This document shows positions 1 to 45,926 of a stretch of 45,926 nucleotides of DNA, one piece after another (position 1 is the stretch's first letter; the number at the start of each line of letters is the position of its first letter). The notes under the pieces are model-generated. The model saw nothing but the letters and a program-made list of their open reading frames with translations. It did not search any database and was not told the DNA's origin. The DNA is from a virus: the UHGV virus genome UHGV-0253013; one strand, written 5' to 3'. Both the position numbers and the translations under genes were made by a program.

Positions 1-1273
1 CGACCGTCGTCGTGGTTGCTTGCAGTACGGCGGGGCAAAACGCACTTTGCGGTGGGCGGGTAAAGGCTTCCAACCACAGAACCTGGCGCGCGGGTACTAT
101 CACGATGATGAACTGGATAAAGGCATTTCAGCGTTACTTAAAGGCCGGGCACACCGCCGTTTTGATGTAGCCAAGCTAACGGCATCGACGGTACGTAGCT
201 GCATCATACCGGAAGTGGGGCATAAGTTTGTTGTTGCCGATTACTCTAACGTTGAGGGTCGTGGGCTTGCGTGGTTGGCAGGCGAAGAAACCGCGCTTGA
301 TACTTTCCGCGCCGGGTTGGATATTTATTGCGTAACTGCAGGTAAGATGTTTGGCATGGACCCCGACGATATTAAGAAAAACTTTAAGGAAATCAGACAG
401 ATAGGCAAAGCATGCGAACTGGGCCTCGGCTACGAGGGAGGCGTCGGAGCATTCGTTACGTTCGCCAAAAACTTAGGCCTCGACCTTATTGAGATGGCTA
501 AAACAATGGACGGTACATTCCCGGACCACATCTGGTCAGCCACCGCGAGAGGATATGAATGGGCGCGCATCCAGGAAGCCAAGCGCCCCCCGCATCCAGG
601 TGAGAAGGATGACCGACCATCGTATATTCTGGACAAGAAAGTGTGGCGCACCTGCGACGCAATCAAGCGTATGTGGCGCGAGTCACACCCGGAAACAGTA
701 GCGTTCTGGCGCGACCTCAAAGACGGTATTTTAGCCGCTGTAAGAAATCCGGGTCGTGAATTTTGGGCGGGGGCGCATCTGCGCAAGAATGGCGAGCGCG
801 CTATCCGAATCTGGAGAACAGTAGAAACCGATTCATCCGGTAGGAAGGTTCCCGGTTGGTGGTTGTGTATGGAGTTGCCGTCGGGCCGTATCCTCTCGTA
901 TCCAGGAATCGGCGTTAGCGTGACAAAAGAAACAGACGAAGACGGACGGGTAAACACGAATGTGCGAATCAAGTACCAAGGTGAAAACCAGTTAACCCGC
1001 CAATGGACTACCCTGTACACACACGGCGGCAAAGCCTGCGAAAACATTGTTCAGGCGCTGTGCCGTGATTTACTCGCATATGCGATGATTAATGTTGAGG
1101 GTGGCGGGTATCCCATCGTGCTTTCGGTACACGATGAACTGGTATGTGAAACTCCAGATACGCCGGATTACACGGTGCCTGAGCTGGAAAAATTAATGTG
1201 CGCGTTGCCTGAGTGGGCAGAAGGCTTCCCTCTTGTCGCGGAAGGTAGCGAAATGTACAGATATGCTAAATGA
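1..1273 (+). CDS. DNA polymerase, family A (Pol I/T7-like), C-terminal polymerase domain; 5' end lies outside the window
   Basis: Frame is open from window position 2. Palm motifs visible: VVADYSNVEGR (motif A-like), RQIGKACELGLGYEGG (motif B-like), SVHDELV (motif C). Confidence 0.85.
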   Translation, partial: DRRRGCLQYGGAKRTLRWAGKGFQPQNLARGYYHDDELDKGISALLKGRAHRRFDVAKLTASTVRSCIIPEVGHKFVVADYSNVEGRGLAWLAGEETALDTFRAGLDIYCVTAGKMFGMDPDDIKKNFKEIRQIGKACELGLGYEGGVGAFVTFAKNLGLDLIEMAKTMDGTFPDHIWSATARGYEWARIQEAKRPPHPGEKDDRPSYILDKKVWRTCDAIKRMWRESHPETVAFWRDLKDGILAAVRNPGREFWAGAHLRKNGERAIRIWRTVETDSSGRKVPGWWLCMELPSGRILSYPGIGVSVTKETDEDGRVNTNVRIKYQGENQLTRQWTTLYTHGGKACENIVQALCRDLLAYAMINVEGGGYPIVLSVHDELVCETPDTPDYTVPELEKLMCALPEWAEGFPLVAEGSEMYRYAK

Positions 1274-1788
1274 TGATGATGGGGTGGTTTATGAGAGATT
1301 TAATTAATTGGCATGACCATTTCTACTACGAACCTGACACGGGGAAGATACGATGGAAGTATTCCCCGAGACACAGTATAAACGCCGGAGACGAAGCCGG
1401 TAGCCCGAGTAAGAGGGGCTACATCTGTATCGTCGTCATAGGGGTTAGTTACAGGGCTAATCGTATCGCGTGGGAGATGTATAACAATGACCGTTTAGGT
1501 CCTGATGATGAAGTAGACCATATAAATCACATCCTGGATGATAATCGTGCATGCAACCTTCGGAAAGTATCGCGTACTGATAACAACCGAAACGCATCTC
1601 GGAGAAAAGATAACAAGTCGGGTCTCACAGGTGTGCACTGGAACGCACGGGCAGCTAAATGGAAAGCATGTATATTTGTTGGCGGTAAACTTATATTCCT
1701 AGGCCATTATGGCAATATATTTGACGCTGCTTGTGCACGGAAATCCGCGATTGTTCGCTACGGCTTTCATGAGAATCACGGAGGTTAG
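1270..1788 (+). CDS. HNH homing endonuclease with C-terminal AP2-like DNA-binding domain (paralog 1 of 3)
   Basis: EVDHINHILDDNRACNLRKV HNH motif; C-terminal SGLTGVHW...KWKA...LG.Y...AA.AR AP2-like fold. Start codon uncertain (run of Met at 1270; MRDL at 1291). Confidence 0.75.
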   Translation: MMMMGWFMRDLINWHDHFYYEPDTGKIRWKYSPRHSINAGDEAGSPSKRGYICIVVIGVSYRANRIAWEMYNNDRLGPDDEVDHINHILDDNRACNLRKVSRTDNNRNASRRKDNKSGLTGVHWNARAAKWKACIFVGGKLIFLGHYGNIFDAACARKSAIVRYGFHENHGG

Positions 1789-1789
1789 A

Positions 1790-1921
1790 ATGCTAGGTAA
1801 ACTGATTATCGCAGTACTGGCGGGATTTGCCGCCGGTGTCTACTGTCACGAGGGTCAATACGGCATGATGGTCGCCGTATTGTGTATGTTAGTAGCAATT
1901 TATCTGTGGGTGTTGGAATGA
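1790..1921 (+). CDS. small hydrophobic (2-TM) protein
   Basis: Internal ATG at 1790 preceded by GGAGG; product MLGKLIIAVLAGFAAGV... is strongly hydrophobic. Upstream part of the track ORF overlaps the HNH gene. Confidence 0.4.
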   Translation: MLGKLIIAVLAGFAAGVYCHEGQYGMMVAVLCMLVAIYLWVLE

Positions 1922-2002
1922 AAATTTACTGGTTCTACGAAGAAGACTGCCGAATCTGTCCGCGCTGCGGGATTGAGCACACGAAACGAGAGGGGTGCGT
2001 AG

Positions 2003-2290
2003 ATGAGTACGCCTGAGGGGCGCATCCAGAAATACGCAAAAGAGAGATTTGAGGTCATGGGGGGCCTTGTACGCAAATTGTCGTACGAAAATAGAGTGGG
2101 AGCCCCTGACCTGCTGGTAATTCTCCCCGGCGGCATCGTCTGGTTCGTGGAGGTTAAGAAAGACGAAAACACGAAGCCTGACCCGCACCAGTTACGTGAG
2201 CATGAGCGGATGCGTAAACGCGGTGCAAATGTTTTTGTCGTTGGGTCGTTTAAACAGGTTGACGACCTAATAGCGAACTATTATAGTTAG
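2003..2290 (+). CDS. VRR-NUC domain nuclease
   Basis: GAPDLLVILPGGIVWFVEVKKDE...HQ pattern typical of VRR-NUC (PD-(D/E)xK) nucleases; sits in the replication cluster. Confidence 0.7.
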   Translation: MSTPEGRIQKYAKERFEVMGGLVRKLSYENRVGAPDLLVILPGGIVWFVEVKKDENTKPDPHQLREHERMRKRGANVFVVGSFKQVDDLIANYYS

Positions 2291-2320
2291 ACATACACCA
2301 ACAATATAAGGAATTGAGAA

Positions 2321-2512
2321 ATGAAACATGAATATGACCGCAAACCAGCACGCGACATCGTACCTGGCGATATGATTTTCAACGTCAAGACGCGCCAGCC
2401 TGTTGCCGTTGATACGGTGTTCGTAGAGTCGAACGGTAAACTGGTTATCGAAGACGTAACAGGAAACGTTACCGCGTTCGGGCGTAAAGAGCTGGTTCTG
2501 GTGGCCAAATGA
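2321..2512 (+). CDS. hypothetical protein
   Basis: ORF with AGGAATTGAG upstream; stop overlaps the helicase start (ATGA). Confidence 0.4.
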   Translation: MKHEYDRKPARDIVPGDMIFNVKTRQPVAVDTVFVESNGKLVIEDVTGNVTAFGRKELVLVAK

Positions 2513-4974
2513 ATAAATTCACTAGAAGGCCTTATCAAAAGCTCATGACCTCGTTCATGCTGCAACACCCGCGCTGTAATATCTGGGCCAGTATGGGCAG
2601 CGGCAAGTGCCTGAAACGCGGGACTGAAGTTATTATGTTTGACGGTACGACCAAGAAAGTAGAAGACGTCATCGTCGGTGACGTGCTTATGGGGCCGGAT
2701 TCAACGCCTAGAAATGTACTGTCTCTCGGTAGAGGCCGGGAGATGATGTACGAGGTTAAACCGCGAAAAGGAGAGTCGTATACGGTCAACGAAAGCCATA
2801 TATTATCCCTGCGAACTACTACAGGGATCGCAAAAGGTTCATGGCCAGATGATACCGTTTTCGACATAAGCGTCCGCGACTGGCTTAAGTTGCCGAAATA
2901 TGTAACCGGGCCTAATGGGTATCTTAAGGGTTGGCGGGTACCTGTCGATTTTACAAGGAAAGAGCAGGACGAGGCTTTATTGCCTCCGTACCTTATGGGG
3001 TTATGGCTGGGCGACGGTACTTCGTCGTCTGGGGCCATAACATCAGGAGAGAACGAAAAGGAAATAAGGGCGTATCTTGAGTCGTACGCAGCACGTAATG
3101 GGATGCAAATACGAAAAGAAGGACTTACATGGAGTATATCTTACGGCAACACAGGTCATAAGAAGCACGGGTTTACACACGCGCTGAAATCGGCGGGTGT
3201 CCTGAACAATAAGCATATACCGCATAATTACAAATGCGGCGACCGGCGACAGCGTTTAGAATTGCTGGCGGGGCTTCTGGATAGTGATGGTTACTGCGAT
3301 TTGTCTAAAGCAGGTTTTGACTGGATTTCGGTAAGCGAGCGACTCGCTGATGATTTTTGCTATCTATGCCGTTCTCTTGGTTTCGCCGCTTACAAGAAGA
3401 AAACTCGTAAGCGTTGCGCAAACACTGATGTTTGGGGTGACTACTTTAGCGTATCAGTATCGGGCGATTTTTCTGAGGTACCTTTCGTGCGCGGACGCCA
3501 CCAGAATTTACCGAAGCGTAATATTAATAAGAACGTGCTTAACGTTGGGATAGAATCCATAACCCCGGTCGGCGTAGATGACTATTTTGGCTTCACTATC
3601 GACGGTGACAGTCGGTTTTTATTGGGGGACTTCACTGTCACGCACAATACAAGCTCAACGTTGTGGGCTCTCAACAGACTGTTCCGTAATGGGCAACTTA
3701 ATGACGACGACCGAGTGTTAATTCTGGCTCCTTTACGTGTTGCGTCCGGCACGTGGCCCGCGGAACAGGCACGTTGGAACTTCCCGTGTTTGCATGTTGT
3801 AGACGCAACTGGTTCAGAGAAGCGCCGCATCGCGGCGCTGGAGTCAGATGCCAACGTGGTGTGCACGAACTACGAAGTTATTGAGTGGCTGATTGACTAC
3901 TACGGCAAAGACGACTGGCCTTTTACGGTTATCGTTGCCGATGAAAGCACGAAGCTCAAATCATTCCGTAGCCGTTCCGGCGGCAGCAAGCGTGCAAAGG
4001 CGCTTAGCAAAGTGGCGTTCGGTAAGGTTAAGCGTTTCATCAACCTTACCGGTACGCCGTCGCCGAACGGCCTCAAAGACTTGTGGGGGCAGAACTGGTT
4101 TATCGACGGCGGAGAGCGCCTGGGGTCATCGTACACCGCATTCACAGACCGCTGGTTTAACTCGGTACAGAAAGGCAAATCAGCGATGGCACGTGAATAT
4201 CACGCACGCCCGGGCGCAGATAACGAGATTCACCAGAAGATGAAGGACATTAGTCTCACGATTGACGCCGCCGAGTGGTTTGGGTGTGAAGCGCCGATTA
4301 TCGTACCGGTCGAAATCGACCTGCCGAAGAAAGCGCGGCAGGCGTACATCGATATGGAGGAGAAGCTATTCGCGGAACTGGAGAGCGGAGAAGTTGAAGC
4401 GGCTAACGCCGCGGCGAAGACCTCAAAGTGCTTGCAGATTGCTTCCGGTGCCGTATATGTATCGGGGCCGGACGGCGAAGCAACGAAAGACTGGGAGAAA
4501 GTGCACGACACGAAACTTGATGCGCTCGAGTCGATTGTTGAGGAGTTACAGGGTGCGCCGTTACTGGTAGCCTATCAGTTCAAGCATGAACTGGAGCGCA
4601 TCCTTAAGCGATTCCCGCAAGCACAGGCATTTGCCAAAGGTGCTAAGGGTAATAAGCAGATGGAAGCGTGGAACCGTAGGGAGATACCTATGCTCCTGAT
4701 ACACCCAGCCTCCGCAGGCCACGGACTGTCGCTACAACACGGCGGACACCACATGGCCTTTATGAGTCAGGGGTGGAACCTGGAACATTATCTGCAGGTT
4801 ATCGAGCGTATAGGCCCAGTAAGGCAGATGCAATCCGGATACAAACGGTCTGTATTCATTTATCAAATAATAGCACGAGATACTCTTGATGAAGTTGTCG
4901 CCTCTCGTACAGACGAGAAAAGGTCTGTACAGGACGAACTACTTAATTATATGAAGCGCAGAGGTAAGAAATGA
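2509..4974 (+). CDS. SNF2/DEAD-like helicase, intein-containing
   Basis: Walker A MGSGK|...|TSS is split by the insert; downstream VIVADEST (DExx-like) and INLTGTPSPNGL (motif III-like). Confidence 0.8.
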   Translation: MNKFTRRPYQKLMTSFMLQHPRCNIWASMGSGKCLKRGTEVIMFDGTTKKVEDVIVGDVLMGPDSTPRNVLSLGRGREMMYEVKPRKGESYTVNESHILSLRTTTGIAKGSWPDDTVFDISVRDWLKLPKYVTGPNGYLKGWRVPVDFTRKEQDEALLPPYLMGLWLGDGTSSSGAITSGENEKEIRAYLESYAARNGMQIRKEGLTWSISYGNTGHKKHGFTHALKSAGVLNNKHIPHNYKCGDRRQRLELLAGLLDSDGYCDLSKAGFDWISVSERLADDFCYLCRSLGFAAYKKKTRKRCANTDVWGDYFSVSVSGDFSEVPFVRGRHQNLPKRNINKNVLNVGIESITPVGVDDYFGFTIDGDSRFLLGDFTVTHNTSSTLWALNRLFRNGQLNDDDRVLILAPLRVASGTWPAEQARWNFPCLHVVDATGSEKRRIAALESDANVVCTNYEVIEWLIDYYGKDDWPFTVIVADESTKLKSFRSRSGGSKRAKALSKVAFGKVKRFINLTGTPSPNGLKDLWGQNWFIDGGERLGSSYTAFTDRWFNSVQKGKSAMAREYHARPGADNEIHQKMKDISLTIDAAEWFGCEAPIIVPVEIDLPKKARQAYIDMEEKLFAELESGEVEAANAAAKTSKCLQIASGAVYVSGPDGEATKDWEKVHDTKLDALESIVEELQGAPLLVAYQFKHELERILKRFPQAQAFAKGAKGNKQMEAWNRREIPMLLIHPASAGHGLSLQHGGHHMAFMSQGWNLEHYLQVIERIGPVRQMQSGYKRSVFIYQIIARDTLDEVVASRTDEKRSVQDELLNYMKRRGKK
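2608..3648 (+). mobile_element. intein (347 aa) with LAGLIDADG homing endonuclease domain, inserted in the helicase P-loop
   Basis: Starts with Cys directly after GSGK; ends ...VTHN followed by Thr (+1 nucleophile). Block B-like NESHILSL. Two LAGLIDADG motifs: LMGLWLGDG and LAGLLDSDG. Excision restores GSGKTSS. Confidence 0.8.
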
Positions 4975-5156
4975 AACTTAATGTTGGCGATGAAATATAC
5001 AGCGTACATTCATTCAATACTTTCACCATCGAGTACATATCAAAAGACGGCAACAGCTTTGTTTTGGTAAGCACGGACGGTAAATACGAAAAGTCGCGAT
5101 GCTACACGCTGCCGGATATAAAGCGCAGTTTCAAGAAAAGTGAAGGTAAGAAATGA
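4971..5156 (+). CDS. hypothetical protein
   Basis: ORF overlapping the helicase stop (ATGA); no recognisable motif. Confidence 0.4.
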   Translation: MKLNVGDEIYSVHSFNTFTIEYISKDGNSFVLVSTDGKYEKSRCYTLPDIKRSFKKSEGKK

Positions 5157-5290
5157 ACATCATAGCCCCGATTCCAGCATTGCAAAAACGTATCAAGGAA
5201 CTCGAAGAGGAGGTTCTACGACTACGTCAGCAGAGAGACGCCGCTAATGCGCAACTTGCTTTCATACTGGAGAAGCTATCAGAAGAGTAG
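5153..5290 (+). CDS. small coiled-coil protein (45 aa)
   Basis: ATG at 5153 overlapping the upstream stop; MNIIAPIPALQKRIKELEEEVLRLRQQRD...; below the ORF-track size cut-off. Confidence 0.3.
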   Translation: MNIIAPIPALQKRIKELEEEVLRLRQQRDAANAQLAFILEKLSEE

Positions 5291-5294
5291 AGAA

Positions 5295-5320
5295 AAGGCC
5301 CCGTTTGGGGCCTTGTTTAT
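5295..5320. terminator. bidirectional rho-independent terminator between convergent genes
   Basis: AAGGCCCC-GTTT-GGGGCCTT hairpin followed by TTGTTTATTT; sits between the rightward early genes and the leftward tailspike gene. Confidence 0.6.
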
Positions 5321-7657
5321 TTAACTGTTTGTCAGGGTAGCCACTAATGTCTCAAGCGCTATAATCCTTTTCTCTAACTGAGCTGCTTTACGTCGCTGTA
5401 ACGCAGCCTCTAATATCAATACCTCATCATAACGAATACCATACCGCTCCCCTGCCGCCGTAGCTTTTGTTAATACTTCCCCAGATTCCTCATCAATAAT
5501 TTCCGGAGACGCTTCCCACTTATCGTAGCACAGGAAACCGTACTTAGTCGCGTCCAACCCGTGCCGGGTAAACGCCTCAATTGCTCGTTGGGCTACTACT
5601 CCAAAGTGCCACCTAGCTGCATCCTCCCCCTTCTCTGCAACCCTATCCAGGTACTTATATTGAACTAAATTAACTTCAGCCCAAGCGTCTAACATAGCGT
5701 CAGTTAATTCCAGGGGTAGTGTCTTGGTTCTCTCGTCAGACGTAACCGTAAACGCTGTTTGAGTGAATCCGCCGGACAAAGCGCGACTTGCCGACCCGAT
5801 AGCGACGGTGTTTGCACTGGATGGTGTAATAGCCGTCGGGGCTATTTGAATATGCGCCGATGCGTCAGAGGCTAAGCGTAAATTACCCCCAACCAGAGAA
5901 ATAGTTCGAAAAGTACCATCAGATGTGAGTAATTTTATCTGAGAGGTCGTACCTCCACCAATAGCCAAAGATGTAGCCTCATCGGAAATTAGTCTGAATT
6001 TATCAGCTGACACAAAAGGCAATGCAGAAGTATCTATATACTTAGTGAACCACTCAAACCTACCGGACATGGACCCTATGTATTGTCCTATAGCGGGGGC
6101 GTGTACCACGTTACTGGTGGTAGTACCATCAATGCTAGAGGCCCCGGTTATAGTAGATAGTGAACTAAGAAGACTGTTCTTGGGTCCAGGGTGCTTTACT
6201 TCCACAAAGTTACGGGTAGTCCCTGTCTCTAGTGTAACAACCCCGGAAGCACTATACATAGGGAAAACCGATGCGTAGTTATTACTAGCTCCGTCTAAAA
6301 ACCTAATAGAAGTCGCGGTTTGCGTTTGCCCTAAACTATTAGTTCCGCTGCACCCAACCATTAGAATATTATCAGCGGCATTATAGTTGCCTTGTAATGT
6401 AACGCCGTGTGCTTGCGTGGCCTCGGAGGAGGAGTAATCAGCTAAAACATTTGTCACCAGATTACCTGAACCCTTGCCGGTGACCACAGCGGCATACTTA
6501 GCGTTATTAGCAACAACATTACTGATAATATTACTGCTAGGGGCATTGGTCGTCTTGGTGCCATTATAAACAACGTGCTGACAGCTTTGCCCAATGACGC
6601 CACTAACAACATTACATTTAGCATCTGTTTTCAACTCAACCGCCCCGAATTGGGGGTAGTTTCGGGCGATAACATCGTTGATTATAGTATTACTTGCGGA
6701 CTCAAACAGCACGCACCCCGCTGTTTTATTTGTAGCATACCCGGAGTAGTCGCCCCGTATGCCGCTTACAATGTATCCAGACGGACCCCCATCACTAGGG
6801 TATGCCATTAAACTAAATCCAGTTCCCTTTGCATTTTTAAAATCAATACCTTTAATAGTAACGTCCTGCCCACCGGCGAAGGAAACCTGCTGACCCTGTG
6901 TGGAGTCCGTTGCCTTATTTCCTACAATACTCAGGGTGCTAAGTAGCCCTCCTGCAGGTTTATCAAAGATTAAGTGGTTTCCAGAATCGTTTGATTGTTT
7001 TAAAACCCCACCCCCTGTTCCGAATAGAGAGCATGTCGGGTGGGAGAGTAGCGACGTACTATACTCCCCTTGCGGTACAAGCACCCCGTTACTAGCTGTA
7101 AGCGCTCGGTTAAGGGCGTTTGTGTAATCAGGGTCAGTACCTAAATAGAAGTCCAGAACGGAAACTACTTCTCTATTTTTATCGTGTTGCGTCCTGCCGA
7201 CAGCGTCGGTAAATGGTTGTCGGACGCCGACCATGGCATCACCTAATGTCGCATTGTCTGTGCTGGATAAATCATTGCGCAAATCCGGGTCAGTCTGCGG
7301 CTTCCAGTTAGCGCTACCAACCGGGTTAAACGATGCGGGGACAACAACCGGCAGAGTCCCGGTATACGAGTACCACGTCTTGCTTACAGGGTCATACACC
7401 ACTTTGTCGCGGTCATTAGCGGTTAACGTACCACCAGTGGAAAAGTCCCATGACACCGGAGAAAAACCAGCGTCACGCAACACGGCTGGTAACGTCTTTT
7501 GGGTCTGTCCAGTAACCTGATTTGTCGCGTAATCGATATCAGCGCCACCAGCAACACCGCCGGATTTGCCGGTGATAACCTCGGCTTCGAAAATCTGGTG
7601 TTTCTTGGCGGTCTGTAAATCCACCAGGCTTAAAACGTCACCGCATCCGCTTGACAT
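5321..7657 (-). CDS. tailspike / tail fibre with beta-helix body and C-terminal intramolecular chaperone (peptidase S74-like) domain
   Basis: 778 aa; Gly/Asn/Thr/Ser-rich repetitive middle; C-terminal region has an SDERTK (Ser...Lys dyad) motif and a terminal coiled coil; last gene of the tail module. Confidence 0.75.
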   Translation of the reverse strand: MSSGCGDVLSLVDLQTAKKHQIFEAEVITGKSGGVAGGADIDYATNQVTGQTQKTLPAVLRDAGFSPVSWDFSTGGTLTANDRDKVVYDPVSKTWYSYTGTLPVVVPASFNPVGSANWKPQTDPDLRNDLSSTDNATLGDAMVGVRQPFTDAVGRTQHDKNREVVSVLDFYLGTDPDYTNALNRALTASNGVLVPQGEYSTSLLSHPTCSLFGTGGGVLKQSNDSGNHLIFDKPAGGLLSTLSIVGNKATDSTQGQQVSFAGGQDVTIKGIDFKNAKGTGFSLMAYPSDGGPSGYIVSGIRGDYSGYATNKTAGCVLFESASNTIINDVIARNYPQFGAVELKTDAKCNVVSGVIGQSCQHVVYNGTKTTNAPSSNIISNVVANNAKYAAVVTGKGSGNLVTNVLADYSSSEATQAHGVTLQGNYNAADNILMVGCSGTNSLGQTQTATSIRFLDGASNNYASVFPMYSASGVVTLETGTTRNFVEVKHPGPKNSLLSSLSTITGASSIDGTTTSNVVHAPAIGQYIGSMSGRFEWFTKYIDTSALPFVSADKFRLISDEATSLAIGGGTTSQIKLLTSDGTFRTISLVGGNLRLASDASAHIQIAPTAITPSSANTVAIGSASRALSGGFTQTAFTVTSDERTKTLPLELTDAMLDAWAEVNLVQYKYLDRVAEKGEDAARWHFGVVAQRAIEAFTRHGLDATKYGFLCYDKWEASPEIIDEESGEVLTKATAAGERYGIRYDEVLILEAALQRRKAAQLEKRIIALETLVATLTNS

Positions 7658-7669
7658 ATAGAGTCCTCT

Positions 7670-10225
7670 TTAATTAAAACCATTGCTGAATCCGTCGGAG
7701 AAACCGCTGCCGTATGGCGCGACGCCGTCGTATTTATAGAATCCGTCGTCATAGTTGTAGCCAGTAATCTTGACCGTGCGGTCGTCGCCGGGGTCGATTG
7801 AAGAAACAACTATCTTCTGAGCATTATGCCTTGCTTCGTTGCCGAATGAAAACTCAGTTTTCAGCGCACTATTCCCTGTGTAGATTGCTTCCTCCGGCGC
7901 GGAGAGCATAATCACCTCGCGGTCGTGGCTTCCTTTGATGACAGAGATACTCTGCACCGAGCCGTCGCGCTTCTTGAGGATGATTGAGTGGTCGTCACCG
8001 GGGGTGAACGTAACCGGCTGCGACAGAGTTAGCGTAAGCCCATTAACGGCAACAACATAGCCGTCCTGTGGCGCGATACGTGAGCCTTTAACCACGCTGA
8101 TAACCCCGCCGGGGGTAGCGAGAGCACCTTCCTCGGTAGCTTCGAACTCAACGACAACTTTGCTTAACGCGTTGCGCTGGTAGCGACGCCATGCCAGCCA
8201 GTACGCCTGCTGATAATTGCGCACACCCTTAGATTCGTATTCCTCAGTGTTTGCGCCGAGTTCTTCCGGGATATAAATCGTTTCCGGTACGTTTGTATCT
8301 GGGTCAATGTACGAGAATGACAGGCTATCGTAGGTTGTAGAATCGTTGAACGTGCGTGTCCATTTCTCTGTACCGGTAGTTTTGCTGCGGTGGGTGAACA
8401 CCATTTCAGGCCCTGCAACCGGACGGTCGAAACGCAGCATAATGTCTGCACCTTTACGGTACGCAGTACAAAACACGGCTTCCGCTATGGTCTGAACGAT
8501 GTCCTGCATCGTGGTGTCGTAGTCGTCGAATGTGAAGCAGAACTGACCTGCTAATTCACTGCCGAAATATGACTCAATTTCATCCTGCACAGCGAGTAAC
8601 TTATCCATATTTGCCGTTGTCAGTTGCAGGTTACCTACTGCGGGGTCACGCGCCAGTCGGATTAGTGACTGCACAGCCTGAGTATTTGGCGACATTACTG
8701 TATCGAATACCCCATTTCCGAGGTATTTGTAACACATCTCAGTCGCAATCATGCGCAGTTCAGGGTTGTCAATACTAGCGGCCCGCGGTGTCTGTTTACG
8801 GGCACAATGTACGGTGGTTCTGTTGCCGTAATGTGGGGTAGTGTCCAGAGACTGCCCGTACAGGTTGATGAATGTTATCTCGTCGCTTACTGTGCCGTCG
8901 TAGTCCTTATCGAAATTCGTTACGCGGCGCATACGGGCGCGGAAACGGGACGCGGTCGGCAGTTGACCGTAGATAGACGTGCCGACGTAGTCCGTGTTGT
9001 TTCCTGTAATCGTCGCCCGTACCGTGTAAATATCGCTCAACGGGTTGCGCTGAGAGTCAATCATCTGGTACTGGAGTTCTACCGTTACGCTGGTGCGATT
9101 ATAGCCGCCGTCGTATTTGTAGAGGCCGTTCTGCCCCGCGACGTTAGCTAATACACGGTCAACTTCTCCGCGCACCATGTAATACCAGTCGGTCAGGGAT
9201 ACGTCATAGGTGTTGCTCGGGCCAATAAACGTATCTGAACGCTCCGTAAGTGCGTAAGTCTCTCCGTTATTAAGGTTGCCCCAGTTACCTATATTCCCGA
9301 CGTACAACCGAACCTCGAAGTCGTCGACATATAAAACCTCAAATGAGCCGTTCAGGTTAGTGACGTCCTTAACGTCAAAATTGCTCAGCACTGCGACGTC
9401 ACCAACACTAAGAAACTCAGAAAAAGCAGAGCCACCCGACGGGTCGTAGAGGTAGCCGGTGGTTGAAATACGTTTGGCGGTACCACCGGCGCTTGGGTTA
9501 GCCCCAATATCGTTTGGTGCTTTGAGTACAATACCGTCAACGTCGTCGTTGGAGTATGTTACATAGAGTTTCTGATCAATGACGTCGCCGATTTGTAGCT
9601 GCGGCGATGTGGTGTTGTTCGGTGACGTATACGGCGCATACACGGCAACAGAGGAGCCAGTGATGTCGCTTATCAGGGTGTCGCCCTCTGTTACGCCATC
9701 CGCCTCGATATGTAGATGCCCGCGCCCCGCGTCATAGTACGAATACTCCAGCAAAGCACCAGTGGAGTTGAACGCCTTATACGTCTGCATCAGGTCATTA
9801 GGGATTGTCTGCACAGTCCCGCAGATGTCATAGGAGCGCTCGTAAGGGCGTGGTTTGTTTGAGCGGTCTGTGAGGCTGTTATTTGGTGATGTTGTCTGGT
9901 TGTTAGTCGCCGTATAGTTGGCGTTTGCGGACATGTTCAGGCCAAACAACTTAGCGATTGGCTTAAGGATAAAACCAAATACCTTACTAACCGCACCGAG
10001 CGCCCCGCTACCCGCACTCTCAATAATGTGGTACACAGCGTCTTTGTCTTTAAGCGCGTCGAAGTCGTCCGTTACATCTGTATCGTCACCAATCTCGCCG
10101 AGGTAGACGCGTACAGGTGTGCCGTCAGGAATACGGTTAACGACAAACTCCATCGGCATCCCGACGTGTTTTGTACGGTCGAAAGCGCCCTCAGCGTTTC
10201 GCGTGTAGTGCAGGATTATCGCCAA
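7670..10225 (-). CDS. central tail fibre / tip attachment protein (lambda J-like)
   Basis: 851 aa ORF immediately downstream of a K-like gene in the distal tail module; call by size and synteny only. Confidence 0.55.
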   Translation of the reverse strand: MAIILHYTRNAEGAFDRTKHVGMPMEFVVNRIPDGTPVRVYLGEIGDDTDVTDDFDALKDKDAVYHIIESAGSGALGAVSKVFGFILKPIAKLFGLNMSANANYTATNNQTTSPNNSLTDRSNKPRPYERSYDICGTVQTIPNDLMQTYKAFNSTGALLEYSYYDAGRGHLHIEADGVTEGDTLISDITGSSVAVYAPYTSPNNTTSPQLQIGDVIDQKLYVTYSNDDVDGIVLKAPNDIGANPSAGGTAKRISTTGYLYDPSGGSAFSEFLSVGDVAVLSNFDVKDVTNLNGSFEVLYVDDFEVRLYVGNIGNWGNLNNGETYALTERSDTFIGPSNTYDVSLTDWYYMVRGEVDRVLANVAGQNGLYKYDGGYNRTSVTVELQYQMIDSQRNPLSDIYTVRATITGNNTDYVGTSIYGQLPTASRFRARMRRVTNFDKDYDGTVSDEITFINLYGQSLDTTPHYGNRTTVHCARKQTPRAASIDNPELRMIATEMCYKYLGNGVFDTVMSPNTQAVQSLIRLARDPAVGNLQLTTANMDKLLAVQDEIESYFGSELAGQFCFTFDDYDTTMQDIVQTIAEAVFCTAYRKGADIMLRFDRPVAGPEMVFTHRSKTTGTEKWTRTFNDSTTYDSLSFSYIDPDTNVPETIYIPEELGANTEEYESKGVRNYQQAYWLAWRRYQRNALSKVVVEFEATEEGALATPGGVISVVKGSRIAPQDGYVVAVNGLTLTLSQPVTFTPGDDHSIILKKRDGSVQSISVIKGSHDREVIMLSAPEEAIYTGNSALKTEFSFGNEARHNAQKIVVSSIDPGDDRTVKITGYNYDDGFYKYDGVAPYGSGFSDGFSNGFN

Positions 10226-10581
10226 AATTCAATCTCCGTGTACGTGTCTCTGAGGTCCGCCAGCCGGTCCAGACGTACTTGACGGGACGCAAGCTCGCAA
10301 TGACTCACCATCCCGTCGAAGTAGACTCCTGCGTGCCACACGATACGACCCCCACGGCGATACCCCATAAGCACCGCACAGAAGTTTTCAGGCTTATTAA
10401 TTTTCGTAAGCCCCTTCGTGTTGCGGTGGCCTTCGTCAAACGCTTCGTTAATTGCCGTTGGGCTTGTAACGTCGAACGCAGGGGTTTCTAACCCGGCATC
10501 CGCGCGGACAATGCGCACGTGATGCCAGCAATTGCGTTTTCGAAAGTCGTAAGGTATGCCCGTGTAGTCATTAATATTCAT
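10216..10581 (-). CDS. tail assembly protein (lambda K-like, NlpC/P60-type)
   Basis: 121 aa with Cys/His pattern (NCWHHVRIV...HAGVYFDG...SHCE); position between L-like and J-like genes. Confidence 0.5.
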   Translation of the reverse strand: MNINDYTGIPYDFRKRNCWHHVRIVRADAGLETPAFDVTSPTAINEAFDEGHRNTKGLTKINKPENFCAVLMGYRRGGRIVWHAGVYFDGMVSHCELASRQVRLDRLADLRDTYTEIEFWR

Positions 10582-11093
10582 GTGGTCAACAGGCCGCGTA
10601 ATAACGGTATCTCTTTAGGTGTCATCAGTATACCAGTGCTTCGTTGGTTAAGCATAGGTGTGCCGACATCCGCGGAAAACTCGCCTTTCTCCTGGTTGAT
10701 GGCCTGCAACTCATACACGACTGGGCCGTCAGCCGGATAAGACAGGTCGGTGCTGACGTAACGGCGGAAGACGAACTTAGGCAACTCAGTATTGCTCATC
10801 GGGATTTTATCCATCTCATCGTCCAGTTGATTGAGGATGTCCGGTAGAGTAAACGTTGTCGTCTGGTCCATATCACTATTGTTCGAAGCACCCGACGCTT
10901 CCATCGGTGTTGGCCCGAACGTGATTGTTTCGCCTGTCTCCAGTGTTGCCGTAAGTTCCTGTAGCCCGCGCACAAGATAATACGTCTTCGACAACAACGG
11001 ATGGCTGATTTGCAACGTGATGTAGTCCATCTCGCCGTCGGGATTTGAGGCCAGCTTACGGCGATAGGCTGCTTCTACAGATTCCTGGCTCAT
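10578..11093 (-). CDS. minor tail protein (L-like position)
   Basis: Synteny only. Start placed at the internal ATG giving an ATGA overlap with the upstream gene. Confidence 0.4.
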   Translation of the reverse strand: MSQESVEAAYRRKLASNPDGEMDYITLQISHPLLSKTYYLVRGLQELTATLETGETITFGPTPMEASGASNNSDMDQTTTFTLPDILNQLDDEMDKIPMSNTELPKFVFRRYVSTDLSYPADGPVVYELQAINQEKGEFSADVGTPMLNQRSTGILMTPKEIPLLRGLLTT

Positions 11094-11590
11094 TGCATCG
11101 GGTCCCAAATTCGTGGAAACGTAGTTTCGTAGTTCGCGTATATTTTCAGGAAACTATCCAGACAATCCCCGTAACAACCGTACAAATCTGGAAGATTGTT
11201 AATCAGGCACTGGTTCTCTTGGTCCTGGAACGGCGATTTCTCGGCGGTTGCCGTGAAGGTAATCGTCCAGTTAATGCCGTCTTCGGTGGACTCCGCGATG
11301 GTGGATGTAATTGTTACCTGGTAATCCTCAATACCCATGCCGAAGTCGTGCGCCATCCAGAAACTCGACGCACCACCGTCGACTTTCTCAAGGAACGACA
11401 GAAACGCCTGCCGACCCAGCGCCGATGTAATCAGGGTTACGCTTATCGGGAACACGTCGTAATACGTGTCACGGCCCTGACGCACCCCGCCACCGGCTAA
11501 ATCTACACTCCAGACGTTGTTACGTCTGGTCATTGAGTAGCCTTTTGATACCACCGGCTTTAAACTTGCTGGAAATTTCAAAGAAGACAT
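11090..11590 (-). CDS. minor/distal tail protein (M-like position)
   Basis: Synteny only: follows the tape measure gene on the same strand. Confidence 0.4.
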   Translation of the reverse strand: MSSLKFPASLKPVVSKGYSMTRRNNVWSVDLAGGGVRQGRDTYYDVFPISVTLITSALGRQAFLSFLEKVDGGASSFWMAHDFGMGIEDYQVTITSTIAESTEDGINWTITFTATAEKSPFQDQENQCLINNLPDLYGCYGDCLDSFLKIYANYETTFPRIWDPMQ

Positions 11591-11625
11591 GGCAAGATAC
11601 TCCTATTAGTTTAGGAGATACTAAC

Positions 11626-12276
11626 ATGATGCCAACCGAAAAAGTAGCCAAGAGCATGTGGCTGCGTGCGAATTATCCTGCGAACAAAAGCAGCAAAACT
11701 AAGCGTGCAACTATATGCGATTTTGGCATAAATGACGCCGATTATGTGGTTAGCCCCAAGATAAACGGCAAACGTGAGACGTGTCTGGCGTACGCTACAT
11801 GGAGAGGGATGATCCAACGTTGTGTGGACGCCGAGTATAAAAACAAAAGGCCTGCGTACAGGGATGTAACTGTGTGGCATGGGTGGCAAAGGTTTATGTC
11901 CTTCCGTGGATGGTGGATTTGTAATTATGTGGAGGGATGGGAGCTAGATAAGGACATATTCTCTGGTATTAATAAGGAATACAGCCCTACCACTTGCGTT
12001 TTCATCCCGAAGTGGTTGAATGTTTTCCTGCAGGAAAAGAAAAATAGTGGAACACCTACAGGTGTTTTTTATGAAGAATCTAGAGGTAAATTTAAAGCCT
12101 CAGTTAGCTATGGTAAAAAAACTATTAATCTAGGACGTTTTGAAACTCAGGAAGAAGCGCTAGATGCCTACATTGCTGAAAAGATAAGGGTGGCGGAATC
12201 AAGAAGATGTGAGATAGAGGCGATAAGGGAAGGTATGTTCGACCGCGTTATCGCCCTGATAAAAGAGGGACGTTAG
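11626..12276 (+). CDS. AP2-domain homing-endonuclease-like protein, opposite strand inside the tail module
   Basis: ATG ATG at 11626 preceded by AGGAG; C-terminal GVFYEESRGKFKASVSYGKKTINLGRFETQEEALDAYIAEK is AP2-like; N-terminal domain not assigned. Confidence 0.5.
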   Translation: MMPTEKVAKSMWLRANYPANKSSKTKRATICDFGINDADYVVSPKINGKRETCLAYATWRGMIQRCVDAEYKNKRPAYRDVTVWHGWQRFMSFRGWWICNYVEGWELDKDIFSGINKEYSPTTCVFIPKWLNVFLQEKKNSGTPTGVFYEESRGKFKASVSYGKKTINLGRFETQEEALDAYIAEKIRVAESRRCEIEAIREGMFDRVIALIKEGR

Positions 12277-12289
12277 CTCATAGGCTGGA

Positions 12290-12320
12290 AAAAAATAAAG
12301 GCCCCTCAGGGCCTTTCTGT
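12290..12320. terminator. bidirectional terminator
   Basis: A-run, GGCCCCTCAGGGCC hairpin, then TTTCTGTT; between the rightward AP2 gene stop (12276) and the leftward tape measure stop (12323). Confidence 0.55.
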
Positions 12321-12322
12321 TA

Positions 12323-14326
12323 TCACTTAAAACCAGGTGCGTTTCTTGTAGCTTTCCTCGCTTTCGAAATTCTGCTGTTGCTGTTCTGCAAAGAGGCAGC
12401 CACCTGCTCTTCTATGATGATGCGCAAACGGCCTTCGTCATCCTGTTCGGTGGATACATTGCCGATTTGCGCGCTGGTATTATTTATGATGCTGATATTA
12501 GCTGGGCCACTATTTCCGCTATTATTACCGTTTAACTGCTGCCGTGTTTGGCTTGCATTGGTCGCCCTGCCAGAACCCGCCATCTTGATAATCTCAGGGC
12601 CGCGTTCACCAACCAGGTAACTACCACCAGCGTTCATTTGTCCGCCTTGCTCACGCGCGCCGCTAATCTTGGCGATGTTCGCCACCCCTGCCGCGACAGC
12701 CAGACCTGCGGCAACTGGAGCGAGTGCCGGACCGACAATAGGAATGGCAGCAGTTGATTTATAGGCTTCGATAGCGGCCGTGTAAGTGGCAATAGTCGCT
12801 TGCGTTATGGCGAACGCTTTGTACGCAGCGGACGTCTCCCCTAGTGCGGATTTAGCATCTGCTGCCATGCTGCCGAATGCGTCGGCGGTGGCGTTGGCCT
12901 GTGCAATATTGCTCTGTTCGTTCAGGTTACGCACCGCATTAGCGTATTCTTCTTCACTGATTAGTTTCTGTTTAAGGAAATCGTCCAGTTGCTTAAGTTT
13001 GGCGTCATTCTGCCGTTGGATTTCCTCAAACTCTGTGCCACCCAGCGCCTGTAGTTTCTCCAGATATGCATCAGCATTGTTATACAGTGCATCTCGTTGC
13101 GCCTGAAACTCCGCCATGATGTCACTTTTCGACTTCTCGTAGTCAGCATCGCTTACAAGTTGCTTGTCGTGGAACTCCTGTAACTTAGCCAGTTTCTGTT
13201 TCTCTTTGGCGTCTATCCGTTCTAACTCCGTTCCGGTGTTTGTGTCAATTTGAGCTATAAACTGGTCTGCGGCTTTCTGTGCGCTTTGCTGCGCGCGGGC
13301 GTCGGCACGGGCTTGCGCATCTGCGCGTTTCTTAGCTGCGGTAGCAATACGATTCTGCCTGTCTATCTCCTTCTGTGCTCTATCAGCCTTATCCTTTTCA
13401 TATGTCTTCTCGGATTGCTCCACCCCTTTCCGCTCGGCTGCGCGGGTCTTTTCCTCCACACCAAGGTAGTTAAGTTCATTTCGCAGTTTATTTATTTCCA
13501 TCTGCGCTTCTGGCGTTTTGGCCTTTATGCTGTCTAGGTAGGCAACCAGCCCCTCTCTAGCACCAGGAACCCCAGCAGCGATTGCTTTCTGAGCAACTTC
13601 AATGCTGCGTAACTCTTTGGCGGTCAACCCCGCAGCTTCCGCAGCAGATTCGTACTGGAAAGCCACGGCCCCGGCAGCGTCCCCGCCTTGGGCTATTTGT
13701 GATGCGGCAAGGTTGGTAGTCAACTTCTGAAACAGAGACTGGGCTTTCGTTACCTTATCAATAGCTTCAACAATCTTATCCGCGGTGGAGTTAGCCTGTA
13801 CGGCGGTTGCTTCTAGTGCCTTATTAAGAAATGCCATCTTCTCTGCTGTTGTCGCCCCAACAGCGTCCAGTTTTTCCAGTGCGTCATTCATGTCATACAC
13901 ACCGGGTGTGGCCTCGTTGAGAGCGTCATCAAGGAACTTAGTCGCTTCCTCCAGCTGTTTAGCGGTATCTGTCGAGTTACTCAAAGACGCATACAGCGCT
14001 CCGCCGATTACTGTGGCGATAGTCAATACCGTTCCCGCAATTGGATTGAATGCGGACACCAACTGACTACCTTGTTGCGTGAAAGCCGTGAGGGCTGACT
14101 GCCCCCCTTGGATTTGCACGATAAAGTCCTGTACCTGATACCCGGCGTTACCTATGGACGCCCGCATCGCGTTCATCTTCGGCGTTGCCGCGGAGGTGGT
14201 ATCCGTTAGTTTCTTTGTACTAGAATCCGCTTTCCCGGCGGAACTACTAAGGTTATCTAACTGCTTTGCTGCTTGCTCCGCTCCAGTTGCCTGGACTCGT
14301 ACCATTAAACTCGCGGTGTCAGCCAT
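12323..14326 (-). CDS. tail tape measure protein
   Basis: 667 aa; long Ala/Gln/Lys/Glu-rich coiled-coil region, hydrophobic segments, Gly-rich C-terminus; follows the chaperone pair. Confidence 0.75.
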   Translation of the reverse strand: MADTASLMVRVQATGAEQAAKQLDNLSSSAGKADSSTKKLTDTTSAATPKMNAMRASIGNAGYQVQDFIVQIQGGQSALTAFTQQGSQLVSAFNPIAGTVLTIATVIGGALYASLSNSTDTAKQLEEATKFLDDALNEATPGVYDMNDALEKLDAVGATTAEKMAFLNKALEATAVQANSTADKIVEAIDKVTKAQSLFQKLTTNLAASQIAQGGDAAGAVAFQYESAAEAAGLTAKELRSIEVAQKAIAAGVPGAREGLVAYLDSIKAKTPEAQMEINKLRNELNYLGVEEKTRAAERKGVEQSEKTYEKDKADRAQKEIDRQNRIATAAKKRADAQARADARAQQSAQKAADQFIAQIDTNTGTELERIDAKEKQKLAKLQEFHDKQLVSDADYEKSKSDIMAEFQAQRDALYNNADAYLEKLQALGGTEFEEIQRQNDAKLKQLDDFLKQKLISEEEYANAVRNLNEQSNIAQANATADAFGSMAADAKSALGETSAAYKAFAITQATIATYTAAIEAYKSTAAIPIVGPALAPVAAGLAVAAGVANIAKISGAREQGGQMNAGGSYLVGERGPEIIKMAGSGRATNASQTRQQLNGNNSGNSGPANISIINNTSAQIGNVSTEQDDEGRLRIIIEEQVAASLQNSNSRISKARKATRNAPGFK

Positions 14327-14327
14327 T

Positions 14328-14588
14328 CTAATCGTCCTCGTTACGGCCTTCGAACAGTGCGTCGAGGCCCATTATTAAGTCTACCTCAAGCAACGAGAAC
14401 GGCTGTTTATGCAACTCTGCGTACGCTGTAAGGTGGTGATATTGGAGCATTTCCCTTGGTATTAGCACATTATTGCGACTTACAAACTTCAATGCGTAGT
14501 ATTTATCCATTATTTTCATCATATCACTCGGGCATTCCGGCGGGGTTTCCTCCGGCTCCTTCGGTACGGGCAACCCCATAGCCACCAT
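14328..14588 (-). CDS. tail assembly chaperone, T-like part (possible -1 frameshift extension of the upstream gene)
   Basis: By my hand translation this frame is open upstream to about 14705, overlaps the end of the 14678..15094 gene by about 28 nt and is offset by -1. Confidence 0.4.
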   Translation of the reverse strand: MVAMGLPVPKEPEETPPECPSDMMKIMDKYYALKFVSRNNVLIPREMLQYHHLTAYAELHKQPFSLLEVDLIMGLDALFEGRNEDD

Positions 14589-14677
14589 AGCAGCCTTGTG
14601 CCCGTCGGCGATGGAGTCGAACTCACGTCTCCTTTGCCGTATAACCCAGCGATACCTAGCATATTCGTAAAGCGCTT

Positions 14678-15094
14678 CTACTTTACAGATAAAGCTTTGC
14701 GGCTCTCAGCATGGTGTTGAGCGACGGCCCCTCCCAGCCCTTTATACTCCTTCAACAGCTTGACCAACGCTTTCTTAGTGAACTTCTCCTCGAAGGACCA
14801 CCCTACAACAACAACGGCAGCAAGTGCATCGTTAAGTTTAGCCAATTCACTGTTTAATTCCGTGTTATAGCGCGCCCAGTCTCCCTTCTCTCGGCACTCC
14901 GCGTCTAGGGGTTTCAGACGGTCAAGGATGTCGCGGTAAGCAGAGATAAAATCCTTAGCTGCTGCGATTGAGTCGTCGCAGTCTGGCCCCATCACCTGCA
15001 ACCACTCCCCGGAGTCACTGCCGTCAGGTAGCAGGATAGGCATCTTAGTTCCCGCAGCGTGGCGGGACGCGAAATAAAAATCAGAAAGTTTCAT
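14678..15094 (-). CDS. tail assembly chaperone (G-like)
   Basis: 138 aa acidic protein directly upstream of the tape measure gene; synteny-based. Confidence 0.5.
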   Translation of the reverse strand: MKLSDFYFASRHAAGTKMPILLPDGSDSGEWLQVMGPDCDDSIAAAKDFISAYRDILDRLKPLDAECREKGDWARYNTELNSELAKLNDALAAVVVVGWSFEEKFTKKALVKLLKEYKGLGGAVAQHHAESRKALSVK

Positions 15095-15202
15095 TCTTTA
15101 ATCCTTTGGTTAAGAGGTTGTTGGTTAAAGAGAAATGCACCAGGCGGTAACCAACCGCTTTTCGTGCGCGACACTAGGTGCAAAATTATTCTAACACACT
15201 AC

Positions 15203-15231
15203 TTGCACACCCCAATATAATAGGGTACTAT
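15203..15231 (+). promoter_or_regulatory. sigma70-like promoter, class A (TTGCAC-N17-TACTAT) with embedded AATAGGGTACTATT inverted repeat
   Basis: TTGCAC at 15203-15208, 17-nt spacer, TACTAT at 15226-15231; about 40 nt upstream of the ATG at 15272. Near-identical copies at 25976, 36521 (-) and 37566 (-). Confidence 0.5.
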
Positions 15232-15271
15232 TCACTTACACCAACGTTATTAACTTAAATAAGGAATTAAA

Positions 15272-15598
15272 ATGCGTAAATTAATCATAGCCCTGGGTCT
15301 TATTTCTTTTTGCGCGGTAGGGTCCCAGTGTGAGCAAGTATATAGCGAAACCCCTTTAGTAACTTCCGGGGCGCTTGATTCAGCGCCTCCTGCTGCCGTT
15401 AGTGCGTTTAAAACCGCTGCTATTCGCGAGTGTAATGCGGCCCTGCGGGCTGGCAGGTCTGGCCTGGGTCTTGAATTGATGACATCCCTTGTTGTTGAGT
15501 CTGTAGATGTTAGCAGCCCTGCTTTCAGCAGCCTACTGTTAGCCACTCGTTTGCAAATGGTTACAACCGGATGGGCAATAGGCGCAGAAAGTAAATAG
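15272..15598 (+). CDS. small secreted protein (signal peptide), moron-like
   Basis: N-terminal MRKLIIALGLISFCAVGSQC looks like a signal peptide; AAGGA RBS; own promoter; opposite strand to the flanking tail genes. Confidence 0.5.
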   Translation: MRKLIIALGLISFCAVGSQCEQVYSETPLVTSGALDSAPPAAVSAFKTAAIRECNAALRAGRSGLGLELMTSLVVESVDVSSPAFSSLLLATRLQMVTTGWAIGAESK

Positions 15599-15663
15599 TT
15601 GCCTTTATTTAAAGGAATGCACTGTGGTTAAATAAGACAAATCCTAAACACGAGGAAGTAAGC

Positions 15664-16794
15664 ATGGCCCAGAAGAAAATAACCGACGAACAGTTACAGG
15701 AAGAATTGAACGCCGGGATGAAGAATGTAGACATCGCCCGTAAATACGGCATCTCAGACCGCGTTATTCGTATCCGTAAAGCAAAACTAGCTAAGAAAGG
15801 CGTAGGCCACGGACGCGACGTTAGCCACCTCGTACCAGACGGCTACAAGATTAAGGGCACGTCGTCACTTGTGGACGAGTTCGGCAACACTAAGTTGCAA
15901 TGGGTTAAGACCGACACCGACGCCGAACGTCAGGTCGAGTTGATGAAAGCCGTAATAGAAGGTATGAAGTCAGAGATTACGCCGGTTGCGCCTGTTAAAG
16001 CGACTCGCGCCAAACGCAACGATAAACTACTCAATCTTTACACGGTATCTGATTTTCATCTCGGTATGCTGGCTTGGGCCGACGAGAGCGGCGACGACTG
16101 GGATATGAAGATTGCGGAAGACCTGTTCTCCCGTTGGTTCGATGCTGCATTTCAGAAAGCACCAGATGCAGCAACTGGGGTTATTAACCTGCTGGGTGAT
16201 TTCGCGCACTTCGATAGTCTGGTTGCCGTTACACCCGCAAGCGGTCACGCCCTTGACGCTGACACTCGCTATCAGAAACTGGTGCGCTACATGATTCGTA
16301 TGGTCCGCCGTGTGGTGGATATGGCTCTGGTTAAGCATAAAAATGTTCGCTTGCTTATCGTACAAGGGAACCACGACGAAAGCGGAATGATTTGGTTGGC
16401 GGAGATGTTCAGTACGCTGTACGACAACGAGCCGCGTGTGTTCGTAGATACGTCGCCGGATGTCTACAAGATGGTGCAACATGGCAAAACGACTCTGTTC
16501 TTTACACACGGGCATAAATGCCGGTTTGAGGTGGTCGAACCCATTATGATAGCTAAGTTCAGAAAAGCATTTGGCGAAAGCGAGTACAGTTACGCGCATG
16601 TAGGACATCTCCACCATCAAAAGATTGTAGAAAGTAGGAATATGGTAGTGGAACAGCATCGCACTCTCGCGGCGAAAGATGCATATGCTTCTCGCGGCGG
16701 GTGGATGTCTAAGAGGTCCGCTAATGTCATAACCTATAGTTCAGAGTTCGGGGAAGTAGGTAGGCTTTCAATCTCACCGGAGATGCTAAGATGA
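15664..16794 (+). CDS. HTH domain fused to a calcineurin-like metallophosphoesterase (SbcD/Mre11-like or class III phosphodiesterase-like)
   Basis: N-terminal DIARKYGISDRVIRIRKAKL HTH-like; MPE motifs SDFHLG, GDFAHFD, QGNHDE, FTHGH, HVGHLHH in canonical order. Confidence 0.65.
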   Translation: MAQKKITDEQLQEELNAGMKNVDIARKYGISDRVIRIRKAKLAKKGVGHGRDVSHLVPDGYKIKGTSSLVDEFGNTKLQWVKTDTDAERQVELMKAVIEGMKSEITPVAPVKATRAKRNDKLLNLYTVSDFHLGMLAWADESGDDWDMKIAEDLFSRWFDAAFQKAPDAATGVINLLGDFAHFDSLVAVTPASGHALDADTRYQKLVRYMIRMVRRVVDMALVKHKNVRLLIVQGNHDESGMIWLAEMFSTLYDNEPRVFVDTSPDVYKMVQHGKTTLFFTHGHKCRFEVVEPIMIAKFRKAFGESEYSYAHVGHLHHQKIVESRNMVVEQHRTLAAKDAYASRGGWMSKRSANVITYSSEFGEVGRLSISPEMLR

Positions 16795-17261
16795 AGTATC
16801 TTGATGTTTCAAAACAATTTAAATACTGCCCTGAGACGGGGCAGGTTACCAGGATATCTACTGGTGCTGAGGTTGGTACGGTTGGTGTAAGAGGTTATTT
16901 GTGCTGCGGTATGGGTGGTAAAACAGTGTATGTCCACCGCATAGCATGGTGTCTTTATAATAAATGCAACTTAGACAGGAAAACTCAAATAGACCACATA
17001 AACCATAACAGGCTAGACAATAGGATAGAAAATCTACGCGCCACCGACAATACAGGGAACAGTAAAAATAAAACTATGCGAAAGATAAATAAATCCGGGG
17101 CCACAGGTGTAAGTTTCCACAAAGCCGCGGGTAAGTGGCGCGCGTTTATAAAAGTTAACTACAAACAAGTACATTTAGGGCTTTACGACGATTTTGATGT
17201 AGCGGTTGCCGCGCGTAAAGCCGCTGAAAGTAAATACGGTTTCCATGAAAACCATGAGTAG
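16791..17261 (+). CDS. HNH homing endonuclease with AP2-like domain (paralog 2 of 3)
   Basis: QIDHINHNRLDNRIENLRAT HNH motif; C-terminal SGATGVSFHKAAGKWRAFIKV...YGFHENHE closely parallels the 1270..1788 and 41257..41757 products. Confidence 0.8.
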   Translation: MKYLDVSKQFKYCPETGQVTRISTGAEVGTVGVRGYLCCGMGGKTVYVHRIAWCLYNKCNLDRKTQIDHINHNRLDNRIENLRATDNTGNSKNKTMRKINKSGATGVSFHKAAGKWRAFIKVNYKQVHLGLYDDFDVAVAARKAAESKYGFHENHE

Positions 17262-17274
17262 GGGAAAGTGATTT

Positions 17275-17505
17275 ATGACTTCAAAATACAACCGCACAAT
17301 GACAAACGCTCACGGCAGCACTATGACAGTAGACGTTTATGATGTGCTACGTGCTTTCGACATCCGCGACCCTGCGTTACAGCACGCATTGAAGAAGCTA
17401 TTGTGTATGGGCCTTCGCGGACACAAGGACACCGGAACAGACTTAGCGGAAGCAATTGAAAGCCTGGAGAAGTTACGGGAGTATAGAAGCAATATCGACG
17501 AGTAA
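17275..17505 (+). CDS. hypothetical protein
   Basis: ORF after the HNH gene, followed by a terminator. Confidence 0.4.
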   Translation: MTSKYNRTMTNAHGSTMTVDVYDVLRAFDIRDPALQHALKKLLCMGLRGHKDTGTDLAEAIESLEKLREYRSNIDE

Positions 17506-17506
17506 G

Positions 17507-17530
17507 AAAAGGCCCCGAAAGGGGCCTTAG
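17507..17530. terminator. bidirectional rho-independent terminator
   Basis: AAAAGGCCCC-GAAA-GGGGCCTT hairpin then TTTTA; between the rightward island and the leftward major tail gene stop (17533). Confidence 0.6.
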
Positions 17531-17532
17531 TT

Positions 17533-18705
17533 TTATACGTAACTAATACGTTGAATTACGATAGACGACTGATACTGATTGCCTGTGGACTGTCCTTCTA
17601 TGCTCTGAGTGATTGACTCAGGCCCGCCAATCTCTGGCGTAACCGCCGTAAGTTCCGCACGTTTCAAACTGAAAGACATAGCCCCGTTTACCCCCGCCAG
17701 AATAGAGTTAATCTCTACCTGCTGTTCGTTGATAAACTTCTGAATCATCGCCATGTCGTACAGCTTGCCGGAGATGGAGAATGTGTTAGCTGCGCGGCCG
17801 CGTTCCACGAACGCGACGCTACTGTTGCCAAGTTCAAACTGCGCGGAAGCACCGTTGTCGTTGGTGATGGTCAGAGTATCGCAACGCAACGGCGTAGAAC
17901 CGTCGAACACAGACACATCTACGGATGAGAACGGCTCGTCACCAAACGTAACAGAGGAGAAGTCGGAACCAGACGGCGCCGCGGTAAGAATCTCCTGGCT
18001 GCGACCGATGAATGGGAAGCTGCCAGTTACCATCGCGTTAACAGCCTGTTCGATGGTAAAACCAGAAACTTCCACGCCTTTGGTTAACGTGTACGCGTTA
18101 GTACCGCCGCACTGGCCTTTGTACCAGGTAAGGATAGAGAACGTCTTACACGTGTTACCGGTTTCCAGCGTGTCGCCGGTTTTAGCCTTACTAGTTTTTG
18201 TCTCGGTGGTCAGGGTGTGTTGGATGCCTGCACCAGTAACAACCGTAGCCGTTACTGCAGTAACAATAAATGGTTTTGCGTTATCTCCTGTTAAATCGGT
18301 AAACGCAATCAGGTCGCCTACCTCAACTCCGTCAGTGATAAAACTGCCGGTAGCGCGTGTGAACGTCTTGCCCGCCGGTGCGACCGTAATCGACAGACTG
18401 GACAGGGAAACACCGGATTGCCACGTAGAGCCTAAAGCACCAGCCAGCCAGTCATCCTGGCTTTTCGAGCTAAGCTCGATCGCGTATTCACCGCTAACCT
18501 GTTTGTTACCGGTGCGGATGGATGTAGTTTCACGGCTGCCGTCCAGTTCGTTGGAGGTCAGCGTGTCGCGGGTGATAGCAGGAACACCGCCAGTGTTACG
18601 CAACGGTGACCAGACCGGGTTAGTCGGTGTTACGCCCGGGGTGACTTCCGCCACATAGAATTGCGCGGTATTCGCGCCCTTAAAAGGAGTTGTAGCCATA
18701 TTCAC
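17533..18705 (-). CDS. major tail protein
   Basis: 390 aa Thr/Ser/Gly-rich structural protein between the neck genes and the tail chaperones; synteny. Confidence 0.6.
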   Translation of the reverse strand: MNMATTPFKGANTAQFYVAEVTPGVTPTNPVWSPLRNTGGVPAITRDTLTSNELDGSRETTSIRTGNKQVSGEYAIELSSKSQDDWLAGALGSTWQSGVSLSSLSITVAPAGKTFTRATGSFITDGVEVGDLIAFTDLTGDNAKPFIVTAVTATVVTGAGIQHTLTTETKTSKAKTGDTLETGNTCKTFSILTWYKGQCGGTNAYTLTKGVEVSGFTIEQAVNAMVTGSFPFIGRSQEILTAAPSGSDFSSVTFGDEPFSSVDVSVFDGSTPLRCDTLTITNDNGASAQFELGNSSVAFVERGRAANTFSISGKLYDMAMIQKFINEQQVEINSILAGVNGAMSFSLKRAELTAVTPEIGGPESITQSIEGQSTGNQYQSSIVIQRISYV

Positions 18706-19118
18706 AGCCTCTTGGTGAATGCAATAAAGTTAATTGACAATGGCCGTTTGGCCCATCCGTTTTCTACAATCAGCGGCCCCAGGCTAACCGATTGAACCTC
18801 GGCGCAGATGTCGTTACGTGAAAATGACTTACCTGCTTTAAACGCCGTGTTAAGTAAGTCTGCCATTTTATTGATTTCCGCGCTACCTTTCGCCGATGCG
18901 TAGTTAATGTCTACCTGATAAATACCTGAGCGTTGTTCCGTGAAGAACAAATCCGCCTGTTCCGTATCAGCCAGCAACATGTAACTTGCCAGATACGGCG
19001 TATCGGTTGACGTCGGCGCGTCGATGTTTTCAAGTGCTACCTTGATGCCGTTGGTTGTTCCGAAGGCTACCAGCGGCACATCAAATGCTTTGGTTAAGTC
19101 CTCAAAGTAGCCCATCAT
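18702..19118 (-). CDS. neck / tail completion protein
   Basis: ATGA-overlapped small structural ORF between connector and major tail genes. Confidence 0.4.
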   Translation of the reverse strand: MMGYFEDLTKAFDVPLVAFGTTNGIKVALENIDAPTSTDTPYLASYMLLADTEQADLFFTEQRSGIYQVDINYASAKGSAEINKMADLLNTAFKAGKSFSRNDICAEVQSVSLGPLIVENGWAKRPLSINFIAFTKRL

Positions 19119-19510
19119 TTCACCTTGTTGGCTTCTTCGTTAATGAGTTGCTGGAAGCGGGACACATTCACCCGGACAAATCCTTGTGGCGCTTGCTGCG
19201 ACCAGCCATACTCCAGCCGTTGTGCATACGGCAGATTATTTGTCAGCGTGAACTCGTGCCAGTCTGCGGCTTTCAGCACGAAACTCGTAGCGTTTCCGGT
19301 TGCCGTGTTTCCTGATTTATCCGTAGCATCTGTAACCCTGGAAGCAGGAGTACCGCCAGATGCCATCCAGTTCATACGAAAGCGGCCTGTATCTACCGGA
19401 CTCGCCTTTATAATAGCGGAAAACAGCTTGATAGACACCTGACGCATTACCTTCTCGGGATTCTTCTTCGCCTTTTCCACAAACTTAGAGACATCAAGCG
19501 CGAAACTCAT
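19115..19510 (-). CDS. neck / tail terminator-like protein
   Basis: Translationally coupled small ORF in the head-tail joining block. Confidence 0.4.
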   Translation of the reverse strand: MSFALDVSKFVEKAKKNPEKVMRQVSIKLFSAIIKASPVDTGRFRMNWMASGGTPASRVTDATDKSGNTATGNATSFVLKAADWHEFTLTNNLPYAQRLEYGWSQQAPQGFVRVNVSRFQQLINEEANKVK

Positions 19511-19866
19511 TTTCTCACCTGAATAAAGTAGGCCACGACATCATCGTTAACCATCTTCTTCTCGATGGCTACAACAGACCATTGCTCGCCGCCGAATTGC
19601 ACCTTGTCTTCCATCTTCGGAACGACGCTGTAATCGGCTTTAACAATCATGTCACCCGCCTTAATCGTCGTACCGTTTACCAGTCCCGCGTTTACCGGAA
19701 CAGGAACGGCCTTCAACGGCAACACTTCATCCGCAGACCAGACATACTCACCGAGAACTTCATCCCACACTTTCGATCCAGCGCGAACAAGATATACCGT
19801 ACTACCGAATTTGGTTAGCAGGCGCGTACCCACGCCTTGCATACGTTTACTGAAAGCTGTGCCCAT
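19507..19866 (-). CDS. neck / head completion protein
   Basis: Start placed at the internal Met giving a 1-nt overlap with the upstream stop; synteny. Confidence 0.4.
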   Translation of the reverse strand: MGTAFSKRMQGVGTRLLTKFGSTVYLVRAGSKVWDEVLGEYVWSADEVLPLKAVPVPVNAGLVNGTTIKAGDMIVKADYSVVPKMEDKVQFGGEQWSVVAIEKKMVNDDVVAYFIQVRK

Positions 19867-20480
19867 TACGCGGCCTCCAGTCTCGAAATAACCAGTAGTG
19901 CTGACGGGGCGGTACCCCATGCGGTTACCGTAGCTGCTTGCGGGTATACGCCGCCGAAGTTAGTCCCGGCGCTATCCCGCATAATCTGAACGGAAAACGT
20001 CTGGCCTGCGGTTGCGTTAATAACGACGCGAGATTCAATCGGGATTGTAGTATCAGCATTTACCAGTTTAGTAGCTGCTGGCGAGCCGTACTGTGCGCCG
20101 TTAAGAAGAATGCGCGATAACAGGACGGACGTCCCGCTCGCTCCAGAGCGACCGGCCTGTAACTTGATGCGAACGGTGTAGTTGCCCGCAGTGTTGAACG
20201 TAACCAGACCCGCTGCATTAATCATTACCGGGTCAGATGCGCTACCATGCGCGGGACCGAAAGTTAACTGCAATGCTGTGTCCACTGCGGATGGTGCTTG
20301 TATTACAGCGGACGCGGCACGGAGAACTTCAACCTCTTTAACGCCAGGAGTGGCGTAAATAGGTGAGTCAGCCATCTGCGTAAGAACACCGCGCAGCTTG
20401 GCCGGGGTGATAAGCCCCGTCGTATTGTCGGGTAACTCCTGCCCTATAAGGGTAAATATCTCAGATTTAGTCTTCACCAT
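19866..20480 (-). CDS. structural protein of the head-tail joining region
   Basis: 204 aa ORF in the neck block; no motif recognised. Confidence 0.4.
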   Translation of the reverse strand: MVKTKSEIFTLIGQELPDNTTGLITPAKLRGVLTQMADSPIYATPGVKEVEVLRAASAVIQAPSAVDTALQLTFGPAHGSASDPVMINAAGLVTFNTAGNYTVRIKLQAGRSGASGTSVLLSRILLNGAQYGSPAATKLVNADTTIPIESRVVINATAGQTFSVQIMRDSAGTNFGGVYPQAATVTAWGTAPSALLVISRLEAA

Positions 20481-20482
20481 TT

Positions 20483-20995
20483 TTAACCCCGGTACACGTT
20501 AAACGAGAAGCCATTGTTAAGACCGCCACACAGTAACGGGCGTAAGGCGTCGTCGGCAGCGGTAATGGCAGTTGTAGCGCCACTGTTACCGTTGTTGAAG
20601 TATGTCACCGTCACCGCACCCTCCACACGCTCGGTCTGCACAGAGCGCCCATCGGAGTTAGCCCGCACTTCCGTACCTGCGCCATAAGTAGTGGCGGCGA
20701 TCACCTGCGCAAGAATCACCGGCTTCGGGATTACATTGTTCGATACAGGGAAACCATTCAACGTTACACCAGTGCGAGGATACGCTAGTGACTGTTCGGC
20801 GGATACACGACGTCCGCACATCTGCGATTCTGCAAGCCCAACATAAGTAACACCGTTGCGCAGAGCTACTTCCGCAGCGGTATCGTCTGCCGGTAGCTCA
20901 AGACCGTAATTAGCCGCTAACGCGCGGGCGTCAGCCAGGCTAACGTAACTGTCAGCATTCGGGACTATTTCCCCCGTTTCCACGATTAGCGGCAT
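20483..20995 (-). CDS. head-tail connector/adaptor protein (gp6-like)
   Basis: N-terminal LADARALAANYGLELPADD resembles the conserved start of gp6-type adaptors; position after the capsid block. Confidence 0.5.
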   Translation of the reverse strand: MPLIVETGEIVPNADSYVSLADARALAANYGLELPADDTAAEVALRNGVTYVGLAESQMCGRRVSAEQSLAYPRTGVTLNGFPVSNNVIPKPVILAQVIAATTYGAGTEVRANSDGRSVQTERVEGAVTVTYFNNGNSGATTAITAADDALRPLLCGGLNNGFSFNVYRG

Positions 20996-20998
20996 AAA

Positions 20999-21178
20999 TT
21001 ATTCCTCAGACTTACGGCGACGACGTTTAGTACCACCGCCGTTGTTGTGCGCTTCTTCATTGTCCGGTCGGGCCGCTACCAGTTCGCCATCTTCCACCAC
21101 ACCGCGAACAGGCATCACCTGACCGTCAACAATATCAACGTGGGTGTATTTTTCGCGGATTACATAATTATCTGCCAT
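20999..21178 (-). CDS. small basic protein (59 aa)
   Basis: ATG preceded by AAGGAAAGG; MADNYVIREK...GGGTKRRRRKSEE; below the ORF-track size cut-off. Confidence 0.35.
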   Translation of the reverse strand: MADNYVIREKYTHVDIVDGQVMPVRGVVEDGELVAARPDNEEAHNNGGGTKRRRRKSEE

Positions 21179-21214
21179 AACCTTTCCTTATTACGGCCCC
21201 GAAGGGCCGTTGTA

Positions 21215-21556
21215 TTAAGACACAGTTGCTACGGTGCTGCTGGAGATAATATTACCATACACATCGTGAACAACCACTTTATACGTACCGGAGTCGGTAG
21301 TAGCGAGTGAAGTTTTCTCGTAGGTGGCGGCGTTAGCGCCAGGGATAGCGTTGTTATCCTTGTACCACTGGTAAGAGTACGGCGCAAGGCCGCCAGTTAC
21401 AACTACGGTAAGGGTCATCGTCTGCCCGGTATACTGGGTAGTGGTGGCCGCAAGGGGGGTAGAGAAAGACGCTGGAGAGATATTTGCCATGTCGATTTTA
21501 GCACCCACGGTATCGACGGACACACCAGTAATACGACGTTTAATTACATCAACCAT
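21215..21556 (-). CDS. Ig-like domain protein (head decoration-like)
   Basis: LAPYSYQWYKDNNAIPGA...DSGTYKVVV is an Ig-like signature; immediately downstream of the capsid gene. Confidence 0.55.
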   Translation of the reverse strand: MVDVIKRRITGVSVDTVGAKIDMANISPASFSTPLAATTTQYTGQTMTLTVVVTGGLAPYSYQWYKDNNAIPGANAATYEKTSLATTDSGTYKVVVHDVYGNIISSSTVATVS

Positions 21557-21715
21557 TTTTAAGCTCCTCAGGATGCGATGATTTTAGCGGCACGAAGTTG
21601 TGCCGGTAAGGCGTTAAGTTGAGTGCCTACCGCGTTAACCGCAGTCTGTGCGGACGTAGCAACCGCGGCAAGCCTTTTCCGGTCTTAGACATAATTTACC
21701 TCTTAGTAAATGAAA

Positions 21716-21735
21716 AGAGGGACCGAAGTCCCTCT
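21716..21735 (-). terminator. terminator hairpin downstream of the capsid gene
   Basis: AGAGGGAC-CGAA-GTCCCTCT hairpin; on the minus strand it is followed by TTTCATTT; 17 nt below the capsid stop. Confidence 0.5.
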
Positions 21736-21751
21736 CGATTATAGCTTAACC

Positions 21752-22801
21752 TTAAGACCCGACACCAGTTACCAGGAAGGCGATCGGTACGTGCTTACGC
21801 TCAACCACACGGTTCCAGTTGGAGGCGTTCGCCAGGTCCTGCCAGGAAGCAGAGCGCGGGGTAGTCTCGGTGCCGTTGCCGGTGATTACTGCGCTGGTGA
21901 AGCTGTAGCCCAGTGGGTGCAGCAACCAGGTCTTACGGGTCCACAGGGTTTCTACGCCGCCGCCGTTACCACGGGACGCTTCGCGCTCGTATTCCAGCGG
22001 GTTGGACGGAGAACCTTCGCCATAACCGATAGCGCCGTTACCGAAGATAATGGAGATGAACTTACGGCTCGTGGCAGTGCCGACTACGGTCATGCTGTCG
22101 TCAACAATCACGCGGTAGCCCTGGTAGGTGGCAAACATGGTGTTGTTGTCAGCGTCTTTGATGAAGTCAATAAGCTGCTGCTTACGCGCCTGTGCATAAA
22201 CGAAGCTGTGCATGGCGATAGCGCCCAGCACTTCACCGCCGTTGCCCATCAATGCATCGCCCATAGTCTGGGTAGCGTCGATGAACGCACCTGCGTCGAA
22301 ACCAAGAGTAGCGGACACGTCGATTACCATGTCGTTCTGCTCGTGGTACGCGTCGGTAGCGGCTACGTTGTCATTGTACAGACCAAGCGCAGTAGCAATC
22401 AGACGGCGTTGTGCCTGACGCTGCCAGAAGTTATCCAGGCGAGAAGCCACGGATTGCAGCGGATTCTGACTGGTCAGTTCGACAGTCAAATCCGCCTGAC
22501 CAAAACCTTCGTTCAGGTACGCAACGCGCGCCATCATCTCACCAGTCTGAACGTTACGAGGGGTTGCGATGTCCTGGTACACGTCGTTCGAGTAGTTAGG
22601 CTCGATGGAGGTGTCAATCGCTTTCCAGAAAGGAATATTAGCGATGTTGGACGGACCACGAGCAATCTCAGCAGCGTATGGAGTCGGGGTCAGAATACCG
22701 GACTGGAAGAACGCGGTTTTTTCTACCGGGTCCTCTGTCATATAAGACGCCAGGACCGGGATGTTGCCAGTTACGATATCGCCGATAGTGGTAATTGCCA
22801 T
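21752..22801 (-). CDS. major capsid protein
   Basis: 349 aa; GAGGAAA RBS; follows the scaffold gene and precedes the decoration and connector genes; terminator directly downstream. Confidence 0.7.
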   Translation of the reverse strand: MAITTIGDIVTGNIPVLASYMTEDPVEKTAFFQSGILTPTPYAAEIARGPSNIANIPFWKAIDTSIEPNYSNDVYQDIATPRNVQTGEMMARVAYLNEGFGQADLTVELTSQNPLQSVASRLDNFWQRQAQRRLIATALGLYNDNVAATDAYHEQNDMVIDVSATLGFDAGAFIDATQTMGDALMGNGGEVLGAIAMHSFVYAQARKQQLIDFIKDADNNTMFATYQGYRVIVDDSMTVVGTATSRKFISIIFGNGAIGYGEGSPSNPLEYEREASRGNGGGVETLWTRKTWLLHPLGYSFTSAVITGNGTETTPRSASWQDLANASNWNRVVERKHVPIAFLVTGVGS

Positions 22802-22803
22802 TA

Positions 22804-23505
22804 TTATTTCCTCAGGGCTTTAAGTTGCCGTTCAAATTCGGCAGGGTTCGATTTATACAGGGCTAAACGCTCTGCTTCACTCATGTCTTTAAACGCTGGT
22901 GCGGCCCCGCCGCCTTTGCTACCGGAAGCCCCGCCGCCGGAAGCTGCATTTGCTTTAATCAAATGCGAAAACGCTTTGTGTTCGCGCAGGTATTTGCGGA
23001 ACTGTTCCGGGTCAGTCGTGATTACGTTACCGTCTGCGCCGACAAACTTAGTAACCACGTCATCGCCTTCGAACTCAGTCTTAACGAACGGCGCAAGAAT
23101 GTCCACTGCTTCCGGGGTAATAAAGTCACCTGCGAAAGAGCCTAACACCGCTTTACGTTCGCTGCCGAGGATGCGCTCTGCCATTCTGGAGATGCGACCA
23201 TCTTTCTCGGCCAGCACCGGGTCATACTGGCTACGAATCGTTTTTTCGAACTCGTCCATCTTACCGGCGGCTTTTAACGCCTCCTGGTGTGCGCGCTGCC
23301 GTTCTTCTTCGGCCTCTTTTGCTTTACGGGCGGCTTCTTTCTTCTCCGCCAGCAATGCTTCCTGATTGGCCTTAAGCCCGGCAACTTCTTTCGCAATCAG
23401 CGCCTGAACTTCTTCAGCGGTGAACATTTTTGGCGCATCACCGCCGCCAGATTTATCTTCTGCTCCAGCTTCTTCCTGGAACGGATAGCGTAAAAAACGA
23501 TTCAT
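22804..23505 (-). CDS. scaffolding protein
   Basis: Ala/Glu/Lys-rich helical protein (EEERQRAHQEALKAAGK) upstream of the capsid gene. Start uncertain: track start 23559 is TTG; internal ATGs at 23505 and 23427. Confidence 0.55.
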   Translation of the reverse strand: MNRFLRYPFQEEAGAEDKSGGGDAPKMFTAEEVQALIAKEVAGLKANQEALLAEKKEAARKAKEAEEERQRAHQEALKAAGKMDEFEKTIRSQYDPVLAEKDGRISRMAERILGSERKAVLGSFAGDFITPEAVDILAPFVKTEFEGDDVVTKFVGADGNVITTDPEQFRKYLREHKAFSHLIKANAASGGGASGSKGGGAAPAFKDMSEAERLALYKSNPAEFERQLKALRK

Positions 23506-23587
23506 AGTCAGTATGTCCCCTGGACGTTTGAATCCGGGCCACCCGGATTTACATGTCAAGAATAAATTATTCCAACATGCAAGGCAA

Positions 23588-23851
23588 CTATTCCAGAATA
23601 TTCCTCACGTAATCCTGCAACATGAACACTTTCAGTCTCAGTTGCCGTACACATTCGGCATTCTGAACGTCGATAGCTAAATCCTCGTCAGCGTCACTAC
23701 TTGGCGGTGCCAGTTTGCACGGAGGCTGCATCATCGTCGTATCCGGGGATGGAATTGGCGTTTGCGACGGCGCGGGACTTGAGCAGGACGCGAGCATCGT
23801 CGAAAGTGCACACGCTGCGACCAGGCGTTTTAATGTACTTAACGACTTCAC
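23588..23851 (-). CDS. o-spanin (outer-membrane lipoprotein, Rz1-like)
   Basis: Signal peptide with lipobox LASC, Pro-rich mature region; starts inside the i-spanin gene in another frame and extends past its stop. Confidence 0.55.
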   Translation of the reverse strand: MKSLSTLKRLVAACALSTMLASCSSPAPSQTPIPSPDTTMMQPPCKLAPPSSDADEDLAIDVQNAECVRQLRLKVFMLQDYVRNILE

Positions 23852-24083
23852 GGGTAATCACCTCTGATTTCGTCTTGCCTTCGTTGTCAGCGGCGGCGGC
23901 CTTCGATTCATCCTGCTGCTGCCGTTGTGTTTTCTTCACTAACTCAGCCTGTGCTTTCTGCTGTTGCTGCGAAACTAGATTCGCCCGGCCTTCGTTCCAG
24001 CCGCTGCGATACTGGTATATGCCGTGGGCGTAAGCCAGGATGGTGAAACATGCCCACGCTACGAAAGTTGCTTTAAGATTCAT
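23697..24083 (-). CDS. i-spanin (Rz-like)
   Basis: N-terminal TM segment ATFVAWACFTILAYAHGIY followed by a Gln/Lys-rich coiled coil. Confidence 0.6.
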   Translation of the reverse strand: MNLKATFVAWACFTILAYAHGIYQYRSGWNEGRANLVSQQQQKAQAELVKKTQRQQQDESKAAAADNEGKTKSEVITREVVKYIKTPGRSVCTFDDARVLLKSRAVANANSIPGYDDDAASVQTGTAK

Positions 24084-24307
24084 GTTTCCCCTTTCTCGAT
24101 AAGTAAAGCCCCGCCATAAAGCGGGGCGCTAGTCCTTATCATTTAAACATAGAAACGGCGTAATCTCAGTAAACCAGTTACTTTTTACACAAGCAATAGA
24201 CTATGGCCCTTCCGAACGCGTCAGCGTAACTACACTCAGGACTTACGTCCCGCTCCGTTACCTGCCCGCGCCGCGGTCGCTTGTTCATACTTCACAAGCT
24301 CAGGTGG

Positions 24308-24350
24308 AGCTTAGCACATTTTTAGTGAAAAGTCAACTATTCGAATAGTT
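24308..24350 (-). promoter_or_regulatory. candidate promoter (TTGACT-N17-TAAGCT, minus strand) with a perfect 16-bp palindrome over the -35
   Basis: Plus-strand AACTATTCGAATAGTT (24335-24350) is a perfect palindrome of GAATAGTT half-sites; reverse complement gives TTGACT, 17 nt, TAAGCT. Confidence 0.35.
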
Positions 24351-24398
24351 TATTCCAACATTTACAATTGAGCGGAATAACTGGAATAATCACAGACA

Positions 24399-24424
24399 TT
24401 AAAAAAGCCCCTTTCGGGGCCTCT
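24399..24424 (-). terminator. rho-independent terminator after the Ig-like gene
   Basis: Minus-strand GCCCCGAAAGGGGC hairpin followed by TTTTTT; just below the stop at 24427. Confidence 0.6.
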
Positions 24425-24426
24425 TA

Positions 24427-24888
24427 TCATTCTGGCTTAGTGACCTTCGCCGCTTTACTCACAGCCTCCACTCCACCGGCATCGGTGACTTTAACAAAGT
24501 ATTCACCTACCGCATTATCCATCAGAGACAAAGCCTCTTCGGGTGCGTTTACTACTTCCTTCCCGTCTTTGTACCAGGTCAGCGTATATGGTGCTTTACC
24601 AGCCTTAACTTCGACAGTGATAGTTGCGCTGCCGTCAGTGAGTTCAGTGTCTTTCGGTTGCACAGAGAAATACACATCGCCTGCGTCCGCCAGATACGGA
24701 ATTTCATAAAGCATGCCCGCCACCGGTAGCGCAATACCGGTTTTATCTGCAAACGGCATATCGTCTACTGGTGTACCGAGTACACTCTCATCTTCAATAA
24801 ACACCACGTTCTCGCCAGAGCCAGACACGCGGGCGTACTGGACTACGCGACGCGACGGTACATCAGTAACTTTGAAAAAGCCCATCAT
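24427..24888 (-). CDS. Ig-like domain protein (paralog of 21215..21556)
   Basis: C-terminal KAPYTLTWYKDGKEVVNA...GEYFVKV shares the APY..WYKD Ig-like signature. Confidence 0.5.
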   Translation of the reverse strand: MMGFFKVTDVPSRRVVQYARVSGSGENVVFIEDESVLGTPVDDMPFADKTGIALPVAGMLYEIPYLADAGDVYFSVQPKDTELTDGSATITVEVKAGKAPYTLTWYKDGKEVVNAPEEALSLMDNAVGEYFVKVTDAGGVEAVSKAAKVTKPE

Positions 24889-25931
24889 TATTCCCCTTTC
24901 AGATAATCAGCAACACGTTTATCGAGTTCCGCCATCTGCTTAAGCGTGAGCGGATTCCCGAAACCATCTACAGATATTACGCGAAACTCTTCCGGTGATA
25001 TACCGCTGTTACGGAAAATCTTACCGCGAACAGGGCCGAGCGCCTGGTCCTGGAACCACGCCGGTTGTTGTTTCAGGAACTCGTAATAAGTGGTGTCAGC
25101 GCTTACCTGAGTACCGCCGTCCGCACCTTTAGCCGCTCGTTTTGCGCCCTTATCGAGGAAGTCGAACTCCGAACTGATTACAGGCGCAGTGGTGCTTCTG
25201 CACCCAAAATGGGCCGGTGGCATCGGCCCCTTACCGATTTCCCACGTCATTCCATCTCGGGCCCTGCAAATCGTGCTCGTACGGCTGTCCAGCGTCGACA
25301 CCCACTCGTACTTCTCGATGATGTCGTCGTTCTGGCGGTATGTCTCGTTGCGTGCTTCGTTGGATACGTGGGACAGCGCGGTGCGGATTACCGTCGCAGC
25401 GTTACGCTCAGAGATGTCCGCCAGCCCACCAGCGCCTACGACATTCTTAACAATCTGCCGTGTTGTCTGGCCTTGTACAAAACCCATCTTAACGCCGGTT
25501 ACAAGGCGCGATACTTCTGTTTCACCCCAACCTGACATCAGTTTAGTGAAGTCAACGGGCTTGTCACTTGGCGATAAGGGTTGAAACTCGGCTGCAGCCC
25601 ACACCTGTTCGGCGGTAGGCGTAACAAATTCCGCGTTAACGTTAGCGGTCAGTGTCTTTACGTTCCACTCGGCCTCATACGCCGCCAGTTCCTTAAGGTC
25701 TTCTGTCAGCTTTGTTTGCCAGTCACCTGTAAGCCCTGTCAATGCTTCTTCCAGGTCACGTAACAGTTTATTCAGCCGCGCAGTGCTGCGGCCGTCGTCG
25801 CCGAACAACAGCACCCGCCGTTTGATTTCGTCCCGCATCTCCTGAATGAACGGCATGAGGTCTTTCACTTCGCCGGATGCGGCGCGTTGCAACCATATCT
25901 GGTGGCTGATTAGTGATGTCAGTAAGCTCAT
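24888..25931 (-). CDS. head morphogenesis protein (SPP1 gp7 / Mu F-like)
   Basis: Position directly after the portal region. Start moved to the ATG at 25931 preceded by AGGAGGA (track start 25991). Confidence 0.6.
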   Translation of the reverse strand: MSLLTSLISHQIWLQRAASGEVKDLMPFIQEMRDEIKRRVLLFGDDGRSTARLNKLLRDLEEALTGLTGDWQTKLTEDLKELAAYEAEWNVKTLTANVNAEFVTPTAEQVWAAAEFQPLSPSDKPVDFTKLMSGWGETEVSRLVTGVKMGFVQGQTTRQIVKNVVGAGGLADISERNAATVIRTALSHVSNEARNETYRQNDDIIEKYEWVSTLDSRTSTICRARDGMTWEIGKGPMPPAHFGCRSTTAPVISSEFDFLDKGAKRAAKGADGGTQVSADTTYYEFLKQQPAWFQDQALGPVRGKIFRNSGISPEEFRVISVDGFGNPLTLKQMAELDKRVADYLKGE

Positions 25932-25975
25932 AAGTCCTCCTGTAGTATCGCCAGTGTACCGCATAAAAATAATAT

Positions 25976-26004
25976 TTGCAGACACCAACATAATAGGGTA
26001 CTAT
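25976..26004 (+). promoter_or_regulatory. sigma70-like promoter, class A (TTGCAG-N17-TACTAT)
   Basis: TTGCAG at 25976-25981, 17-nt spacer containing ATAATAGGG, TACTAT at 25999-26004; upstream of the ATG at 26032. Confidence 0.5.
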
Positions 26005-26031
26005 TCAGTTAACTTAAACAGGAGACGAAAG

Positions 26032-26193
26032 ATGAAATTAGTAAAAAGAATTACCGTAAACATTAACACAAGTTCGAAAAACGGAGACAAACGTAAGTTC
26101 CGCCGTAAAATGCGCCAAATCGCTAAACTCGACTACATCTTCGGGGAAACGATTGCACTCGCAGTAGGCGCCGCACGCAACTGGAGGCGTTAA
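26032..26193 (+). CDS. small basic protein (53 aa)
   Basis: ATG at 26032 preceded by GGAG; first gene of the rightward insert upstream of the YhhQ-like gene. Confidence 0.4.
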   Translation: MKLVKRITVNINTSSKNGDKRKFRRKMRQIAKLDYIFGETIALAVGAARNWRR

Positions 26194-26194
26194 T

Positions 26195-26659
26195 ATGATG
26201 TACTTTGTGTACATAGGCGCGATATGCGCCGCCAACTTTTCGGTATCCGTTTTCGGTCCGTGGGCAACTCCTATAAACGCTTTTGTTCTTATCGGTCTTG
26301 ATTTTGTGATAAGAGATAAGTTGCATGAAAGAATCGGTGTGCGAAAAATATTTATACTCATAGTTGTTGCGGGGGTAATAAGTTACGCCATTAACCCTGC
26401 AACGGGTAAGATTGCCTCTGCAAGTGTGGTGGCATTCGCATTTGCTGCGTTGGTAGACGCGATTGTGTACCAGTTGCTTATTAACCAAAAGTGGCTAGTA
26501 AAGTCTAACGTCAGTAACACAGCGGCATCCGCTGTTGATTCGTTTATTTTTCCTTTAATCGCCTTTGGGGCTTTCATGCCGCTTGTAGTTCTCGGGCAAT
26601 TCGCCGCTAAAGTTATCGGGGGCGCTACCTGGTCACTCCTGTTGAGGAAAGTTAAATGA
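26195..26659 (+). CDS. yhhQ: YhhQ-like membrane protein (7-deazaguanine precursor transporter family), short form
   Basis: Multi-TM protein; segments KSNVSNTAASAVDSFIFPLIAFG and ASVVAFAFAALVDAIVYQLL resemble remembered E. coli YhhQ motifs (no alignment run); adjacent to a DpdA-like gene. Confidence 0.55.
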   Translation: MMYFVYIGAICAANFSVSVFGPWATPINAFVLIGLDFVIRDKLHERIGVRKIFILIVVAGVISYAINPATGKIASASVVAFAFAALVDAIVYQLLINQKWLVKSNVSNTAASAVDSFIFPLIAFGAFMPLVVLGQFAAKVIGGATWSLLLRKVK

Positions 26660-27390
26660 CAGTACACTACCACGGCGGCCCTATTTGGGGTGGGGGTGAA
26701 CTTATAAAAGCGTTGTACAGAGGGGGAGGTGCTCTGGTGTCCTATGCGCGTCCAGACCAGATACGAAAGATAGCCGCCATGAGATGTAAATTAGTACTGG
26801 ATAACGGTGCTTTTTCAACGTGGAAGAAAGCCCCGGAAAACATAGACTGGAGTGCACACTGGGCAGGATATTATGATTTTGTTGGTGAGTGGTTCAGCCG
26901 TATTGAGTGGTTCATAATACCTGACGTTATCGAAGGTTCCGAGGAGGAAAACGACGCGTTAATAGAAACTGTGCCGGATTGGTTAATGCCCAAGGCTGTC
27001 CCGGTGTGGCATAGTGACGAGAGTATAAGAAGACTGATAAAACTATGCAGGAAGTTCCCTCGAGTTGCTATAGGCTGCTGCGGCCCACACAGGGCTATAC
27101 GTTCTAAGTCGTGGGAAAAAAGAATGGATCAGGCGTTTAATGCGGTTTACAGAAACCGGAAACTAGATGTAAAACTACACGGACTTAGAATGCTGGATGG
27201 AAGGGCGTTAAGCCGCTACCCTTTTGATAGCGCAGACAGCACAAACGTAGCTATAAATGTACCAAAAACGAAGGCAAGACTGCCTAACATAACCGATAAA
27301 CTACACCGCACAGCTATAATGCGGCACACGATAGAAATGGTGAAACCACCCTCGGTTGGTGAATGGTTATTTAAAACTAAGGCCCCATAA
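26656..27390 (+). CDS. dpdA: DpdA-like transglycosylase (candidate 7-deazaguanine DNA-modifying enzyme)
   Basis: 244 aa, translationally coupled to the YhhQ-like gene. Call rests on a remembered resemblance to short phage DpdA/TGT-like proteins (YHGGPIWGG, LVLDNGAFS, FIIPDVIEGSEEEND) and on context. Confidence 0.5.
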   Translation: MTVHYHGGPIWGGGELIKALYRGGGALVSYARPDQIRKIAAMRCKLVLDNGAFSTWKKAPENIDWSAHWAGYYDFVGEWFSRIEWFIIPDVIEGSEEENDALIETVPDWLMPKAVPVWHSDESIRRLIKLCRKFPRVAIGCCGPHRAIRSKSWEKRMDQAFNAVYRNRKLDVKLHGLRMLDGRALSRYPFDSADSTNVAINVPKTKARLPNITDKLHRTAIMRHTIEMVKPPSVGEWLFKTKAP

Positions 27391-27406
27391 CGGGGCCTTT
27401 TTCTTT
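27379..27406. terminator. bidirectional terminator between the DpdA-like and portal genes
   Basis: AAGGCCCC-ATAA-CGGGGCCTT hairpin followed by TTTCTTT; both convergent stops lie in or beside it. Confidence 0.55.
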
Positions 27407-28874
27407 ACTCCTGCTGTTGTGCCGACTGCGGAATCTCCCCCTCAACCTGAGTAACAGCACCTAACGGCATCGGCGCGTCTTCGATAGCGTTCTGAATGTC
27501 CTCGTCAGTCCAGTCAATTACACCTGCCTTGCGCAACGCAGCATAATAAGCGGTCGCTGGCAGCAGACCGGCGTTAATATCTGCCATCCACTGAGCACGG
27601 TCCTGCGCTGTCATCGGTTGCAGGAAGAACTCCATATTCAGCTTGAACTCAATCTCTGTGTCTCCACGCAATCCTAGCATCGCCGCTACCCAGCGCAACG
27701 CATCAGTATACGCCATGCTTACGTTACGTGCGATTGTCGCCATAACGGATGTATCAGCACCGCGTTGCAGACGGGCTGATTCGGCGGTGATTTGCTGCGT
27801 CGGGGTGATAAGCTGAGCGCCAATCTGAATGGCCTGATTCTCTTTATCCAGCATGTTCTGTTTGGCGAGGTTATTTTCTCCCGCCTGAACCAGAAACGCA
27901 TTGCCGCCGTAGCCAATGTTATGGCCTGAGCGCGACCCCATGCGCACGCCGTGAGGGTTGGCTTCTTTCCACTGTTCCATGCTCATGTTCTCGCCGGGGG
28001 CTATGAACAGAGTGGGCTGGCCTACAACGAAGCTGGACTCCTCATTGTCTGCGCTGTTGCGGAAATGCCCAATATTAAGCTCAGCCAACGGCAGCAAAGG
28101 TGCATCGTCAATGGTTGCATCGTTGTTGCTTGCACCAATGAACGTGAACGGGATTTTGCCGCGTAACTGTTCGCCAAGTTCCGGGAATATTTCGATTACT
28201 TCACCCTGAGCGCAACCTTCAGCGTCGAAGCGGTAAATGCGCTGGCGGTAGCGCCCGTCAATCAAATCTAGAACGCGGTATTGCTCACCGAACTTTGTTT
28301 CGAACTCTGCACCCGGTTCTGAGTATTCCCATACCTCACGCAACACAACCATAGTCACGCGGTTAACTGAACCGACGCGAGTCAGTCGCCAGTTGATGAT
28401 GTTCTCTGCGGTATAGAATACGATGACCGGGTTTAATAATCCCGCGTTCTGTTCGGCTGCCGTTGCTGCGGCGGTCTCTGGCGCATCAACCAGCAATCCA
28501 CCACGACCAACCGAGTCAATCTCCATTAGCGTATCCTGCGCGTGCTGCCACAGCCCGACACCGGAACCGTCCGTATTGCGCAACAGGTATTCCAGTTCAG
28601 GAGGGATAATCTGTTCAGGGTCTTTGCGCATCACTGACCCCACCACCCCCGCCAGGGTACGTTTAGTGAAGTTGTAGCAGATAGCACCATTCTCGTATTC
28701 TTCCTGTCGCTGTGCTGCGTAGGTCGGGTCAGGCTCGTTCTTCCCGACGTTGCGCAGGTAGCGAATAAGGTCGCCCTCCAGCGAGTGGCGTACCTTCTGC
28801 CATTTATCGAAGTGGTGCAGCCATTCCCGGTGTTTTGTCTTAACACCCTGATTCTGACCGTTCATAGTTAACAT
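27405..28874 (-). CDS. portal protein
   Basis: 489 aa ORF on the structural strand directly after the terminase region; size and synteny. Confidence 0.65.
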   Translation of the reverse strand: MLTMNGQNQGVKTKHREWLHHFDKWQKVRHSLEGDLIRYLRNVGKNEPDPTYAAQRQEEYENGAICYNFTKRTLAGVVGSVMRKDPEQIIPPELEYLLRNTDGSGVGLWQHAQDTLMEIDSVGRGGLLVDAPETAAATAAEQNAGLLNPVIVFYTAENIINWRLTRVGSVNRVTMVVLREVWEYSEPGAEFETKFGEQYRVLDLIDGRYRQRIYRFDAEGCAQGEVIEIFPELGEQLRGKIPFTFIGASNNDATIDDAPLLPLAELNIGHFRNSADNEESSFVVGQPTLFIAPGENMSMEQWKEANPHGVRMGSRSGHNIGYGGNAFLVQAGENNLAKQNMLDKENQAIQIGAQLITPTQQITAESARLQRGADTSVMATIARNVSMAYTDALRWVAAMLGLRGDTEIEFKLNMEFFLQPMTAQDRAQWMADINAGLLPATAYYAALRKAGVIDWTDEDIQNAIEDAPMPLGAVTQVEGEIPQSAQQQE

Positions 28875-29029
28875 AGATATAGACCCTCGGGTATGGGTGT
28901 CAAAAGCCTAATAAAAATTAGGTTGCAAGTCACCAGAAACTCGCTACTGCGAGTTTTACTTGCACCGGGCTGGCGGTCAATATATCTTATCATTAAGCAG
29001 ATAAAAATGAATTGTTGGAGGGGATACGT

Positions 29030-30409
29030 ATGGGCAGAAGAATAACTGAAGAAGAAATCAAAAACCGGTTAGCTATGTTTGGGTTTAAATTGGTTGAATA
29101 TGGCGGGTCGCAAGTAGCAAAATCCGTTATAAAATGCCCCAATGGACACGAGGAATTGAAGTCGCTTAACACCTTCACGGCTAATGGTGTGCGCTGTAAA
29201 TCTTGCGCTGCTGCTGAAAGGAGTCTGGCGTACAGCACCGACGAGACCGAAGCGAGAAGGATAGTCGAGGACATGGGGTATTCGCTGATAAAATACGGCG
29301 GCAATTTGTACCGCAAAAAATCTACCGTCCAATGTGCAAACGGTCATGTGCGCGAAGTTCGCATAGGAAATATGGTTAAGGGTCATCGCTGCAAAAAGTG
29401 CGTGGCGGAAGCAATGTGTTTGGCGGAAGACGTGGTTAACACCAGACTACCAGATGGGGTCAAGATGGATTTTTACTGCGGCAACACGCGGGGGCTTAGT
29501 CTATTTTCTTGCGAAAAAGGGCACTCGTGGTCCGCATCCGTGAATAACGTAGTGTCTCAACAAACGAAATGTCCTAAATGCTCTAATAACGTAAGTGGTA
29601 TGGAAAAAGAAGTTCTGTCGTTTATCCGCGGAGTATACCCAGGTGTTGTCAATACGTCCGTACGGTCGCTTATCTCGCCGTTTGAGCTGGACATAGTATT
29701 GCCGGAGATTAAGGTGGCCATAGAATTTAACGGCATCTATTGGCATTCCGAGGCGAATGGTAAACACCGTAACTACCACATAAATAAGAGATTAGCGTGT
29801 GAGAAACTTGGGTACAGGCTGATAAGCGTACGAAGCGACCTTTGGTTAGAGAAGCGAGAGCATGTTGAGCGCATTTTGAAGAACGCGGTAGGGGTACGTA
29901 CTGTGTCTATTTTTGCCAGAAAATGTCGTGTGGTAGAGATAGCCAACAAAGACGCATTCCAGTTCTGTGAGGACAATCACATCCAGGGTGGGACAAAGGC
30001 TACAAAAGCGTATGCATTACTTCACGCTGGTGAGGTGGTTGCGGTAATGACTTTGGTACATTGGCGCCGCAAGGACTCATGGGAACTGGTGCGATATTGC
30101 ACCAGTACGTCCGTGCCCGGTGGCCTAAGTAAGCTGTGGAAACATGTGACGCAAGAAAACAACATTAAGCAAGCGTTCACTTATACCGACCGTGACCTTT
30201 TCACCGGTGCATCTTACGCAGAAGCTGGGTTTATATTTGATAGCTGCTCCGTAGGGTTTCGCGTTGTCGTAGGAACTCGTACAGAATCCCGCCAGAAATG
30301 GGGCAAAGCTCCCGAGGGTCTTACCCAAACAGAGTGGTACGAACGAGAAAAAGTGTCGCGCATATGGGATAGCGGTCAGGATAAGTGGGAATGGGTTAAA
30401 GGGGCATAA
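29030..30409 (+). CDS. putative homing endonuclease: three Zn-ribbon-like repeats plus DUF559/Vsr-like nuclease domain
   Basis: ATG at 29030 after GGAGGGG. Repeats CPNGHEELKS...CKSC, CANGHVREV...CKKC, CEKGHSWS...CPKC; then ELDIVLPEIKVAIEFNGIYWHSE; opposite strand between portal and terminase. Confidence 0.5.
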   Translation: MGRRITEEEIKNRLAMFGFKLVEYGGSQVAKSVIKCPNGHEELKSLNTFTANGVRCKSCAAAERSLAYSTDETEARRIVEDMGYSLIKYGGNLYRKKSTVQCANGHVREVRIGNMVKGHRCKKCVAEAMCLAEDVVNTRLPDGVKMDFYCGNTRGLSLFSCEKGHSWSASVNNVVSQQTKCPKCSNNVSGMEKEVLSFIRGVYPGVVNTSVRSLISPFELDIVLPEIKVAIEFNGIYWHSEANGKHRNYHINKRLACEKLGYRLISVRSDLWLEKREHVERILKNAVGVRTVSIFARKCRVVEIANKDAFQFCEDNHIQGGTKATKAYALLHAGEVVAVMTLVHWRRKDSWELVRYCTSTSVPGGLSKLWKHVTQENNIKQAFTYTDRDLFTGASYAEAGFIFDSCSVGFRVVVGTRTESRQKWGKAPEGLTQTEWYEREKVSRIWDSGQDKWEWVKGA

Positions 30410-30420
30410 GCCCCTTTTTA
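30399..30420. terminator. bidirectional terminator
   Basis: AAAGGGGC-ATAA-GCCCCTTT hairpin then TTTACTT; between the rightward gene stop (30409) and the large terminase stop (30422). Confidence 0.55.
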
Positions 30421-30421
30421 C

Positions 30422-31672
30422 TTAAAGTGCGAAAGTCACCGGGATGTTGATTACTGGTTTAACCACCGGCATCTCGTAAACTACAGGATAGCCGAGAGCA
30501 TCCGCCATATGGTCAATGATGCCATCTTTAGCGGGCTCCCCGTTATCGTCGTATGCCTGCTGCTCCAGCGTCTTGGCTATCTCAGGACATAAGTGGTCGT
30601 TAACCCACAGCTTACCTTTTTCCAGCGCGGTATTCACTGCTAAAACACGGTCTTTAACCGGGGGGTTGGCGGATTTAGCGCGAACATCGAACCCGGCCTG
30701 CTGGAGTAAGGCGATGTCAGAGATTGACGCCGAGTTGGTTTTGCGGTTCTTGCCGCTGGCGTCCGGGTAAACGACGATGCGGTGGCCTTGCGACTTCCAC
30801 TTCTCAGTAATTACGCGCACGGTATCCGGCGTATCGAACAAGCCTTTCAGTTCTGCTACCGCGTGCCAGCCGTCTTTACGCTGCACATACACAGCGCTGG
30901 CGTTCTTCGTAACGTTGAAGTCCTGCCCGATGTACAGTGTGTCGCCTGGCTGGATTGTCTCTTTGCTGCGGTGCTTGTGGCGGTCGTAGGCGTAATACAC
31001 GCTGCCGGAGGTCAGGTTGACGAACTCACCGTTAAGGTACGCGTTAATCAGTTGCGCCGGGTAAGTCTCAGTCAGCGAGCTAATGTAATCCGGCGGCAGG
31101 AATCGCGCGTTCTCGTGTGTGGAGGCCTGCACCATCGAGTAACTCGGTGTCGGGTTCTCTTTGAACTTGGCGTAGACGAACTTGAACCCTTCAGGTGTCG
31201 TGGTGACGGAGATGTGGTTGGTTACTCCGGGGATAACCAGACGCATACGGGCGACGATTTTGTTCCATGCCAGTTCAGCTTTTTCTCGGCTCAGTACGTC
31301 CAGTTCATCCACGACCGCGGCGGCGATTTTGAAACCCACAATCGAACCGGGGTTATCCATAGAACGACAGATAACCGTTCCGAGCACCGTCTTACCGCGA
31401 GTAACCACGACCTCTTTGTCTCCGGATTTAACCAGCACATCGAGGCCGAGGAGGTTAGCCGCCTCTTCGAATGTCGGGTAGAAGATGTCGCGGATAGCTG
31501 GGTATGTCGGGCCGAAGTAGCCGAGGCGCGTACCGGGGTGCTTGAGCATAAACGTAAGCAGGTCCAGACAGCCGACAAATGTCTTGCCGCTGCCGAAACC
31601 GCCGACATAGGCTTTGTATTTGTTATCGCAATTCAGAAACAATGCCTGAGGGGCCGATAGCTGAATACTCAT
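30422..31672 (-). CDS. terminase large subunit
   Basis: Walker A GGFGSGKT near the N-terminus, 416 aa, directly downstream of the small-subunit gene. Confidence 0.8.
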   Translation of the reverse strand: MSIQLSAPQALFLNCDNKYKAYVGGFGSGKTFVGCLDLLTFMLKHPGTRLGYFGPTYPAIRDIFYPTFEEAANLLGLDVLVKSGDKEVVVTRGKTVLGTVICRSMDNPGSIVGFKIAAAVVDELDVLSREKAELAWNKIVARMRLVIPGVTNHISVTTTPEGFKFVYAKFKENPTPSYSMVQASTHENARFLPPDYISSLTETYPAQLINAYLNGEFVNLTSGSVYYAYDRHKHRSKETIQPGDTLYIGQDFNVTKNASAVYVQRKDGWHAVAELKGLFDTPDTVRVITEKWKSQGHRIVVYPDASGKNRKTNSASISDIALLQQAGFDVRAKSANPPVKDRVLAVNTALEKGKLWVNDHLCPEIAKTLEQQAYDDNGEPAKDGIIDHMADALGYPVVYEMPVVKPVINIPVTFAL

Positions 31673-32214
31673 TCCTCTACCTCGCCCATGTTCGTTGTTA
31701 CGATTTTACCTACAGGCTCCGCAACACTGAAAACAATCTCGGTCGGTGCTATTTCTTCGGTGGATTCAACCGGTTTCTCTTTGCTAAGGCCAAGCTTAGC
31801 TGCGGCAAACGTAGCAGAGATACCCGCAGCCCCTGTCTCTGTGAAGTACGCCTCTTCCAGCGCCTGCGCCGTTTCATAGGCTTCTGCAAATGCGGGAATC
31901 TCGCGCAGCCACAGCTTAATAATTGGGATAGTGACGCCGATGTGTAAGGCGAAGCGGGCCAGTGACGGCGGTTTATCCTGAATCAGCGGGCGTTCGTCAC
32001 CCTTGGATGTAGGCACGAGTTCCCACGACGAGCGGTCGAAGAAGCGAATCAGTTCGTCGCAATAGTCCGGGTCCCACAACGCGGCGGAATTACGGGATGA
32101 TTGATAAAGGCTCTGTTTACCGCGCGGTCGTTTACGGCGACGGTTTGCGCTAACAGCTTCTTCATGTGCAGCTTGCACCACCTCTGGCGATGGCTGCTTG
32201 AGTTTCAGCTTCAT
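31669..32214 (-). CDS. terminase small subunit
   Basis: Basic N-terminal region; ATGA-coupled to the large subunit. Start moved to the ATG at 32214 preceded by AAGGGGA. Confidence 0.5.
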   Translation of the reverse strand: MKLKLKQPSPEVVQAAHEEAVSANRRRKRPRGKQSLYQSSRNSAALWDPDYCDELIRFFDRSSWELVPTSKGDERPLIQDKPPSLARFALHIGVTIPIIKLWLREIPAFAEAYETAQALEEAYFTETGAAGISATFAAAKLGLSKEKPVESTEEIAPTEIVFSVAEPVGKIVTTNMGEVEE

Positions 32215-32386
32215 AGAATCCCCTTGCATATGCGTCTGACCATCAGAGCGCACCAGACGCGCCCTACGCGTCTAAAGGGATTATATAAGGGGATTGGGCG
32301 GGATGTACAGAAAAGCCCTCAGTAGAGGGCTTGTATCAGTTATATAGGCCGTGTCGTGGTGCTCTTTTACCGTCTCCGCCGTAATG

Positions 32387-32402
32387 GCCGTTAGCTAACG
32401 GC
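32387..32402. repeat. perfect 16-bp palindrome GCCGTTAGCTAACGGC upstream of the terminase genes
   Basis: Exact self-complementary 16-mer in the 275-nt non-coding stretch between the early genes and the small terminase gene. Confidence 0.6.
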
Positions 32403-32528
32403 AATAGCCCGGGCGTACATGAAATGATAAAGTTTCATAGTTATAATACTGCCTGTATAGTTTTAAGAAGGCCGTAGGAGTGCAAAATTACCGCTGTCAT
32501 AAACCCGAATGCAGCGCCCCACATAAAT

Positions 32529-32792
32529 TTATTCATCCCCGCTCCCCTCTTTAGCAATGCGTTGCTCAGTTTTAGTGATACCACGGCGCGTGAATAACAC
32601 CGGGCTTGTCTTAACGTGCGTCATGAGACGATTGTTATAAATTACGTGGCGCTCGCAGTTCACGTCTTTGCTGTACTTCGCAATCGTCATTTCGTTGATG
32701 CCGGTTTGTCGGCACGTCTCCGCCATCGTGCCAAATTCTTTAATCAGGTTCGGAATGCTGGTAATCATCCTAAGAAATTCCTCGTTGTCCAC
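32529..32792 (-). CDS. small HTH-like protein
   Basis: 87 aa; ETCRQTGINEMTIAKYSK resembles a helix-turn-helix. Confidence 0.35.
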   Translation of the reverse strand: MDNEEFLRMITSIPNLIKEFGTMAETCRQTGINEMTIAKYSKDVNCERHVIYNNRLMTHVKTSPVLFTRRGITKTEQRIAKEGSGDE

Positions 32793-32937
32793 ATCGCATT
32801 CGTATATTTGTTATCGCGGTCCTGCACTACGGCAATCATGTTACCGCGTTGCACGAGGCAGAAGTGCCGTTGTTGCTCGCCGTTGTAACGACGCCAGATT
32901 GCTTCTTCGATTGCCGCGTTAATGTCACTGAACATAA

Positions 32938-33129
32938 TCACCCCACCATCTCATCACCAAGCCGCGCCGTCTCACGTATATCGTCGACCACACAGGCGGC
33001 GTGCTCGCGGCTAATTGCAAAAATGTAGAAGCTAAACTTCTTCCCGTCGGCGTCGATGTGGTTAACCGAGTATGGTTTCCACAGGACGCCGTCAATAACT
33101 ACTGGTTCAGGCGCTTTCATCGTCAACAC
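32938..33129 (-). CDS. hypothetical small protein
   Basis: One of a chain of overlapping small leftward ORFs downstream of the promoter at 33824-33852. Confidence 0.35.
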   Translation of the reverse strand: MLTMKAPEPVVIDGVLWKPYSVNHIDADGKKFSFYIFAISREHAACVVDDIRETARLGDEMVG

Positions 33130-33319
33130 CGTAATCGAACTCAGGGGAAAGGAGTAGCTTCTGTTCTTCTTCCTTCAACTTATTGAGCAACAACTTAAAT
33201 GCCTCCAGTTGAAACTCACCGTTAATTGACAGTTGCCCGCCTAGCGTCTGTTTCTCTGACTCAAGCACCATAATACGGCGCTCGAGCGATGCGATTGTGA
33301 TTTTAGGCATTGGTATCAC
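33107..33319 (-). CDS. hypothetical small coiled-coil protein
   Basis: Small ORF in the early gene chain. Confidence 0.35.
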   Translation of the reverse strand: MIPMPKITIASLERRIMVLESEKQTLGGQLSINGEFQLEAFKLLLNKLKEEEQKLLLSPEFDYGVDDESA

Positions 33320-33488
33320 CTTTGTTCAGGTTGAAGCGGTTAATCAGTTCACGGCGAGTCTCGTAAAGCGACTCTACCATTTGCTCCGCTACTGCGATTT
33401 TAGTATTCAGGACGTGCATCACGTGGCTTATGTCTACGCCGCCGTTAACGGCCTCTACCATCATCTTTTCGTATTCACGGTCAGTCAT
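33303..33488 (-). CDS. hypothetical small protein
   Basis: Small ORF in the early gene chain. Confidence 0.35.
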   Translation of the reverse strand: MTDREYEKMMVEAVNGGVDISHVMHVLNTKIAVAEQMVESLYETRRELINRFNLNKGDTNA

Positions 33489-33643
33489 TCTTTACGCTCT
33501 CCCCACATGCGATTGAGATACTTGTTCTTGTCCGGCCCCGGGAAACTGTTACGTTTCATCAGCTCCTCGCATGTCGGGAACGGGGTGTGACTGACTTTAC
33601 GGCCTACTCGTAACGGTTGGCTTACTTGACCTTGTTCGCTCAT
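33485..33643 (-). CDS. hypothetical small protein (52 aa)
   Basis: ATGA-coupled ORF (MSEQGQVSQPLRVGRK...) below the track size cut-off. Confidence 0.3.
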   Translation of the reverse strand: MSEQGQVSQPLRVGRKVSHTPFPTCEELMKRNSFPGPDKNKYLNRMWGERKE

Positions 33644-33789
33644 TTCTTCTCTCCCGCATAAGCTGCTTTCAGTGTCTGCATCGCGGCGAACCAGAACGCG
33701 TCCGCTGGAATACTGCTGCTCAGGTTACTAACGGCGATACGTGCCATCAGTTGTGCGTCTTTGAATGCTTCGATATCTGTGATTTTCAT
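33640..33789 (-). CDS. hypothetical small protein (49 aa)
   Basis: First ORF after the promoter (MKITDIEAFKDAQLMARIAV...). Confidence 0.3.
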   Translation of the reverse strand: MKITDIEAFKDAQLMARIAVSNLSSSIPADAFWFAAMQTLKAAYAGEKK

Positions 33790-33823
33790 TTCTCTCTACT
33801 CCGTTCTCGTTGTCGATGGAGTA

Positions 33824-33852
33824 AATATAATAGGGTCGATGGTAATAGTCAA
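33824..33852 (-). promoter_or_regulatory. sigma70-like promoter (TTGACT-N17-TATATT, minus strand)
   Basis: Minus-strand read GTTGACT, 17 nt, TATATT; about 35 nt upstream of the ATG at 33789. Confidence 0.5.
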
Positions 33853-34059
33853 CTAGTCATCGCAGAAAATAGATAAAAAAAATCCCGGCTGGGTCAGGGC
33901 CGGGATAAAACTGGAGAGCAGAGGGATGGAACAGGAGGTGATTTAAGTATCGTCGGATTGGTCTTAGGTGTCAACCTTTTCGACTCCCGCCAATCATACC
34001 CCAAATCACGCCAACTACCGCACCAGCTCCAATAGCCAGGAAAATGAAGTCAAACTCTG

Positions 34060-34545
34060 TCATTTAACAGCCCTCCCGATAGCCTCAGCCTCTTGCCACG
34101 GTTTACCGTCGAACAGCGCCAGACGCCCGGCGGTCCGGCGACGCAGACCAAGTAATGGTTTGCCGTTCTGGTTGATGAACAGCGCCAGCTTAGCCCGCAG
34201 TGTCGCGATATCACCAGAACGCAGCGCCTTACCGGTGCCTGTAGTAGCTGCAATCACACCAGAACCCGCGTTATAGACCAGGTCGCAAACAGCGTCGAAC
34301 TGCGCCTGTGTCAGTGAATGGTGAGCTGCTGCGTCAACCGCAGCTACGGCTTTAGCCATATCGCGATTCAGTAACAGGAGGCCCTGCCCCGGGGTGATGG
34401 TCTGGCCCGCCTTAACGTGCGGACCATAGCTCCCGTAGCCGATGGTCAGATACTTCTCGTTCGGCGTAGCACGATACGCAGTACCACGGAATCCCTCGAA
34501 CGCAGCGGTAAAATGCAACCCATTATCTGAAATGTTTCGAGACAC
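34060..34545 (-). CDS. endolysin, lysozyme-type (GH24-like)
   Basis: ISDNGLHFTAAFEGFRGTAYRA...TIGYG matches the T4/lambda-R lysozyme N-terminal signature. Start placed at GTG (34545) with GGAGGA 8 nt upstream; the track's TTG start at 34596 has no RBS. Confidence 0.7.
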   Translation of the reverse strand: MSRNISDNGLHFTAAFEGFRGTAYRATPNEKYLTIGYGSYGPHVKAGQTITPGQGLLLLNRDMAKAVAAVDAAAHHSLTQAQFDAVCDLVYNAGSGVIAATTGTGKALRSGDIATLRAKLALFINQNGKPLLGLRRRTAGRLALFDGKPWQEAEAIGRAVK

Positions 34546-34795
34546 GCTTATGTCCTCCGTATGACAGCCACGCCTGACGAATCTGGCGCAGCGCAACTAA
34601 TGTGATTAATGTCCCAGGCAGCGTTGGCGACATACTGCCCTGTAACAGGTGGATGCATCCGGCAGCGCAAACGATAGCAGTCAGGATGTAGAGCACCCGA
34701 CCAAATAACCCATCGTCAACACTGGGGTGGTATACATTAAACAGCGATGTGCCACCGATTGCCAGCATACCGCCGAACCAGAATAACTCATTCAT
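34523..34795 (-). CDS. second lysis membrane protein (holin/antiholin-like, 2 TM)
   Basis: Start at the internal Met (MNELFWFGGMLAIGG...); two hydrophobic segments; overlaps both neighbours. Confidence 0.4.
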   Translation of the reverse strand: MNELFWFGGMLAIGGTSLFNVYHPSVDDGLFGRVLYILTAIVCAAGCIHLLQGSMSPTLPGTLITLVALRQIRQAWLSYGGHKRVSKHFR

Positions 34796-35096
34796 CCGGG
34801 CCTCCTCGACGTGCGATGTATTCTCCGGCGACGATACCGGAGAGGCGGGAATAGATAGGCATCCAGAGAATAGCGATAATGAAGCCCAGGCCAGATATCT
34901 CGCGTTCGCCGGTAATACCAAACCATTGGGCCGCGAGAGGCGCACCAAATACGGCGCAGGTGAAGCCGGTAGCGATAAAGCAGAAGCCATCAATAGGGCC
35001 AGAAATAACGGACTTATGTTGCCGTAGGCCGATTATCCCTCCGGCTAGTGCGGCAGCGAGAAGCCACCCCGTCACTGTTTCAGTAAATTTATCCAA
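34788..35096 (-). CDS. holin-like membrane protein
   Basis: 102 aa with hydrophobic helices (WLLAAALAGGIIGL, FCFIATGFTCAVFGAPLA, GLGFIIAILWMPIY) and charged C-terminus; immediately upstream of the endolysin. Confidence 0.5.
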   Translation of the reverse strand: MDKFTETVTGWLLAAALAGGIIGLRQHKSVISGPIDGFCFIATGFTCAVFGAPLAAQWFGITGEREISGLGFIIAILWMPIYSRLSGIVAGEYIARRGGPDE

Positions 35097-35171
35097 GATG
35101 AATCCTCCAGGTGCGTATTAAGTATGCAGTAACTGGAGGATACCACGGGTAGGAATTATCCTAATAACGGT

Positions 35172-35465
35172 TTATTTATGTCTCCAGATGTATTGTCGTC
35201 TCTGAGGTTTCGTCGGAATATCATCGTATCCCAGCGATTTCCAGTAATTAAATAGCCGATTAGCGATAGCCGCGCGTTCCTTTGTCTTGAACTCACCGAG
35301 ATTCACTGCCTTCCCGTTCTGGAATCCGCAGGCGCGGACAGCTTTACGTCTGGCCTGAATCTCCTGGTACAGCGCATTACGGCGGCGCTTGTATATTCGT
35401 GTGTTCGCTCTCGGTGACAGCGGCGCAAGGCCGCTTCGTTTCAGGATGTCAGTTGCTAACGACAT
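35172..35465 (-). CDS. hypothetical basic protein
   Basis: Start at the internal ATG coupled (ATGA) to the upstream gene. Confidence 0.35.
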   Translation of the reverse strand: MSLATDILKRSGLAPLSPRANTRIYKRRRNALYQEIQARRKAVRACGFQNGKAVNLGEFKTKERAAIANRLFNYWKSLGYDDIPTKPQRRQYIWRHK

Positions 35466-35662
35466 CACTCCACCCCTTCCACATGTGTAAATGACCCACA
35501 GTTCGCGCACTCAACGTAATCCGGGAACTGGTCCTTGTATTTCTGTAACTCAGCTTCGAGTTCCTTGTAGTCTTCGTAACGGACCACCTCGACCCAATCC
35601 TCGTAGAACGCATCCCCGCCTAATTCAGTCCCTCGAACCTCATATTTACGAACCATAATCAC
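35465..35662 (-). CDS. hypothetical protein
   Basis: Small acidic ORF in the early leftward operon. Confidence 0.35.
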   Translation of the reverse strand: MIMVRKYEVRGTELGGDAFYEDWVEVVRYEDYKELEAELQKYKDQFPDYVECANCGSFTHVEGVE

Positions 35663-35880
35663 TTCTCCTGTTTACCAAGTCGCTTAGGTGAGCAGATAGC
35701 GCGTACCCCTGAATCGTTGGGCTTGTCGCCCTGAAACAGGAAGTGAGCGTTCTCTGCGGCGCGTGCCGCTGACTGGCACGCCTCCATCGAATAGAACGTT
35801 TCTGATGCCGCCAGGTGCATCTGGCCTGCGGACAATACCCATATAAATAAGATGCTGGTCATTCGTTTATTGCCCCGCAT
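35659..35880 (-). CDS. small secreted protein (signal peptide)
   Basis: Hydrophobic N-terminus MTSILFIWVLSAGQMHLAAS then a short soluble region with Cys residues. Confidence 0.4.
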   Translation of the reverse strand: MRGNKRMTSILFIWVLSAGQMHLAASETFYSMEACQSAARAAENAHFLFQGDKPNDSGVRAICSPKRLGKQEK

Positions 35881-36359
35881 TTAGCGCAACACCTAACCTC
35901 TTCACCGTTAGGGTAATAATATTCCCACTCATGTTTGCATTCCTGATTATCAGCTTTCGGTTTATACCCATCGTCGTCCCACTCACGGGCGCCGCATTCG
36001 CAGCAAAACCTACTACCCGGCACATTGCCCTTGTGGCCTTCAGCAATAAACAATCCGGGAGCGATAATCCAATTGTGGTCACACTCCTGAGTATCTTCCT
36101 TACGGCAACCAGATTGCTCAGTAACATCGATGTACTCCTGAGCGTTACCGGTAGACTTAGCTATCTCTTTACGTAAACGAACGACGGTGTTATTGGTTGT
36201 ATCAAGTTCCTTCTGCAACTCCTTAATCTGCGCCGAAGCATCACGTAACTGGTTCTTAAGTGACAACACCCCATGCGCCAGGTCTTCGCACTGGTTGTTA
36301 TTTACCTGCTGCCGTAGTTGGTCAATCAGGTACTCGAATACTTCGTTTTTGTTACTCAT
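35859..36359 (-). CDS. coiled-coil protein with duplicated Cys-rich Zn-ribbon-like module
   Basis: Start at ATG 36359 after AAGGGG; N-terminal coiled coil; repeats CDHNW...CCECGA and CKHEWEY...CCAKCGA. Confidence 0.45.
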   Translation of the reverse strand: MSNKNEVFEYLIDQLRQQVNNNQCEDLAHGVLSLKNQLRDASAQIKELQKELDTTNNTVVRLRKEIAKSTGNAQEYIDVTEQSGCRKEDTQECDHNWIIAPGLFIAEGHKGNVPGSRFCCECGAREWDDDGYKPKADNQECKHEWEYYYPNGEEVRCCAKCGAINE

Positions 36360-36520
36360 CAGCTTCACCCCTTTTCCCATCCACCCCGACTAGCAGCGAT
36401 TTAGTGTCGCCGTCGCACACCGAAGTGCTACCCATTATTTCGTAAGCGTCTACCAGTTCGCCTAAAGTCCAGCTACCGTACCAGCCCATCTTCTGTCTCT
36501 CCTCTCGTTTGTGTAAATGA

Positions 36521-36549
36521 ATAGTAGCCTATTCTATCTTAGTGTGCAA
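36521..36549 (-). promoter_or_regulatory. sigma70-like promoter, class A (TTGCAC-N17-TACTAT, minus strand)
   Basis: Minus-strand read CTTGCACACTAAGATAGAATAGGCTACTATTCA; the -10 overlaps an AATAGGCTACTATT inverted repeat. Confidence 0.5.
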
Positions 36550-36706
36550 GTAAATTTTATTGGTGTTTGTATTGTTGCATCTCCTGTAATAGTCGCTTCT
36601 ATTGTTGCGTTTGGTGGAAGTGTCGCTTTTTGACGACACTAATCTAAAGTTGTACGCTGCTACACAGCAGCGTAAGTCACTCAGTAAAATCTCAAACTAT
36701 TGAACA

Positions 36707-36892
36707 TCACACCTCCGGCGGCTCAGGTAACGGCATCCAGTGCGTTATATCACCGTGATATAAACTCTTTGCAGGCCCCCAGTAGCCATCTGAATTAACA
36801 CGCATAACCTCACAGCCAACAAAACAATCAGTTACAAGAACGTATTCATAAGGCTCCGGCATCCGCTCACTACACTTAATCCACTCACCCAT
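36707..36892 (-). CDS. DUF551-like protein
   Basis: C-terminal HWMPLPEPP and N-terminal WIKCSERMPE match the DUF551 small phage protein pattern. Confidence 0.5.
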   Translation of the reverse strand: MGEWIKCSERMPEPYEYVLVTDCFVGCEVMRVNSDGYWGPAKSLYHGDITHWMPLPEPPEV

Positions 36893-37042
36893 AAATCACC
36901 TCTGATTAGCGATAAACAACACACCAGCTTTCCACGCCCGCCACGCGAGACGCGTCTTAACGTTCAGGTACTCTTTCTTTGAACCCTTGTAAACCGGCAG
37001 ACCCTCGACGACGGCCCAACGTTCGAATGCTTCTCTCATAAC

Positions 37043-37309
37043 TTAGTCCTCATCATCTTCTAAGTCAGGGTACACTATGAAATCCCCAAGCCTTTGCAAC
37101 TCAGCACCCGCCATAAAGTAACCAAGTGCCTCGGCTCTTTCGGAATCTGTTTTAAACTCAGATAAAGGATATCTTTCATAGAACTTGTTAATTAACTTAG
37201 TCAAATCGTAATTATTCACGGCAACCTCCCTCAGAGTCGTCGGCACGAACATCACGATTCGATGCCGTTGTGTATCTCCCTGTCTTATTACAGGAATCCA
37301 GTACATCAC
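37043..37309 (-). CDS. hypothetical protein
   Basis: ORF in the early leftward operon with acidic C-terminus. Confidence 0.4.
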   Translation of the reverse strand: MMYWIPVIRQGDTQRHRIVMFVPTTLREVAVNNYDLTKLINKFYERYPLSEFKTDSERAEALGYFMAGAELQRLGDFIVYPDLEDDED

Positions 37310-37342
37310 CGATATTATCGTTAGCTGTAATTAGGATTGGCA

Positions 37343-37540
37343 TCAATTTGCTCCTTTGAATTTAAAATTGTTGCCGATGAGTTTTAACCCATTAGCTTCG
37401 TAATAAACCGAAGAATTTAATCCGCCCCGCCTGATATAACGGATGATATAGGACCCTGGGTATGCGACAGACTCTTTTACGACAACACCAAAGCCATATG
37501 CTGTTTTCACCAACTGACCCTTCTTAAACATAACCCTCAC
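37343..37540 (-). CDS. hypothetical protein
   Basis: First ORF downstream of the class A promoter at 37566-37594. Confidence 0.4.
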   Translation of the reverse strand: MRVMFKKGQLVKTAYGFGVVVKESVAYPGSYIIRYIRRGGLNSSVYYEANGLKLIGNNFKFKGAN

Positions 37541-37565
37541 TCCTCTGTCTCATTTCGATAAGTGA

Positions 37566-37594
37566 ATAGTACCCTATTATATTGGGGTGTGCAA
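37566..37594 (-). promoter_or_regulatory. sigma70-like promoter, class A (TTGCAC-N17-TACTAT, minus strand)
   Basis: Minus-strand read CTTGCACACCCCAATATAATAGGGTACTATTCACTTA, matching the 15203 copy over about 35 nt. Confidence 0.55.
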
Positions 37595-37821
37595 GAGAAT
37601 AGTTACGTTGCCGTTGTGATTCTTCGGGGAAGGTTGTGCCTTTATTCTTATTACTTGGTAACTAAAGGGCAGGCCTTAAGCCTGCCCAATAATCGTTACA
37701 TTTTTACGGTTGCGAATCTACGGCACATTAAGAAACAGTAGATATTTCAGCGGGTTACTTCTTTAAATGAGATTTAGATACACTTATCCTTAAACCCCAA
37801 GGCAAGCATCTCAGCTGTCTG

Positions 37822-37862
37822 GGAGGGGTTGACGAATCCCTCGGGGAGGGTTCGTCAACTCC
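37822..37862. repeat. imperfect inverted repeat centred on TTGACGAA / TTCGTCAA in the divergent control region
   Basis: GGAGGGGTTGACGAATCCCTC followed directly by GGGGAGGGTTCGTCAACTCC; arms pair over about 17 bp with small bulges. Confidence 0.5.
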
Positions 37863-37952
37863 GTAATATATACAAGTCCCAAAACCATTATACAAACATG
37901 TGTCAAGAACTTTCAATAACATTTTTGTAAAGATTAAATATTACAGAGATTG

Positions 37953-37981
37953 GTTGCTTTTACATTCCCGCTATCCTATAC
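37953..37981 (+). promoter_or_regulatory. sigma70-like promoter for the rightward replication genes (TTGCTT-N17-TATACT)
   Basis: TTGCTT at 37953-37958, 17-nt spacer, TATACT at 37976-37981; about 30 nt upstream of the ATG at 38014. Confidence 0.45.
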
Positions 37982-38013
37982 TCGGTTTCGCTAAACAAAC
38001 AGGAGATATAAAA

Positions 38014-38196
38014 ATGTCGCATTATATGACGCAGAATGAAGTAGCTGAACGTATCGGGGTGACACGTCAGACAATTAATAACTGGTTGCGCAGCGGCAAA
38101 TTCCCTGACTGCTGTATTAAGGTTATGGGCCGCCGTTTACCGGGAACATTTGACCGTAATAAAGTCGAAGCATGGATTAAGGAGAACGTGAAATGA
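38014..38196 (+). CDS. small HTH DNA-binding protein (AlpA/excisionase-like fold)
   Basis: ATG at 38014 after AGGAG; MSHYMTQNEVAERIGVTRQTINNWLRSGKFP is a typical small phage HTH regulator sequence. Confidence 0.55.
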   Translation: MSHYMTQNEVAERIGVTRQTINNWLRSGKFPDCCIKVMGRRLPGTFDRNKVEAWIKENVK

Positions 38197-38483
38197 AAGG
38201 CGTAATTTTCCACAATAAAGCAGAAAACGAAGTGTATATGGTTCACTCCGTGGCCGGAGAGTTCGCTTTATGCTTCAATATCTCTTGCCATCTTGATACC
38301 TACCGGCCTTTCTGCGTAGAAACAGAAATGAAGCTAATTAGCTTACGCCAACTAAGCACCATGTCGGCATCGCTTAACGTAAGAGATAATCTCGAGTATA
38401 TCGACTTCTATTTCGGCGATGATTTGGTCGAGGAATATTTTGAAGAGTATAAAAATTTGCTGGAAGGGTTGGCTAAACGGTAA
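38193..38483 (+). CDS. hypothetical protein
   Basis: ATGA-coupled ORF after the HTH gene. Confidence 0.4.
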   Translation: MKGVIFHNKAENEVYMVHSVAGEFALCFNISCHLDTYRPFCVETEMKLISLRQLSTMSASLNVRDNLEYIDFYFGDDLVEEYFEEYKNLLEGLAKR

Positions 38484-38552
38484 AAAGAAACCCCAACGCA
38501 AGAACGTCGGGGCCAAAGCACAAATCATCAAAGTAAGCACAAGGATTATACA

Positions 38553-38681
38553 ATGACGAAGTTAATAGTTCCACAGCTGCGCCGACAGAAACACGGCGCC
38601 GATTTCTTCGCGCCGGTAAAGATGAACCGCGCAATGCGCCGTATGCAGGAAGCCTTAGAACGTGCGGAGAAAAAGAAATGA
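38553..38681 (+). CDS. small basic protein (42 aa)
   Basis: ATG after AAGGA; stop overlaps the start of the primase/helicase gene; below the track size cut-off. Confidence 0.3.
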   Translation: MTKLIVPQLRRQKHGADFFAPVKMNRAMRRMQEALERAEKKK

Positions 38682-40900
38682 ATATTGTTTTTGCAACGCT
38701 GCGTAACACATTCGATAAAAACCCTGTAGCGCGTGAAATGCCGCTGGAGCAGTTTGTCGAGTATGTCTGCGATACATCGAAGCGTTTATCCGTGGACCCG
38801 TCATGGACTAAGGAAGAGTACGACGCTGCCAAGATTAAACAGAAAGCTATTGCGCCTGTTGGTGGTCGCCGTAAAAACGCTATCCTGGAAGACAGTGTGG
38901 TTAAGTTCGATTTCGACCATCTCAACCGTACTCAGTACCGCGACCTGACACGCAAATTCAAGAACGCGCCGTTCTTCAATATTCTGCACACAACGGCATC
39001 GCATCAGCACGCATGTAAAAACGGATATTACGCTTTCCGCGTTCTGGTTCCAGCTCGCACGCCGTTTAACTCTAACGACGCGTGGATGGTGCAACGTGCT
39101 ATTTGTGCAGAGTTAGAAATAGACGAAGCGTTGCGCGACCACTGCACAGAAGACGGCAACCGCCTTATCTACCTGCCGCATAAAGAGTCGAAGATAACGG
39201 TCACAGAAGGGCGCGTTATCCGCGCCGAGCGGTACATCAAGAAAGCCGAAGAGATGGGGTTGCGTAAGCGTGAGGCTAAAACACTTGCCGCTGATGAGCA
39301 TGGGCTTAACGCGGATATAGCACACTTCTGCGAAGCCGAGCTTGGCCTTGACGCTTTATCTTCCGGGCGCGGGTACGAAGTGCCATGCCCTAACGAACAT
39401 CTGCATACAGGCAAGGGCTCCACCAGCATAATGCTCGACGGTAAAGAAGTGCGCTTTGTCTGCCAGCATACAAACAACGGCGCTTGCACCGAGCTTAACC
39501 GTAGGCAGCATTTGGCCCTGCGTATGTGTGGCCTACCCGACGAGCTTAACGTAGATAAGCAACCTATCAGCATTAACAGCATTCGTGCGGCTCTGCCTGA
39601 TTTACCGGAAGAAGAGATTGAAGAACTACACCGCACAGAGAACGAGGACCCAGTAACTTGCAGCCTCGACGACCTGGAAGACGATGCGGAATCAGAGGAG
39701 GACGAGTTACCAGAACCGGTAAAGGCTGATTTCGTCGTTGAAGGGTACATGCCGTCGGATTGCATCTGGGATATCGTCGGGGAGTCGGGCACATACAAAT
39801 CGTTCTATACGCTGGGGATGATGTATCTTAGCGCCGCCGGATACCGGTTCGCCGGGGCGGACACCCAGCGTTGCCATCACTTCTATATTGATGGTGAAGG
39901 TGGTGCGGCTACACGTACACGTATCGATGCACTCGCGGCTAAATACGGCGAGGAAGGTAAAGATTATGTACATGTCATCGACATGGGTGAAGTCGGCAAA
40001 CTGAAAAACCTGATTAAGTTGATGCGTGAAACTGCTGGCGACGAGCCAATTGGGATGGTCGCGTTCGACACCCTTAACCAGACCCTGGCTCTGACGATTG
40101 ATAAGTTCGATGAGAACAGTTCATCGACGGCAATCGGCATGGGTAAAGTTATCGCCATCCTGAAAGAAGTACGCGACGCAACTAAAGCCGCGGTAGGCGT
40201 CGTCCACCATACCCCGAAGGGTGGAAAGAAAGCCCGTGGCAGTGGCGCGCTGTACGCAGGCGTCGATGTGGAACTGACAATTGAACGCGCAACCGACCGT
40301 CAGATAAATGTATACCACTCTAAATTTAAGCACGGGCCTCAACAGAAGACGGTTGGTATGGTGCTGGAGTCGGTACAGTTCCGTGAAGCCCCGCCGCCGA
40401 AAGAGTACCGTGCGGTTGAGTTCCTGGGTAGCACAGAGGAATACGGCACAATCGTAAACCTGGACCTTCCTGAGCCGCACAAGGCACTTGTGCTGATGCC
40501 GTGGGGATTCGAGCCGTTCAAGACCGACGAAGAGAAAGAGCGGGAAGAAGGGTTGACTAACGAAGGTAAGCAAAAAGTAAAGGAAGAAGTTAAACGCGGC
40601 AGGGATGAAGTAAGGAAGGAGTCAATACTTTCGGCACTGGAAGACCTGCAACAGTCAGATGACACAGGTCGCGGTTTTACTCAGCAGCAGATAGTTGCCC
40701 GTTCCGGTGACTTTTCTGTGACTAACACCCATCTTGATAAAATGCTGAAAGATGGCGAACTAATGCTAGGCTGTGACGTTAACGGCGAAGTAGTGCCGAG
40801 AACGTATCGTATACCTGAAAGAATAGGGGATAGACTAAGGCCGAAGACAATATACGAACCGAATGAAATGCTGGTGGTGACAGAGGAGGATTTGGAGTAG
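38678..40900 (+). CDS. primase/helicase-like replication protein with RecA-type ATPase domain
   Basis: 740 aa; Walker A GESGTYKS, Walker B-like GMVAFDTL, VGVVHHTPKGG; N-terminal domain with Cys/His cluster; acidic linker. Confidence 0.65.
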   Translation: MNIVFATLRNTFDKNPVAREMPLEQFVEYVCDTSKRLSVDPSWTKEEYDAAKIKQKAIAPVGGRRKNAILEDSVVKFDFDHLNRTQYRDLTRKFKNAPFFNILHTTASHQHACKNGYYAFRVLVPARTPFNSNDAWMVQRAICAELEIDEALRDHCTEDGNRLIYLPHKESKITVTEGRVIRAERYIKKAEEMGLRKREAKTLAADEHGLNADIAHFCEAELGLDALSSGRGYEVPCPNEHLHTGKGSTSIMLDGKEVRFVCQHTNNGACTELNRRQHLALRMCGLPDELNVDKQPISINSIRAALPDLPEEEIEELHRTENEDPVTCSLDDLEDDAESEEDELPEPVKADFVVEGYMPSDCIWDIVGESGTYKSFYTLGMMYLSAAGYRFAGADTQRCHHFYIDGEGGAATRTRIDALAAKYGEEGKDYVHVIDMGEVGKLKNLIKLMRETAGDEPIGMVAFDTLNQTLALTIDKFDENSSSTAIGMGKVIAILKEVRDATKAAVGVVHHTPKGGKKARGSGALYAGVDVELTIERATDRQINVYHSKFKHGPQQKTVGMVLESVQFREAPPPKEYRAVEFLGSTEEYGTIVNLDLPEPHKALVLMPWGFEPFKTDEEKEREEGLTNEGKQKVKEEVKRGRDEVRKESILSALEDLQQSDDTGRGFTQQQIVARSGDFSVTNTHLDKMLKDGELMLGCDVNGEVVPRTYRIPERIGDRLRPKTIYEPNEMLVVTEEDLE

Positions 40901-40909
40901 GTAAAAAGA

Positions 40910-40927
40910 AAGGGGCATTAAGCCCCT
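40910..40927. terminator. bidirectional terminator between convergent genes
   Basis: AAGGGGC-ATTA-GCCCCTT hairpin between the primase/helicase stop (40900) and the leftward XRE gene stop (40918). Confidence 0.5.
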
Positions 40928-41133
40928 TCACCTAGCGCCAGCCACTTGGCGTCTACCTCCAGCACTTCCGCCAGTTTAAACAGCGTTGCCGGGCGGACGT
41001 CCTGGGTTACCCCAAGTGCCAGCTGGTTAATTGCGCCCTGGGAAACCCCGGTCAGCACCGCCAGACGGCGCTGGGAAATACCGAGTTCTTTACGGCGCTG
41101 TTCTACACGGATGCCTAGTTCAGATGGTTGCAT
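40918..41133 (-). CDS. XRE-family HTH transcriptional regulator (Cro/CI-like)
   Basis: RRKELGISQRRLAVLTGVSQGAINQLALG is a canonical XRE helix-turn-helix; the only leftward gene in the rightward replication block. Confidence 0.7.
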   Translation of the reverse strand: MQPSELGIRVEQRRKELGISQRRLAVLTGVSQGAINQLALGVTQDVRPATLFKLAEVLEVDAKWLALGEGA

Positions 41134-41197
41134 GTCAATTACTCCTTAGTCAGTTGATATGTGAATAGTACCATATTAATTATTTTAGAAAAGCCCG

Positions 41198-41226
41198 TTG
41201 ACAAGTGAATAGTTCGCTATTATAGT
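41198..41226 (+). promoter_or_regulatory. sigma70-like promoter, class B (TTGACA-N17-TATAGT) with embedded operator-like inverted repeat
   Basis: TTGACA at 41198-41203, spacer AGTGAATAGTTCGCTAT, TATAGT at 41221-41226; a related GTGAATAGTACCATATTAAT element lies at 41161-41180. Confidence 0.55.
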
Positions 41227-41256
41227 TAGCCCATACCAAACGAGAGGGTACGCGAC

Positions 41257-41757
41257 ATGGATACCAAATACATTAAAACGTCTATGTTCAGTTATGAACC
41301 AGAAACTGGAGTACTTCGATGGGCTGTAAAGAGGGGCAAGGTTAAACCAGGAGACGAGGCCGGATGTTTGGCCAAAACATGCGGGTATAGAATGGTTAGA
41401 CTAGACGGTGTGTTAACCCCGGTACACAGGATAGTATGGGATATGCTTAATCCTACGGATAAACTACAAGAAGGTGACGAAATAGACCATATAGACCACG
41501 ATAAACTTAATAACCGAGCTTCTAATCTTAGAAAAGTTTGCCACCTATCAAATATGCACAACAGGTCAAAGCACAAGAACAACACATCAGGTGTAACCGG
41601 CGTGTCTTGGGTGGGGAAGCAAAATAAGTGGTATGCGTACATATACAAAAAAGGTACAAATTACAACTTAGGATACTTTTCAAAATTTGAAGATGCTGTT
41701 TTCGCAAGAAAAGAAGCAGAAATAAAACTCAACTTCCATAAAAATCACGGAGAATGA
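41257..41757 (+). CDS. HNH homing endonuclease with AP2-like domain (paralog 3 of 3)
   Basis: EIDHIDHDKLNNRASNLRKV HNH motif; C-terminal SGVTGVSW...YFSKFEDAVFARKEAE...NFHKNHGE parallels the other two paralogs. Confidence 0.8.
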   Translation: MDTKYIKTSMFSYEPETGVLRWAVKRGKVKPGDEAGCLAKTCGYRMVRLDGVLTPVHRIVWDMLNPTDKLQEGDEIDHIDHDKLNNRASNLRKVCHLSNMHNRSKHKNNTSGVTGVSWVGKQNKWYAYIYKKGTNYNLGYFSKFEDAVFARKEAEIKLNFHKNHGE

Positions 41758-41760
41758 ACC

Positions 41761-42243
41761 ATGTTAGAACAATTTATTAAATTACTGGAACGTTTCGTAG
41801 TCGCCCATGAACTGATTGCTGCGAATAGTGCGAAACAAGTTAATGTTGCAAAAACTGCATTAGTCGCAGAGGTCGTTGAACAAACCGCAACAATCGAGAC
41901 AGCAAAAGAAAGCCCGGTTGAAGGTGAAGACATCGTCGACACTAAACCGGCAGAAGAAGAGAAGCCAAAACGTAAGCCGCGTAAAGCTAAAGTAGAGGAG
42001 TCGACGCCAGAACCAGAAGAAGAGAAAGAAGAGGTCGATTACCAGTCTCTTCGTGACCAGATTCAGGCTATCGACGATGCAATTAACGAAGGTCCGAGTG
42101 ATGCCGCGTGCGACGATTCTGATGAACTGCTGGAAGAGTTTACCGGTAAGAAAATGAAGATTGCTGCGATTAAAGACGAAGACCTGGCTGAATACCTGGA
42201 ACGTCTGACGGCAATCAAGAACAAGTATTTCGAAGAAGAATAA
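41761..42243 (+). CDS. highly acidic protein
   Basis: 160 aa with long Glu/Asp-rich stretches (EPEEEKEEVDYQ, DDSDELLEEF). Confidence 0.45.
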   Translation: MLEQFIKLLERFVVAHELIAANSAKQVNVAKTALVAEVVEQTATIETAKESPVEGEDIVDTKPAEEEKPKRKPRKAKVEESTPEPEEEKEEVDYQSLRDQIQAIDDAINEGPSDAACDDSDELLEEFTGKKMKIAAIKDEDLAEYLERLTAIKNKYFEEE

Positions 42244-42286
42244 TTATCTCGCGGCCTTCGGGCCGCTTTAACTGAGGGTCGGAATA

Positions 42287-42502
42287 ATGAGTAACGTATA
42301 CAAAGTAATAAACGAACAAATAGTTGTAGAAATAAGTGACTCATATGTGGGTTGTCAGCGATTCTTTGTTTTGAATGGTGCGTGGCGCGGGACTCTTGAC
42401 TATGCCGCTGGCGAATATTGGGCGGACATGTACCCAACCGATAAAACGGCGGTACATACAATTCGTCCCGCCGTTAAAGGTGAATTTGCGCCGTACTACT
42501 GA
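42287..42502 (+). CDS. hypothetical protein
   Basis: ORF preceded by the conserved leader ACTGAGGGTCGGAATAATGA. Confidence 0.4.
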   Translation: MSNVYKVINEQIVVEISDSYVGCQRFFVLNGAWRGTLDYAAGEYWADMYPTDKTAVHTIRPAVKGEFAPYY

Positions 42503-42513
42503 GGGTCGGAATT

Positions 42514-42717
42514 ATGACTATTTTAGCTAAGAAAAGTGGTCTTATGATTTCTGGCAGTGTTGTCGCTGAAAATGATTTGGTTTACGTATTTCAGGCGGTA
42601 GACAACAAACACCCTACGACGGTCAAGAAGGCCAGCAAAGTTGAGAAGGTTTTCGACGGCGATTTTTCTATTGACGATGTTTTCACGTGGATTAATTCTG
42701 CGAGGGTAAGGAAATGA
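42514..42717 (+). CDS. hypothetical protein
   Basis: ORF preceded by a second copy of the conserved leader (ACTGAGGGTCGGAATTATGA). Confidence 0.4.
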   Translation: MTILAKKSGLMISGSVVAENDLVYVFQAVDNKHPTTVKKASKVEKVFDGDFSIDDVFTWINSARVRK

Positions 42718-42986
42718 TTTACCAACTCTACCGCGCCGTCGACAGGCGGGACAACACAGAGGCACTATGGCTGTTGCGTGCGCCGTCCGGAGCGCACCAG
42801 ATGGAAGAGATGGCTTACTTAGGCAAAGTACCGCGGCCTAAAGATATAGGCCGTCACGTGTCACAGATTAAGCGCACGACTTTCGCCAAACCTGACTTTT
42901 ATGTCTTCGAGTCTATGTATGGGTGGGCTATGCTTTGTGATCATAAGACACGACATTTAATCGACCAGTGGGAGAACAGGGTATGA
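42714..42986 (+). CDS. hypothetical protein
   Basis: ATGA-coupled ORF upstream of the DUF2800-like gene. Confidence 0.4.
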   Translation: MIYQLYRAVDRRDNTEALWLLRAPSGAHQMEEMAYLGKVPRPKDIGRHVSQIKRTTFAKPDFYVFESMYGWAMLCDHKTRHLIDQWENRV

Positions 42987-44224
42987 TTTTAAAAGAACGC
43001 GGTGGTAATAACGATGTGCACGCCCTGCTGTCGCCGTCTGGTGCTAAAAAGTGGCTGAGTTGTGCCGCGTCACTGGCCTGTGAAAAAGGTATTCCTAACA
43101 CATCCGGTAAATCCGCCGTTACAGGAACCGCGTGCCACACTATAGCTGAGGTCCATCTTAACCAGTACATCAAAGGCACTGCGTTGCCGTTAGAGCGTGA
43201 AGTCGGCGCTTACGTGCTGGATGAGGGCAGAGGCCAGATTAAGGCACTAATCGGTCCGATGAAAGGCGCGGTACTTATTACGGCGGACATGATTGAACAG
43301 GTGCGCAAGTACACCGACTACTGCAAAGCGATTATAGATGTAGCGACTTACGCTAAGCTGGAAATGCGCGTCAATCTTACTGAGGTATTGCATCCGGGGT
43401 ATGAAGGCGTTGAGACGTTCGGGACTGCTGACCTTGTTGCCGTACAGGAACTGGCTAACACAGACGAACATATTCTCATTATCGGCGACCTGAAAACAGG
43501 ACGGCATCGTGTCGAAGCGAAAGAAAACAAGCAGCTTATGCTTTACGCTCTCGGTGTTTATCGCCGACTCAAGAGGCGTTATAACATCACCGTGGTTCGT
43601 CTGGTAATTTTCCAGCCGTGCGCTGGTGGTGCGTCGGAGTGGGACATCTCGGTTGAAGGCCTTGAACTGTTCGCTAAGTTTGCACAAAAACGAGCACTGT
43701 TAGCGCTCGATGCCTATTCCCGCGGCAAGAAGAACCTGAAAGCGTCTGACTTTAAGCCGTCGGTCGATGGTTGTCAGTGGTGTCGGTTCTCTGAACAATG
43801 CGCCGCGCGTACAAAAACCGTTAACGCTGTACTGGCGGAAGAACTGGAGGACGACTTTGCGCTGGAACTGACGCCGGAGCAACTTGTAGCTGAGTATGAG
43901 AAGTTGCCGTTGTTGCGCCAGCACATCGACAAGGTTGAGAAAGCTATGGCTGCCGCGCTGCATTCCGGTAAGAAAGTGCCGGGGTACAAACTGGTAGAAG
44001 GACGCCCAGGTAATCGTGCGTGGAAAGACGCGGAGAAAGTTGCTGGCAAGTATGGCATAGCGCTAATGAAGCAAGTGCTCATGACGCCAACCGAAGCTGT
44101 TAAAGTCATACCGGAAGATGAACTGAAAGACTTCATTACCCGTAAGCCAGGAGCGCCATGTGTCGCAACGGCAAACGACAAACGTCCTGAGTGGAATCGG
44201 GTTAGTGAAGAAGATTTAGAATAA
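42968..44224 (+). CDS. PD-(D/E)xK nuclease, DUF2800/Cas4-like
   Basis: N-terminal HALLSPSGAKKWLSC is the DUF2800 signature; C-terminal Cys cluster CQWCRFSEQC; sits upstream of the DUF2815-like and polymerase genes. Confidence 0.65.
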   Translation: MGEQGMILKERGGNNDVHALLSPSGAKKWLSCAASLACEKGIPNTSGKSAVTGTACHTIAEVHLNQYIKGTALPLEREVGAYVLDEGRGQIKALIGPMKGAVLITADMIEQVRKYTDYCKAIIDVATYAKLEMRVNLTEVLHPGYEGVETFGTADLVAVQELANTDEHILIIGDLKTGRHRVEAKENKQLMLYALGVYRRLKRRYNITVVRLVIFQPCAGGASEWDISVEGLELFAKFAQKRALLALDAYSRGKKNLKASDFKPSVDGCQWCRFSEQCAARTKTVNAVLAEELEDDFALELTPEQLVAEYEKLPLLRQHIDKVEKAMAAALHSGKKVPGYKLVEGRPGNRAWKDAEKVAGKYGIALMKQVLMTPTEAVKVIPEDELKDFITRKPGAPCVATANDKRPEWNRVSEEDLE

Positions 44225-44228
44225 AGTG

Positions 44229-44257
44229 TTGACACCTGAATAGTTAGCTATTATAGT
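44229..44257 (+). promoter_or_regulatory. sigma70-like promoter, class B (TTGACA-N17-TATAGT) with embedded operator-like inverted repeat
   Basis: TTGACA at 44229-44234, spacer CCTGAATAGTTAGCTAT, TATAGT at 44252-44257; same architecture as the 41198 copy. Confidence 0.55.
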
Positions 44258-44311
44258 TCTAATCACTGGCCTGGCAGCTTCCAGGAGTAAACTGAAAAGC
44301 GAGAAATTAAG

Positions 44312-44938
44312 ATGGGAATTAAACTGAATCTGCGTAAAGTAAACACTGCATGGGTTAACGTATTCGAACGCGAAAAAGACCGTGAAAACGATGATGGCTC
44401 CATCACTAAAGGCCAGTATAGCGCGACTATCATCCTGCCGCCTGACCACGCTCAAATCGATGCACTCTACGACACTGTTTACGCTGTAGTTGAAGAAGCG
44501 TTAGGCGCAGCTGCTGCCGAGAAATGGATGAAGTCCAACTACGGCGAAGGTAAGCACATGGATAAATGCGCGATTAAAGACATTGCTGAGCGTGATAACC
44601 CGTTTGAAGACTTCCCAGAAGGCTTCTACTTCAAAGCGAAGGCGCAGAAGCAGCCGCTGATTGTAACCTCTAAAAAAGGTGAGACTCAGGTGGAGCAGGA
44701 CTTCAACGTAGACGGCGAACAGATTGAAGGCGAACAGGTTTACAGTGGCTGTGTCGCTAACGTAAGCGTCGAAATCTGGTTCAGCCAGAAATATAAAGTT
44801 CTCGGGGTTAACCTGCTGGCGATTAAGTACGTCGGTGAAGGTAAAGCGTTCGGCGGTTCTAAAGTCGCCGCAAGCGTCGACGACCTGGAAGACGACGAAG
44901 AAGATGAAGCACCGCGCCGCGAACGTCGCCGCCGTTAA
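44312..44938 (+). CDS. DUF2815-like protein (putative ssDNA-binding protein)
   Basis: 208 aa with acidic C-terminal tail (DDLEDDEEDEAPRRERRRR); placed between the DUF2800-like nuclease and the polymerase. Confidence 0.55.
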   Translation: MGIKLNLRKVNTAWVNVFEREKDRENDDGSITKGQYSATIILPPDHAQIDALYDTVYAVVEEALGAAAAEKWMKSNYGEGKHMDKCAIKDIAERDNPFEDFPEGFYFKAKAQKQPLIVTSKKGETQVEQDFNVDGEQIEGEQVYSGCVANVSVEIWFSQKYKVLGVNLLAIKYVGEGKAFGGSKVAASVDDLEDDEEDEAPRRERRRR

Positions 44939-44957
44939 TATCTGAATAAATTTAACT

Positions 44958-44981
44958 AAGGCCCTTCATTGGGCCTTTTTA
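44958..44981 (+). terminator. rho-independent terminator / attenuator
   Basis: AAGGCCC-TTCATT-GGGCCTT hairpin followed by TTTT; between the DUF2815-like and polymerase genes. Confidence 0.5.
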
Positions 44982-44997
44982 CTAAGGGTTGAAAATA

Positions 44998-45926
44998 ATG
45001 AGTTACCTGTTCTTAGACTTTGAAACATTCTCCGAAGCCGATTTAAAGAAAGTCGGCTCCTACGCTTACGCCGAACACCCGACTACCGAAGTGCTTATCT
45101 GCACATATGCTTTTGACGACGAGCCTGTGCGGGTATGGGATTGCACCGACGGCAGCGACATGCCGGGTGATTTGCACCGCGCACTGCGCCGCCTGGTTAA
45201 GCCGAACAGTCGTATTAAGATGGTGTGGCACAACGGCTCAATGTTCGACAGGCTCATCATGAAACACTGCTGGGGCTTTGATATTCCCGTAAGCAACACC
45301 ATTGATACGATGATTTGGGCGTTTCGTCACGCGCTGCCGGGTTCACTTGATGCGCTGTGTGAAGTGCTTGGCGTGTCTGCTGACAATGCAAAAGATAAAC
45401 GCGGCAAGGCGCTGATTCAGCGTTTCTCTAAACCGACACCGAAGAATTACAAAATCCGCCGCTACACCGCAGAAACACACCCGGACGAGTGGGCGCTGTT
45501 CATCAAGTACGCCGTGAGCGACATCACTGCGATGCGTGAAGTCTTCCATAAGCTGCCGCGTTGGGGTAACTCTGAGTTCGAAGACCGTGTACTGGAACTG
45601 GACCAGTTAATCAACGACCGCGGGTTTAAGGTTGACGTTGCACTGGCGGAAGCCGCTATTGAAGCCGTGGAGAAACACAAAGCGCAGTTACAGGAGGAAG
45701 CCCAACGCAAATACGGCGGCTCGCTTACTGGTAAGGACTTTCTGCCGATTCTTCGTGAACTCGCCCCTGCACACCGCATACACAACGCACAGAAGTCGAC
45801 GCTTAACGACCTGCTGGCGGACGATGATTTACCGGACGACGCACGCACAATTATCGAAATGCGCCTGGGGGCAGCGTCCACTGCATCAACGAAATATAAC
45901 CCGCTGCTGTTAGGTCGCTCTTCGGA
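44998..45926 (+). CDS. DNA polymerase, family A, N-terminal 3'-5' exonuclease domain; 3' end lies outside the window
   Basis: ATG at 44998 after the leader ACTAAGGGTTGAAAATAATGA; LFLDFETFSEADL is an Exo I-like motif; frame still open at the last base. Confidence 0.8.
   Translation, partial: MSYLFLDFETFSEADLKKVGSYAYAEHPTTEVLICTYAFDDEPVRVWDCTDGSDMPGDLHRALRRLVKPNSRIKMVWHNGSMFDRLIMKHCWGFDIPVSNTIDTMIWAFRHALPGSLDALCEVLGVSADNAKDKRGKALIQRFSKPTPKNYKIRRYTAETHPDEWALFIKYAVSDITAMREVFHKLPRWGNSEFEDRVLELDQLINDRGFKVDVALAEAAIEAVEKHKAQLQEEAQRKYGGSLTGKDFLPILRELAPAHRIHNAQKSTLNDLLADDDLPDDARTIIEMRLGAASTASTKYNPLLLGRSS

Follow-up and report, generated by a model that had tools for sequence, protein, structure and literature searches.

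A palindrome in the core promoters of a virulent Kagunavirus as the candidate operator of a phage-encoded 434 Cro-like protein

Background

What could regulate two promoters that share an operator-like repeat between their consensus hexamers, in a phage of a group described as strictly lytic? The question is raised by the window analyzed here, the whole 45,926-nt stretch UHGV-0253013, which is the complete genome of a Kagunavirus (Guernseyvirinae), a virulent Escherichia coli phage. The Guernseyvirinae, among them Kagunavirus and Jerseyvirus, are widely isolated and have been put forward for therapeutic and biocontrol use. The "transcriptional repressor" gene that they carry is regularly singled out as a potential marker of lysogeny, and their transcription programme is essentially unstudied. 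The authors of the paper on Escherichia phage fBC-Eco01, a sister Kagunavirus, report no lysogeny genes, and the phage group is described as strictly lytic (PMC9825357). Lysogeny-type genes (a CI-type repressor with an oligomerisation or cleavage domain, an integrase) were not found in the full annotations of relatives either.

The class B promoters

Both promoters proposed by the sequence-only reading, of the build TTGACA-N17-TATAGT, are present letter for letter, one at 41198-41226 (+ strand; TTGACAAGTGAATAGTTCGCTATTATAGT) and the other at 44229-44257 (+ strand; TTGACACCTGAATAGTTAGCTATTATAGT). Their spacers are near-identical. The 29-nt class B pattern has two matches in the window against 0.00 expected, and TTGACA-N16-18-TATAGT also has two, against 0.03 expected. 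In a sigma-70 scan each promoter scores 11/12 with a 17-bp spacer. They lie in intergenic gaps, 31-55 nt before start codons preceded by a ribosome-binding site: the first drives the gene of an HNH_3 endonuclease that starts at 41257 (41257-41757) and the genes after it, and the second drives the gene of a DUF2815/Enc34-type ssDNA-binding protein (SSB) that starts at 44312 (44312-44938) and the DNA polymerase. The orthologues of both promoters in the Jerseyvirus PVP-SE2 carry a promoter annotation, and the hexamers are kept across Kagunavirus, Jerseyvirus and Cornellvirus. Judged by their hexamers, spacing and placement, the two sites are credible sigma-70 promoters. Yet they do not form a pair, since the class has a third member that had been missed, at 2259-2287 (+ strand; TTGACGACCTAATAGCGAACTATTATAGT, TTGACG-N17-TATAGT), and joins a set of about ten sites. 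This third promoter drives a 63-aa gene (2321-2512) and the helicase, and is orthologous to an annotated promoter of PVP-SE2 (15036-15084).

A 14-bp palindrome shared by two promoter classes

The repeat in the class B spacers had been described as GAATAGTT-N-GCTATT. A repeat is indeed present and behaves in an operator-like manner, with invariant arms and a variable center, but it is better described as the 14-bp palindrome AATAG-N4-CTATT (16 bp with its flanks). This palindrome is located at 41208-41221 (AATAGTTCGCTATT), that is, from about -25 to -12, with a flanking G at 41207 (the K-type flank), at 44239-44252 (AATAGTTAGCTATT) and at 2269-2282 (AATAGCGAACTATT). The window contains seven exact copies against 0.04 expected, and 11 sites with at most one mismatch against 1.3 expected, expected counts being derived from first-order Markov simulations. 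Three one-mismatch copies are conserved in addition to the seven exact ones, and 10 of the 11 sites lie in promoter cores. AATAG also ranks first, with its seven copies, in an unbiased census of all 5-N4-5 palindromes, and the same enrichment pattern is found in a second Kagunavirus and in two Jerseyviruses.

The class A promoters contain the palindrome too. These most likely fire in the direction opposite to the one first proposed, as TTGCAC-N17-TACTAT. On the + strand, they are found at 15203-15231 (palindrome 15219-15232; gene start 15272) and, with the -35 box TTGCAG, at 25976-26004 (palindrome 25992-26005); on the - strand, at 36521-36549, where the site is fully symmetric over 16 bp (GAATAGTAGCCTATTC; core 36520-36533; gene start 36489), and at 37566-37594 (palindrome 37565-37578; gene start about 37531). 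Two other leftward promoters have their -35 box in or over a one-mismatch site. The first (33824-33857, TTGACT-N17-TATATT) has it within AATAGTCAACTAGT (33844-33857), a site kept in four genomes. The -35 box of the second (TTGACT-N17-TAAGCT, 24308-24336) overlaps both a one-mismatch site (24328-24341) and the everted palindrome AACTATTCGAATAGTT (24335-24350); the whole element (24308-24350) corresponds to HP1 of fBC-Eco01.

Since the palindrome is common to classes A and B, the suggestion that both share a regulator is reasonable. The common half-site on which that suggestion was built has to be redrawn as AATAG and a gap of N4. On its own, GAATAG shows no enrichment in the window (23 copies against 18.8 expected), and it was rejected as a stand-alone half-site. 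The proposed link to the 16-bp palindrome at 24335-24350 is weak, because the half-sites are everted there (CTATTC followed by GAATAG) and the palindrome is genus-specific, being kept in another Kagunavirus and not in Jerseyvirus. The dyad can be separated from the hexamers, because its register is not the same in the two promoter classes or across genera: it spans -25 to -12 in class B, class A has it in the opposite orientation at -21 to -8, and at one orthologous promoter its register is shifted by 3 nt between the window and PVP-SE2.

Conservation and distribution of the palindrome

The comparison covered about 100 related loci, with promoter 41198 conserved in 39 Kagunavirus loci and orthologues of promoter 44229 in about 60. 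Across them, there is hardly any variation in the arms or the -10 box, while the central N4 and the two or three bases beside the -35 box vary freely. In two sets of unique orthologous sequences (28 and 23), conservation is 96-100% in the arms and the -10 box, the N4 takes at least eight different forms, and the 2-3 nt beside the -35 box differ in sequence as well as in length. The spacer measures 17 or 18 bp in all the relatives compared and not 19-20 bp, which does not fit a spacer operator of the MerR type, where the dyad sits in an over-long spacer that an activator has to twist.

Only Kagunavirus and Jerseyvirus have the palindrome. In Cornellvirus, TTGACA-N17-TATAGT is retained but comes with a different, asymmetric motif. 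The sequence-only reading had itself named this combination, hexamers kept without the palindrome, as an outcome that would count against it, and the persistence of the hexamers without the palindrome in Cornellvirus indicates that the element is lineage-specific and not a universal part of these promoters. When Cornellvirus and six lineages further removed were searched de novo, no perfect palindrome of this kind was enriched in them. Looser motifs do occur in those lineages (ATTAG-N4-GTAWTA; TTAG-N4-CTAA). Lineages with other XRE proteins have other motifs at the equivalent positions, the dyad-symmetric variant TTAG-N4-CTAA being found at both orthologous sites, and the L149/L157 lineage has the variant sites TTAGCAACCTAA and TTAGCGAGCTAA.

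Operator or promoter sequence?

The dyad symmetry over 14-18 bp, the fixed arms around a free center, the recurrence far above chance, the overlap with core promoters and the presence of sites upstream of a regulator's own gene suggest that the element behaves like a protein-binding operator, and we regard it as a candidate site of this kind. We infer a repressive action from its position. An explanation at the RNA level was rejected: no Rfam family or tRNA is found in the window, and the predicted transcription starts come after the dyads.

The motif itself has been published under another label. In fBC-Eco01, PHIRE reported a "phage promoter" consensus, tgAATAGTa-ccTATTat-T, with seven copies (PMC9825357); this is the same motif, although the list omits both class B promoters, 41198 and 44229. 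That paper assigns the motif to a phage-encoded RNA polymerase, whereas no RNA polymerase was found among the domains of the large ORFs or in the complete annotation of PVP-SE2, and the label was therefore rejected. When the literature was searched for the motif as text, nothing but unrelated primers came up.

A version of the promoter reading that needs no dedicated binder is that the palindrome consists of two back-to-back -10-like elements (TACTAT; TATTAT/TATAGT on the other strand) that make up bidirectional or extended promoters. The arm TACTAT does serve as the -10 box in class A; in class B, there is an overlap between the right arm and the -10 box, with TATAAT on the opposite strand. 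Sites 15219 and 25992 are located between divergent genes, and in the PHIRE annotation the motif figures as a promoter consensus specific to the phage. The likeness of the two AT-rich arms to -10 boxes complicates a simple operator reading, as part of their conservation is due to promoter function. Nevertheless, the left arm at 44229 and 2259 has no opposite-strand gene to serve and is still invariant amid hypervariable spacer bases, the Cornellvirus hexamers persist without the palindrome, one flank of the palindrome covaries with the allele of a phage protein (see below), and a phage RNA polymerase gene is missing. We therefore find it decidedly unlikely that the palindrome is promoter sequence alone.

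The XRE protein as the candidate binder

The protein that most likely binds the dyad, judging from the sequence data, is a 71-aa XRE/HTH_3 protein encoded divergently beside promoter 41198 (40918-41133, - strand). It matches Pfam HTH_3 (E = 2e-12), and 434 Cro and 434 repressor come closest to it among solved structures (E = 6e-6 to 1.5e-5). The match (434 Cro, E = 8e-6; 434 repressor, E = 1.5e-5) spans residues 6-68, so that homology to the HTH_3/434 Cro fold extends over the whole length of the protein. Two dyad sites are located upstream of the XRE gene, towards promoter 41198. One is the palindrome of that promoter and the other an imperfect palindrome, AATAGTACCATATT, at 41164-41177, which lies at 31 nt from the start codon of the XRE and precedes the 41208 site by 44 bp. 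The latter is invariant across the Kagunavirus loci and constitutes a putative autoregulatory site of the XRE gene.

The bases flanking the palindrome provide a further connection. The G flank is present at 115 of 150 sites (20 of 31 unique) in xreK genomes and at 0 of 40 (0 of 11 unique) in xreJ genomes, a contrast with a Fisher p of 2e-4 that is uncorrected for phylogeny. Three mosaic genomes, which combine K-like SSB genes and K-like promoter flanks (in two upstream contexts) with a J-type XRE, show exactly the change from G to T. The other flank is constrained because it is the -11A of the -10 hexamer. Still, the two XRE types go with one and the same 14-bp core despite an identity of only 48% and different recognition helices (SQGAINQ in the K type, SQSLITH in the J type), so that the covariation comes down to a single flank base and few independent events. 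A covariation of the recognition helix with the core across genera was rejected: the Cornellvirus XRE helix resembles the J type although Cornellvirus does not have the palindrome, and the J core is identical to the K core. The XRE is also more widespread than the palindrome, so their phyletic ranges differ.

It is precisely in its range that another protein does better. The dyad could be the operator of an early 60-aa HTH_17 (MerR/Xis-like) protein (38014-38196, + strand; its own promoter, 37954-37982, does not contain the palindrome), in which case the XRE would only control its own promoter region. The 443 records of HTH_17 all come from Kagunavirus or Jerseyvirus, the same range as the palindrome, and neither the whole genome of Cornellvirus Shemara nor six lineages at a greater distance contain the protein. 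Its identity between Kagunavirus and Jerseyvirus amounts to 80-82%, which fits an unchanged core site, and in RNA-seq of K1B4, the only such data set from a close relative, just four genes, HTH_17 among them, peak within the latent period. Yet this phyletic match amounts to one evolutionary event. The recognition-helix alleles of HTH_17 (TRQTINNW, TRRTLNNW, STMTLNRW) vary among xreK genomes whose operators are identical, the G/T flank tracks the XRE type and not the HTH_17 allele, and the protein has no significant solved homologue. Moreover, short HTH_17/Xis-like proteins are usually monomers that bind direct repeats, not dyads. HTH_17 thus ranks below the XRE as a binder, and we consider this alternative unlikely. 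The 63-aa ORF at 2321-2512 also has the Kagunavirus and Jerseyvirus range; it has no Pfam match and belongs to a PHROG family of unknown function.

Alternatively, the dyad might be bound by the dimer of a host transcription factor, for instance of the MarR/SlyA type or TrpR-like, through which the phage would sense the state of the host. The operators of TrpR (ACTAG-N4-CTAGT) and SlyA (TTAGCAAGCTAA) have a similar dyad geometry, and AATAGTCAACTAGT and the L149/L157 sites seem to come near them. Jerseyvirus and Cornellvirus, however, both infect Salmonella and have different motifs, and in the mosaics the flank tracks the allele of a phage gene. A host factor is accordingly a very improbable binder.

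Repression or activation?

The direction of regulation could also be the reverse of the one proposed here, the dyad-bound protein activating transcription or recruiting RNA polymerase, so that the dyad would mark a delayed class of promoters and not a repressed one. The -35 and -10 boxes of the class A promoters are weak, and in K1B4 the genes behind dyad promoters (DNA polymerase, methyltransferases, Sie) belong to the latest-peaking class. This is not the pattern of an early burst followed by shut-off and counts against the repressor reading. The experiment was nevertheless performed at an MOI of 100, with a latent period of 30 min, sampling up to 120 min and gene-level classes instead of 5' ends or a per-gene table, a design that cannot resolve kinetics; it was set aside as a readout of the direction of regulation. 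The class B promoters, with 11/12 hexamer positions, need no activator. The site is inside the core promoter, between or over the hexamers, where the only known activators are of the MerR type and need spacers of 19-20 bp, against 17-18 bp here. Activation consequently appears quite improbable.

A proposed dispersed regulon of a virulent phage

The reading that we slightly favor, based on sequence and position, is that an autoregulated Cro-like XRE repressor occludes RNA polymerase at a dispersed early/middle regulon. Promoters 41198, 44229 and 2259 would be strong host sigma-70 promoters of replication modules, and the 14-bp dyad in their 17-bp spacer, at about -25 to -12, would be the operator of a dimeric helix-turn-helix protein encoded by the phage. 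The 71-aa 434 Cro-like XRE would be this protein, and would have a second and weaker target upstream of its own gene, at 41164. Following infection, the consensus promoters would need no help to fire; as the XRE accumulates, it would occupy the dyads and sterically exclude RNA polymerase, and about ten early/middle transcription units, including that of the XRE, would be turned down or buffered.

A broader version, doubtful at this stage, would place almost all the early/middle promoters (about ten per genome) under this one autoregulated protein, with a flank that co-evolved with the XRE allele and was re-matched after recombination. Each new genome copy brings ten operators together with one repressor gene, so the circuit would serve as a buffer of copy number or a timer of the early-to-late transition, and not as an immunity switch. 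A temperate switch (CI/Cro with a lysogeny module) was ruled out, given that the annotations of relatives contain no CI or integrase and that the operators are dispersed, not clustered in tripartite arrays.

If the favored reading is correct, the repressor gene of these phages gains a concrete role in the lytic cycle and a defined regulon of about ten promoters with coordinates, the published label of phage-RNA-polymerase promoter is corrected, and the matched repressor/operator variants (G flank with K-type XRE, T flank with J-type XRE) could possibly be reused as orthogonal regulatory parts. The switch would be of an ordinary kind, without earlier description in this phage group.

Its closest model is phage 434, whose Cro and repressor bind as dimers to 14-bp operators (OR1-3, OL1-3) with conserved outer bases and a variable center. 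The resemblance includes the 71-aa HTH_3 protein, whose top matches among solved structures are 434 Cro and repressor, the 14-bp dyad with the same distribution of conserved and variable bases, the overlap of the sites with the -10/-35 boxes of early promoters, and a regulator gene adjoining a divergent promoter region with more than one site. In contrast to 434, there is no CI partner, integrase or immunity region in this group, which is described as strictly lytic, about ten dispersed promoters take the place of two tripartite operators, the half-site is AATAG instead of ACAA, and binding is predicted. A layout with one repressor and many scattered short sites, mostly over early promoters, is known from the P1 C1 operators, the conserved inverted repeats of phiC31 and gp71 of mycobacteriophage L5. 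The layout here is the same, but those phages are temperate and use it for the maintenance of lysogeny, and the sites of P1 and L5 are asymmetric, whereas here a virulent phage has a dyad site. The C proteins of restriction-modification systems are likewise small XRE-type dimers with tandem dyads (C-boxes) before their own gene, which they use for autoregulation and timing; they act at one locus, by activation and then repression, whereas the sites described here are found in many core promoters.

Promoters sharing a spacer palindrome

The two class B promoters, TTGACA-N17-TATAGT, that were proposed from the sequence alone are present exactly as described on the plus strand at 41198-41226 (TTGACAAGTGAATAGTTCGCTATTATAGT) and 44229-44257 (TTGACACCTGAATAGTTAGCTATTATAGT). 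They are the only matches in the window to the joint 29-nt pattern (0.00 expected) and to TTGACA-N16-18-TATAGT (0.03 expected), and each scores 11/12 with a 17-bp spacer in a sigma-70 consensus scan. The two regions are unrelated beyond the hexamers and the spacer element, so their likeness is limited to functional elements and is not due to duplication. The 41198 promoter lies in the 123-bp gap between the divergent gene of a 71-aa HTH_3 protein, hereafter XRE (40918-41133, minus strand), and an HNH_3 endonuclease gene; the 44229 promoter separates a DUF2800 nuclease gene from a DUF2815/Enc34-type ssDNA-binding (SSB) gene, followed by the DNA polymerase. phiSITE-predicted promoters are annotated at the orthologous positions of the Jerseyvirus PVP-SE2. 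The supposed pair is in fact a trio, as a third promoter (TTGACG-N17-TATAGT, 2259-2287, plus strand) with a copy of the spacer element at 2269 precedes a 63-aa gene and a helicase gene.

The repeat noticed in the spacers is real, but what its copies have in common is the 14-bp palindrome AATAG-N4-CTATT (hereafter the dyad), and not the repeat form first described. Searching the window with the spacer motif retrieved ten sites (0.9 expected). Seven exact copies start at 2269, 15219, 25992, 36520, 37565, 41208 and 44239, and three conserved copies with one mismatch at 24328, 33844 and 41164; one further copy is intragenic and probably fortuitous. Under first-order Markov simulation the expectation is 0.04 for exact copies and 1.3 once a single mismatch is allowed, and AATAG tops a census of every 5-N4-5 palindrome in the window. 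Site 36520, the only one that is free on both sides, is a perfect 16-mer (GAATAGTAGCCTATTC).

Four further copies fall in class A, the other promoter group of the sequence-only reading. All four, as well as the region upstream of XRE, have a ribosome-binding site and a start codon 20-40 nt past the TGAATAG side. Beyond the other side of class A, the conserved GTGTGCAAG gives TTGCAC when read from the opposite strand, at a distance of exactly 17 bp from TACTAT. Given these positions, class A would most simply be TTGCAC-N17-TACTAT, firing opposite to its class B-like orientation. On this reading the dyad of class A covers about -21 to -8, and that of class B about -25 to -12. Two class A elements (36534-36622 and 37579-37687, plus strand) have their TATATT side turned toward terminator-like hairpins at 36594-36622 and 37667-37687 without an intervening ORF, and these sides either produce short non-coding transcripts or are silent. 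Two leftward promoters (33824-33852 and 24308-24336, minus strand) carry a variant dyad over the -35 box. The 16-bp palindrome at 24335-24350, which had been linked to the same regulator, does share half-sites with the dyad, but as an everted pair beside the 24308-24336 promoter; it is present in the Kagunavirus K1B4 and absent from Jerseyvirus.

No dyad is present at the divergent early promoters around 37900-37980, one of which serves the gene for a 60-aa HTH_17 protein (38014-38196, plus strand). A strong leftward promoter there (TTGAAA-N18-TATAAT, 37916-37887, 11/12) reads into a long perfect hairpin, GGGGTTGACGAATCCCTC...GAGGGTTCGTCAACTCC (37800-37916), and its unit, with no convincing ORF, stops at the bidirectional terminator 37667-37687. 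Elsewhere, direct repeats GGAATAG/GGAATAAT lie directly upstream of a TTGACA box (23540-23595, minus strand), and GGAATAACTGGAATAAT is found at 24373-24389, close to the 24308-24336 promoter. Both are kept in Jerseyvirus, and the 23540-23595 repeats in Cornellvirus too. This repeat motif differs from the dyad and may represent activator sites for late or lysis operons.

Conservation across relatives

As a complete, circularly permuted genome, the window belongs to Kagunavirus (Guernseyvirinae); in the region compared it shares ~95% identity with Escherichia phage JSSK01, and it matches 447 Kagunavirus and Jerseyvirus records. The circle was opened within the DNA polymerase gene, whose N-terminal part occupies 44998-45926 and C-terminal part 1-1273. 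Conservation was studied in IMG/VR on 39 loci orthologous to the 41198 promoter and about 60 more orthologous to 44229. Among the 28 and 23 unique sequences, conservation is 96-100% in the dyad arms and in the -10 box, the N4 centre takes at least eight forms, and the stretch from the -35 box to the dyad differs in sequence and length, giving spacers of 17 or 18 bp. Relative to the window's 15219 promoter, its PVP-SE2 orthologue has the dyad 3 nt nearer the -35 box. The DNA upstream of orthologous promoters, and even the first gene downstream, is often unrelated. Since the arms are invariant, the centre is free and the register shifts relative to the -35 box, the dyad behaves like a protein-binding site of its own whose centre is not contacted, and unlike ordinary spacer or -10 sequence.

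Enrichment of the exact palindrome holds for the two Kagunaviruses and the two Jerseyviruses examined, and no copy occurs in the whole genome of the Cornellvirus Shemara. The expectation that it would accompany the hexamers in relatives fails there, as Shemara retains TTGACA-N17-TATAGT at both orthologous positions. These two promoters and five other Shemara sites share the motif ATTAG-N4-GTAWTA, and more distant lineages have other spacers. One lineage (L149/L157) has TTAG-N4-CTAA at both orthologous positions, a dyad-symmetric change of the arms. Its sites TTAGCAACCTAA and TTAGCGAGCTAA, which stand where the window has its 41164 and 44239 dyads, are one base off the SlyA box, TTAGCAAGCTAA.

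The 41198 promoter and its leader (41227-41260, TTAGCCCATACCAAACGAGAGGAG...) are nearly invariant across loci L002-L038. The first gene behind them, an HNH endonuclease gene in the window, is of at least seven different kinds among Kagunaviruses, and the cassette resembles a junction where recombination swaps genes. The leader between the 44229 promoter and the SSB start at 44312 contains a hairpin, CCTGG-cagctt-CCAGG (44270-44285), that is shared by 15 diverse relatives, the most distant of them at 47% protein identity, with compensatory changes in three of its five pairs. It has no match in Rfam and may be a site of translational autoregulation or processing.

A candidate repressor

A dimer on the dyad, at -25 to -12 or at -21 to -8, would necessarily compete with RNA polymerase. 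No activators other than those of the MerR type are known to work from the spacer; MerR-type activators require spacers of 19-20 bp, which these promoters do not have. From the clash with the polymerase and the short spacers, we infer that the dyad-bound protein represses.

Two phage helix-turn-helix proteins are candidate binders, XRE and HTH_17. The best solved matches of XRE are 434 Cro and 434 repressor, which bind as dimers to 14-bp dyads with conserved outer bases, and the upstream region of its own gene holds two dyad sites. HTH_17 has exactly the Kagunavirus and Jerseyvirus range of the palindrome, and in the RNA-seq of K1B4 it is one of four genes that peak inside the latent period. 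The flanks of the dyad were compared in 46 loci with typed XRE. Genomes with the Kagunavirus-type allele (xreK) have TGAATAG-N4-CTATTAT, with the G flank at 115 of 150 sites, as opposed to 0 of 40 in those with the Jerseyvirus-type allele (xreJ; Fisher p = 2e-4, counted over unique 16-mers and uncorrected for phylogeny). The promoter-proximal flank is constrained, since it is the -11A of the -10 hexamer.

Three mosaics (L105, L110 and L125) combine an early region, XRE and HTH_17 included, that is 89-94% Jerseyvirus-like with an SSB/polymerase segment that is 87-93% Kagunavirus-like, a composition that shows that the two genera exchange DNA. Their SSB gene and the sequence on either side of the operator are Kagunavirus-like, in two different upstream contexts, and their operators carry precisely the G-to-T flank change. 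The flank thus follows the XRE type even in the mosaics, whereas the recognition helix of HTH_17 varies among xreK genomes under identical operators, which favours XRE over HTH_17 as the candidate binder. Nevertheless, some caution about XRE is called for: its two types share just 48% identity, they go with one and the same 14-bp core in spite of different recognition helices, and the Jerseyvirus-type helix is nearer that of Cornellvirus.

With XRE as the binder, the near-consensus promoters would fire unaided after injection; XRE would then accumulate, autoregulate and damp about ten early and middle units. The sole RNA-seq set from a relative (K1B4; MOI 100, sampling to 120 min, latent period 30 min) is too coarse in design for such timing; some dyad-controlled genes belong to its latest-peaking class, at odds with this model.

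Among known systems, 434 Cro and its operators come closest. In being scattered over the genome, the dyads also resemble the operators of P1 C1, phiC31 and L5, all from temperate phages. By contrast, no lysogeny module appears in the annotations of the relatives or in the report on the Kagunavirus fBC-Eco01 (PMC9825357). The motif is already in print there: PHIRE gave tgAATAGTa-ccTATTat-T, in seven copies, as a "phage RNA polymerase promoter", in a list without the 41198 and 44229 promoters. No RNA polymerase gene, which the label calls for, appears among the large ORFs of the window or in the complete annotation of PVP-SE2. The observation made from the sequence is confirmed and extended, its operator interpretation is supported by the comparative evidence, and the element can be proposed as part of a candidate regulon with a Cro-type repressor and operators in a group of virulent phages.

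Other genes in the window

Between the portal and terminase genes lies a 465-aa gene (29012-30409, plus strand) with DUF4379 zinc-finger, REase_MTES_1575 and CapR-homology matches and no counterpart in PVP-SE2 or Shemara. The SNF2-type helicase gene (2509-4974, plus strand) contains an intein with Hint and LAGLIDADG domains, and its PVP-SE2 orthologue bears the same annotation.

What the first reader, a model, noticed from the sequence alone, without database searches (positions are those of the whole stretch)
44998..45926. DNA polymerase gene is split across the window ends in phase: window may be one unit of a circularly permuted genome
The exonuclease half of a family A polymerase runs off the 3' end and the polymerase half enters at the 5' end on the same strand. 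Joining the ends gives codon GAC from bases 45925, 45926 and 1, and the 5' ORF continues in that frame from position 2 with no stop. The joined protein would be about 733 aa, a plausible full-length phage Pol A. A window from a linear contig with a second polymerase copy cannot be excluded from here.
Basis: inference. Interest (0 to 1): 0.45.

Follow-up and report, generated by a model that had tools for sequence, protein, structure and literature searches.

The report
Phage genome record cut inside polymerase gene
The window is one complete copy of a Kagunavirus-type E. coli phage genome whose sequence record was opened in the middle of its DNA polymerase gene, so the "split gene" comes from how a circular assembly was written out, which is ordinary.

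Summary
An ORF starts at ATG 44998 and runs off the 3' end after 309 codons plus GA. Base 1 completes codon GAC, and the frame runs on to a stop at 1271-1273, giving a 2202-nt, 733-aa family A polymerase. The window is a complete genome of a new species-level Kagunavirus (Guernseyvirinae). In phage fFiEco02, window bases 45926 and 1 align to adjacent bases (29856|29855) inside one annotated 733-aa polymerase CDS that is 98.4% identical. A 1400-nt query across the joined ends aligns as one ungapped piece in most listed phage records. The whole window maps collinearly onto exactly one turn of that circular record, and there is no second polymerase copy. Two other Kagunavirus records (phage 26, ORH_001) are also cut inside this gene, at different positions. 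Physical circular permutation through headful packaging is inferred from published work on relatives. It cannot be shown without reads. The finding is a linearisation artefact of a known genome type, so interest is low. Side observations are more interesting: a helicase intein, a DpdA-like plus YhhQ-like cassette not seen in related phages, and several homing-endonuclease insertions.

The parts
44998..45926 (+). 5' part of the DNA polymerase gene (codons 1-309 plus the first two bases of codon 310). It holds the 3'-5' exonuclease domain.
   Evidence: sequence and translation; weak Pfam exonuclease match at residues 60-186; 98.4% nt identity to fFiEco02 record 30785..29856.
1..1273 (+). 3' part of the same DNA polymerase gene (third base of codon 310, codons 311-733 and the stop). 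It holds polymerase motifs A, B and C.
   Evidence: DNA_pol_A at 371-476, 62.4 bits; motifs; aligns to fFiEco02 29855..28610, directly adjacent to the other fragment.
30422..31672 (-). Terminase large subunit. This is the enzyme that would cut concatemers, so it decides what the real virion ends are.
   Evidence: Terminase_6N 3.8e-21, Terminase_6C 5.7e-11, Terminase_3 1.3e-07; phrog_2 1e-54; 91% nt identity to fFiEco02 TerL, record 1..1252.
31669..32253 (-). Terminase small subunit.
   Evidence: phrog_3064 'terminase', 6.2e-73. The fFiEco02 homologue is annotated by its depositors as similar to P22 gp3. That similarity was not re-tested here, and phmmer against PDB found nothing.
42968..44224 (+). 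PD-(D/E)XK/Cas4-like exonuclease. Inferred partner in the recombination that would circularise terminally redundant DNA.
   Evidence: phrog_69 exonuclease, 2.8e-119. The role in circularisation is inference.
44312..44938 (+). Gp2.5-like ssDNA-binding/annealing protein, immediately upstream of the polymerase gene.
   Evidence: phrog_112, 1.1e-42. In one search the identical protein sits upstream of an uninterrupted 723-749-aa DNA_pol_A gene in seven other contigs; in an eighth (L012) the contig ends inside that gene.

Best explanation
The window is a complete, single-copy genome of a virulent siphovirus of the Kagunavirus group (Guernseyvirinae). Its assembly closes into a circle and was written out as a linear record starting at an arbitrary base that falls inside the family A DNA polymerase gene. 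The gene is not split in the phage: joining base 45926 to base 1 restores one 733-aa ORF. The likely biology behind the circular assembly is inferred from relatives and not shown here. The terminase would package concatemeric DNA by the headful, so virions would carry terminally redundant, circularly permuted molecules. Reads from such a population assemble into a circle with no natural end. After injection the redundant ends would recombine to re-form a circle or concatemer, probably with help from the phage exonuclease and Gp2.5-like annealing protein, so every essential gene is intact wherever a given virion's ends fall.
For: 1. The frame arithmetic and the 733-aa joined ORF hold.
2. In fFiEco02 (circular record), window 44997-45926 aligns to 30785..29856 and window 1-1246 aligns to 29855..28610. 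These are adjacent bases inside one CDS, 28583..30784, of 2202 nt. The proteins are 722/734 identical without gaps.
3. A 1400-nt query spanning the joined ends matched 293 phage records. In 24 of the 30 listed it aligns as a single piece across the join. The six two-piece matches span about 2.3 kb, which fits the 299-aa insertion shown in fPoEco01 well downstream of the join.
4. The whole window is collinear with one full turn of fFiEco02, and almost nothing is hit twice (0.04% of the record).
5. There is no second polymerase copy, no terminal overlap and no long internal repeat.
6. There are precedents. The linear record of Escherichia phage 26 is cut in the same gene at another position (1..2011 and 42272..42462, summing to 2202 nt), and its depositor notes a 'circularly permutated genome'. 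Joining its ends gives one tblastn match to residues 1-733 at 97.8%. The ends of ORH_001 abut exactly at window 45407|45408.
7. The junction lies at many different coordinates and on both strands in related records, so record starts are a matter of convention.
8. Seven further metagenomic or genomic contigs with the identical upstream SSB gene carry an uninterrupted 723-749-aa polymerase gene.
9. Published work supports headful packaging in this group. For Jerseyvirus it rests on PhageTerm, a circular-like restriction map and a diffuse PFGE band (PMC10783031). The TerL of K1G-like phages clusters with headful packagers (PMC5582158). PhageTerm found no termini in Kagunavirus fBC-Eco01 (PMC9825357).
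Against: No reads or parent record were available, so physical permutation and terminal redundancy are not shown for this phage. The parent contig was not found by exact-protein look-ups or by an exact junction 46-mer in IMG/VR. One paper on a Kagunavirus describes the terminase in cos terms, but as generic text without data (PMC9825357). The window's terminase subunits have no sequence-detectable relative in the PDB, so the packaging class was not tested independently here.
Confidence: 0.95

Rival explanations
1. The window is a piece of a longer linear contig (a concatemer, prophage or misassembly) that happens to begin and end in two different polymerase gene copies.
Against: The two fragments are exactly complementary (residues 1-309 and 311-733, with codon 310 formed by the join) and abut at adjacent bases in relatives. 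The window covers one full turn of a related circular genome once, with no duplicated segment. At 45,926 bp it is close to the 40.8-45.7 kb genome lengths of the related records. tblastn finds no further polymerase fragment.
Confidence: 0.02
2. The window ends are true, fixed physical termini of the virion DNA (cos, DTR or a strongly used pac end) that lie inside the polymerase gene. The gene would then be reconstituted only after circularisation.
For: Two other Kagunavirus records besides the window also break inside this 2.2-kb gene. This could hint at a preferred end region.
Against: The three break points differ (gene nt 410|411, 929|930 and 2011|2012). Other records break all over the genome. 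With dozens of arbitrarily opened records and a gene occupying about 5% of the genome, a few such breaks are expected by chance. PhageTerm found no termini in a Kagunavirus (PMC9825357), and the sister genus packages by headful (PMC10783031). There is no terminal repeat in the window.
Confidence: 0.02
3. The polymerase is really made as two polypeptides, a naturally split gene.
For: The break falls between the exonuclease and polymerase domains. The family does harbour mobile insertions in replication genes.
Against: There is no stop codon, start codon or intervening sequence at the join. The joined reading frame is continuous and gap-free against a 733-aa single CDS in fFiEco02 and against phage 26 once its ends are joined. 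Other relatives are annotated with one continuous polymerase CDS.
Confidence: 0.01

Closest known systems
Escherichia phage vB_EcoS_fFiEco02 (MT711523.1), Kagunavirus, Guernseyvirinae
   Same: The gene order is the same around the whole circle. The polymerase is 733 aa with 98.4% identical residues, and about 74% of the window aligns, mostly at 77-98% nt identity.
   Different: That record is deposited as circular and opened at the terminase large subunit gene, so its polymerase gene is intact. It lacks the window's helicase intein, the HNH ORF after the polymerase, the DpdA-like/YhhQ-like cassette and the 465-aa endonuclease ORF between portal and TerL.
Escherichia phage 26 (MZ832314.1) and Escherichia phage vB_Eco_ORH_001 (PV656001.1): GenBank records of the same genus also cut inside the polymerase gene
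   Same: Both are linear records whose two ends carry complementary fragments of the same polymerase gene, and the fragments join without gap or overlap. The depositor of phage 26 attributes this to a circularly permuted genome.
   Different: The cut positions differ (gene nt 2011|2012 and 410|411, against 929|930 in the window). In ORH_001 the split gene was left unannotated altogether.
Headful (pac) packaging phages with circularly permuted, terminally redundant DNA, e.g. P22, P1, and Jerseyvirus K47 (PMC10783031)
   Same: The assembly has a circular map with no natural ends. The terminase pair is homologous to that of the sister genus, for which headful packaging has experimental support.
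   Different: No pac site, read-end or restriction evidence exists for this particular phage, so the packaging mode is inferred by relatedness only.

Membership tests
Family A DNA polymerase (Pol I-like) with 3'-5' exonuclease | Pfam DNA_pol_A match above the curated threshold | tested here: met
   PF00476, 62.4 bits against a 34.3 cut-off, residues 371-476; phmmer matches to Taq, Bst and Klenow structures (best 6.8e-08).
Family A DNA polymerase (Pol I-like) with 3'-5' exonuclease | Catalytic motifs A (DYSxxE), B (RxxxKxxxxGxxY) and C (HDE) | tested here: met
   DYSNVE at 390, RQIGKACELGLGY at 442 and VHDE at 686. All lie in the fragment encoded at window 1-1273.
Family A DNA polymerase (Pol I-like) with 3'-5' exonuclease | 3'-5' exonuclease domain (DnaQ-like, Exo I DxE) | tested here: inconclusive
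   PF01612 scores 22.4 bits, just below the 23.6 cut-off. The D7-x-E9 motif is present. The fFiEco02 homologue is annotated as DnaQ_like_exo.
Kagunavirus / Guernseyvirinae genome | Genome-wide nucleotide similarity and collinearity with members of the genus | tested here: met
   In some searches the best hits are named or classified Kagunavirus wherever a classification was seen. One search shows collinearity over one full turn with fFiEco02. The best half-genome match is 90.9% identity over 78%. This is close to the 70% genus threshold and below the 95% species threshold (thresholds as applied in PMC9409062), so it is a new species-level member. An exact VIRIDIC value was not computed.
Circularly permuted, terminally redundant (headful-packaged) phage genome | The sequence closes into a circle: the two record ends are contiguous | tested here: met
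   adjacent bases in relatives, and single ungapped alignments across the join.
Circularly permuted, terminally redundant (headful-packaged) phage genome | No fixed termini in virion DNA (random read starts, circular-like restriction map, diffuse PFGE band) | not testable with these tools
   This needs reads or wet-lab data. It is reported for the sister genus Jerseyvirus (PMC10783031), and PhageTerm found no termini in Kagunavirus fBC-Eco01 (PMC9825357).
Circularly permuted, terminally redundant (headful-packaged) phage genome | Terminase large subunit clusters with those of known headful packagers | not tested
   Only the domain family was established here (Terminase_6N/6C). The clustering was published for K1G-like phages of the same genus (PMC5582158).
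Naturally split (two-polypeptide) polymerase gene | A stop/start pair or an intervening element between the two halves | tested here: not met
   the frame is continuous, with no extra or missing residue against a single 733-aa CDS.

The most novel reading that the evidence does not exclude
The break at 45926|1 might not be arbitrary. It could mark a preferred physical end of packaged DNA, for example the first headful cut of a pac series, lying inside the polymerase gene. That would explain why three Kagunavirus assemblies break within this one gene.
Probability: 0.03. Interest if true: 0.3.

Novelty: already known. Interest (0 to 1): 0.07.

Why it matters
The main value is practical. Recognising that the window is a complete circular-map genome lets the polymerase gene be annotated correctly as a join across the origin. 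A related GenBank record (ORH_001) lost the gene entirely because of the same kind of cut. It also shows that the whole gene content of the phage is in hand. No new biology follows from the split itself. The phage is a new species-level Kagunavirus. Its unusual cargo includes a DpdA-like/YhhQ-like pair that suggests 7-deazaguanine DNA modification, a helicase intein and several homing endonucleases. That cargo is more worth following up than the split gene.

Tried and rejected
- An exact 46-nt junction pattern in IMG/VR viral contigs gave no hit.
- Exact-protein look-ups meant to find the parent contig (HNH ORF, intein-bearing helicase, DpdA-like protein) found nothing on record. The parent record and its reads therefore could not be inspected.
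- phmmer of TerL and TerS against PDB sequences gave only chance-level hits, so the packaging class could not be tested by sequence against solved terminases.
- A search for terminal overlap or a direct terminal repeat in the window found none.
- I considered whether three records cut in the same gene signal a hotspot and rejected the idea. The cut sites differ, and the number is about what is expected if a good share of the roughly 100 related records are arbitrarily opened and the gene covers about 5% of the genome. That share is my own rough estimate, not a count.
- I considered a real split gene or a second gene copy. Both are rejected on the continuous alignment and the single-turn collinearity.

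Full report
**Observation**

The sequence shows ATG at 44998-45000, preceded by a terminator-like hairpin and an A-rich spacer. From 44998 to the last base is 929 nt, which is 309 codons plus GA. Base 1 is C, so the join gives GAC. The frame beginning at position 2 is open to TGA at 1271-1273.

Pfam gives DNA_pol_A above threshold in the C-terminal part and a near-threshold 3'-5' exonuclease match in the N-terminal part. Exo I and polymerase motifs A, B and C are all present.

**What the window is**

Both window ends hit the same group of phage records, which are Kagunavirus (Guernseyvirinae) wherever a name or classification was seen. These are small virulent E. coli/Salmonella siphoviruses of about 41-46 kb.

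In Escherichia phage fFiEco02 (MT711523, deposited as circular, 44,723 bp), window 44997-45926 aligns to record 30785..29856 and window 1-1246 aligns to 29855..28610. Window bases 45926 and 1 therefore correspond to adjacent bases of that genome. They lie inside one annotated DNA polymerase CDS (28583..30784) of 2202 nt, or 733 aa, the same length as the joined ORF. The proteins share 722 of 734 ungapped positions, including the stop, and the sequence around the join (GRSSDDRRRG) is identical.

A synthetic 1400-nt query made of the last 700 and first 700 bases matched 293 phage records. In 24 of the 30 listed it aligned as a single piece across the join. The six two-piece matches span about 2.3 kb of record, which fits the 299-aa insertion shown in fPoEco01 about 410 nt downstream of the join.

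The whole window is collinear with fFiEco02 through exactly one turn of the circle. It starts at record base 29855, passes through 1/44723 at window 31672/31673 and ends at 29856. Only 0.04% of that record is hit twice.

tblastn of the joined protein against the window finds only the two fragments. The window has no terminal overlap and no repeat longer than 47 nt.

**Precedents**

Escherichia phage 26 (MZ832314, linear record) carries two misc_features, 1..2011 and 42272..42462, which together make 2202 nt. They are labelled 'DNA polymerase; circularly permutated genome'. Joining its ends gives one uninterrupted tblastn match to residues 1-733 at 97.8%.

Escherichia phage ORH_001 (PV656001) ends at the equivalent of window base 45407 and starts at 45408, with no gap or overlap. 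In that record the polymerase gene is not annotated at all.

So three independent assemblies of this genus are cut in the same 2.2-kb gene at three different places (gene nt 410|411, 929|930 and 2011|2012). In other records the same junction lies at many different coordinates on either strand. Several of the listed records place it near 28-30 kb on the minus strand, as fFiEco02 does, whose record opens at the terminase gene. Roughly 100 records are named Escherichia phage or Kagunavirus, and the gene covers about 5% of the genome. If a good share of those records are arbitrarily opened, which is my own rough estimate, a few cuts in it are expected.

Because nearly all of such a genome is coding (77 CDS in 44.7 kb in fFiEco02), any arbitrary opening will usually split some gene.

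Seven further contigs from public assemblies encode the identical upstream Gp2.5-like protein followed by an uninterrupted 723-749-aa DNA_pol_A gene; an eighth contig ends inside that gene.

**How it most likely works**

Shown:
- The sequence has a circular map.
- The polymerase gene is intact on that map.

Inferred:
- The circular map arises because the phage packages concatemers by the headful. This would give terminally redundant, circularly permuted virion DNA, whose reads assemble into a circle that software or depositors open at an arbitrary base.

The window encodes a terminase pair (TerL 30422-31672, Terminase_6N/6C; TerS 31669-32253, phrog_3064) about 91% identical in DNA to that of fFiEco02. 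Published support from relatives is as follows.
- For the sister genus Jerseyvirus, PhageTerm, a circular-like EcoRV pattern and a diffuse PFGE band indicate headful packaging (PMC10783031).
- The TerL of K1G-like phages of this genus clusters with headful packagers (PMC5582158).
- PhageTerm found no obvious termini in Kagunavirus fBC-Eco01 (PMC9825357).
- The practice of trimming assembler overlaps and finding genes that span contig ends in such genomes is described explicitly in PMC9409062.

The PD-(D/E)XK exonuclease (42968-44224) and Gp2.5-like annealing protein (44312-44938) just upstream of the polymerase are plausible agents of end-to-end recombination after injection. This is inference.

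**What could not be done**

The exact junction 46-mer is absent from IMG/VR. Three window-specific proteins are not on record in the assembly index. TerL and TerS have no sequence-detectable relatives in the PDB. Physical permutation for this phage therefore stays inferred.

**Comparison and novelty**

The split gene is a representation artefact of a known genome type in a known genus, and the same artefact is already annotated as such in GenBank. The phage itself appears to be a new species-level member. The best match for the 25-kb half 21000-45926 is 90.9% identity over 78% of it. This does not bear on the finding. Interest is low.

**Things seen in passing**

1. The SNF2 helicase gene (2509-4974, 821 aa) contains a 347-aa Hint/LAGLIDADG intein (residues 34-380; Cys1, His-Asn, Thr+1) inserted in the Walker A motif GSGK|TSST. 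Without the intein the protein is 474 aa, the same length as the fFiEco02 helicase.
2. An HNH endonuclease ORF (1270-1788) overlaps the polymerase stop codon. It is covered in only 3 of the 309 matching records.
3. A two-gene cassette sits between the head-morphogenesis and portal genes: a VUT/YhhQ-like protein (26195-26659) and a DpdA-like transglycosylase (26656-27390, phrog_887, 9.5e-84). It has no DNA-level match in 50,697 phage records. The best protein match is 67%, to Pectobacterium phage PEAT2, which carries the same gene pair. This suggests 7-deazaguanine DNA modification using imported or host preQ0, as discussed for DpdA-only phages in PMC6884629.
4. A 465-aa homing-endonuclease-like ORF (29012-30409, + strand) is wedged between the portal and TerL genes.
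5. There are four copies of a promoter-like repeat, TTGCAC-N17-TACTAT.
6. Relatives such as fPoEco01 carry a 299-aa intein-like insertion (C...HN|C) in polymerase motif B, which the window lacks.
7. A 551-codon stop-free antisense frame lies opposite the capsid genes. It is annotated as a CDS in ORH_001 but is broken in fFiEco02.

Noticed in passing
window 2509-4974 (+); intein about 2608-3648: The SNF2-type DNA helicase gene carries a 347-aa intein (Pfam Hom_end_hint 2.4e-21 and LAGLIDADG_3 7.1e-07). It has Cys1, a C-terminal His-Asn and Thr+1, and is inserted in the Walker A motif (GSGK|TSST). Without it the protein is 474 aa, the length of the intein-free fFiEco02 helicase.
   Followed up: partly
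window 1270-1788 (+): An HNH endonuclease ORF (172 aa, HNH_3, phrog_99 9.1e-60) starts inside the polymerase stop codon (ATGA overlap). Only 3 of 309 matching phage records cover this stretch, so it looks like a mobile homing endonuclease next to the polymerase gene.
   Followed up: partly
window 25973-27390 (+): A cassette of a VUT/YhhQ-like membrane protein (26195-26659) and a DpdA-like queuine tRNA-ribosyltransferase homologue (26656-27390, phrog_887 9.5e-84) lies behind its own promoter-like repeat, between the head-morphogenesis and portal genes. It has no DNA match in 50,697 phage records. The best protein match is 67%, to Pectobacterium phage PEAT2, which has the same gene pair. It suggests 7-deazaguanine DNA modification, which I did not see in any other record of this phage group.
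   Followed up: partly
window 29012-30409 (+): A 465-aa ORF matches homing/HNH endonuclease families (phrog_559 2.5e-106, phrog_3339 5.9e-73; Pfam DUF4379 zinc finger). It is inserted on the opposite strand between the portal and terminase large subunit genes, which lie 12 nt apart in fFiEco02 and ORH_001.
   Followed up: partly
window 15202-15238 (+), 25973-26011 (+), 36506-36552 (-), 37559-37595 (-): Four copies of a 36-47-nt repeat read as a sigma-70-like promoter (TTGCAC, 17 nt, TACTAT), and each points into a block of genes. One pair is 100% identical over 37 nt. The copy at 25973 is conserved in other Kagunaviruses, where different cargo genes (sliding clamp, RusA-like) are annotated at or next to it.
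   Followed up: partly
L003 1272-4370 (Escherichia phage fPoEco01). By alignment geometry alone (about 0.9 kb extra within the polymerase match), KMB36, FSL SP-101 and SXAU_B4 probably have it too.: In some relatives the polymerase gene is 1032 aa because of a 299-aa insertion after residue 447, inside motif B (RQIGKA|CELGLGY). It starts with Cys and ends His-Asn, followed by Cys, which are intein hallmarks, but Pfam found no Hint domain at E<0.01. The window lacks it.
   Followed up: partly
L005 (PV656001.1) 1-1781 and 43988-44456: The GenBank record of Escherichia phage vB_Eco_ORH_001 is also cut inside the polymerase gene. Its ends abut at window-equivalent 45407|45408, and the gene is not annotated at all there. 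This is a practical consequence of this kind of linearisation.
   Followed up: yes
window 21710-23365 (+): A 551-codon ORF runs antisense to the major capsid and upstream head genes (21752-23559, - strand). The same open frame exists in phage 26 and ORH_001, where it is annotated as a CDS in place of the capsid gene. It is interrupted in fFiEco02 (298 codons), so it is probably not coding.
   Followed up: partly
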